From a virus: a stretch of DNA of 32,635 bases. The position numbers and the translations under genes are program-made. Of this stretch, positions 1-32,635 are shown piece after piece (the first letter of the stretch is position 1; each line of letters begins with the position of its first letter). The notes beneath the pieces were generated by a model, which did not search any database, was not told where the DNA came from, and was given only the letters and a program-made list of their open reading frames with translations. The DNA is taken from the UHGV virus genome UHGV-0186667. One strand, given 5' to 3'.

Positions 1-9
1 AATCATGAT

Positions 10-54
10 TGGTGGAGCTGGCGGGAGTTGAACCCGCGTCCGAAATTCCTACAT
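10..54 (-). repeat. att core: copy of the 3'-terminal ~45 nt of ssrA (tmRNA), minus orientation, adjacent to integrase
   Basis: Positions 10-54 read TGGTGGAGCTGGCGGGAGTTGAACCCGCGTCCGAAATTCCTACAT, the reverse complement of the E. coli ssrA 3' end as I remember it. Identity stops at 55, so this is a fragment, not the whole gene. Confidence 0.6.
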
Positions 55-171
55 ACCATTTTTACACTAACGAAATCATATTTTTTCATTTTAAATCATG
101 ATGTTAGTGTTAATCTGTGTTTGCTTGTTTTACTTGTTTTTAGTGCTCTGCCGCCAAAGTGCCGCCATTTA

Positions 172-1197
172 TTAGCGATGCCAGTTGAGGTTATGAAGTG
201 GATTTTTGGTAACGGCATCTTCCAGATGATCCGGTGCAAAATGGGCATAAATCATGGTCATTTTAATATCAGCGTGCCCTAAAATATCCCTCAATACTAA
301 AATGTTTCCGCCGTTCATCATAAAGTGGCTGGCGAAAGTGTGGCGCAGAACGTGGGTACATTGACCTTCAGGTAGTTCAATTCCAGCTCGTTTTACCGCA
401 CGCTCAAAAGCCTTTCGGCATGGTGTGAATAACTTTCCTCTGTTTTTGGGTAATTCTTCATACAGTTCCTGAGAAATAGGAACAGTTCGGTTTTTCTTTC
501 CTTTTGTTTTGGTATAGGTAATTCGATACTTTGATATCTGGTTACCTTGCAGGTTTTCGGCTTCGCTCCATCTTGCCCCGGTTGCCAGACAAATCTTGGC
601 AATCATTAGCAGACTGGGACTTTGAGATTCAGCACAAGCGTCAAGCAGGCGTTTGATTTCATCAGCAGCAAGGAACGCCAGTTCACCCTCTGCAATTTTG
701 AAAGTTGGCAGACCGGCGAGAGGGTTGGGTGCAGACCAATGTCCCAGCTTTTTCAGTGTGCCAAAAACTGAGGATAGGTTACGTTGTTCAAGGTTCACCG
801 TTCTGGGCTTAACTGGTGACATGAGCACACCATCTTCGTTTTTGACCTCACCTTTTAATCTGGCTTCCCGGTATTTTGTGAAATCACCTGCTGTCAATTC
901 AGAAGCGATGGGATCGCCAAGCCCATTACAAATGATTTTTAACTTAGCCATTAATCGCTTAGGGTCAGCGAGTGTCTGACCGTACAGGGAATACCATTGC
1001 TCAATCACTTCTGACAGTTGTCGCCGATCTTCCTTTTCTCCCAGCCAAGGTTTCTTGTTTACCTCGTCCATGGTGAAATTCTCAAACGCAATGGCTTCGC
1101 CTTTCGTCGCAAATTGTTTGCGTACGCGTTTGCCATCTCGCCCGTTTGGGTAGCATTCACATAACCACTTTCCGTTCGGCTGTTTTCTGATGGTCAT
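172..1197 (-). CDS. int: Tyrosine integrase, P2/186 family
   Basis: 341 aa. C-terminal motifs ATGARWSEA, HVLRHTFASHF and MIYAHFAP match the tyrosine-recombinase catalytic region of P2 Int. Sits next to the att core. Confidence 0.9.
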   Translation of the reverse strand: MTIRKQPNGKWLCECYPNGRDGKRVRKQFATKGEAIAFENFTMDEVNKKPWLGEKEDRRQLSEVIEQWYSLYGQTLADPKRLMAKLKIICNGLGDPIASELTAGDFTKYREARLKGEVKNEDGVLMSPVKPRTVNLEQRNLSSVFGTLKKLGHWSAPNPLAGLPTFKIAEGELAFLAADEIKRLLDACAESQSPSLLMIAKICLATGARWSEAENLQGNQISKYRITYTKTKGKKNRTVPISQELYEELPKNRGKLFTPCRKAFERAVKRAGIELPEGQCTHVLRHTFASHFMMNGGNILVLRDILGHADIKMTMIYAHFAPDHLEDAVTKNPLHNLNWHR

Positions 1198-1198
1198 A

Positions 1199-1831
1199 TC
1201 AAAGGCTCTTAATGATTTTCAGTGCGCGGCCTATTACCTTAATGTCATCCAGTTCGCACTCAAACGATGAATCATCCTGATGCACTACTAATCTGTTTCC
1301 CGGGAGTCGTGTCAATTTTACAATGCTTTTTATCCCGTCGATGTCCACTAACCACGTACCATTTACTGGTGGTGTTTGGTTGCGATCTATTAAATAAGAA
1401 TCACCAGAAGTAGTCACCAGCAGCAGGTTGCTTGAGTCTGAGGGGAGTATGCTGCTATCAATGATTGCTTTTCCAGCATCGACCAATAAACCACCGTTGA
1501 GAGTTGCCTTTTCAATTTCAGGAGATACAAGCTCAGAAAGAGGTTTAACCTTGCTGGGGTTCACGGAATTGATATTTTTTTTAGGGTCAATGTTTGAACC
1601 TGGCTCGCCCTGTCCGGTGGTTAGCCATAGTAAAGAAACTCCTGTTTCCAAGGCGCACTGAATCACCCATTCTGCGGGAAAGCTATCTCTTAAGTATCTG
1701 TTTGCCATAGTGCTTTTTGATGCACCTAAGTGATCGCAAAGTTGCTGTCTGGACTTGAAATCATAGGCTGCCATTAGTCTGTGGATAGCCTCTCTTCCCC
1801 CTGTATTCTCGCCAGCTTTTACCTGTATCAT
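1199..1831 (-). CDS. CI-type immunity repressor (phage 186 CI-like)
   Basis: 210-aa ORF divergent from apl/cII, with an N-terminal helix-turn-helix-like stretch (SRQQLCDHLGASKSTMANRYL). Start may be the internal Met at 1774. Confidence 0.65.
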   Translation of the reverse strand: MIQVKAGENTGGREAIHRLMAAYDFKSRQQLCDHLGASKSTMANRYLRDSFPAEWVIQCALETGVSLLWLTTGQGEPGSNIDPKKNINSVNPSKVKPLSELVSPEIEKATLNGGLLVDAGKAIIDSSILPSDSSNLLLVTTSGDSYLIDRNQTPPVNGTWLVDIDGIKSIVKLTRLPGNRLVVHQDDSSFECELDDIKVIGRALKIIKSL

Positions 1832-1843
1832 TTCTTAATCCTA

Positions 1844-1895
1844 TTGACGTATCAAATATTGGATCGTAGTATCTCGATGTATCAAATATTGAATC
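1844..1895. promoter_or_regulatory. Early rightward promoter with two direct-repeat operator copies
   Basis: TTGACG (1844-1849), 17-nt spacer, TAGTAT (1867-1872). Two 17-bp repeats, GTATCAAATATTGGATC (1849-1865) and GTATCAAATATTGAATC (1879-1895), 30 bp apart, each with internal dyad symmetry. Confidence 0.5.
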
Positions 1896-1950
1896 TAATA
1901 AAACAAGATAAAACTACATAAACCAAACCTTAATCGAGAGATACTGCACT

Positions 1951-2199
1951 ATGAGCAACGACATTTCAATTCGTGTACCAAAAGTGATGGCGACACCTGC
2001 AGAGTTCGCGGAATGGGAAGGCCGCTCTCGCGGTTCGGTATATCAAATGATTCATAATGGTAAACTCGCTAAGTTTTTGGAAAGAAAGGAAAAACCGAAA
2101 GACAGAGTATGTATACGTTACCTTGAGTACAAAAAGGAACAAGTCAGGAAAAACATGGGCCAATCCAATTTCAACTTTAATGTCATCGTTGGTGACTAA
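1951..2199 (+). CDS. Apl/Cox-like excisionase and early regulator
   Basis: 82-aa ORF, first gene of the rightward early operon and divergent from the repressor, as in P2 cox and 186 apl. Confidence 0.55.
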   Translation: MSNDISIRVPKVMATPAEFAEWEGRSRGSVYQMIHNGKLAKFLERKEKPKDRVCIRYLEYKKEQVRKNMGQSNFNFNVIVGD

Positions 2200-2231
2200 G
2201 TTCAATTATGAGAACTTTCTAAGGTGGCAGC

Positions 2232-2741
2232 ATGTTTGATTACAAAATTTCCAAACATCCGCATTTTGATGAAGCCTGTAGAACTTTTGCACTACGTCAC
2301 AATATGGCGAAGCTGGCAGAACGTGCAGGAATGAATGTTCAGACACTGAGAAACAAACTCAACCCAGATCAACCGCATCAGCTCACCGCACCAGAAATCT
2401 GGCTGCTTACCGATCTGACTGAAGATTCAACGCTGGTAGATGGTTTTCTGGCTCAGATTCACTGCCTGCCATGTGTACCGATTAATGAGGTGGCAAAAGA
2501 GAAACTGCCACATTACGTCATGAGTGCAACCGCAGAGATCGGGCGTGTTGCTGCAGGTGCGGTATCTGGCGATGTAAAAACCAGTGCAGGTCGTCGTGAT
2601 GCTATCAGCAGCATTAACTCTGTAACACGACTGATGGCGTTGGCTGCTGTTTCATTGCAGGCCCGTTTACAGGCTAACCCTGCGATGGCGAGTGCAGTTG
2701 ATACCGTGACTGGCCTCGGTGCTTCATTCGGTTTGCTGTGA
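2232..2741 (+). CDS. cII: CII-like establishment activator (phage 186 CII type)
   Basis: 169 aa, same length as 186 CII; the translation resembles 186 CII as I remember it. Position after apl. Confidence 0.7.
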   Translation: MFDYKISKHPHFDEACRTFALRHNMAKLAERAGMNVQTLRNKLNPDQPHQLTAPEIWLLTDLTEDSTLVDGFLAQIHCLPCVPINEVAKEKLPHYVMSATAEIGRVAAGAVSGDVKTSAGRRDAISSINSVTRLMALAAVSLQARLQANPAMASAVDTVTGLGASFGLL

Positions 2742-2748
2742 GGTGCTT

Positions 2749-2949
2749 ATGCTGACGAAAGAACCATCATTTGCATCGCTGCTGGTAAAGCAAAGCCCGG
2801 CAATGCACTACGGTCACGGCTGGATCATGGGGGAGGATGGAAAACGCTGGCATCCGTGCCGTTCACAAGATGAATTGCTGGCAGAACTATCTACGAAGAA
2901 ACGGGGGAACAAATGGCTATTGAAGGCGCTGCGGCGACTGTTCCATTAA
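2749..2949 (+). CDS. Hypothetical small early protein
   Basis: ORF with ATG at 2749 just after the cII stop; no recognisable motif. Confidence 0.4.
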   Translation: MLTKEPSFASLLVKQSPAMHYGHGWIMGEDGKRWHPCRSQDELLAELSTKKRGNKWLLKALRRLFH

Positions 2950-3254
2950 GCCCCGGTGAACGCCTGAATGGACTTAATCACATTGCGGAGTTAAGGGCGA
3001 AAGTTTTTGGTCTGAATATTGAGTCAGAGCTTGAACGGTTTATTAAAGATATGCGTGATCCACGGGATATTAATAGCGAACAAAATAAACGGGCACTGGC
3101 TGCCATATTCTTTATGGCAAAAATTCCAGCTGAACGTCATAGCATCAGCATTAATGAGCTGACCACTGACGAAAAGCGGGAGTTGATTAAAGCAATGAAT
3201 CATTTTCGTGCAGTGGTGAGCTTATTTCCCAGACGGCTAACCATGCCGAATTAA
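2913..3254 (+). CDS. Hypothetical early protein
   Basis: 113-aa ORF in the early operon overlapping the previous ORF by 37 nt; no recognisable motif. Confidence 0.45.
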   Translation: MAIEGAAATVPLSPGERLNGLNHIAELRAKVFGLNIESELERFIKDMRDPRDINSEQNKRALAAIFFMAKIPAERHSISINELTTDEKRELIKAMNHFRAVVSLFPRRLTMPN

Positions 3255-3321
3255 CCAACTAATGAAATTAATGGCGTAAACCCGCCAGGCATCCCTTTAT
3301 CTAAATTCAGGAGAATTGATT

Positions 3322-3555
3322 ATGCGTAATATTGAAACCCTCACGACCAAAACCGGACCGGATGACGCAGGGCTTAATATTTTACTGACAGAGGCTCGTC
3401 TGGAAGAACGCCGGGCAAGGGCTGAAGCAATGGCAGCTCGCCTTGATAGCCTGGCGTGTCATATCACATCCCGCCAGCTAAACCACGTCGAAGCGGCAGA
3501 ACTGCTTCGTGTGACTGCTGAAGCAATCCAGAACGAAGCGCAGGAGATCCACTAA
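3322..3555 (+). CDS. Hypothetical early protein
   Basis: ATG at 3322 lies 8 nt after AGGAG (3309-3313); the ORF track begins at an upstream TTG (3316). Confidence 0.45.
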   Translation: MRNIETLTTKTGPDDAGLNILLTEARLEERRARAEAMAARLDSLACHITSRQLNHVEAAELLRVTAEAIQNEAQEIH

Positions 3556-3782
3556 TGGCTGATGCAATGGATCTCGTACAGCAGCGCGTTGAAGAAGAAC
3601 GCCAGCGTCATATCCGTGCTGCCCGTGCCAAAACGCCGGGCGTGTCCCGCGTGCTTTGCATTGAGTGTGAAGCGCCAATTCCGCCAGCACGCCGCCGTGC
3701 CATTCCGGGTGTGCAGCTTTGCATTACCTGTCAGGAAATCGCAGAGCTGAAAGGCAAACATTACAACGGAGGTGCTGTATGA
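3555..3782 (+). CDS. DksA/TraR-family C4 zinc-finger protein
   Basis: 75 aa with a four-cysteine motif CIECEAPIPPARRRAIPGVQLCITCQ, typical of TraR/DksA. Confidence 0.75.
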   Translation: MADAMDLVQQRVEEERQRHIRAARAKTPGVSRVLCIECEAPIPPARRRAIPGVQLCITCQEIAELKGKHYNGGAV

Positions 3783-4636
3783 GCACCATCCTGAAATGGG
3801 CGGGAAATAAAACTGCCATAATGTCAGAACTGAAAAAACACCTTCCTGCTGGCCCGCGACTGGTTGAACCTTTCGCGGGTTCCTGTGCTGTGATGATGGA
3901 GACGGATTACCCCAGCTATCTGGTTGCGGATATTAATCCTGATTTAATCAACCTCTATAAAAAGGTTGCCGCTGATTGTGAATCGTTTATATCGCGCGCC
4001 AGAGTTTTATTTGAGATCGCAAACAGGGAGGTGGCTTATTACAACATAAGGCAGGAGTTTAATTACTCCACTGAAATTACTGATTTCATGAAAGCGGTAT
4101 ATTTCCTGTATCTCAATCGTCACGGTTACCGTGGTTTATGTCGCTATAACAAGAGCGGGCATTTCAACATTCCCTACGGTAATTATAAAAATCCGTATTT
4201 CCCTGAAAAAGAAATTCGCGCATTTGCAGAAAAAGCCCAGCGGGCAACGTTTATCTGCGCCAGCTTTGATGAAACGCTGGCGATGTTGAAGGCGGGAGAT
4301 GTGGTGTATTGCGATCCGCCGTATGACGGCACGTTTTCCGGTTATCACACTGACGGCTTCACTGAAGATGACCAGTATCACCTGGCATCCGTTCTTGAAC
4401 ATCGGTCATCAGAAGGACATCCGGTCATTGTTTCTAACAGTGACACATCCCTGATCCGTTCGCTGTATCGCAATTTTACTCACCACTACATCAAGGCAAA
4501 ACGCAACATCGGTGTGGCAGCTGGCGAGGGTAAATCAGCAACAGAAATCATTGCTGTTTCCGGGCCGCGCTGCTGGGTGGGATTTGATTATTCGCGTAGC
4601 GTGGACAGTTCTGCCGTGTACGGAGTACGTGCATGA
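3779..4636 (+). CDS. dam: DNA adenine methyltransferase (Dam family)
   Basis: N-terminal ILKWAGNK motif, [15 protein letters not shown] block and DPPY catalytic motif (VYCDPPYDG) match E. coli Dam. Start ATG 3779 overlaps the upstream stop (ATGA). Confidence 0.85.
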
Positions 4637-7047
4637 GTCATGCCGATATGAACAACTGCTGCGGCTTTAACGAGGCTGCCGCAGCATTCTCATGGAACAG
4701 CCCGAAAAAAGCCATTAACCCTTATCTGGACCCGGCGGAAGTTGCGCCGGTTTCTGCGCTTTCAAACCTGATCACTCTGTACGCTGCCGATAACGAGCAG
4801 GAACAACTGCGCCGCGAGGCACTGAGTGATCAGGTCTGGGAGCGTTATTTCTTTAATGAATCCCGTGATCCTGTCCAGCGCGAAATGGAGCAGGATAAGC
4901 TAATTAGCCGGGCAAAGCTGGCGCATGAGCAGCAGCGTTTTAACCCGGACATGGTCATTCTGGCAGACGTCAGCGCCCAGCCCTCCCATATCAGCAAGCC
5001 GCTGATGCAACGTATTGAATACTTCAGCAGCCTGGGCAGGCCAAAGGCTTATTCCCGCTATTTACGTGAGACGATTAAGCCATGTCTGGAACGACTGGAG
5101 CATGTACGCGACAGCCAGCTATCTGCATCTTTTCGTTTTATGGCAAGCCATGTAGGGCTGGACGGCCTGCTGATTCTGCCTGAAATGAGTCAGGATCAGG
5201 TGAAACGCCTGTCTACCCTTGTCGCTGCGCATATGAGCATGTGCCTTGATGCAGCTTGTGGTGATTTGTATGCCACCGATGACGTTAAGCCAGAAGAAAT
5301 CCGCAAGACATGGGAAAAGGTGGCAGCGGAAACCCTGCGTCTGGATGTCATCCCGCCTGCGTTTGAGCAACTCCGCCGGAAAAGAAACCGCCGCAAACCT
5401 GTGCCCTATGAACTCATTCCGGGTTCGCTGGCGCGTATGCTGTGCGCCGACTGGTGGTATCGGAAATTATGGAAGATGCGTTGCGAATGGCGGGAAGAGC
5501 AGTTGCGTGCTGTCTGTCTGGTCAGCAAAAAAGCATCTCCCTATGTCAGCTATGAAGCCGTGATGCATAAACGTGAGCAGCGCCGCAAGTCACTGGAGTT
5601 TTTCCGTTCTCATGAACTGGTGAACGAAGAGGGCGACACGCTGGATATGGAAGACGTGGTAAACGCCAGCAGCAGCAACCCGGCGCACCGCCGCAATGAG
5701 ATGATGGCCTGTGTTAAAGGTCTGGAGCTTATCGCGGAAATGCGCGGTGACTGCGCCGTTTTCTACACCATTACCTGTCCGTCACGTTTCCATTCCACGC
5801 TCAATAACGGCAGACCAAACCCAACCTGGACAAATGCGACGGTAAGACAAAGCAGCGATTATCTGGTCGGCATGTTTGCTGCATTTCGTAAGGCGATGCA
5901 CAAAGCCGGGTTGCGCTGGTATGGCGTGCGGGTGGCTGAGCCGCATCATGACGGTACAGTTCACTGGCACCTGTTGTGTTTCATGCGCAAAAAAGACCGC
6001 CGCGCCATTACTGCATTGTTGCGTAAGTTTGCCATCCGTGAAGACCGCGAGGAACTGGGTAATAACACTGGTCCACGCTTTAAATCTGAGCTGATAAACC
6101 CGCGCAAAGGAACGCCGACAAGCTACATCGCGAAATACATCAGTAAGAACATTGACGGGCGTGGTCTGGCTGGCGAGATCAGCAAGGAAACGGGTAAATC
6201 CCTGCGTGATAACGCTGAATACGTTAATGCCTGGGCGTCTCTGCATCGTGTTCAGCAATTCCGCTTCTTTGGTATTCCGGGACGTCAGGCTTACCGTGAA
6301 CTTCGCTTGCTGGCTGGTCAGGCGGCAAGGCAACAGGGTGACAAAAAAGCAGGTGCGCCGGTACTGGATAACCCGCGTCTTGATGCCATTCTGGCTGCTG
6401 CTGATGCTGGTTGTTTTGCCACCTACATCATAAAGCAGGGCGGCGTACTGGTTCCCCGCAAATATCACCTCATCAGAACCGCTTATGAAATCAACGAAGT
6501 GCCAACCGCCTATGGCGATCACGGTATTCGTATTTATGGCATCTGGTCACCCATTGCAGAGGGCAAGATCTGCACTCATGCAGTGAAGTGGAAAATGGTT
6601 CGTAAGGCCGTTGACGTTCAGGAGGCGGCAGCCGACCAGGGCGCTTGCGCCCCTTGGACTCGTGGCAATAACTGTCCCCTTGCTGAAAATTTGTACCAAC
6701 AAGGGAAAGACAAATCAGCTGATGGGGATACCAGAACGGATATTACCCGCATGGATGACAAGGAATTGCACGATTACCTGCACAGTATGAACAAAAAAGA
6801 GCGCCGGGAACTGGCTGCAAGGTTACGCCTGGTGAAACCGAAACGGCGTAAAGACTACAAACAGCGAATTACAGACCATCAGCGACAGCAGCTCGTCTAT
6901 GAACTGAAGTCCAGAGGATTTGATGGCAGCGAGAAAGAGGTCGATTTACTCCTTCGCGGCGGCAGTATTCCGTCAGGAGCAGGCCTGCGTATCTTCTATC
7001 GGAACCAGCGTTTGCAGGAAGATGATAAGTGGCGAAACCTGTATTAA
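4633..7047 (+). CDS. A: Replication initiation protein A (rolling-circle HUH endonuclease)
   Basis: 804 aa. HUH-like motif VHWHLL and paired tyrosines YIAKYISK. Start overlaps the dam stop (ATGA). P2 gene A position. Confidence 0.85.
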
Positions 7048-7139
7048 TTACGCGGGTTAACAATTCGTGCTCTTAATAATACCAGGCATATCAGGCTGAT
7101 GAACGTAAAAAAACGTTTTACATCAGTAAGATTATTATA

Positions 7140-7159
7140 TACTGTAAATATAAACAGTG
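7140..7159. promoter_or_regulatory. LexA box (SOS operator)
   Basis: TACTGTAAATATAAACAGTG contains a perfect CTGT-N8-ACAG with an AT-rich spacer, 43 bp upstream of the ATG at 7200. Confidence 0.7.
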
Positions 7160-7199
7160 GTTATATTTACAGTATTGCTTTGGTGTCATAGGAGGAAAG

Positions 7200-7388
7200 A
7201 TGCAGGACTATTTTTTGGAGTCTTTGAAGCTCCAGCGCATTGATTTTTTTCTTAAGCTTGTAGCGGCTAGTGAGTGTAGTGATGAAGAGAAGGGGCTGGC
7301 TTTGCAGTGGGTTTCTGAACTAACAGATGAACTCATGGCAAAAATCAGAACCCACGAATACAACCGCTCAATGGATGTCATCAGTTGA
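7200..7388 (+). CDS. Hypothetical small protein, first gene of the SOS-controlled module
   Basis: 62-aa ORF with SD GGAGGA just upstream, directly after the LexA box; position equivalent to 186 tum. Confidence 0.45.
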   Translation: MQDYFLESLKLQRIDFFLKLVAASECSDEEKGLALQWVSELTDELMAKIRTHEYNRSMDVIS

Positions 7389-7399
7389 GGTGACTTTTT

Positions 7400-7633
7400 A
7401 TGCGCATTGAAATAATGATCGATAAAGAGCAGAAGATTAGCCAGTCTACCCTGGACGCCCTTGAATCCGAGCTTTACCGCAATCTGCGTCCTCTGTATCC
7501 CAAAATGGTAATTCGTATCCGCAAAGGTAGCTCTAACGGTGTGGAACTGACCGGATTGCAACTGGACGAAGAAAGAAAACAAGTGATGAAAATTATGCAG
7601 AAGGTGTGGGAAGACGACAGCTGGCTGCATTAA
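7400..7633 (+). CDS. DinI-family protein
   Basis: 77 aa. MRIEIMIDK...LDALESEL...VWEDDSWLH aligns by eye with E. coli DinI (MRIEVTIAK...IDALAGEL...TWESADDWF). Confidence 0.75.
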   Translation: MRIEIMIDKEQKISQSTLDALESELYRNLRPLYPKMVIRIRKGSSNGVELTGLQLDEERKQVMKIMQKVWEDDSWLH

Positions 7634-7903
7634 GAAACGTTGCTGGCGTCTGAACTTGCTTCTGGCGTCAGCAAGGTTGAACAACGAGCTATGCGAGGCG
7701 TTAGTGTCAATTTGTTACCTTAACCACTATATATGCCAGGAAATTAACAGTTCTTAAGAAACAGCTTGCATGATCGAGCGCATTGAACTTAAGTTTAAGT
7801 AACGCAATCAACAGATGATATTGTTGTCTAAATTTTAAAGATAATCTGTTGAGGTTGTAGGCGTCGGAGTGTAGACTTCCGCGCCATGTGAAAAGGGGGA
7901 GTT

Positions 7904-8119
7904 ATGTCAAGCATCGCCGCATTTAGCCTGGGTAACCCAGTTGAACGTCTGGCAAGGGTTCTTAAAGAGAACCAGGACAAACTCAATCTTAGTAAAGATG
8001 GTTTTGTGTCCGTAGACTTGTCTAACAAAAGAGCAATGGATGCCATCAAGGCACAGATGGATAAGCTTGAAGGCATCAAAACGAGCACTGTAAAAGAGAA
8101 AACTAATAGAACCAGATAA
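7904..8119 (+). CDS. Hypothetical small soluble protein, first gene of a two-gene cargo operon
   Basis: 71-aa ORF with strong SD AAGGGGGAG 4 nt upstream; its stop overlaps the next start (TAATG). No recognisable family. Confidence 0.5.
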   Translation: MSSIAAFSLGNPVERLARVLKENQDKLNLSKDGFVSVDLSNKRAMDAIKAQMDKLEGIKTSTVKEKTNRTR

Positions 8120-8961
8120 TGGCAACATTACTTTTAGCAGTGATTTTGGTTAGTGGTTTTATTTATGTAAACCTATCACTTTCAACAAGATACCGATATA
8201 AGCGTTCCAACGGCTGGGACGCTTATTTTTTTGTGGCTGCCTGGGGTATCGTTTTTTTTCTCCTTGGCGGTTTTTTCACCTTTATTTTGAACGTCAGCGG
8301 AGGGTTTCGTTGGCTGGCTAATGCCTTGAATCTAACACCTGACAGTTTTAATGGCATGTTGTCTTCATCGAAAGACAAACTTCAAAGAATAAATGAAATC
8401 AAACAGATAGCATGGGTTATGATTTCAATTGTCCTCGCTGCGATTTCAGGTTTTGGAAATAAGTTACGCACATCACGTGGAGATCGTCGTTGGGATGCCT
8501 TAGCTAAAGCTGTGGGTAATAACGCTTTCGAATCATTACTCATGGAAGCGTCCGCAAGACAGTTTCCGATCATAGCAACTCTGTCGTCTCGCAAAATCTA
8601 TGTTGGTCTTGTTACTTGTCCGGCGTTAGAAAACGGGCTTTCAGAGCACCTTGAACTTCTCCCGATGTTAAGCGGATATCGGGATAAAGATGATCTAACG
8701 ATTAGTATCACGACTAACTATCACCAACATTATCTTGATAGTGGTGTGATAAGTGGAATGTCTCGGCTTAATATCGAAGATTTCCGTGTGCTCATACCAA
8801 AAGATGAGGTTGAAACAATTTCGTTTTTTGATACTGAGACATATAACAAATTTAAAGAAAATGAAGCCAGGGATAGAAAGAACTGTCGAAAGATTGATAG
8901 TAAAAGTGCATCTTCGCGCAGCAAGCGTGCAGCAGATGCTGAGTCAAATGATCGTGCATGA
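8119..8961 (+). CDS. Hypothetical membrane protein with three predicted TM helices and a soluble C-terminal domain
   Basis: 280 aa. Hydrophobic segments at about aa 3-19, 35-57 and 96-112; C-terminal ~170 aa soluble with a basic tail. Visibly AT-rich compared with phage core genes. Confidence 0.6.
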   Translation: MATLLLAVILVSGFIYVNLSLSTRYRYKRSNGWDAYFFVAAWGIVFFLLGGFFTFILNVSGGFRWLANALNLTPDSFNGMLSSSKDKLQRINEIKQIAWVMISIVLAAISGFGNKLRTSRGDRRWDALAKAVGNNAFESLLMEASARQFPIIATLSSRKIYVGLVTCPALENGLSEHLELLPMLSGYRDKDDLTISITTNYHQHYLDSGVISGMSRLNIEDFRVLIPKDEVETISFFDTETYNKFKENEARDRKNCRKIDSKSASSRSKRAADAESNDRA

Positions 8962-9078
8962 CTATGCTGCATGAGATCGCATGATCGTTTGAGGATCGTT
9001 TTTGCTAGGGCCCGCCAGAACTGGCGGGCTTTCGCGTAGATCATGCACCTGCATGAAAACTACTACATAAAGCGGGCA

Positions 9079-9097
9079 GGCGTGGCGGGGATACGAG
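9079..9097. other. Candidate cos (cohesive-end) site
   Basis: GGCGTGGCGGGGATACGAG shares its first 13 nt with the 19-nt cohesive end of phage 186 as I remember it (GGCGTGGCGGGGAAAGCAT). Lies between hairpins and a 16-bp palindrome. Confidence 0.3.
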
Positions 9098-9198
9098 CGC
9101 GCGCAACAGTGTAACAATCTGGATCTAATGTGATATAGTTACTGTAAATATTATTAACTATTCTTATATGCATTATTAAATATTTTAATGGAGCGTTT

Positions 9199-10872
9199 AT
9201 GGAAAAATATCAAGATGAGGAATATGTAGATGATTTAACTGAGCGTGTTTTTCTCATTAAGCAACAACTGGAAGCGGGAAAACTAAAAATAGCTCATCAT
9301 CTTGTAGAAGGTTTTATTGAAAGTTTTAAAAGAATAAGGCTGCGACAGGATGGTAAAGTTGACCCTTCTACTGTTGATGGCAGAATAAGGGCTATGGGAG
9401 CAGCGGTTAATCACTTTTTAGAAAGAGAAGATATAAAAAACAAATACTCTATTCAGGACTTGCAAAGTTCTTACTTTAATATTCTTTTTAGTAATTTTGG
9501 CGAGTTGTTTTATCTGATGAAAAAAACTAATGCAACGCCACATAAAGCATCAAGTTTTTTTTCTCAACAAGAAGAATATGTTAAGCAAATAGAAGATATT
9601 TTTCCTGAGTTATATAATCAGGTAATAGAGTTTTGGCAGGTAACATCCGATATTGGTGTAATACATTTGCAGGATGGTTCTCAGTTTAAAGCTAATTTTT
9701 CTGGTGACTTATTTCCTGCATTTGATGAGAATGCTGTCTCTATTGCAGGGTTGTATGTTGATACTATTTCACTTCCATGTCCTATATTAAGAGTCGGTCG
9801 TCTCTATGAAAAGTCAGATAAGGCTGAGTTTACAAGGATACTTCTGAAGCATGTCCTAACATGTATGACATATAAAGAAGTAGCGCTTGAAGATATAGAG
9901 CCAGCAATAGTATTAATTTTGCCGGATAGAAGAGATTTTGAAACTGAGAGCAAAAAAAATTTGATGAGTTTTTGTGAGCCTTATGCTCTGACTCATGCGC
10001 AATATCTCTATGATCGACGGTTCGAAAGCTACGATGAATTTCGAGATTTTAGTTATTCGATGAATGATATTGATGCTGTTCTTAAAAATATTAAGAGAGC
10101 AGATAGACTTATTTTTGATACAGCATGGGGGCTAAATCCAAAAACTCAATTAGAAAAACTACTATCTGATAAAAAAAGAATATCACGTAATGTTGTTGGT
10201 GATCATGCTGGAATGGAGGTTTTCCTTTCCTGCATTGGAAGAATGCCGCAAGCCTATTCAGCAAAATGTAATGCACAAGAACTTGGTAGTACTCCATATA
10301 TAAATGCAGACACATCTTGGCTCTATTATACTTGGCTTATTGAGTACGAATCTCTTAATTTTGATGTCAATGATATTGAACTAAAAAATTTGCATATGGT
10401 TCATGCGTTATCTGCTGGTATGCAAGATGGTTTTTCATGGTTAGGAAATGTACCGGTCAATAAAATAATTGAGTTGAGACGTAACAAATTGATGGAGGAT
10501 GTAAGATCCATCTTATCAAATGGTGTTGACTCTTTAATCAATTCTTCGGCAGAGAGCTTTTCGAGGACAACGCAAAAAGTAATTGATAATGTAGACCGGG
10601 CTTTTATTGAACATCAAAGGATTCTTGCAAAAGCCCAAAAAGAGAAATTGAGAATTTACGGACTAGATGTCCTACCATGTATCGCAAATGGTGCTATAGC
10701 AATTGCTGGAGCGCTGACTGGCAATACTACTTTAACGGCGTTAAGTGCAGGCCTTGGAGTAATAGGTATTCCGAGTATTAGTGATATCAAATCTAAATTT
10801 AAGCAGAGGCAAGAGAAGCTTGATGCCTATCAACGTTCTGTTACAGGTATACTCTTTAGCCATAAATCTTAA
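9199..10872 (+). CDS. Hypothetical 557-aa cargo protein with C-terminal hydrophobic Gly/Ala-rich segment
   Basis: Long uninterrupted ORF, strongly AT-rich, SD GGAG 5 nt upstream. No Walker A, no YxDD, no recognisable catalytic motif. C-terminal stretch IANGAIAIAGALTGNTTLTALSAGLGVIGIPSI looks membrane-inserting. Confidence 0.7.
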   Translation: MEKYQDEEYVDDLTERVFLIKQQLEAGKLKIAHHLVEGFIESFKRIRLRQDGKVDPSTVDGRIRAMGAAVNHFLEREDIKNKYSIQDLQSSYFNILFSNFGELFYLMKKTNATPHKASSFFSQQEEYVKQIEDIFPELYNQVIEFWQVTSDIGVIHLQDGSQFKANFSGDLFPAFDENAVSIAGLYVDTISLPCPILRVGRLYEKSDKAEFTRILLKHVLTCMTYKEVALEDIEPAIVLILPDRRDFETESKKNLMSFCEPYALTHAQYLYDRRFESYDEFRDFSYSMNDIDAVLKNIKRADRLIFDTAWGLNPKTQLEKLLSDKKRISRNVVGDHAGMEVFLSCIGRMPQAYSAKCNAQELGSTPYINADTSWLYYTWLIEYESLNFDVNDIELKNLHMVHALSAGMQDGFSWLGNVPVNKIIELRRNKLMEDVRSILSNGVDSLINSSAESFSRTTQKVIDNVDRAFIEHQRILAKAQKEKLRIYGLDVLPCIANGAIAIAGALTGNTTLTALSAGLGVIGIPSISDIKSKFKQRQEKLDAYQRSVTGILFSHKS

Positions 10873-10878
10873 TGTAGA

Positions 10879-10907
10879 GGGCCGAGGTATTCGGCCCTTA
10901 GTTTTAT
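10879..10907. terminator. Hairpin terminator between the 557-aa gene and the portal gene
   Basis: GGGCCGA (10879-10885), loop GGTAT, TCGGCCC (10891-10897), then TTAGTTTTAT. The T-tract overlaps the portal stop codon. Confidence 0.45.
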
Positions 10908-11935
10908 ATGAAACTGTATGGCATGAATTTTATTATGTCATCTTTGAGCCATTTATTGAGTTCTTCTATTCTGTTTTGTAGCGGTATCAATTCATTACGC
11001 ATAAAAACCTTACTAGCCTTCTCCACATCCCCAAATCCCCCAACATTATTCGGCATTATCCCCATCATTTGCGGCGGCACTCGGTGTGCTGCCATCATGT
11101 CATCCCGGCTCACGTTCTTGATATTCAAAAATTCATCCTTTGCCGCGACTTCTGATAACGGGATGATTTGAAGCCCGTCCTTTTTGCCGTTAGGCGAGTA
11201 CATAAACAGATTGCGGAAGTTGCCTGGACCTTTGGCGCTTTTCATTGCGTTGCGGAGGTTGTTCACATCCTCCTGGTTCTGCGCGGTATCGGTCATGTAC
11301 ATGATGAAGCCTGCATGGCTGCCGTTGATGTAATACTTACGGCGGAACAGCGTGGCGGACTCGTTGAGCAGGGCTGACGGAATGGCAGAAAGATAGCCGG
11401 GCAGGCCGTAGATCTCCTGGTTAATGTCCGGTTCCATCAGATGAAAAATGCTGCCTTTCGTGAACTGATACGGCTGGGTTGTCATACCGTATTGCACAAA
11501 CCAGTAGGTATCCAGGTCTAACCCGCGTCGGGTGTATTTTGCCAGAGCAGGCTCAAGGGCGATAACTTCACCGAAGCGGTTCGTGCGTTTCTCCAGGTAG
11601 GCGTTACCAAATACCAGATAGTCCTGCACAAAACGTGAAAAAGCCTGCTGGCTGAGCAGCGGATGGGGGATGTAGGTACTGGTCAGAATGTTGCATTTCA
11701 CCGCAATTGGTGAACTGTGATGCACGGCGGCGCGGAAGGTGCGTGCCAGTCCGTCAAAGCTTACTGGCGGCTCATACCAGCGATCTGTCTGTACGCATTC
11801 CACATAGTCCAGTAGTTCGCGGCGGTCCAGAACAGGAACGGGATCACCGAAGCTGAATGCTTCGGCTGTAGTTTGACTTTTATGCTGGATCTGGTTCGTC
11901 GACGCAGCGCGGTTCTTCTTACTCTTTCCCATCAA
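10904..11935 (-). CDS. Q: Portal protein (P2 gpQ)
   Basis: 343 aa (P2 Q is about 344), minus strand, immediately downstream of the terminase gene. Confidence 0.85.
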   Translation of the reverse strand: MMGKSKKNRAASTNQIQHKSQTTAEAFSFGDPVPVLDRRELLDYVECVQTDRWYEPPVSFDGLARTFRAAVHHSSPIAVKCNILTSTYIPHPLLSQQAFSRFVQDYLVFGNAYLEKRTNRFGEVIALEPALAKYTRRGLDLDTYWFVQYGMTTQPYQFTKGSIFHLMEPDINQEIYGLPGYLSAIPSALLNESATLFRRKYYINGSHAGFIMYMTDTAQNQEDVNNLRNAMKSAKGPGNFRNLFMYSPNGKKDGLQIIPLSEVAAKDEFLNIKNVSRDDMMAAHRVPPQMMGIMPNNVGGFGDVEKASKVFMRNELIPLQNRIEELNKWLKDDIIKFMPYSFI

Positions 11936-13698
11936 AAAATCTCCACAATATTACTGGTATTGGCGGACTCGCCCTGCAGTGGTTCGTTAAACAGTGCGTG
12001 CATTGTTGCCCAGGCCAGATCGGCGTGGCTGGCTTCTTCGCTGCGGCTGGCTTCATAGGTCGGGCGGTTGCCGCTGGCGGTGGTGGCGCGACGGATTGCC
12101 ATGAATGACTGCGCAATGTCGGTGTGCCCGGCGTCAAACTCCAGACGGCGGTGGCTGATAATGTCGTAGGCCTTGAGCACCAGGGCGTTTTTAACGTTGG
12201 GGTTGTAGACAAACTCCCGGACGGCAGGAAAGAATGCTTTCACGTTCTCGTAAACCCCGTGACCAACGCCGGTTGAGTCGATACCGATATAAGTCACGTT
12301 GTACTGTTCGGTCAGTTTTTTGATGGCGTCAGCCTGAGCGCGGAAGTCCATCCCGCGCCACTGGTGACGCTCAAGAATGCGGAATTTACCGCCCGGTACG
12401 GCTGGCGGTGCCACCACCACGCATCCGGCACTGTCGCCGTTCTGAGTACCTTTTGCGGGGTCATAACCGATCCATACTTCGCGCCAGCCAAACGGGCGCA
12501 GGGCCAGTGCATGAAAGTCGGTCCAGATTTCCCAGCTGTCCACCATGCACGCCTGCAGTTCGCTGAGCGGGAACACGGACGCGAGATCGTCCACGAACTC
12601 GCACATCAGCAGGTTCTGGTATTCGTCCGGGCTGTACTCCATGCGCAGCTGGTCGAGGTCGAACAGGTTACAGCCGCCGCGCACCGCATCTTCCACGGTG
12701 ACTATCTGGCGGTATTGCCCGTCTGCGCACAGCAGGCCGGGGGCCAGATTGCTGTGGGACAGGTCGATGTCCACCTTGTCAGCTTTGTTGCGTCCACGGT
12801 TGAACAGCGCACCGGACCAGAACGGATAAGCACTGTGGGTCAGGCTGGATGGCGTGGAAAAATAGGTTTGTCGCCATTTCTTGTGAATAGCCATCCCGGA
12901 AGCCACTTTGCGCAGCTCCTGGAATTTCGGGATCCAGAAATATTCATCCAGATACAGGTTGCCGTGGTAACTCTGGGCCGTGCGGGCATTGGTTCCGAGG
13001 AAGTAAAGCGTGGCCCCATTAGGAAGCACCATCGGATCGCCTTTCAGCTCCACCTCCACTTCTTTGGCGAAGTCGATGATGTACTGCTTAAAGACGTGGG
13101 CCTGTGCCTTGCTGGCGGAAAGGAAAATCTGGTTACGCCCGGTTAGCAGGGCGTCAATCAGGGCTTCACGGGCAAAATAGAAGGTCGCGCCGATCTGGCG
13201 TGACTTCAGCAGGTTGCGGATGCGGTTGGTTTTTCCGGCTTCCCACCAGTGGCGCTGGTAGTTGAACATGGAGGAATGGAAGATTTCTTCCAGCTTCTCA
13301 ATCTGTTCATCGGTGAAAACGTTCTTTTCCGGCTGACGGCGCGGGCCTTTGTTGCGGTTGGCGACGTTAGGGTTTAAGTCGGCTTCGTTGCCGCCATTGT
13401 TAAACTTGCCGATCCGCGCATGGCGCTCCGACTGGCGCGCCAGCAGGTCAATCTCTTTGAAATCTTTCCCTTCTTTGTGCTCCTTCATAATGAGCTGGCA
13501 GTAGCGTGCGGCGGTGGTGAGCTGCATCTGATCCAGCGGCCCATAGTCACCCCACTTGTCGCGTTTTTTCCAGCTGTGAACGGTTGCAACTTTCTCGCCC
13601 AGCATTTCAGCAATGCGGGCTACGCGGTATCCCTGAAAGTACAGCAGCATGGCCTGCCGACGGGGATCGAGATCTGCGGGTGTCAGTGTGGTGTTCAT
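11932..13698 (-). CDS. P: Terminase large subunit, ATPase (P2 gpP)
   Basis: 588 aa (P2 P is about 590), minus strand, divergent from the capsid operon. Confidence 0.85.
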   Translation of the reverse strand: MNTTLTPADLDPRRQAMLLYFQGYRVARIAEMLGEKVATVHSWKKRDKWGDYGPLDQMQLTTAARYCQLIMKEHKEGKDFKEIDLLARQSERHARIGKFNNGGNEADLNPNVANRNKGPRRQPEKNVFTDEQIEKLEEIFHSSMFNYQRHWWEAGKTNRIRNLLKSRQIGATFYFAREALIDALLTGRNQIFLSASKAQAHVFKQYIIDFAKEVEVELKGDPMVLPNGATLYFLGTNARTAQSYHGNLYLDEYFWIPKFQELRKVASGMAIHKKWRQTYFSTPSSLTHSAYPFWSGALFNRGRNKADKVDIDLSHSNLAPGLLCADGQYRQIVTVEDAVRGGCNLFDLDQLRMEYSPDEYQNLLMCEFVDDLASVFPLSELQACMVDSWEIWTDFHALALRPFGWREVWIGYDPAKGTQNGDSAGCVVVAPPAVPGGKFRILERHQWRGMDFRAQADAIKKLTEQYNVTYIGIDSTGVGHGVYENVKAFFPAVREFVYNPNVKNALVLKAYDIISHRRLEFDAGHTDIAQSFMAIRRATTASGNRPTYEASRSEEASHADLAWATMHALFNEPLQGESANTSNIVEIF

Positions 13699-13744
13699 GG
13701 CACAAACCTACAGCCTTGAATGAAGGCTTTCCCCGCCTGCGGTT

Positions 13745-13762
13745 TGTGTGGTTGTCGGTACA
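13745..13762. promoter_or_regulatory. Late promoter activator site (Ogr-type TGT-N12-ACA dyad)
   Basis: TGTGTGGTTGTCGGTACA in the P/O divergent intergenic region, centred about 87 bp upstream of the O start codon. Confidence 0.5.
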
Positions 13763-13840
13763 AATACCGCGCATTGTTTCACTGCCCCCATCACCGCAAC
13801 CATAAGGCTCCAGTAAGTTTTTTCTAACGGAGCACGGCTC

Positions 13841-14674
13841 ATGACAGTGAAAGCAAAGCGTTTTCGCATCGGGGTGGAAGGTGCCACCACCGACGGACGC
13901 GAAATCCAGCGTGAATGGCTGGAACAGATGGCAGCCAGCTACAACCCGGCGGTGTATACCGCGCTGATTAACCTTGAGCACATCAAGTCTTATCTGCCGG
14001 ACAGCACCTTTAACCGCTACGGCAAGGTGACGGCGCTGTTTGCTGAAGAAATCACGGAAGGTCCGCTGGCAGGCAAGATGGCGCTGTATGCCGACGTTGA
14101 GCCAACGGAGTCCCTGGTGGAACTGGTGAAAAAAGGCCAGAAATTATTCACCTCTATGGAAGTCAGCCCGAAGTTCGCTGATACGGGCAAAGCCTATCTG
14201 GTCGGCCTGGCTGCCACTGATGACCCTGCCAGTCTGGGTACGGAAATGCTGACATTCAGCGCCAGTGCAGCCCATAACCCGCTGGCAAACCGCAAGCAGA
14301 ATCCTGCCAATCTCTTTACCGCTGCAGAGGAAACGGTGATCGAACTGGAAGAAATCCAGGACGACAAACCGTCCCTGTTTGCCCGCGTCACGGCGCTGTT
14401 TACCAAAAAAGAGCAGTCCGATGACGCCCGGTTCTCTGATGTGCATAAGGCCGTGGAGTTGGTCGCCACTGAGCAGCAGAACCTGAGCGCACGCACCGAA
14501 AAATCCCTGTCTGAGCAGGAAGAACGCCTGTCTGAGCTGGAGACTGCCCTGCAGGCACAGCAAACCGCCTTTAACGAACTGGTGGACAAGCTGAGTCATG
14601 AAGACAGTCGCCAGGACTACCGCCAGCGTGCAACAGGCGGTAACGCCCCCGCTGACACTCTGACCAATTGCTGA
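13841..14674 (+). CDS. O: Capsid scaffold protein (P2 gpO)
   Basis: 277 aa, first gene of the rightward capsid operon; acidic, coiled-coil-like C-terminal half. Confidence 0.8.
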   Translation: MTVKAKRFRIGVEGATTDGREIQREWLEQMAASYNPAVYTALINLEHIKSYLPDSTFNRYGKVTALFAEEITEGPLAGKMALYADVEPTESLVELVKKGQKLFTSMEVSPKFADTGKAYLVGLAATDDPASLGTEMLTFSASAAHNPLANRKQNPANLFTAAEETVIELEEIQDDKPSLFARVTALFTKKEQSDDARFSDVHKAVELVATEQQNLSARTEKSLSEQEERLSELETALQAQQTAFNELVDKLSHEDSRQDYRQRATGGNAPADTLTNC

Positions 14675-14690
14675 TGGAGCACAAAACTCG

Positions 14691-15749
14691 ATGAAGAAGA
14701 ATACCCGCTTTGCTTTTAACGCTTACCTGCAGCAGCTGGCGCGTCTGAACGGTGTGGCAGTTGAAGAACTGTCCAGCAAGTTCACCGTGGAGCCGTCTGT
14801 GCAGCAGACGCTGGAAGACCAGATCCAGCAGTCCGCCGCATTCCTGACGCTGATTAACGTCACGCCAGTGACTGAGCAGTCCGGTCAGCTGCTGGGGCTG
14901 GGAGTTGGCAGCACCATTGCCGGAACCACTGACACCACCGCGAAAGAGCGTGAACCTGTCGATCCGACGCTGATGGTCGATGTGGAATATAAATGCGAGC
15001 AGACCAACTTTGACACGGTGCTGACCTACGCGAAGCTGGACCTGTGGGCGAAGTTTCAGGATTTCCAGGTGCGCATCCGTGACGCCATCGTGAAACGTCA
15101 GGCTCTGGACCGCATCATGATCGGCTTTAACGGCGTGAAGCGTGCGAAAACCTCCAACCGTAGCGAAAACCCGCTGCTACAGGATGTGAACAAAGGCTGG
15201 CTGCAGAAAATCCGTGAGGATGCACCGGATCACGTCATGGGCAGCACCACCACGGGCGGTAAAACCACACCGGGCGCAGTGAAAGTCGGCAAAGGTGGCG
15301 AATATGCCAACCTGGACGCTGTAGTGATGGATGCGGTCAATGAGCTTATCGACGTGGTCTACCAGGACGATGACGATCTGGTGGTGATTTGCGGTCGTGA
15401 ACTGCTGTCTGACAAGTATTTCCCGCTGGTCAACAAAGAGCAGGAAAACAGTGAAAAACTGGCTGCCGATATGATCATCAGCCAGAAACGCATGGGTGGC
15501 CTGCAGGCCGTGCGTGCGCCATTCTTCCCGCCGAATGCGCTGCTGATCACCCGTCTGGATAACCTGTCCATCTACTGGCAGGAAGACACCCGCCGCCGTT
15601 CAGTTATCGACAACCCGAAACGTGACCGGATTGAAAACTTTGAATCCGTTAACGAAGCCTATGTGGTTGAGGACTACCGCTGCGCCGCACTGGTGGAAAA
15701 CATCCAGATTGGCGACTTCAGCGCCGCAGCAGCAGAAACCGGAGCGTAA
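14691..15749 (+). CDS. N: Major capsid protein (P2 gpN)
   Basis: 352 aa; the translation aligns closely by eye with P2 N (FNAYL...SKKFTVEPSV, VGKGG.YA.LDA.VMDA, ISQKR). Confidence 0.85.
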   Translation: MKKNTRFAFNAYLQQLARLNGVAVEELSSKFTVEPSVQQTLEDQIQQSAAFLTLINVTPVTEQSGQLLGLGVGSTIAGTTDTTAKEREPVDPTLMVDVEYKCEQTNFDTVLTYAKLDLWAKFQDFQVRIRDAIVKRQALDRIMIGFNGVKRAKTSNRSENPLLQDVNKGWLQKIREDAPDHVMGSTTTGGKTTPGAVKVGKGGEYANLDAVVMDAVNELIDVVYQDDDDLVVICGRELLSDKYFPLVNKEQENSEKLAADMIISQKRMGGLQAVRAPFFPPNALLITRLDNLSIYWQEDTRRRSVIDNPKRDRIENFESVNEAYVVEDYRCAALVENIQIGDFSAAAAETGA

Positions 15750-15752
15750 TTC

Positions 15753-16403
15753 ATGAGCCTGAGTCCCGCACGGCAGCATCGCCTGCGCGTTCAGGCTGAA
15801 CAGGCCGCCCGCGAGGGCGGCAGCGTTCGCCACGCGTCGGGCTATGACCTGATGCTGCTGCAACTGGCGGAAGACCGCCGCCGTCTCAAGGGCGTTCAGT
15901 CCACGGTCAAAAAAGCGGAAATCAAGGTGGAGCTGCTGCCGAAGTACGCCGCCTGGGCGGAGGGTGTCCTGGCTGCCGGAGGCGCTCAACAGGATGACGT
16001 GCTGATGTACGTGATGCTGTGGCGCATTGATGCCGGAGATTATGCCGGGGCGCTGGAGATCGGGCGTCACGCCCTGCGTCATGGCTGGGTGATGCCGTTA
16101 GGTAACCGCAACGTGCAGACCGTGCTGGCAGAGGAAATGGCAGATGCAGCCCAGAGCGCAATGCTTGCCGCCACCGGCTTTGATGCCGATCTGTTGCTGC
16201 AGACCCTGGAGCTGACAGACGGTATGGATATGCCGGACCAGTCACGGGCGCGTCTGCATAAAGCGATTGGCGCTGTCCTGAGTGAAAGCAATCCGGCGTC
16301 TGCCCTTAATCATCTCAACCATGCGTTACAGCTCGATCCCCGCTGTGGCGTGAAAAAAGACAAACAGCAGCTGGAGCGCAGACTGCGCAATGACAGCCGC
16401 TGA
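15753..16403 (+). CDS. M: Terminase small/endonuclease subunit (P2 gpM)
   Basis: 216 aa immediately after N, as in P2. Confidence 0.8.
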   Translation: MSLSPARQHRLRVQAEQAAREGGSVRHASGYDLMLLQLAEDRRRLKGVQSTVKKAEIKVELLPKYAAWAEGVLAAGGAQQDDVLMYVMLWRIDAGDYAGALEIGRHALRHGWVMPLGNRNVQTVLAEEMADAAQSAMLAATGFDADLLLQTLELTDGMDMPDQSRARLHKAIGAVLSESNPASALNHLNHALQLDPRCGVKKDKQQLERRLRNDSR

Positions 16404-16498
16404 CAGAACGTGCCCCCGCGCACGGGCGGCACGGGGTGGCGAAAGGCACTGCCACATCAAAACCCCGTCCACCGCCCTCTATTTCAGGAGAAAGCAGC

Positions 16499-16963
16499 AT
16501 GAAGTTTGTTGCGCCAGAACAGGCACCGGAACAGGCGGAAATCATCAGGAATACGCCGTTCTGGCCTGATGTGGACCTGTCGGAGTTTCGCAGTGTGATG
16601 CGCACTGACGGCACGGTGACGCAGCCGCGTTTAAAACAGGTTGCCCTGTCGGCAATTTCGGAGGTCAACGCAGAGCTGTATGAGTTTCGCAGACGCCAGC
16701 AGATGCTGGGGTATGCCTCGCTGGCAGAAGTCCCGGCGGAACAACTGGACGGCAAAAGCGAGCGCATTCAGCACTATTTCAACGCGGTTTACTGCTGGGC
16801 ACGCGCCATGCTCAACGAACGTTACCAGGACTATGACGCCACGGCATCCGGTGCGAAGCGAGGCGAGGAACTGGCGGAAGCAAGCGGTGATTTATGGCGT
16901 GACGCCCGCTGGGCCATCAGCCGGGTGCAGGATGCGCCGCACTGCACAGTGGAGCTTATCTGA
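16499..16963 (+). CDS. L: Head completion protein (P2 gpL)
   Basis: Start moved to ATG 16499, which has AGGAG 8-9 nt upstream; the ORF track begins at an upstream in-frame codon (16436). Confidence 0.7.
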   Translation: MKFVAPEQAPEQAEIIRNTPFWPDVDLSEFRSVMRTDGTVTQPRLKQVALSAISEVNAELYEFRRRQQMLGYASLAEVPAEQLDGKSERIQHYFNAVYCWARAMLNERYQDYDATASGAKRGEELAEASGDLWRDARWAISRVQDAPHCTVELI

Positions 16964-17166
16964 TGAAAGTGCGTGCGCATCAGTATGACACGGTGGACGC
17001 ACTTTGCTGGCGTCATTACGGGCGCACGCAGGGTGTCACGGAGCAGGTACTGAAGGCAAATCCGGGGCTTGCCGAATACGGCCCCTTTTTACCTCACGGG
17101 CTGCAGGTGGAGCTGCCGGACATTCCGACAACCACCACCGTGCAGACCGTCCAGCTATGGGACTGA
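16963..17166 (+). CDS. X: Tail protein X
   Basis: 67 aa, same size and position as P2 gpX. Confidence 0.7.
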   Translation: MKVRAHQYDTVDALCWRHYGRTQGVTEQVLKANPGLAEYGPFLPHGLQVELPDIPTTTTVQTVQLWD

Positions 17167-17169
17167 ATT

Positions 17170-17385
17170 ATGACGCTTGAGCGAATCAGCGCCTTTATCA
17201 CGTATTGCATCGCCGTCGTGCTGGCCTGGCTGGGCGATTTGTCCATCAAGGATGCCTCAACGCTGGGCGGCCTGATGATCGGTGTGCTGATGCTGGCTAT
17301 CAACTGGTACTACAAACACAAAGCCTACCAGCTTCTGCGCGACGGGCAGATCTCGCGGGAGGACTATGAATCCATCAATCGTTAA
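17170..17385 (+). CDS. Putative holin (pinholin-like, two TM segments)
   Basis: 71 aa with two hydrophobic segments and a charged C-terminus, directly upstream of a SAR-type endolysin. Confidence 0.55.
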   Translation: MTLERISAFITYCIAVVLAWLGDLSIKDASTLGGLMIGVLMLAINWYYKHKAYQLLRDGQISREDYESINR

Positions 17386-17878
17386 ACGCTGCCTTGTCGG
17401 GGCCGTGCTGGCTATTGCTGCCACGCTGCCGGGTTTTCAGCAGCTTCACACCTCCGTGGAAGGGCTGAAACTGATTGCCGATTACGAAGGTTGTCGTCTG
17501 CAGCCGTATCAGTGCAGCGCGGGTGTCTGGACCGACGGCATTGGTAATACGTCGGGCGTCATTCCCGGCAAAACCATTACGGAGCGACAGGCAGCAGAAG
17601 GGCTGATCTCCAACGTGCTGCGTGTGGAGCGGGCGCTGGAAAGGTGTGTGAAGCAACAGCCGCCGCAGAAGGTGTATGACGCTGCGGTGTCGTTTGCCTT
17701 CAACGTGGGTACGGGCAATGCCTGCAGTTCCACGCTGGTGAAATTGCTCAATCAGCGGCGCTGGGCGGATGCGTGCCGACAGTTGCCGCGCTGGGTGTAT
17801 GTAAAAGGTGTGTTTAATCAGGGGCTGGATAACCGCCGTGCGCGGGAGATGGCCTGGTGCTTACAGGGAGCAAACTGA
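17366..17878 (+). CDS. Endolysin, lysozyme-like with N-terminal signal-arrest-release segment
   Basis: 170 aa. N-terminus MNPSIVKRCLVGAVLAIAATLPG is a weakly hydrophobic Gly/Ala-rich segment; the body resembles phage 21 R-type lysozymes. Confidence 0.8.
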   Translation: MNPSIVKRCLVGAVLAIAATLPGFQQLHTSVEGLKLIADYEGCRLQPYQCSAGVWTDGIGNTSGVIPGKTITERQAAEGLISNVLRVERALERCVKQQPPQKVYDAAVSFAFNVGTGNACSSTLVKLLNQRRWADACRQLPRWVYVKGVFNQGLDNRRAREMAWCLQGAN

Positions 17879-17879
17879 A

Positions 17880-18257
17880 ATGAAAAAGAAAGTAATCAGC
17901 GGGCTGTTTCTGATGTTATGGATAGCGCTGTTAATCGCCGCAATGGTGTATCCGCAGGGGATTTTTCCGGTACTGGCAGCATCTGGTGTCTGGGTAGCCT
18001 GTCTGCTGACATGGGCAGTAATTCCGGTATCACTGGCTGCGTTAATTAAGAACGGCCCGCTCTGGCAGGAGTTGAGGGCATCTTTGCTGAAGACAATTAC
18101 CCGAAAAGAAAACGTATTTATCAGCTGGATGATGCGATTGCTGATTGTCGTAAGTTTCGCCTGGACGGGGTGGGCTATTACCCTGGTCTTTTATCTGCTG
18201 ACCGTTATTGCCTTCTGGATGATCCGTAATCAGATTGCGCAACAGGTAGCAGCATGA
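17880..18257 (+). CDS. LysA-like multi-pass membrane protein
   Basis: About 125 aa from ATG 17880 with four hydrophobic segments; lies between the endolysin and the spanins. Confidence 0.5.
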   Translation: MKKKVISGLFLMLWIALLIAAMVYPQGIFPVLAASGVWVACLLTWAVIPVSLAALIKNGPLWQELRASLLKTITRKENVFISWMMRLLIVVSFAWTGWAITLVFYLLTVIAFWMIRNQIAQQVAA

Positions 18258-18682
18258 ACCGGTTGCTGCTGGTTGTGTTGGCGTTATTACTGGCGGCGCT
18301 GGGCTGGCAGACGTGGCGGCTGGCTGATGCCAGCCAGACCATCAGCACGCAGGCAGACGAGCTTCGGAGCAAAAGCCAGGCACTGGCAAAGAGCAACAGC
18401 CAGCTTATCAGCCTGTCCATTCTGACTGAAACCAATAACCGGGAGCAGGCGCGGCTCTATGCCGAAGCAGAACAGACCAGTGTACTGCTGAGACAACGAC
18501 TACACCGGATTGAGGAACTGAAACGTGAGAACGAGGATTTACGCCGCTGGGCTGATACTCCTTTGCCTGCTTACATTATCCGGCTGCGGGAACGCCCCAC
18601 ACTCACCGGAGGTGCAGCTTACCGTCAGTGGTTGTCCGCGAGTGACGCCGTGTCGGCTGGGGCAGGCAGCGCCGCGCACTAA
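18254..18682 (+). CDS. Inner-membrane spanin (LysB/Rz-like)
   Basis: 142 aa with an N-terminal TM segment and a coiled-coil-like body. Confidence 0.65.
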   Translation: MNRLLLVVLALLLAALGWQTWRLADASQTISTQADELRSKSQALAKSNSQLISLSILTETNNREQARLYAEAEQTSVLLRQRLHRIEELKRENEDLRRWADTPLPAYIIRLRERPTLTGGAAYRQWLSASDAVSAGAGSAAH

Positions 18683-18815
18683 CGGTGACCTGAACGCGTT
18701 GCTGGATGAAACGGAGGCCGCCTGGGCGGTCTGTGCAGACAAAGTGGACATGATTATTGCGTGTCAGGAGCGAAACAGTGAACAAACCACAATCCCTGCG
18801 CCACGCCCTCAATAA
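18525..18815 (+). CDS. Outer-membrane spanin lipoprotein (LysC/Rz1-like)
   Basis: 96 aa in an alternative frame overlapping the 3' part of LysB; lipobox LTLSGC near the N-terminus. Confidence 0.65.
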   Translation: MRTRIYAAGLILLCLLTLSGCGNAPHSPEVQLTVSGCPRVTPCRLGQAAPRTNGDLNALLDETEAAWAVCADKVDMIIACQERNSEQTTIPAPRPQ

Positions 18816-19209
18816 AGCGGTGCCTTATGTCCGCAATAACCCGGACAAACTGCATCTGTTTGTGGATAACGGTTCGCTGGTTGCCACGGGGGCCAGCTCC
18901 ATGTCATGGGAGTACCGCTATACCCTGAACGTGGTGATAGAGGATTTCAGCGGCGACCAGAATCTGCTGATGGCCCCGGTTTTACTGTGGCTTCGGGATA
19001 ACCAGCCCGATGCCATCAATAACCCGGCGTTACGGGAAAAGCTATTCACCTTTGAGGTGGATATTTTGCGCAACGATGTCTGTGATATCAGCCTTAACCT
19101 GCAACTGACGGAACGTGTGCTGGTCAGTACTGACGGCAGTGTGTCGAGCGTTGAAGCTGTAGCAGAACCCGATGAACCTGAAGAAATGTGGACGGTGAAA
19201 CGTGGCTGA
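18778..19209 (+). CDS. R: Tail completion protein R
   Basis: Resembles P2 gpR (KP.SLR.AL...FVDNG). No ATG is present; GTG 18778 is the likely start, while the ORF track begins at TTG 18757. Confidence 0.7.
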   Translation: MNKPQSLRHALNKAVPYVRNNPDKLHLFVDNGSLVATGASSMSWEYRYTLNVVIEDFSGDQNLLMAPVLLWLRDNQPDAINNPALREKLFTFEVDILRNDVCDISLNLQLTERVLVSTDGSVSSVEAVAEPDEPEEMWTVKRG

Positions 19210-19648
19210 ACTGCAGAAGGTGGACGACTGGCTGAGTGCCTTGCTGGCGAATCTGGAACCAGCCAAGAGAAGCAGCATGATGCGCCAGCTGGCGCAGGAA
19301 CTGCGCCGGACACAGCAGCAGAATATCAGGATGCAGCGCAATCCAGATGGCAGCAGTTATGAACCGCGCAGGGTAACAGCACGCAGCAAAAAAGGCCGCA
19401 TCAAACGTCAGATGTTTGCAAAGCTGCGCACCACAAAATACCTGAAAACTGCCGCCAGCGCCGACTCTGCCAGCGTACACTTTGAAGGCAAGGTGCAGCG
19501 TATTGCCCGTGTTCACCATTACGGCCTGCGTGATCGCGTCAGTCGCAAAGGACCGGAGGTCCGTTACGCAGAGCGCCGCCTGCTGGGTGTAAATGATGAT
19601 GTTGAGGCAATGACCCGCGACATGATTCTGCAATGGCTGGCGGGGTGA
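19202..19648 (+). CDS. S: Tail completion protein S
   Basis: 148 aa (P2 S is about 150), directly after R. Confidence 0.75.
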   Translation: MAELQKVDDWLSALLANLEPAKRSSMMRQLAQELRRTQQQNIRMQRNPDGSSYEPRRVTARSKKGRIKRQMFAKLRTTKYLKTAASADSASVHFEGKVQRIARVHHYGLRDRVSRKGPEVRYAERRLLGVNDDVEAMTRDMILQWLAG

Positions 19649-19652
19649 TCTT

Positions 19653-19670
19653 TGTATCAGCAGTGATACA
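19653..19670. promoter_or_regulatory. Candidate late promoter dyad upstream of V
   Basis: TGTATCAGCAGTGATACA, part of a longer palindrome TTGTATCA-GCAG-TGATACAA, 47 bp upstream of the V start. Could also act as a terminator for the S operon. Confidence 0.4.
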
Positions 19671-19716
19671 AGTTGCAGCACTGCCGCCTTTCTTCCCCTG
19701 ATGGCAACCTTTCCCT

Positions 19717-20295
19717 ATGAACGCACAATTAACCGAAATCATGCGCCTTATCACCAACCTGATTCGCACAGGGGTAGTCACCGAAGTGGACAGGGAAAAC
19801 TGGCTTTGCCGGGTGAAAACGGGCGAGCTTGAAACCAACTGGATTAGCTGGCTGACGCTGCGTGCCGGGAATGCCCGCACATGGTGGCGACCATCGGAAG
19901 GTGAGCAGGTGGTGCTGCTGAGTCTGGGCGGCAATCTGGAAACCGCCTTTGCGCTGCCCGCTGTCTATTCGAATCAGTTCGCACCACCGTCGACGTCGGC
20001 GGACGCCTGCGTGACAGAACATCCTGACGGTGGCTGGTTTGAATACGAACCCGCCACCGGGCGCTGGTATGTCAGGGGCATCAAATCAATGGTCATTGAA
20101 GCCGCTGACAACATCACCATGAAAACCAGTGAGTTTGTACTGGAGGCTGACCACACGCGTATTAACAGCGAAGTGGTGATCAATGGTGGCGTTACCCAGG
20201 GCGGCGGAGCGATGAGTTCTAACGGGATCGTGGTTGATGCGCATCAGCATACTGACGTCCTGAAAGGCGGCGATACAACCGGAGGCCCGGTATGA
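19717..20295 (+). CDS. V: Baseplate spike protein (P2 gpV)
   Basis: 192 aa; N-terminal region aligns by eye with P2 V (IRTG, WLTLRAG..RTWW.PS.GEQV). Confidence 0.85.
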   Translation: MNAQLTEIMRLITNLIRTGVVTEVDRENWLCRVKTGELETNWISWLTLRAGNARTWWRPSEGEQVVLLSLGGNLETAFALPAVYSNQFAPPSTSADACVTEHPDGGWFEYEPATGRWYVRGIKSMVIEAADNITMKTSEFVLEADHTRINSEVVINGGVTQGGGAMSSNGIVVDAHQHTDVLKGGDTTGGPV

Positions 20296-20651
20296 CGCTT
20301 TATATCGGGATGAACAATACCAGCGGTAAAACCATTACTGATATTGACCATCTGCGTCAGTCGGTGCGGGACATTCTACTGACACCGCAGGGTAGCCGCA
20401 TTGCCCGTCGTGAATATGGTTCCCTGCTGTCGTCGCTAATAGACCAGCCACAAAATCCGGCATTACGCCTGCAGGTCATGTCGGCAGTGTATGTGGCGCT
20501 GAGTCGCTGGGAGCCACGGATGACGCTGGATTCCATCACCATCAACAGCAATTTTGACGGTTCAATGGTGGTGGCGCTGAGCGGGCGGCGTAATAACGGT
20601 GTGCCTGTTTCCCTTTCCGTATCAACAGGAGCAGAGAATGGCAGTGATTGA
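20292..20651 (+). CDS. W: Baseplate wedge protein (P2 gpW)
   Basis: 119 aa (P2 W is about 115). Confidence 0.8.
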   Translation: MTLYIGMNNTSGKTITDIDHLRQSVRDILLTPQGSRIARREYGSLLSSLIDQPQNPALRLQVMSAVYVALSRWEPRMTLDSITINSNFDGSMVVALSGRRNNGVPVSLSVSTGAENGSD

Positions 20652-21546
20652 CCTTTCGCAGTTGCCTGCGCCGCAGATTGTGGATGTGCCGGACTTTGAG
20701 ACGCTGCTTGCCGAACGCAAGGCCGAATTTGTTGCGCTTCACCCGAAAGATGAGCAGGAAGCAGTGATCCGCACGCTGGAACTGGAATCTGAACCCGTCA
20801 CCAAATTGCTGCAGGAGAACGCTTACCGTGAGTTGCTTCTGCGCCAGCGCATTAACGAAGCCGCGCAGGCTGTGATGGCGGCTTACGCGATGGGCAGCGA
20901 TCTTGACCAGCTCGCTGCCAACTACAACGTAAAACGCCTGACGGTGACGCCTGCTGATAATGACGCTGTGCCGCCCGTTGCAGCTGTGATGGAAAGCGAT
21001 GAAGCGTTACGCCTGCGTGTGCCTGCAGCCTTTGAAGGGCTTTCAGTTGCGGGGCCAACTGCAGCTTATGAATTTCATGCCCGAAGCGCCGACGGTCGGG
21101 TGGCGGATGCCAGTGCAACCAGCCCGGCACCTGCAGAGGTGGTGCTGACTGTCCTTAGCCGCGAAGGCGATGGAACTGCAGAAAAAGACCTGCTGGACGT
21201 GGTGGAAAAAGCTCTGAACAGTGAGAACGTCCGCCCGGTGGCTGACCGTCTTACGGTTCGCAGCGCAGAAATCATCCCGTATCGCGTGGAAGCCACCATT
21301 TTTCTCTATCCTGGACCGGAAGCAGAGCCGGTAATGGCAGCGGCAAAAGCCAGCCTGCAGAAGTACATCGCCAGTCAGACGCGTCTTGGTCGGGATATTC
21401 GCCGTAGCGCCATCTTTGCCGCCCTGCATGTTGAGGGTGTGCAGCGTGTGGAGCTGGCTTCTCCTCTGGCGGATGTGGTCCTGAACAAAACACAGGCGGC
21501 ATCATGTACGCAGTGGAGCATAACCAACGGAGGAACGGATGAATAG
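20638..21546 (+). CDS. J: Baseplate protein J
   Basis: Start set to ATG 20638, giving 302 aa, the same length as P2 J; overlaps the W stop. Confidence 0.8.
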   Translation: MAVIDLSQLPAPQIVDVPDFETLLAERKAEFVALHPKDEQEAVIRTLELESEPVTKLLQENAYRELLLRQRINEAAQAVMAAYAMGSDLDQLAANYNVKRLTVTPADNDAVPPVAAVMESDEALRLRVPAAFEGLSVAGPTAAYEFHARSADGRVADASATSPAPAEVVLTVLSREGDGTAEKDLLDVVEKALNSENVRPVADRLTVRSAEIIPYRVEATIFLYPGPEAEPVMAAAKASLQKYIASQTRLGRDIRRSAIFAALHVEGVQRVELASPLADVVLNKTQAASCTQWSITNGGTDE

Positions 21547-22144
21547 TCTGCTGCCACCGGGTTCAACACCACTGGAGCGCCGACTGGCGCAAACCTGCAG
21601 CGGGATTTCTGATCTGCAGGTGCCGCTTCGTGATTTGTGGAATCCGGCAACCTGTCCGGTCAGTTTCCTGCCTTATCTCGCCTGGGCGTTCTCTGTGGAT
21701 CGCTGGGACGAGGGCTGGACAGAAAGCGTCAAGCGCCAGGTGGTGAAGGATGCTTTTTATATTCATCAGCATAAAGGGACCACCAGTGCCGTGCGGCGGG
21801 TGGTGGAGCCGTTCGGATTCCTGATCCGCATTATTGAGTGGTGGCAGACCGGAGAGGCACCGGGCACGTTTCGCCTGGATATCGGCGTGCAGGACCAGGG
21901 CATCACTGAAGATACCTATCTGGAACTTGAGCGACTGATAAGCGATGCCAAACCATGTAGCCGCCACATGATCGGCATGTCCATCAATCTGCAGACCAGC
22001 GGCCCGCATTGGGTGGGAGCCGCCAGCTATCTTGGCGAAGAAATCACGATCTATCCGTATATCAACGAAACAATTATTTCCGGCGGCACCGCGCATGAAG
22101 GCGGGGCGGTCCATGTTATTGACACAATGAGAGTGAATCCATGA
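21539..22144 (+). CDS. I: Baseplate protein I
   Basis: 201 aa between J and the tail fibre gene. Confidence 0.8.
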   Translation: MNSLLPPGSTPLERRLAQTCSGISDLQVPLRDLWNPATCPVSFLPYLAWAFSVDRWDEGWTESVKRQVVKDAFYIHQHKGTTSAVRRVVEPFGFLIRIIEWWQTGEAPGTFRLDIGVQDQGITEDTYLELERLISDAKPCSRHMIGMSINLQTSGPHWVGAASYLGEEITIYPYINETIISGGTAHEGGAVHVIDTMRVNP

Positions 22145-23544
22145 GCACAAAATTTTATACCCTGCTGACGGATATTGGCGCGGAGAAACTTGCCAGCGCC
22201 GCCGCGCTCGGTGTGCCGCTAAAAATTACCCATATGGCGGTGGGCGATGGTGGCGGAACATTGCCGACGCCGGACGCAAAGCAGAGTGCACTGGTAAATG
22301 AGAAACGTCGGGCTGCGCTGAATATGCTCTATATCGACCCACAGAACAGCAGCCAGATTATTGCTGAACAGGTGATCCCTGAAAACGAGGGCGGTTGGTG
22401 GATACGTGAAGTGGGCCTGTTTGATGAATCCGGGGCATTGATTGCCGTGGGAAACTGCCCGGAAAGCTATAAGCCGCAACTGGCTGAAGGTAGCGGGCGC
22501 ACTCAGACCGTGCGCATGGTGCTGATTACCAGCAGCACGGACAATATCACCCTGAAAATCGACCCTGCTGTAGTGCTGGCAACCCGCAAGTATGTGGATG
22601 ACAAGGCACTGGAGCTGAAGGTGTACGCGGATGATCAGATGGCAAAACATCTTGCCGCACCGGACCCGCATTCACAGTATGCACCCAAAGAAAGTCCGAC
22701 GTTTACCGGGACACCCAAAGCGCCAACGCCAGCAGCAGGGAATAACACCACGCAGATTGCGACCACCGCGTTTGTTCAGGCGGCTCTGACGGCTCTTATT
22801 AATGGTGCGCCAGCCACGCTGGACACGCTGAAAGAAATAGCCGCAGCCATTAACAATGATCCGAAATTCAGTACCACCATTAACAATGCACTGGCACTGA
22901 AAGCGCCGCTGTCGAGTCCGGCACTCACCGGAACGCCAACCGCACCTACTGCGGCACAGTCGGTCAACAATACACAGATTGCCACCACGGCATTTGTGAA
23001 ATCGGCGATTGCGGCAATGGTGGGTTCTGCACCTGCGGCACTGGATACACTCAACGAACTGGCGGCGGCACTGGGGAATGACCCGAACTTTGCCACGACA
23101 ATGCTTAATGCACTGGCAGGTAAACAACCGCTGGACAATACGCTGACTAATTTGAGTGGAAAGGATGTAGCTGGTCTTCTCACATACCTTGGTTTGGGAG
23201 AAGCAGCGAAAATGCCTGCTGCGACAGCATTAGCCAGCAGTGCAGGTAACATCACTATTCCAGTATTAATTGGTGGAGTACAACGAACAGCATTGCTTCA
23301 GTGGAAGACGCTATCAGTGCCGCAATCTACCGACGGTAATATGGTCGTTGTTGATGGCTCATGGCCGGTTGCCTTTCCTAATGCTTGCCTTTCCATCAAT
23401 CCTTCGCTGGTCAATTCTGTGATCTACGCGACTAATGGAGCCCCTTTTGTTAGCGCAGCGATTGTTGACCGGGTCAAATTCAAAGCCGCTTGCGCATACA
23501 CGAAATCTAATTCAACAGTGGCAGTATGGGGAGTGGGATATTAA
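22141..23544 (+). CDS. H: Tail fibre protein H; the C-terminal ~118 aa lie inside the invertible segment
   Basis: N-terminus resembles P2 H (MAVGDGGG) and later blocks (NDPNFATTMLNALAGKQP) match P2 H repeats. The crossover site sits at codons YLGLGE. Confidence 0.8.
   Translation: MSTKFYTLLTDIGAEKLASAAALGVPLKITHMAVGDGGGTLPTPDAKQSALVNEKRRAALNMLYIDPQNSSQIIAEQVIPENEGGWWIREVGLFDESGALIAVGNCPESYKPQLAEGSGRTQTVRMVLITSSTDNITLKIDPAVVLATRKYVDDKALELKVYADDQMAKHLAAPDPHSQYAPKESPTFTGTPKAPTPAAGNNTTQIATTAFVQAALTALINGAPATLDTLKEIAAAINNDPKFSTTINNALALKAPLSSPALTGTPTAPTAAQSVNNTQIATTAFVKSAIAAMVGSAPAALDTLNELAAALGNDPNFATTMLNALAGKQPLDNTLTNLSGKDVAGLLTYLGLGEAAKMPAATALASSAGNITIPVLIGGVQRTALLQWKTLSVPQSTDGNMVVVDGSWPVAFPNACLSINPSLVNSVIYATNGAPFVSAAIVDRVKFKAACAYTKSNSTVAVWGVGY
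23177..23202. repeat. Inversion crossover site (gix/hix-like), left
   Basis: TTCTCACATACCTTGGTTTGGGAGAA: two 12-bp half-sites around a central dinucleotide. Its right 14 nt are an exact inverted copy of the start of the site at 25008. Confidence 0.7.
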
Positions 23545-23987
23545 TGGTCGACTATGTATTCAGCCCGACGGAAAATGCTTTTTATCTTGTGGCACTGAAA
23601 TATGATTATTTAACTGCTGGCACATGGCCGTCAGACGGCATCAATATAAATGCTGAAGATGCACTGGTTTTCATGGGAAACGCTCCTGAGGGTAAAATGC
23701 GTGGCATTGGTGATGATGGGTTGCCTTGCTGGGTAGATCTTCCGTCACCTACGCATAAAGAACAACTTGCTGCGGCTGACTCAGAGAAAAAGTCGAGAAT
23801 TGACCATGCCAACGAATACATGAACGGTAAGCAATGGCCTGGTAAAGCAGCTATCGGTCGTCTGAAAGGTGAGGAACTGGCACAATATAATTTGTGGCTG
23901 GATTATCTGGACGCACTGGAGCTGATCGATACTTCCGGTGCGCCAGATATTGAATGGCCTACGCCTCCGGCAGTTCAGGCCAGATGA
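23526..23987 (+). CDS. G: Tail fibre assembly protein (chaperone for the current orientation)
   Basis: 153 aa with C-terminal motif LDYLDAL...WPTPP typical of tail-fibre assembly proteins. Confidence 0.75.
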   Translation: MGSGILMVDYVFSPTENAFYLVALKYDYLTAGTWPSDGININAEDALVFMGNAPEGKMRGIGDDGLPCWVDLPSPTHKEQLAAADSEKKSRIDHANEYMNGKQWPGKAAIGRLKGEELAQYNLWLDYLDALELIDTSGAPDIEWPTPPAVQAR

Positions 23988-24561
23988 CATCCGGCGCTGT
24001 GCTGGTATCTGTTGCCGTCACCGCGTCAATGTAATCCAGCACAGCGTTAAGGCGGATTGTTTCTGCCTGCGTCAGCTTCCGTCCGGCCTGTAATTTCAGT
24101 TGAATCAGACTGATGGAGGCCATTGCAGTATCAATCAGCAACGGGCGCTGTGCTTCTGCTGCATCTACTGCTGCGCCGTGCTGTGCCTCGGTATCTGTCA
24201 CCCATTTCTCACCATTCCATTCATCGTATGGCGTTAACGGGGCGATAGTGGTTGTATTTTCAGGATAATCACCCGGAGCTGTGATTTCTTTCGATTCTCC
24301 TGTTTCGGTGCTATAGACGATTTCACCGCGATGATCTGGCACATATTCCCATGAATTTAAATTCACAGAACGACAGATTGCATAACCAACCTTATGTATG
24401 CCAGGTGCATCAAGACAGGAACATGCCGGAATACCGACACCAACAGCAAGATATTCAGTTGACGTGGAAATATATTCCCGTGTTTCACCATCGTAGTTAT
24501 AAACGGTAACATCCCCTGCCTTTGTTGCAATAAGCTCACTATTTAATATTGCTTTATGCAT
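23959..24561 (-). CDS. Alternative tail fibre assembly protein (for the inverted orientation)
   Basis: 200 aa on the minus strand with C-terminal motif LDYIDAV...WPELP; convergent with G and overlapping it by 29 nt. Confidence 0.7.
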   Translation of the reverse strand: MHKAILNSELIATKAGDVTVYNYDGETREYISTSTEYLAVGVGIPACSCLDAPGIHKVGYAICRSVNLNSWEYVPDHRGEIVYSTETGESKEITAPGDYPENTTTIAPLTPYDEWNGEKWVTDTEAQHGAAVDAAEAQRPLLIDTAMASISLIQLKLQAGRKLTQAETIRLNAVLDYIDAVTATDTSTAPDVIWPELPEA

Positions 24562-25021
24562 CAGGCTGCCCTCACGATATAGTTAAATGCAATATTACGC
24601 GGACGGTTTTCGTTTGCAGTTGGAACAACTCTGGAAGCATCAAATGTTACTCGCTTTGCATAACCACCTTTAATTGAATCAGATGAAGCATCTCCGATGA
24701 CGCTGGTTGTAAAAGCACCAGAATCAGAAGGATAGGTATTAAACCTGACATCCACTAATGCACCAATTATATTTCGAATGGCATCGCCCTGTGATGAAAG
24801 CAAGCTACGGTTAGTATCAATTCCTCTTCCGTCATCCCAGCCGCGAATAAACTCACCACGTAAATCAGGCAATTTATTTGTCGGGTAAACTTTTGCCAGT
24901 TCCGGGTATTCTTCAGCAGAAAAAGCCGCACCATTGCATTTCAGCCAGCCTGTTGGCGGAGTGGCTGAAGGCCACGGAACAGGGACACCAACAGGTAATG
25001 CAGAGCCTTCTCCCAAACCAA
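24561..25021 (-). CDS. Alternative tail fibre C-terminal exon, fused to H only after inversion
   Basis: Minus-strand frame reads GLGEGSALPVG... through the crossover site, the same GLGE junction as in H. An in-frame ATG exists at 25061, outside the segment. Confidence 0.6.
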
Positions 25022-25033
25022 CGTTTATGAAAA
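25008..25033. repeat. Inversion crossover site (gix/hix-like), right
   Basis: TTCTCCCAAACCAACGTTTATGAAAA; its first 14 nt are the exact reverse complement of the right end of the site at 23177. Confidence 0.7.
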
Positions 25034-25082
25034 TGCAGAGATAACGGCTAACTGGCATCATCTCCGGTTTTTATTCAGGGGG

Positions 25083-25655
25083 ATGATCATGCTTATTGGC
25101 TATGTACGCGTGTCAACAAATGACCAGAACACCGATTTGCAACGCAATGCACTGAACTGTGCGGGATGTGAGCGGATTTTTGAGGATAAAATCAGTGGCA
25201 CCAAGTCCGACAGACCGGGGCTGAAAAAGCTGCTCAGGACACTATCGGCAGGAGACACGCTGGTTGTCTGGAAGCTGGACAGACTGGGGCGCAGTATGCG
25301 GCATCTTGTTACGCTGATAGAAGAGCTGCGCCAGCGTGGCGTGAATTTCCGAAGCCTGACTGACAGTATTGATACCAGCACCCCAATGGGCCGTTTCTTT
25401 TTTCATGTCATGGGTGCCCTGGCTGAAATGGAACGCGAACTGATAGTTGAACGTACCAGGGCGGGGCTGGCTGCAGCTCGTGCTAAAGGCAGAGTAGGTG
25501 GACGCCGTCCTAAGTTGACCAGCGAACAGTGGGCACAGATTGGGCGTTTACTCGAGGCCGGAGAATCAAGACAGCGTATTGCACTGATTTTTGATGTAGG
25601 CGTTTCTACCATTTATCGAAAATTTCCGGCAAATAAGAACAATAAATCTCCCTGA
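25083..25655 (+). CDS. Serine DNA invertase (Gin/Hin/Cin/Pin family)
   Basis: Near-identical to Mu Gin over most of its length (LIGYVRVSTNDQNTDLQRNAL, VVWKLDRLGRSM, MGRFFFHVMGALAEMERELI). True start may be ATG 25089. Confidence 0.9.
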   Translation: MIMLIGYVRVSTNDQNTDLQRNALNCAGCERIFEDKISGTKSDRPGLKKLLRTLSAGDTLVVWKLDRLGRSMRHLVTLIEELRQRGVNFRSLTDSIDTSTPMGRFFFHVMGALAEMERELIVERTRAGLAAARAKGRVGGRRPKLTSEQWAQIGRLLEAGESRQRIALIFDVGVSTIYRKFPANKNNKSP

Positions 25656-25703
25656 ATCAGCTTTATTTTGATTATCCCTGAAAGCAGACAAATACCGTCA
25701 TTT

Positions 25704-25721
25704 TGTGTGAATAACGGTACA
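25704..25721. promoter_or_regulatory. Late promoter activator site (Ogr-type TGT-N12-ACA dyad) upstream of FI
   Basis: TGTGTGAATAACGGTACA, centred about 85 bp upstream of the FI start; closely resembles the dyad at 13745. Confidence 0.5.
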
Positions 25722-25797
25722 ACTGCGTTTAGCTGTTTGTCAGGCACAATCATTTCAACATAGGGCGAAGCCTAATCCAATCAGGAGGTTCGCCACT

Positions 25798-26970
25798 ATG
25801 GCTCAGGATTACCACCACGGGGTGCGCGTTGTTGAAGTCAACGAAGGCACCCGATCCATTACCACGGTGAGCACCGCCATCGTGGGTATGGTCTGCACGG
25901 GCGATGATGCCGATGCAAAAATGTTTCCTCTTAATAAACCTGTGCTGATCACTGATGTGCTGACCGCCAGCGGTAAAGCGGGTGAGTCTGGCACGCTGGC
26001 CCGTTCGCTGGATGCCATCGCTGACCAGGCAAAACCCGTGACCGTTGTTGTGCGTGTGCCGCAGGGTGAAACGGAAGAAGAAACCACAACCAATATCATT
26101 GGCGCAGTGACCGCCGAGGGTAAAAAAACAGGTATGAAAGCCCTGTTATCTGCCCAGGCACAGCTCGGCGTTAAACCGCGCATTCTCGGCGTGCCAGGTC
26201 ACGACACGAAGGCGGTAGCTACTGAGTTGCTGAGCGTGGCGCAAAGCCTGCGTGGATTTGCTTACCTGTCAGCGTATGGTTGCAAGACGGTGCAGGAAGC
26301 AATCACTTACCGTGAAAACTTCAGTCAGCGTGAAGGAATGCTGATCTGGCCCGACTTTACTGGCTGGGACACGGTGCTGAATGCCGAAGCAACGGCTTAT
26401 GCCACCGCCCGTGCGCTCGGTCTGCGCGCTAAAATTGATGAGCAGACCGGATGGCACAAAAGCCTGTCCAACGTGGGCGTGAACGGTGTCACCGGAATTT
26501 CTGCTGATGTGTTCTGGGATCTGCAGGACCCGGCAACCGATGCAGGTCTGCTTAACCAGAACGATATCACCACGCTTATCCGCAAAGACGGTTTCCGCTT
26601 CTGGGGTTCCCGCTGTCTGAGCGATGATCCGCTCTTTGCCTTCGAAAACTACACCCGCACGGCGCAGGTGCTGATGGACACGATGGCAGAAGCGCACATG
26701 TGGGCAGTGGACAAACCGCTGAACCCGTCGCTGGCCCGCGACATTATCGAAGGTATCCGCGCCAAAATGCGTAGCCTGGTCAGTCAGGGCTATCTCATTG
26801 GTGGTGATTGCTGGCTGGACGAGTCGGTGAACGATAAAGACACGCTGAAAGCCGGGAAGCTCACCATAGATTACGACTACACGCCAGTGCCGCCACTTGA
26901 AAACCTGATGCTGCGTCAGCGCATCACCGATCAGTACCTGGTGAATTTCTCCAGCCAGGTCAGCGCGTAA
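25798..26970 (+). CDS. FI: Tail sheath protein (P2 gpFI)
   Basis: 390 aa; aligns closely by eye with P2 FI ([46 protein letters not shown]). Confidence 0.9.
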
Positions 26971-26979
26971 GGGGACAAC

Positions 26980-27495
26980 ATGGCTTTACCACGCAAATTA
27001 AAACACCTGAACCTGTTTAACGACGGGAACAACTGGCAGGGGATCGTTGAGTCGCTGACGCTGCCGAAATTCACCCGCAAATATGAGAAGTATCGCGGCG
27101 GCGGTATGCCCGGAGCGGTGGATGTGGATCTGGGACTGGATGACAGTGCACTGGATACAGAATTTTCCATTGGTGGTACTGAACTGCTGCTGTTTAAGCA
27201 GATGGGCAAAGCCACGGTGGATGGCATCCAGCTGCGCTTTACCGGCTCTATTCAGCGTGACGATACCGGGGAAGTGCAGGCCGTGGAGCTTGTGGTGCGT
27301 GGACGTCACAAAGAAGTAGATTCCGGCGAGTGGAAGACGGGCGAAAGCAACACTACCAAAGTGACCAGTACCAACAGCTACGCGAAGCTGACCATCAATG
27401 GTGAGGTGCTCTATGAAGTGGACCTGATCAACATGGTGGAAATTGTGGACGGTGTGGACCTGATGGAAGCGCACCGCAACGCCCTCGGCCTCTGA
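26980..27495 (+). CDS. FII: Tail tube protein (P2 gpFII)
   Basis: 171 aa (P2 FII is about 172), directly after the sheath gene. Confidence 0.9.
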   Translation: MALPRKLKHLNLFNDGNNWQGIVESLTLPKFTRKYEKYRGGGMPGAVDVDLGLDDSALDTEFSIGGTELLLFKQMGKATVDGIQLRFTGSIQRDDTGEVQAVELVVRGRHKEVDSGEWKTGESNTTKVTSTNSYAKLTINGEVLYEVDLINMVEIVDGVDLMEAHRNALGL

Positions 27496-27549
27496 TGTAT
27501 CTGAACGGCGCGGAATGCCGCGCCAGAACCTAATTTACAGGACAACAAA

Positions 27550-27852
27550 ATGAGCGATAAGCAGACTGAAAAGACCATTCAACTGGATACTCCCATCATG
27601 CGCGGTAAAACAGAAATTACCGAAATTGTGTTGCGTAAACCGCAGTCCGGTGCGCTGCGCGGCACACGCCTGCAGGCCATTATGGATATGGATGTGAACG
27701 CGATGATGACCGTGATCCCCCGCATCTCCAGTCCGGCACTGACTGCACAGGAAATTGCAGAGATGGACCCGGCAGATCTCACTGCCATGTCGGTTGAGGT
27801 TGTCACTTTTTTGTTGAAGAAGTCGGTGCTTGCCGGTTTACCGACAGCCTGA
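27550..27852 (+). CDS. E: Tail assembly chaperone E
   Basis: 100-aa ORF before the tape-measure gene, ending just after a T TTT TTG slippery heptamer. Confidence 0.8.
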   Translation: MSDKQTEKTIQLDTPIMRGKTEITEIVLRKPQSGALRGTRLQAIMDMDVNAMMTVIPRISSPALTAQEIAEMDPADLTAMSVEVVTFLLKKSVLAGLPTA

Positions 27853-27986
27853 CGGTTGACGATCTGGTGGCTGATATCGCCACCATCTTTCACTGGCCGC
27901 CATCCGTTACTGACGTTATGCCGCTGACCGAAGTGCTGGAATGGCGGTATAAAGCGATTCAGAGAAGCGGGGCCAGCCATGAGTGA
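27550..27986 (+). CDS. Tail assembly chaperone E+E' (-1 frameshift product)
   Basis: Reading the -1 frame from the heptamer gives an open frame to TGA at 27984-27986, overlapping the T start (ATG 27979). The zero frame leaves an otherwise non-coding 126-nt gap. Confidence 0.65.
27807..27813 (+). other. Programmed -1 frameshift slippery heptamer T TTT TTG
   Basis: TTTTTTG sits in the zero frame as TTT TTG near the 3' end of E, the same heptamer and position as in P2 E/E'. Confidence 0.7.
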
Positions 27987-30900
27987 CAATAACCTGCGTC
28001 TGCAGGTGATTCTTAATGCGGTTGACAAACTCACCCGCCCATTTCGATCCGCGCAGGCCAGTTCAAGAGAACTGGCTGCTGCTGTCAAAAAATCCCGCGA
28101 TGCAATAAAGCAGCTTGATCAGGCCGGGAGCAGTCTGGACAGCTTCCGAAAGCTGCAGGCAGAAAATCAGAAATTAGGCGACAGGCTGAACTATGCCCGC
28201 CAGCGTGCAAATTTGCTCAGTCAGGAACTGGGAGCGATGGGGCCGCCTTCGCAACGTCAGGTTGTTGCTCTGGGCCGTCAACGGCTGGCTGTTCAGCGCC
28301 TGGAAGAACGCCAGAAAAAGCTGCAGCAGCAGACGGCGCTTGTGCGTGCAGAACTTTATCGTGCTGGTATTTCAGCTAATGATGGCGCCAGTGCGACGGC
28401 CCGCATTACCCGTGAAACGATGCGTTATAACAGGCAGCTTTCTGAGCAGGAAGCGAGGTTACGACGTGTCGGGGAGCAACAGCGAAAAATGCACGCCGCC
28501 CGGGGGGCTTACGCCAGGCGTCTTGAGGTAAGGGATCGTATTGCAGGTGCCGGAGCCACCACCACGGCTGCAGGGCTGGCAATGGGCGCACCAGTGATGG
28601 CGGCAGTAAAAAGCTATACCAGCATGGAAGATGCCATGAAAGGTGTGGCAAAGCAGGTCAATGGTCTGCGTGACGATAATGGCAACCGCACTGCGCGTTT
28701 TTACGAAATGCAGGGTGCCATCAAGGCTGCCAGCGAACAGTTGCCGATGGAAAACGGTGCAGTGGACTTCGCCGCACTGGTTGAAGGTGGTGCGCGCATG
28801 AACGTCGCAAACCCTGACGACAGCTGGGAAGACCAGAAACGTGACCTGCTGGCCTTCGCCAGCACGGCGGCAAAGGCGGCAACAGCCTTTGAACTGCCAG
28901 CGGATGAACTGTCAGAAAGTCTGGGGAAAATCGCCCAGCTCTACAAAATCCCCACCCGCAATATTGAACAGCTCGGTGATGCGCTGAACTATCTGGATGA
29001 TAACGCCATGTCGAAAGGGGCAGACATCATTGATGTGATGCAACGTCTGGGCGGTGTGGCTGACCGTCTGGATTATCGTAAAGCGGCGGCGCTGGGTTCC
29101 ACCTTCCTGACACTGGGCGCTGCGCCAGAGGTTGCAGCCAGTGCAGCAAACGCGATGGTGCGTGAATTGTCCATTGCCACCATGCAAAGCAAGAGTTTCT
29201 TTGAAGGGATGAATCTGCTGAAACTCAATCCTGAAGTGATTGAAAAGCAGATGACGAAGGATGCGATGGGAACCATCCAGCGCGTGCTGGAGAAGGTAAA
29301 CGCGCTGCCGCAGGACAAGCGCCTGTCTGCCATGACTATGTTGTTTGGTAAAGAGTTTGGCGATGACGCGGCGAAACTGGCAAACAACCTGCCGGAACTG
29401 CAGCGTCAGTTAAAACTGACAGCGGGCAATGATGCGCTCGGCTCCATGCAGAAAGAATCCGACATTAACAAGGATTCACTTTCTGCGCAGTGGTTGCTGG
29501 TCAAAACCGGAGCGCAGAACACCTTCAGCAGCCTGGGCGAAACGCTGCGCCAGCCGCTGATGGATATTCTGTACACGGTGAAAAGCGTCACGGGGGCGTT
29601 GCGTCGCTGGGTGGAAGCTAACCCGGAACTGACAGGCACACTGATGAAAGCATCGGCTGTTGTGGCTGCGGTTACCGTCGGCCTCGGCACCTTAGCGGTG
29701 GCGCTGGCTGCAGTGCTGGGGCCGCTGGCAGTGATCCGTCTGGGATTCTCTGTGCTGGGTATCAAAACGTTACCTTCCGTTACGGCAGCAGTAACTCGAA
29801 CCAGCAGCGCGTTGTCCTGGTTAGCTGGCGCACCACTGATACTGCTGCGACGCGGGCTTGCTTCATCGGGCAACGCTGCGGGTTTACTTACTGCACCGTT
29901 GTCATCTTTGCGCCGCACGGCATCACTGACGGGAAATGTCATGAAAACTGTAGCAGGTGCGCCGGTTGCACTTTTGCGGTCTGGATTATCCGGTTTACGT
30001 GCTGTTGCTGTGATGTTTATGAATCCTCTGGCGGTACTGCGCGGTGGACTGGTCGCCGCAGGCACGGTGCTGCGAGTACTGGCATCTGGTCCACTGGCGA
30101 TGCTGCGCGTTGCCCTGTATGCCGTATCTGGTCTGTTAGGTGCTCTGCTCAGTCCGATAGGTCTTGTGGTTACTGCACTGGCGGGCGTGGCGCTGGTTGT
30201 CTGGAAATACTGGCAACCCATCACCGCATTTCTTGGTGGCGTGGTGGAAGGATTCAAAGCGGCGGCAGGTCCCGTCAGTGCAGCATTCGAACCACTTAAG
30301 CCTGTGTTTCAGTGGATTGGCGACAAAGTGCAGGCGCTCTGGGGCTGGTTTACTGATCTGCTGACGCCCGTTAAGTCGACCTCTGCCGAACTGCAGAGTG
30401 CAGCGGCAATGGGGCGGCGATTCGGGGAGGCACTGGCGGAAGGGCTGAATATGGTCATGCATCCGCTGGACTCCCTGAAATCTGGCGTTTCCTGGTTGCT
30501 GGATAAACTCGGCATTGTCAGTAAAGAGGCTGCAAAGGCGAAACTGCCGGAAAGCGTGACGCGTCAGCAACCTGCGACGGTGAATGCAGACGGTAAAGTG
30601 ATGATGCCATCGGGTGGTTTTCCGTCATGGGGATATGGCTTTGCGGGGATGTATGACAGCGGCGGCTATATCCCGCGTGGGCAGTTTGGCATCGTCGGTG
30701 AAAACGGGCCGGAAATTGTTAACGGCCCGGCAAATGTGACCAGCCGGAGAAATACAGCTGCACTGGCTGCCGTTGTTGCCGGAATGATGGGCGTTGCTGC
30801 CGCGCCAGCAGAGCTTCCACCGTTGCACCCTTTGGCACTTCCCGCGAAAGGTGGAGAAGCAATTGTGAGTCGCGCAGCCACTGTGCCGCTCGTTCAACGG

Positions 30901-31056
30901 ATTGAGGCACCGACGCAGATCATCATTCAGACGCAGCCAGGACAAAGTGCGCAGGATATTGCGCGGGAGGTGGCACGCCAGCTTGATGAACGTGAACGCA
31001 GGCTGAAGGCAAAAGCCAGGAGTAACTACAGCGATCAGGGGGGATACGACGCATGA
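27979..31056 (+). CDS. T: Tail tape measure protein (P2 gpT)
   Basis: 1025 aa, largest ORF in the tail operon, helical N-terminal half, hydrophobic Ala/Gly-rich repeats in the middle. Confidence 0.85.
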   Translation: MSDNNLRLQVILNAVDKLTRPFRSAQASSRELAAAVKKSRDAIKQLDQAGSSLDSFRKLQAENQKLGDRLNYARQRANLLSQELGAMGPPSQRQVVALGRQRLAVQRLEERQKKLQQQTALVRAELYRAGISANDGASATARITRETMRYNRQLSEQEARLRRVGEQQRKMHAARGAYARRLEVRDRIAGAGATTTAAGLAMGAPVMAAVKSYTSMEDAMKGVAKQVNGLRDDNGNRTARFYEMQGAIKAASEQLPMENGAVDFAALVEGGARMNVANPDDSWEDQKRDLLAFASTAAKAATAFELPADELSESLGKIAQLYKIPTRNIEQLGDALNYLDDNAMSKGADIIDVMQRLGGVADRLDYRKAAALGSTFLTLGAAPEVAASAANAMVRELSIATMQSKSFFEGMNLLKLNPEVIEKQMTKDAMGTIQRVLEKVNALPQDKRLSAMTMLFGKEFGDDAAKLANNLPELQRQLKLTAGNDALGSMQKESDINKDSLSAQWLLVKTGAQNTFSSLGETLRQPLMDILYTVKSVTGALRRWVEANPELTGTLMKASAVVAAVTVGLGTLAVALAAVLGPLAVIRLGFSVLGIKTLPSVTAAVTRTSSALSWLAGAPLILLRRGLASSGNAAGLLTAPLSSLRRTASLTGNVMKTVAGAPVALLRSGLSGLRAVAVMFMNPLAVLRGGLVAAGTVLRVLASGPLAMLRVALYAVSGLLGALLSPIGLVVTALAGVALVVWKYWQPITAFLGGVVEGFKAAAGPVSAAFEPLKPVFQWIGDKVQALWGWFTDLLTPVKSTSAELQSAAAMGRRFGEALAEGLNMVMHPLDSLKSGVSWLLDKLGIVSKEAAKAKLPESVTRQQPATVNADGKVMMPSGGFPSWGYGFAGMYDSGGYIPRGQFGIVGENGPEIVNGPANVTSRRNTAALAAVVAGMMGVAAAPAELPPLHPLALPAKGGEAIVSRAATVPLVQRIEAPTQIIIQTQPGQSAQDIAREVARQLDERERRLKAKARSNYSDQGGYDA

Positions 31057-31538
31057 TGATGGTGCTGGGATTGTACGTGTTTATGCTGCGCACCGTTCCG
31101 TATCAGGAACTGCAGTATCAACGCAGCTGGCGACATGCGGCAAACAGCCGGGTAAACCGTCGTCCGTCAACGCAGTTTCTGGGACCGGAAAACGACATGC
31201 TGACGCTTTCCGGTGTTCTTATGCCGGAGATAACAGGCGGCAGGCTGTCGTTGCTGGCACTGGAGCAGATGGCAGAACAGGGGAAAGCATGGCCCCTGAT
31301 TGAAGGCAGCGGCACGATTTACGGCATGTATGTGATTGAGGGACTGAATCAGACTAAAACGGAGTTTTTCCGCGACGGTATGCCGCGCAGGATTGAGTTC
31401 ACCCTTTCGCTAAAACGGGTGGATGAATCCCTGTCCGATGTGTTCGGTGATCTCAGTACTCAACTGAATAATCTGCAGGACACGGCAACGTCTGCCTTAA
31501 GCGATATCAGTAAAACGGTGGGAGGGCTGCTGTCGTGA
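31053..31538 (+). CDS. U: Tail protein U
   Basis: 161 aa (P2 U is about 159), after T. Confidence 0.8.
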   Translation: MMMVLGLYVFMLRTVPYQELQYQRSWRHAANSRVNRRPSTQFLGPENDMLTLSGVLMPEITGGRLSLLALEQMAEQGKAWPLIEGSGTIYGMYVIEGLNQTKTEFFRDGMPRRIEFTLSLKRVDESLSDVFGDLSTQLNNLQDTATSALSDISKTVGGLLS

Positions 31539-32635
31539 ATTTCAGCTCTGAACTGCTTAACAAAGGAAACAAAACTCCCGCATTCAGCATCAGTATTGAG
31601 GGGAAGGATATCACCACTGTGCTGGATAACCGCCTGATGAGTCTGACGCTGACGGACAATCGGGGCTTTGAAGCGGACCAGCTTGATCTGGAGCTGGACG
31701 ACGCCGACGGAAAAATCGTGCTGCCGCGCCGTGGTGCGGTCATTACGCTGGCGCTGGGCTGGAAGGGGCAGCCGCTTTTCCCGAAAGGGGCATTCACGGT
31801 GGACGAGATTGAACACACTGGCGCACCGGACCGCCTGACTATCCGGGCGCGAAGTGCTGATTTTCGGGAAACGCTGAATACCCGCCGTGAAAAATCGTGG
31901 CATAACACCACCATCGGGGAAGTGGTGAAGGAAATAGCCGCGCGGCACAAGCTGAAGATGGCACTGGGTAAAGACCTGTCGGATAAGCCCGTGGAGCATA
32001 TAGACCAGACTAATGAGAGTGACGGCAGTTTTTTGATGCGGCTGGCGCGCCAGTACGGTGCCATTGCATCGGTGAAAAATGGCAATCTGTTATTCATCCG
32101 GCAGGGACAGGGCAAAAGCGCCAGCGGTAAACCACTGCCGGTGATTACTATCACACGTAAGGACGGCGACAGTCACCGCTTTACCCTGGCAGATCGCGGA
32201 GCTTACACGGGGGTAATTGCCAGCTGGTTGCATACCCGCGAACCCGCGAAGAAAGAAAGCACTACGGTGAAGCGTAAGCGCAGGACTAAGAAGCAGAAGA
32301 AAGAGCCGGAAGCGAAGCAGGGCGATTACCTGGTGGGGACGGATGAAAACGTGCTGGTACTTAATCGCACTTATGCCAACCGGAGCAACGCTGAACGGGC
32401 AGCGAAAATGCAGTGGGAACGCCTGCAACGTGGCGTTGCGTCATTCTCGCTACAACTGGCGGAAGGGCGGGCAGATCTCTACACGGAAATGCCTGTGAAG
32501 GTCAGTGGTTTTAAACAGCCGATAGATGATGCGGAATGGACCATTACGACTCTGACACATACCGTCAGCCCGGATAACGGTTTTACAACCAGTATTGAAC
32601 TCGAAGTGAAGATTGATGATCTTGAAATGGAATAA
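31535..32635 (+). CDS. D: Tail protein D
   Basis: 366 aa, last late gene before the expected ogr/att end; stop TAA at the window end. Confidence 0.8.
   Translation: MNFSSELLNKGNKTPAFSISIEGKDITTVLDNRLMSLTLTDNRGFEADQLDLELDDADGKIVLPRRGAVITLALGWKGQPLFPKGAFTVDEIEHTGAPDRLTIRARSADFRETLNTRREKSWHNTTIGEVVKEIAARHKLKMALGKDLSDKPVEHIDQTNESDGSFLMRLARQYGAIASVKNGNLLFIRQGQGKSASGKPLPVITITRKDGDSHRFTLADRGAYTGVIASWLHTREPAKKESTTVKRKRRTKKQKKEPEAKQGDYLVGTDENVLVLNRTYANRSNAERAAKMQWERLQRGVASFSLQLAEGRADLYTEMPVKVSGFKQPIDDAEWTITTLTHTVSPDNGFTTSIELEVKIDDLEME

Follow-up and report, generated by a model that had tools for sequence, protein, structure and literature searches.

The window, a 32,635-nucleotide stretch of viral DNA (UHGV virus genome UHGV-0186667) analyzed as a whole, very probably carries a working Pin/Gin-type inversion switch that exchanges the receptor-binding tail-fibre tip, set in a P2-like prophage with a 186-type repressor. 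The features of the switch are listed in Table 1. Pfam searches revealed Tail_P2_I, sheath, GPA replication protein, and integrase, which place the prophage among P2-like phages, and the repressor belonged to the 186 CI type rather than that of P2 C. Positions 191-23203 were 95.9% identical to Klebsiella peduoviruses, and CP019275 covered 90% of the window's first 25 kb at 95.5%. The switch lies in a slot flanked by the H/G fibre genes on one side and by the sheath gene FI on the other. At this position classical P2 has fun(Z) without an invertase, in agreement with the statement in an earlier note on this DNA that classical P2 has no such switch. In a Klebsiella relative whose backbone was 96% identical, a different cassette lay between the same crossover sites.

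Table 1. Coordinates of the inversion switch and its parts (positions in the window)
Feature	Position	Strand	Description
Tail-fibre gene H, present orientation	22141-23544	+	467 aa
Constant N-terminal part of H	22141-23176	+	Pfam Phage_tail_fib N-terminal domain, E=1.8e-64
Left crossover site (pixL/gixL-like)	23177-23202		TTCTCACATACC-TT-GGTTTGGGAGAA; core TT 23189-23190
Variable exon A, gp53-like tip	23203-23544	+	C-terminal 113 aa of H as oriented now
Assembly chaperone A	23544-23987	+	147 aa; Pfam Caudo_TAP, E=6.9e-29
Assembly chaperone B, cognate to exon B	23959-24561	-	200 aa; Pfam Caudo_TAP, E=4.1e-30
Variable exon B	24561-25007	-	Alternative C-terminal 148 aa of H; Pfam Collar, E=3.9e-15
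Right crossover site (pixR-like)	25008-25033		TTCTCCCAAACC-AA-CGTTTATGAAAA; core AA 25020-25021, TT on the other strand
Putative invertase promoter	25033-25061	+	-35-like ATGCAG 25033-25038; extended -10-like TGgCATCAT 25053-25061
DNA invertase, small serine recombinase (Pin/Cin/Gin/Hin group)	25089-25655	+	188 aa; Pfam Resolvase, E=2.3e-53, and HTH_7
Interval homologous to recombinational (Fis) enhancer	25107-25178		5' end of the invertase gene

The fibre gene was examined together with its two alternative ends. Residues 181-340 of H were 81% identical to residues 253-412 of the P1 S protein, in the constant part, and residues 405-461 gave a weak match to Gp53-like_C in Pfam. Exon A matched the exon that is silent in phage 500465-1 at 99.1% identity and a stretch of Cronobacter phage JK004 at 72.6%. 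Exon B, which is silent in the present orientation and carries a tail-collar domain, aligned to full-length fibre families at their C-terminal ends, for instance to positions 469-638 of 673 in phrog_523. Both exons and both chaperone genes are intact open reading frames, and the chaperone genes converge with an overlap of 29 nt at the end of chaperone B. An alternative ATG of chaperone A lies upstream at 23526; the start is likely to be 23544, where the gene forms a TAATG overlap and where gene callers begin the same 147-aa product. No specific NCBIfam family was found for the fibre parts, and BLASTP of the window exons and chaperones against S, U, S', and U' of Mu and the variable P1 parts returned no matches. 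When the segment was inverted in silico, exon B joined H in frame and H changed from 467 to 502 aa; the products of the two orientations have a 354-aa prefix in common. The window thus contains, as do the G, C, and P segments, two exon-chaperone pairs on opposite strands, each in frame with a constant part outside.

A repeat finder detected inverted arms of 27 nt at 23177-23203 and 25007-25033, which were 85% complementary and separated by a spacer of 1803 nt. Scanning with the invertase-site consensus TTCTCNNAAACCNNGGTTTNNGAGAA at up to three mismatches gave exactly two sites in the 32.6 kb, at 23177-23202 and 25008-25033. Compared in inverted orientation, these 26-bp sites agreed at 22 of 26 positions and had the central TT dinucleotide in common; imperfect 12-bp half-sites around identical 2-bp cores are the arrangement of the Hin/Gin/Cin/Pin sites. 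The left site lies inside H, where it codes for LLTYLGLGE, and has a T in place of the consensus A (ATACC vs AAACC). The right site has exactly the sequence of its counterpart in e14 of E. coli K-12. The repeat could be a chance match or the remnant of a fibre-gene duplication with no recombination function, as tail-fibre genes are mosaic and rich in repeats and several short chance repeats occur in the same region. However, not a single consensus site appeared in any of 100 shuffles, the window sites match known pix, gix, and cix sequences, and the inversion breakpoints of sister isolates described below fall exactly at them; this reading has next to no probability and is already refuted. Relaxing the consensus to six mismatches added no further crossover site in the window, and no additional AAACCNNGGTTT core was found there at up to one mismatch. 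A shufflon or multiple-inversion system of at least three sites was rejected because just two crossover sites were present at every threshold tried.

The invertase has an N-terminal catalytic domain with a nucleophilic serine and a C-terminal helix-turn-helix, as expected of a small serine recombinase. Its identity was 86.7% to PinE of e14, 79% to Cin, and 76% to Gin. The invertase noticed in the earlier note is real and intact, but the term "Gin-type" is loose, PinE being closer than Gin. The Mu Gin structures 3UJ3 and 4M6F matched at E=1e-92 with the catalytic serine aligned, and residues Y5, R7, S9, D64, R65, and R68 are all present; NCBIfam gave sub-threshold matches only. An alternative start lies upstream at 25083, but 25089 is the likely start, as it aligns with the starts of Gin, Cin, and Pin and is preceded by a GGGGGA ribosome-binding site. 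The numbering of the window invertase presumably runs one below that of Hin, to judge from the Hin N-terminus. The Fis-contact residues Q150, R153, and L154 are present, together with the basic residues K46, K47, and R50; in Hin, the contacts to Fis and the enhancer are Q151, R154, and L155 and the basic residues 47, 48, and 51 (PMC3798978). Residue 114 is the wild-type methionine, where the Fis-independent Gin mutant in 3UJ3 has valine, which suggests that the window invertase depends on Fis.

In the Gin, Cin, and Hin systems, a cis-acting enhancer at the 5' end of the invertase gene comprises two Fis sites spaced by about 47-48 bp. The interval listed in Table 1 aligned with nt 19-90 of P1 cin, which is annotated in the P1 record as the C-segment inversion enhancer. 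Among 72 distinct invertase genes, synonymous variation was depleted at codons 9-12 and 25-27, and the synonymous score was 0.60 for codons 7-30 compared to 0.86 for the rest of the gene (Mann-Whitney p=0.0008). The resulting patches of synonymous constraint, 25113-25124 and 25161-25169, are about 47-49 nt apart, and the centres of the hin Fis sites are 47 bp apart (PMC3798978). The homologous interval and its two constrained patches, taken together, point to an enhancer with putative Fis sites. Codon 25, in the second patch, is GCG in the window and GCA in 61 of 65 relatives.

Both orientations occur among near-identical relatives of the window copy. Phage 500465-1 (Peduoviridae, Wadgaonvirus) carries the flipped segment at 99.7% identity, with an H of 502 aa and an annotated DNA invertase. 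Among complete E. coli genomes, 13 matched the window orientation (at least 80% query coverage) and 13 matched the flipped construct, and strain 503440 contains two copies in opposite orientations. In the sister E. coli isolates SW071619 and SW071611, the flanks (3.6 kb) were identical and the 1845-nt middle was the exact reverse complement, with the breakpoints exactly at the crossover sites; their invertase was 96% identical to that of the window. The earlier note had proposed, from the letters of the window, that inverted crossover sites at 23177-23202 and 25008-25033 bracket about 1.8 kb with an exon and an assembly gene on each strand, and that inversion swaps the fibre tip. The sites were recovered by the repeat finder and the consensus scan, the gene content was borne out by open reading frames and Pfam, and the swap agrees with the frame kept in silico and with the relatives in both orientations.

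The window copy itself might no longer flip, through a weakened site or enhancer or a silent invertase, leaving the fibre fixed with exon A. The exact H protein of the window was found on public contigs and assemblies in the present orientation only, and one-base departures from the consensus are present in the left half-site and the second enhancer patch. However, both departures are common to isolates that demonstrably differ by inversion: the left site is identical in the SW071619/SW071611 pair, and GCG at codon 25 also occurs in isolates that flipped. The invertases of isolates that flipped are 96-98% identical to that of the window, and the right site, identical to the active e14 site, is also identical in the flipped pair 1604D011/1504D004. 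The full-length invertase with all catalytic and Fis-contact residues, and the intact frames of both exons and both chaperones, also argue against a frozen relic. We consider such a relic very unlikely, and the switch in the window copy is, as judged from its sites and genes, almost certainly active.

Inversion in the Hin/Gin/Cin/Pin class is Fis-dependent, and the core is cleaved with a 2-nt stagger. In the proposed mechanism, invertase dimers would bind the two 26-bp sites and would form an invertasome with host Fis at the enhancer that the invertase gene contains near its start. Both sites would then be cut at the central TT, rotated by 180 degrees, and religated, inverting about 1.83 kb. 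Because the promoter and start codon of H would be present only on the constant part, outside the segment, the exon facing it would be fused in frame and co-translated with its own chaperone. The present state would give exon A, with the gp53-like tip and an H of 467 aa, and the flipped state would give exon B, with the collar-domain tip, an H of 502 aa, and a TfaE-like chaperone. Through this exchange of tips, a lysogen population should therefore release two kinds of virions with different receptor specificity, and the swap probably changes host range. From what is established for Hin, Gin, Cin, and Pin, we infer that the reaction needs Fis, that the DNA is cleaved as described, that the silent exon is not expressed by itself, and that host range is affected.

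The closest classical relative, by sequence comparison, is the Pin/P-segment system of e14 rather than Gin. The e14 P segment has a fibre constant part, exon-tfa/tfa'-exon', and invertase in the same order as the window, and its right crossover site is identical, while its left site differs at 4 of 26 positions. TfaE was 91% identical to chaperone B and stfE was 59% identical to exon B, and the 29-nt convergent overlap of the chaperones and the ATG outside the segment are the same. In contrast, exon A was only 43% identical to the StfP C-terminus and chaperone A 50% identical to TfaP; e14 itself is lambdoid and defective, and its StfP fibre is truncated to 209 aa, whereas the window carries an apparently complete P2-like prophage with full-length H. 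The Mu G segment is likewise organized as Sc-[Sv U / U' Sv']-gin: the invertase gene is located immediately beyond the right site and is directed away from it. Between site and invertase start there are 55 nt in the window and 54 nt in Mu, and both have the TGGCAT motif and the 5' enhancer. Mu differs in that its sites have a GA/TC core and different outer arms, its G segment is ~3 kb, and its S, U, S', and U' lack detectable BLASTP similarity to the window exons and chaperones. P1 resembles the window in Cin, in the cin enhancer, and in the constant part of S, but cin lies on the opposite side of the C segment (~4.2 kb) and reads into it. Min of p15B works with several sites in a shufflon-like manner, compared to two in the window, and the three-repeat locus of an EPEC P2-like prophage is also a multiple-inversion system. 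Hin of the Salmonella H segment has the same enzyme family, 26-bp sites, Fis enhancer within the gene, and Fis-contact residues (PMC3798978); however, hin is part of the segment that Hin inverts, and that segment bears a promoter for flagellin genes, whereas the window segment exchanges coding exons and leaves the invertase gene outside. The invertible loci of P2-like phages (EPEC E2348/69; 500465-1, pro483, and Cartapus; and Fels-2 with Fin, cited in PMC12529663) belong to the same phage family and the same slot and showed no essential difference from the window, whose gp53-like and collar pair is one among many such pairings.

Outside the segment, on the minus strand, an ATG at 25061 is in frame with exon B, with a second ATG at 25058. 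The ATG at 25061 had been pointed out in the earlier note; it is real, and e14 stfE and Mu have it too. Both ATGs derive from the reverse complement (ATGATG) of the CATCAT in the promoter-like motif of the invertase, whose -35-like ATGCAG abuts the right crossover site. In diverged loci, Mu and e14 included, the distance of TGGCATnnT from the invertase start is constant, and the motif is retained in three loci (L011, L020, and L074) in which the minus-strand frame from the ATG stops after 5 codons. These findings suggest that the ATG at 25061 is probably a by-product of the conserved promoter-like motif. A simple promoter scan found no sigma-70-like site at its thresholds for the invertase or the minus-strand reading frame, and its total matches were no more numerous than in shuffles. 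The gin promoter adjoins the right repeat. A literature search on that promoter gave no match, and the promoter assignment in the window is therefore based on sequence conservation together with this position of the gin promoter. A sigma-54 promoter reading of TGGCAT was ruled out by inspection, as the GG-to-GC spacing is unlike the -24/-12 arrangement. A terminator-like hairpin was also seen at 25050-25069; relatives preserve TGGCAT and the T-run but not the stem.

The exon next to the invertase might also be translated alone from 25061 or 25058, giving a small free receptor-binding protein as claimed for StfE/StfE2 of e14. In one orientation, such a fragment would cover receptors on the host and keep out superinfecting phages, so that the switch would double as a host-defence toggle. 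Because the frame runs through the crossover site, the outside ATG leads in frame into the exon that is silent in a given orientation, in a reading frame of 165-166 aa, and homologous ATGs exist in e14 (stfE, b1157) and Mu (Mup52). T2 adsorption is reportedly blocked by production of StfE2, which after inversion is read from the outside ATG of e14 into its gp53-like exon (Kirigo et al. 2025, PMC12529663), and the flipped window would code for an analogous frame from the outside ATG into the gp53-like exon A. However, what is conserved is TGGCATnnT, which is kept even where the frame stops early. About three quarters of the loci have the ATG in an open frame with the exon, near the ~0.7 that chance would give for 7 codons, and no selection on the ATG-led frame beyond chance was detected across the compared loci. 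GGAG abuts the ATG at a spacing of 0-3 nt, which is poor for initiation, and the simple scan gave no sigma-70-like minus-strand promoter upstream of it. Moreover, exon B aligned only to the C-terminal ends of full-length fibres, the similarity of exon A to the StfP tip is low as given above, and stfE is annotated as a pseudogene in K-12. Separate translation of the exon in the window is thus unlikely, and a role of the fragment in host defence is doubtful to the same degree. We find it equally hard to credit that, in the flipped state, a free gp53-like StfE2 analogue masks receptors and lets an intact P2-like prophage exclude superinfecting phages reversibly; if it did, the switch would be a superinfection-exclusion toggle and not only a virion host-range switch.

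Exchange of the tip by inversion, the reading preferred here, is already known and ordinary: it is the textbook mechanism of Mu, P1, and e14, documented in P2-like prophages. The novelty implied by the earlier note fails because invertases and flipping fibre segments of P2-like phages have been published (PMC4272514; bioRxiv 10.1101/2024.10.15.618418) and are annotated in the records of phages 500465-1, pro483, and Cartapus. Inversion in EPEC P2-like prophages was demonstrated by sequencing and PCR, with flipping in culture (Goldberg et al. 2014, PMC4272514), and an invertase in the Z/fun hotspot of P2-like phages has been noted (bioRxiv 10.1101/2024.10.15.618418). For annotation, exon B and its chaperone are to be treated as the alternative end of H, and labels such as pseudogene or separate "tail protein" gene are incorrect for them. 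In assemblies, such lysogens will appear in one orientation or the other, or the sequence will break at the crossover sites. The invertase can probably also act in trans on other pix, gix, and hix sites in the same cell.

Natural relatives of the window copy appear, from their sequences, to answer the question of inversion, and reading the segment as a switch was supported. In phage 500465-1 (Peduoviridae, Wadgaonvirus), a stretch 99.7% identical to window 23189-25033 lay reversed with respect to its flanks; the tail-fibre gene H of this phage (1509 nt, 502 aa) encodes precisely the product predicted for the flipped state, and the gene after it is annotated as a DNA invertase. When 5,426 complete E. 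coli genomes were searched with a 3.1-kb query (match over at least 80% of the query), 13 matched in the orientation of the window and 13 matched the in-silico flipped construct equally well. Several of the matching genomes belong to sister isolates whose locus occupies the same coordinates in opposite orientations: SW071619/SW07163 versus SW071611, 1604D011 versus 1504D004, GCM39-10-2-9-3-1 versus GCM74-1-1, and 2020N21-246-1 versus 2020N21-246. SW071619 and SW071611 have identical flanks (3603 nt left, 3693 nt right) around 1845 nt that are exactly reverse-complemented between them, and the breakpoints fall within the crossover sites. This pair has a left site identical to that of the window and an invertase 96% identical; the right site is identical in the window, the 1604D011 pair and the E. 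coli K-12 element e14. Strain 503440 harbored two copies approximately 36 kb apart, one per orientation.

Among 79 related loci from species-representative genomes, 19 lay on contigs that terminate at the right site, 64-137 nt before the invertase (L008, L014, L017, L018, L022, L026, L031, L033, L036, L039, L040, L048, L061-L063, L070, L071, L073 and L086). A repeat of only 26 bp should not by itself interrupt a short-read assembly, so these ends probably reflect mixed orientations in the sequenced cultures. Loci L002 (1604D011) and L003 (1504D004), opposite in segment orientation, have flanks identical over 3.6 kb; the 16 substitutions between them are confined to the half holding exon A and its chaperone (locus positions approximately 3675-4560) and could have arisen by gene conversion, with another prophage copy as donor, or as a polishing artefact.

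Features of the invertible fibre region and of other genes discussed, in window coordinates
Feature	Position	Length	Domain or remark	Identity to e14 counterpart
oMTase	3719-4636		orphan type II DNA methyltransferase (PADLOC, E=5e-111)	
ORF	8119-8961	280 aa	between gene A and portal gene; phrog_3630 match (function unknown)	
ORF	9199-10872	557 aa	between gene A and portal gene; weak PADLOC DitB match (E=7e-10)	
H, present form	22141-23544	467 aa	Phage_tail_fib N-terminal domain	
Left crossover site	23177-23202	26 bp		
Exon A		113 aa	downstream of left site; weak gp53-like C-terminal match	43% (StfP tip)
Chaperone A			after exon A; Caudo_TAP	50% (TfaP)
Chaperone B		200 aa	strand opposite to H; Caudo_TAP	91% (TfaE)
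Exon B		148 aa	strand opposite to H; tail-collar domain	59% (stfE)
Right crossover site	25008-25033	26 bp		
Invertase	25089-25655	188 aa	Resolvase + HTH_7; just outside right site	86.7% (PinE)

The earlier note had proposed that inversion swaps the C-terminal exon of H, and that a second exon with its assembly gene lies on the other strand. In-silico inversion of 23189-25021 supported the swap: the frame was kept, and H changed from 467 to 502 aa with the first 354 residues in common. The second pair was confirmed as collar exon B and chaperone B. Exon B matched only C-terminal ends among full-length fibre families, and in both pairs the stop codon of the exon overlaps the start codon of the chaperone (TAATG and TGATG). 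The chaperone genes are convergent and overlap by 29 nt at 23959-23987, where the C-termini …EWPTPPAVQAR and …IWPELPEA are coded on opposite strands; tfaP and tfaE of e14 also overlap by 29 nt.

A repeat finder detected an inverted repeat in the fibre region at 23177-23203 and 25007-25033 (27 nt, 85% complementary). The left 26-bp site is TTCTCACATACC-TT-GGTTTGGGAGAA and the right is TTCTCCCAAACC-AA-CGTTTATGAAAA, each consisting of two imperfect half-sites flanking a 2-bp core; in inverted orientation 22 of their 26 positions agree, and the TT core is common to both. The left site falls within H and codes for LLTYLGLGE. A consensus scan of the 32.6-kb window returned exactly these two sites, against none in each of 100 shuffles, and relaxing the threshold to six mismatches added no crossover site within the window. 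The inverted sites noticed at first reading are therefore real and not due to chance. A shufflon was rejected because only two sites are present.

Klebsiella peduoviruses were homologous to the window up to exactly 23203 and again from 25007; between the same sites they have a collar exon, in the flipped state, and a second exon that differs. In Klebsiella phage Kp4849-2 (L088; OK490403.1 23289-27134), for example, the backbone was 96% identical, and homology broke off at the inner end of the left site and was regained at the right one. Breaks at the sites with a different cassette between them argue that the crossover sites double as mosaic boundaries at which cassettes are exchanged horizontally. 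Exon B and chaperone B were approximately 90% identical in DNA to the side-tail-fibre end of lambdoid phage HK106, and exon A was found among phage records only in 500465-1 and one 94-kb Cronobacter phage. The constant part of H at residues 181-340 (window 22681-23160) and the P1 tail fibre S at residues 253-412 were 81% identical, a further indication that unrelated phages exchange fibre modules.

The genes are arranged as in Mu (Sc-[Sv U / U' Sv']-gin) and in e14 (stfP-tfaP / tfaE-stfE-pinE). By sequence, the nearest system is e14: the invertase was closer to PinE than to Cin of P1 (79%) or Gin of Mu (76%), and the core is TT/AA in the window and e14, whereas that of Mu is GA/TC. The earlier label "Gin-type" is therefore loose: with the right site and core of e14 and the closest sequences also from e14, "Pin-type" is more exact. 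The statement that classical P2 has no such switch was borne out, as P2 holds fun(Z) at that position and no invertase. The arrangement is nevertheless already well documented in P2-like elements, its mechanism is textbook knowledge, near-identical copies are public, and the gene already carries the annotation "DNA invertase" in phage records. Goldberg et al. (2014) used sequencing and PCR to identify two flipping loci in EPEC P2-like prophages, of which one is a simple two-repeat version (PMC4272514). According to a 2024 preprint, P2-like phages frequently have a DNA invertase at the Z/fun hotspot, with inversion of the genes beside it (bioRxiv 10.1101/2024.10.15.618418). Another case is Fin of Fels-2 (PMC12529663).

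The gene after the segment proved to encode an invertase, as had been proposed. Its product matched the Mu Gin structures 3UJ3 and 4M6F over the full length (E=1e-92) with the nucleophilic serine aligned, and Y5, R7, S9, D64, R65 and R68 were all retained. Residue 114 is the wild-type M, not the Fis-independent M114V. In Hin, Q151, R154 and L155 and basic residues 47, 48 and 51 contact Fis or the enhancer and are unique to invertases (PMC3798978); the window protein has Q150, R153, L154, K46, K47 and R50. The P1 record annotates the inversion enhancer at nt 19-90 of cin, to which the window gene aligned with high identity. Enhancer and protein constraint were separated by examining codon choice at conserved residues in 72 distinct aligned Enterobacterales invertase genes. 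Synonymous variation was strongly depleted at codons 9-12 (TCA ACA AAT GAC) and 25-27 (GCA GGA TGT), and the mean fraction of maximum entropy was 0.60 in codons 7-30 versus 0.86 elsewhere in the gene (p=0.0008). These patches lie approximately 47-49 nt apart, a spacing that fits the 47 bp between the two Fis site centres of the hin enhancer (PMC3798978) and a predicted enhancer in the window. Codon 25 of the window is GCG rather than the usual GCA; GCG also occurs in isolates that flipped.

The in-frame ATG noted outside the segment at 25061 is real, with a second at 25058. Since the reading frame continues across the site, this ATG is in phase with the silent exon in either orientation. A homologous ATG starts the K-12 stfE pseudogene b1157 (MPFACYFFIFINVGLGE...), and Mup52 of Mu (a GeneMark CDS) begins 29 nt outside the G segment; the ATG is thus not peculiar to the window. 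For e14, Kirigo et al. (2025) described the ORF from this ATG plus the gp53-like exon after inversion as StfE2, and claimed that StfE2, when produced, blocks T2 adsorption (PMC12529663). ORF conservation was examined in the class of loci with approximately 54 nt between site and invertase start. Here TGGCATnnT stands at a fixed distance from the invertase start (window 25053-25061) in an otherwise diverged spacer, and the sequence adjoining the site begins ATG-. Both elements are conserved from Mu through e14 to P2-like elements (L006, L009-L030, L064, L074, L083 and L089). On the plus strand, TGGCATnnT fits an extended -10 (TGn + CATnaT, A-11 and T-7 kept), with a weak -35 candidate 17 nt upstream, directly next to the site; CATCAT read on the other strand is ATGATG. 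The motif was retained in L011, L020 and L074 though their minus-strand frame from the ATG stops after five codons. That frame was open in approximately three-quarters of loci, about the expectation for seven random codons, GGAG lies 0-3 nt from the ATG, and a scan upstream of it gave no promoter on the minus strand. Most likely, the outside ATG is a by-product of a putative invertase promoter, and some translation from it is improbable. The -10- and -35-like elements look like such a promoter, its -35 in contact with the recombination site; if so, this contact would allow the invertase to autoregulate.

The window appears to be an almost complete P2-like prophage, its backbone 95-96% identical to annotated Peduoviridae members. 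The gene order is integrase and 186-type CI repressor, gpA replication gene, portal/terminase, capsid, lysis, baseplate, fibre, sheath and tube, and tape measure, U and D. The methyltransferase gene lies just upstream of gpA and overlaps it. The 280-aa and 557-aa ORFs, which had no Pfam match, occupy the slot where P2 has old/tin-type cargo and are candidate defence or moron cargo. Directly upstream of baseplate gene V, L002 and L003 carry a gene for a TIR-domain protein (positions 1-41), an insertion absent from the window. A 96-kb metagenome scaffold (L091; ENA ERZ28568009, sample SAMEA2580302, scaffold_58), probably the origin of the window or closely related to it, also held the exact 467-aa H, with the same gene order and orientation as the window.

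What the first reader, a model, noticed from the sequence alone, without database searches (positions are those of the whole stretch)
27807..27986. Conserved -1 programmed frameshift producing E+E'
The heptamer T TTT TTG is in frame near the end of E, and the -1 frame stays open for about 58 codons to a stop overlapping the T start, leaving no real non-coding gap. Same recoding layout as P2 E/E' and lambda G/GT.
Basis: partly seen in the sequence, partly recalled or inferred. Interest (0 to 1): 0.4.

Follow-up and report, generated by a model that had tools for sequence, protein, structure and literature searches.

The report
P2-type E/E' tail chaperone frameshift
This is the textbook -1 ribosomal frameshift that P2-like phages use to make two tail-assembly chaperones (E and the longer E+E') from one start codon, present here in an ordinary P2-like prophage of E. 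coli; it is real and strongly conserved, but already known.

Summary
T_TTT_TTG lies at 27807-27813 in the frame of gene E (27550-27852). The -1 frame then runs 57 sense codons to a TGA at 27984-27986, which overlaps the ATG of tape-measure gene T (27979).

The -1 segment has no start codon between its upstream stop and the heptamer. It matches Pfam Phage_P2_GpE (5.8e-19). The inferred 145-aa fusion aligns without gaps to experimentally defined P2 gpE+E' across the junction (48% identity, 2e-50).

In all 81 diverse genomes examined (window, P2 and 79 species genomes; E identity 36-98%; enterics, Pseudomonas, Burkholderia, Halomonas, sphingomonads), the E' homologue is in the -1 frame and an in-frame TTTTTT[G/A/C] sits at the same place. 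So do 79 of 79 evaluable IMG/VR relatives. The preceding codon always ends in T, although its amino acid varies.

No downstream RNA structure is supported, as reported for P2.

The main rival is the public annotation of E' as a stand-alone 39-aa gene starting at GTG 27867. Against it: there is no Shine-Dalgarno, protein conservation continues upstream of that codon, and five lineages lack a start codon there.

The one mildly new hint is a conserved Shine-Dalgarno-like AGGU 6-7 nt upstream of the heptamer.

The parts
26980..27495 (+). FII, tail tube protein gene (upstream neighbour; context)
   Evidence: Pfam Phage_tube PF04985, 8.8e-60; annotated as phage major tail tube protein in an identical E. 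coli copy.
27550..27852 (+). Gene E, 0 frame, 100 aa (10.9 kDa): tail assembly chaperone, the product of standard decoding
   Evidence: Pfam Phage_TAC_7 PF10109, 2.4e-18; PHROG 103 'tail protein', 7.9e-44; 43% identical to P2 gpE.
27796..27800 (+). Shine-Dalgarno-like GAGGT, 6 nt upstream of the heptamer: candidate 5' stimulator, unproven
   Evidence: The 18 nt upstream of the heptamer pair with the anti-SD at a median of -7.7 kcal/mol against -2.2 for background; 46 of 64 contexts reach -6 or lower against 3.9% of background windows. Codon -4 is NAG in 48 of 49 distinct enteric sequences, against 42-45% NAG elsewhere in the same genes. It is not kept in the non-enteric clade (13 of 29 with NAG GTN).
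27807..27813 (+). Slippery heptamer T_TTT_TTG (Thr86-Phe87-Leu88 of E); site of the -1 shift
   Evidence: It aligns with the P2 heptamer, whose position is annotated as the -1 frameshift site. The T6 run is invariant in 76 of 76 distinct contexts, with Z = G 71, A 8, C 1 among 80 loci. 78 TTTTTTG and 1 TTTTTTA among 79 IMG/VR relatives.
27813..27986 (+). E' segment, -1 frame: 57 codons plus TGA. It is read only after the shift. G27813 is read twice. E+E' = residues 1-88 of E plus these 57 residues = 145 aa, 16.1 kDa
   Evidence: Pfam Phage_P2_GpE PF06528, 5.8e-19. PHROG 1756, 8.1e-22, aligned from residue 3 of this segment. 56% identical to P2 E' over all 57 residues. There is no start codon between the frame-opening stop (27795-27797) and the heptamer. 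Masses.
27867..27869 (+). GTG used by PGAP and most phage records as the start of a stand-alone 39-aa 'GpE family phage tail protein'; most likely just Val107 of E+E'
   Evidence: Annotations. SD pairing upstream is -2.5 kcal/mol, equal to the background median. The Val-Asp-Asp-Leu stretch just upstream in the -1 frame is conserved in 68, 58, 69 and 50 of 74 sequences. The codon is GCA, TTC, CAG or TAC in five lineages.
27979..31056 (+). Gene T, tape measure protein (1025 aa); its ATG overlaps the E' stop (ATGAGTGA, 27979-27986)
   Evidence: Pfam PhageMin_Tail PF10145, 3.1e-18. The overlap geometry is kept in 79 of 79 IMG/VR relatives and in most enteric relatives.

Best explanation
The window is a P2-like (Peduoviridae) prophage of E. 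coli. Ribosomes translating tail gene E reach T_TTT_TTG with tRNA-Phe on UUU in the P site and tRNA-Leu on UUG in the A site. In a minority of passages both tRNAs slip back one base onto UUU-UUU. Translation then continues in the -1 frame from GUU (27813) for 57 codons and ends at the UGA that overlaps the start of tape-measure gene T.

One start codon therefore gives two proteins in a fixed ratio: abundant E (100 aa) and rarer E+E' (145 aa). The shared N-terminal domain is a tail assembly chaperone that coats the tape measure protein T. The E' domain, present only on the fusion, is inferred to recruit the tail tube protein (FII) so that the tube polymerises around T, as lambda gpGT does with gpV.

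Shown here: the sequence layout, homology of both parts to P2 E and E', and conservation of the slip site and frame relation. Taken from the literature on P2 and lambda: that the shift is translational, its efficiency (2-3 times lambda's low level) and the chaperone role. Inferred: that this copy behaves the same way, and that E' binds FII.
For: - **Layout:** the heptamer is in frame, and the -1 frame is open for 57 codons to a stop overlapping the T start.
- **Homology:** E matches PF10109 and the -1 segment matches PF06528. PHROG 1756 aligns from residue 3 of the -1 segment.
- **P2 comparison:** the fusion aligns gaplessly to P2 gpE+E' across the junction, 67/141 identical, 2e-50. The P2 record marks this position as the site of the -1 translational frameshift and calls the product an essential tail protein.
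- **Frame relation:** in 80 of 80 loci with a detectable tail homologue it lies in the -1 frame relative to E. The 81st locus, L031, shows the same by eye.
- **Slip site:** in-frame TTTTTT[G/A/C] is present in 80 of 80 loci. The preceding codon is always NNT, although its amino acid is G, T, S, V or I.
- **Close relatives:** 79 of 79 evaluable IMG/VR relatives keep the heptamer, the 57-codon tail and the ATG overlap.
- **Coding signature:** downstream of the GTG, variable sites by -1-frame codon position are 11, 4 and 22 of 39, and codon differences are 187 synonymous against 78 non-synonymous.
- **Literature:** P2 makes E (91 aa) and E+E' (142 aa) by a -1 shift at TTTTTTG, conserved in Burkholderia P2-like phages and without a hairpin (PMC3091744). 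The lambda G/GT mechanism, and the statement that P2 efficiency is 2-3 times higher, come from PMC5009743.
Against: - No protein or ribosome data exist for this prophage.
- The primary P2 paper (Christie et al. 2002) was not held, so the experimental basis is cited second-hand.
- A start-capable codon (ATG or GTG) sits 18 codons into the -1 segment in 70 of 74 distinct sequences, so some internal initiation cannot be excluded.
- A T6 run could in principle also support transcriptional slippage.
- The structure prediction of the fusion failed (pLDDT 44), so the chaperone fold and the E'-FII contact remain inferences.
Confidence: 0.92

Rival explanations
1. E' is a separate small gene. A 39-aa protein is initiated at GTG 27867, as PGAP and nearly all phage records of this clade annotate it, and no recoding is needed.
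For: It is annotated this way in identical E. coli genomes and in phages 500465-1, RE-2010, MLG42 and ST512-KPC3phi13.6. The 39-aa sequence is on more than 1000 contigs in public collections. The codon at this column is ATG (47) or GTG (23) in 70 of 74 distinct sequences. The Pfam PF06528 model starts exactly there.
Against: - There is no Shine-Dalgarno: -2.5 kcal/mol, the background median, against -7 to -11 for FI, FII, T, U and D.
- In this clade the GTG lies inside a predicted 7-bp stem, pairs at columns 59-65/73-79 of the alignment (about 27865-27885).
- Protein conservation in the -1 frame continues upstream of it to the heptamer: E91 58/74, G93 57/74, V103 68/74, D105 69/74. tblastn and PHROG alignments start at residues 1-3 of the segment.
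- Five lineages carry GCA, TTC, CAG or TAC there.
- This reading cannot explain the invariant in-frame T6 run or the invariant T at the preceding wobble position.
- In P2 the fusion is the defined product.
Confidence: 0.04
2. The frame change is made by RNA polymerase, not the ribosome. Slippage on the T6 run inserts one extra U into a fraction of transcripts, which are then translated normally into E+E' with a Phe-Phe junction.
For: The site is a homopolymer. A one-base insertion gives the same -1 frame. Contiguous 'fused' genes with a TFFVEE junction exist in public assemblies, showing that a T7 version encodes a full-length fusion. Nothing computed here separates the two mechanisms.
Against: From general knowledge, efficient transcriptional slippage in bacteria usually needs runs of about 7-9 or more. 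Here the run is held at six in nearly all lineages and is not lengthened. The last base of the heptamer is G, A or C, each giving an A-site tRNA (Leu or Phe) that can re-pair on UUU. The literature on P2 describes a translational frameshift.
Confidence: 0.03
3. There is no functional recoding in this copy. The heptamer and the open -1 frame are inherited relics in a decaying prophage.
For: The layout alone is not rare: 7% of in-frame positions have a -1 frame open for at least 57 codons, and there are 54 in-frame slippery heptamers in mechanical ORFs.
Against: The whole late operon is intact. The E-T region (551 bases) matches places in 997 of 5426 complete E. coli genomes, and 973 hold at least 80% of it. 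All 79 close relatives that could be evaluated keep every element. The substitution pattern in the -1 frame is that of a translated sequence.
Confidence: 0.01

Closest known systems
Bacteriophage P2 gpE / gpE+E' (-1 programmed translational frameshift in the FETUD tail operon; Christie et al. 2002, as summarised in PMC3091744 and annotated in NC_001895)
   Same: The heptamer T_TTT_TTG is the same and sits at the same aligned codons (Phe-Leu). The operon order FI-FII-E-T-U-D is the same. The E' length is the same (57 codons after the shift). The E' stop overlaps the T start in the same way (ATGAGTRA). Neither has a supported downstream hairpin. Both halves are homologous: 43% identity for E, 56% for E', 48% over the fusion.
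   Different: E continues 12 codons past the heptamer here, against 6 in P2. T is 1025 aa here, against 815 aa in P2. The window belongs to a different genus-level clade; the closest classified phage is Escherichia phage 500465-1, Wadgaonvirus, 96.5% identical over this region. Public records of that clade split E' off as a 39-aa gene.
Bacteriophage lambda gpG / gpGT and the general 'conserved translational frameshift in dsDNA phage tail assembly genes' (Xu, Hendrix and Duda 2004; Levin et al. 1993)
   Same: Two overlapping ORFs lie between the major tail (tube) gene and the tape-measure gene. A -1 slip near the end of the first ORF gives a minor C-terminally extended fusion. The inferred role is a chaperone for the tape measure protein, with the extension recruiting the tube subunit (PMC5009743).
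   Different: The heptamer differs (G_GGA_AAG in lambda, from general knowledge). At E up to 0.01, E matched only PF10109 and the E' segment only PF06528, so no lambda G or T family was hit. The tail here is contractile. P2-type efficiency is reported to be 2-3 times higher than lambda's.
E. coli dnaX tau/gamma -1 frameshift (A_AAA_AAG with an upstream Shine-Dalgarno and a downstream hairpin)
   Same: It is a tandem -1 slip on an X_XXY_YYZ heptamer in the same host translation system. A Shine-Dalgarno-like element lies upstream of the site in the enteric clades.
   Different: The spacing is 6-7 nt here against 10 nt in dnaX (dnaX value from general knowledge). No downstream hairpin is supported. 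The shifted product is longer, not shorter. The proteins are unrelated.

Membership tests
P2-type gpE / gpE+E' tail chaperone frameshift (Peduoviridae) | Located between the tail tube gene FII and the tape measure gene T in an FI-FII-E-T-U-D operon | tested here: met
   ORFs and Pfam hits: Phage_tube, PhageMin_Tail and Phage_P2_GpU flank it. The annotated identical E. coli copy agrees.
P2-type gpE / gpE+E' tail chaperone frameshift (Peduoviridae) | The 0-frame ORF is homologous to P2 gpE | tested here: met
   PF10109, 2.4e-18; 43% identity to P2 E.
P2-type gpE / gpE+E' tail chaperone frameshift (Peduoviridae) | In-frame slippery heptamer T_TTT_TTG near the 3' end of E, at the position aligned with the P2 site | tested here: met
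   27807-27813, phase ACT TTT TTG. A gapless alignment puts Phe87-Leu88 opposite P2 Phe84-Leu85. The P2 site is annotated.
P2-type gpE / gpE+E' tail chaperone frameshift (Peduoviridae) | The -1 ORF is homologous to P2 E', open from the heptamer, and has no start codon of its own upstream of the conserved sequence | tested here: met
   PF06528, 5.8e-19. The -1 frame opens at 27798, and the first start-capable codon is GTG 27867, 18 codons in. Homology to P2 starts at residue 1 of the segment.
P2-type gpE / gpE+E' tail chaperone frameshift (Peduoviridae) | Heptamer and -1 frame relation conserved among relatives despite protein divergence | tested here: met
   81 of 81 loci (79 species genomes, P2 and the window), with E identity 36-98%. 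79 of 79 evaluable IMG/VR loci.
P2-type gpE / gpE+E' tail chaperone frameshift (Peduoviridae) | The fusion protein is actually made and is needed for tail assembly | not testable with these tools
   Needs mass spectrometry or western blots and genetics. Known for P2 only through the literature and the record note.
Lambda gpG/gpGT-type tail assembly chaperone frameshift (general class of Xu et al. 2004) | Two overlapping ORFs between the major tail gene and the tape measure gene, joined by a -1 slip on a heptamer near the end of the first | tested here: met
   Class description in PMC3091744 and PMC5009743.
Lambda gpG/gpGT-type tail assembly chaperone frameshift (general class of Xu et al. 2004) | Sequence membership in the lambda G or T protein families | tested here: not met
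   The Pfam scan at E up to 0.01 returned only PF10109 for E and PF06528 for E'. It therefore works like lambda G/GT but is not a sequence-level member of those two families.
dnaX-type stimulated -1 frameshift | Downstream stimulatory hairpin or pseudoknot | tested here: not met
   z-scores are -1.5, -1.2 and -1.7 for the window, and +0.1 and -1.5 for P2. There are 0 compensatory pairs among close relatives, and the consensus energy is -2.8 kcal/mol across clades.
dnaX-type stimulated -1 frameshift | Upstream Shine-Dalgarno-like stimulator | tested here: inconclusive
   An SD-like AGGU is enriched 6-7 nt upstream in the enteric clades. It is confounded by Glu/Lys-Val codons and shared ancestry, is absent in most non-enteric relatives, and its spacing differs from dnaX.
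Stand-alone 'GpE family phage tail protein' gene (PGAP reading) | Own start codon with a ribosome binding site, and homology beginning at that start | tested here: not met
   The GTG is present, but SD pairing is at background level. Homology and conservation extend 18 codons upstream of it. The start codon is missing in five lineages.

The most novel reading that the evidence does not exclude
In enteric P2-like phages the E/E' shift may not rest on the bare heptamer. A conserved Shine-Dalgarno-like element (GAGGU here at 27796-27800, UAAGGUGGU in P2), 6-7 nt upstream, would pair with 16S rRNA and hold the ribosome over U_UUU_UUG. That would act as a 5' stimulator and could explain why P2-type efficiency is 2-3 times lambda's. 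The wobble base that completes AGG is kept in 48 of 49 distinct enteric sequences, although the amino acid varies (Glu, Lys, Gln).
Probability: 0.25. Interest if true: 0.3.

Novelty: already known. Interest (0 to 1): 0.1.

Why it matters
Biologically it adds nothing new. It is another copy of the P2 E/E+E' recoding signal, the contractile-tail counterpart of lambda G/GT, in a prophage whose E-T region is found in about one in five complete E. coli genomes.

Its practical value is for annotation. PGAP and almost all deposited phages of this clade list E' as a free-standing 39-aa gene, and the correct 145-aa fusion of this clade is absent from a 15-billion-protein collection. The true product is therefore systematically missing from databases, and the Pfam GpE model is truncated at an internal Val/Met.

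The comparative set also gives a clean illustration of synonymous-site constraint at a slip site.

Tried and rejected
- **Downstream stimulatory RNA:** single-sequence folds were not significant. Alignment folds showed no covariation in the close clade and almost no consensus structure across clades. Rejected.
- **Structure of E+E':** AlphaFold2 with a 30-sequence alignment gave pLDDT 44 and pTM 0.32, unusable, so no fold search was run.
- **PDB sequence search** with the fusion found no hit at E up to 1.
- **NCBIfam** returned no family for the fusion.
- **Christie et al. 2002** (PMC135442) is not held, so P2 experiments are cited through PMC3091744, PMC5009743 and the GenBank record.
- **A second candidate from my heptamer scan:** A_AAA_AAG at 5527 in ORF 5246-5563 has a 504-codon -1 extension. 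It is an artefact. That ORF is a spurious frame inside the replication endonuclease gene 4633-7047.
- **Antisense ORF 27579-28088 (169 aa):** no Pfam or PHROG hit, so I treat it as spurious.
- **Codon-position test between the heptamer and GTG 27867:** it is muddied by dual coding with the E C-terminus (variable sites 9, 2 and 10 of 18). I relied on protein-level conservation instead.

Full report
**What is in the sequence**

- Gene E runs 27550-27852 on the + strand (100 aa).
- TTTTTTG occupies 27807-27813 in the phase ACT TTT TTG, which is Thr86-Phe87-Leu88 of E, 12 codons before the E stop.
- The -1 frame is closed by a TGA at 27795-27797 and opens at 27798. From 27813 it runs 57 sense codons to TGA 27984-27986.
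- Tape-measure gene T starts at ATG 27979, so the two overlap as ATGAGTGA.
- The 126 nt that look non-coding between E and T are entirely coding in the -1 frame.
- The +1 frame is full of stops.

**Is it more than chance?**

The layout alone is not. TTTTTTG occurs 16 times on both strands of the window, against 8.6 expected. There are 54 in-frame X_XXY_YYZ heptamers in mechanical ORFs of at least 100 aa, and 7% of in-frame positions have a -1 frame open for at least 57 codons. The case rests on homology and conservation.

**Identity of the parts**

- E matches Pfam Phage_TAC_7 (PF10109, 'tail assembly chaperone proteins E, 41 or 14'), 2.4e-18.
- The 57-residue -1 segment matches Phage_P2_GpE (PF06528), 5.8e-19.
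- The neighbours are Phage_tube (FII), PhageMin_Tail (T) and Phage_P2_GpU.
- PHROG 1756 aligns from residue 3 of the -1 segment.
- The fusion built by reading 27550-27813 and then 27813-27986 is 145 aa. It aligns to P2 gpE+E' (142 aa) without a single gap across the junction: 67/141 identical, 2e-50, with ...VVTFLVEEVGACRF... opposite ...VVGFLVAELGAVTF....
- The P2 RefSeq record annotates E+E' as a joined CDS that 'shares amino terminus with gpE; -1 frameshift; essential tail protein', and marks the site at the base after its own TTTTTTG.

**Genomic context**

The window is a P2-like prophage.

- Early and head genes: integrase, CI, CII, a replication endonuclease, portal, terminase and capsid.
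- Lysis, baseplate and tail-fibre genes follow.
- Then the tail operon FI-FII-E-T-U-D.
- The 551-base E-T region is 100% identical to four complete E. coli chromosomes and matches 997 of 5426 complete E. coli genomes.
- The closest classified phage is Escherichia phage 500465-1 (Peduoviridae, Wadgaonvirus), 96.5% identical here.

**Comparative test**

I collected 79 loci from one-genome-per-species contigs using an E alignment. E identity to the window ranged from 36 to 98%. Hosts included Escherichia, Citrobacter, Enterobacter, Erwinia, Yersinia, Pseudomonas/Stutzerimonas, Burkholderia, Ralstonia, Halomonas, Methylotenera and sphingomonads.

- **Frame relation.** In every locus with a detectable E' homologue (78, plus P2 and the window) it lies in the -1 frame relative to E. 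The one locus missed by tblastn (L031) has the same layout by eye.
- **Heptamer.** All 80 carry an in-frame TTTTTTN at the homologous position: G 71, A 8, C 1. Every variant leaves an A-site tRNA (Leu or Phe) able to re-pair on UUU.
- **Preceding codon.** In 76 distinct sequence contexts the T6 run is invariant. The preceding codon is GGT, ACT, AGT, GTT or ATT, so its amino acid changes but its third base never does. This is constraint at the nucleotide level, not the protein level.
- **Lengths.** The length of E after the heptamer varies from 5 to 22 codons. The -1 extension is 53-76 codons, most often 57.
- **Close relatives.** Among 80 close relatives from IMG/VR (67 distinct sequences), 79 of 79 evaluable keep the heptamer, a 57-codon tail and the ATG overlap.
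- **Substitution pattern.** Downstream of the heptamer, variable sites by -1-frame codon position are 11, 4 and 22 of 39, and codon differences are 187 synonymous against 78 non-synonymous. That is the signature of a translated -1 frame.

**The main rival: a stand-alone 39-aa gene**

PGAP and nearly all phage records of this clade annotate E' as a stand-alone 39-aa 'GpE family phage tail protein' starting at GTG 27867. That 39-mer is on more than 1000 contigs in public data, whereas the exact 145-aa fusion is not in the collection at all.

In favour of that reading:
- The codon at this column is ATG or GTG in 70 of 74 distinct sequences.

Against it:
- Pairing of the upstream 17 nt with the anti-Shine-Dalgarno is -2.5 kcal/mol. 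That equals the background median, against -7 to -11 for FI, FII, T, U and D.
- The -1 frame between the heptamer and that codon is conserved as protein: E91 58/74, G93 57/74, F97 48/74, V103 68/74, D104 58/74, D105 69/74.
- Five lineages carry GCA, TTC, CAG or TAC there.
- It leaves the invariant slip site unexplained.

The Pfam model starts exactly at this Val/Met. This probably reflects seed sequences taken from such truncated annotations.

**Stimulators**

- **Downstream.** No structure is supported. z-scores are -1.5, -1.2 and -1.7 for the window, and +0.1 and -1.5 for P2. The hairpin predicted in the close clade has no compensatory changes and several disruptive ones. Across clades the consensus energy is only -2.8 kcal/mol. 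This agrees with the published statement that P2 E+E' lacks such a structure (PMC3091744).
- **Dual coding.** The near-invariance of 27814-27853 within the close clade is explained by dual coding: the E C-terminus in the 0 frame and the E' N-terminus in the -1 frame.
- **Upstream.** There is a Shine-Dalgarno-like AGGU: GAGGT at 27796-27800 here, TAAGGTGGT in P2.
  - The 18 nt before the heptamer pair with the anti-SD at a median of -7.7 kcal/mol, against -2.2 for background. 46 of 64 contexts reach -6 or lower, against 3.9% of background windows.
  - In the two enteric clades codon -4 is NAG in 48 of 49 distinct sequences, against 42-45% NAG elsewhere in the same genes. Its third-position entropy is 0.25 and 0.0 bits, with neighbours at 1.1-1.7.
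  - Only 13 of 29 non-enteric sequences have NAG GTN, the sequences share ancestry, and the spacing (6-7 nt) is shorter than the 10 nt of dnaX. I record it as a hint only.

**Mechanism and function**

The best-supported reading is a tandem -1 slip of tRNA-Phe and tRNA-Leu from UUU-UUG onto UUU-UUU. It gives E (10.9 kDa) and E+E' (16.1 kDa) from one start codon.

The P2 literature, as summarised in PMC3091744 and PMC5009743, describes a translational -1 shift at TTTTTTG, with efficiency 2-3 times higher than lambda's low level. In lambda, gpG and the G part of gpGT coat the tape measure protein, and the T part binds the tube subunit; neither ends up in the virion. By homology of family (TAC_7) and by position, E and E+E' are inferred to do the same with T and FII. 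That last step is inference.

Transcriptional slippage on the T6 run would give the same frame and cannot be excluded by computation. It is disfavoured because the run is short and is held at six.

**Novelty**

This is the known P2 E/E+E' signal in an ordinary, very common E. coli prophage. The only new value is the annotation correction for this clade and the weak Shine-Dalgarno-like hint. Interest is low.

Noticed in passing
window 23177-25655: An invertible tail-fibre switch that P2 itself lacks. 27-nt inverted repeats (23177-23203 and 25007-25033, 85% complementary; they look hix/gix-like from memory, TTCTCACATACCTTGGTTTGGGAGAAG) flank three genes: a tail fibre assembly gene (23526-23987 +), an oppositely oriented second one (23959-24561 -) and an alternative fibre C-terminus with a Collar domain (24561-25061 -). 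A serine invertase (25083-25655, Resolvase + HTH_7) lies next to the segment.
   Followed up: partly
window 27796-27800, and homologous positions in L004-L082: A Shine-Dalgarno-like AGGU lies 6-7 nt upstream of the slippery heptamer. It is enriched (46 of 64 contexts at -6 kcal/mol or lower, against 3.9% of background). In the enteric clades it is kept at a synonymous position (NAG in 48 of 49) while the amino acid varies. It is not kept in the Pseudomonas/Burkholderia/Halomonas relatives.
   Followed up: partly
proteins P0031-P0067, P0089 (public collection; homologues of window 27550-27986): About 35 contiguous 141-147-aa 'fused' E-E' genes exist in public assemblies, each on 1-9 contigs. 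Their junctions read TFFVEE (T7) or TFVEE, or they carry indels further downstream or upstream. These are probably homopolymer sequencing errors or rare mutants. The correct slip product (TFLVEE) of this clade is absent from the collection.
   Followed up: partly
window 27867-27986 and records CP159639, NC_049342, HM770079, PP599993, MK433577: There is a systematic annotation split. E' is deposited as a free-standing 39-aa CDS from an internal GTG or ATG in every record of this clade that I looked at; only P2-type records carry the joined CDS. In PP599993 the tape measure gene is also mislabelled 'tail fiber assembly protein'.
   Followed up: yes
window 27979-31056: The tape measure protein is 1025 aa, against 815 aa for P2 gpT (19850-22297 in NC_001895). 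If tail length scales with the tape measure, this would mean a longer tail.
   Followed up: no
window 27814-27853: The 40 nt after the heptamer are almost invariant among 22 close relatives that differ by 10-15% elsewhere. This fits dual coding (E C-terminus in the 0 frame, E' N-terminus in the -1 frame) rather than RNA structure, since the predicted hairpin shows no compensatory changes.
   Followed up: yes
window 7100-10900: Between the replication endonuclease gene (4633-7047) and the portal gene (10904-11935, - strand) lie ORFs 8119-8961 and 9199-10872, which I did not examine. In an otherwise related E. coli prophage this slot holds a different cargo, an AAA family ATPase. It is likely a variable cargo or defence locus.
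   Followed up: no
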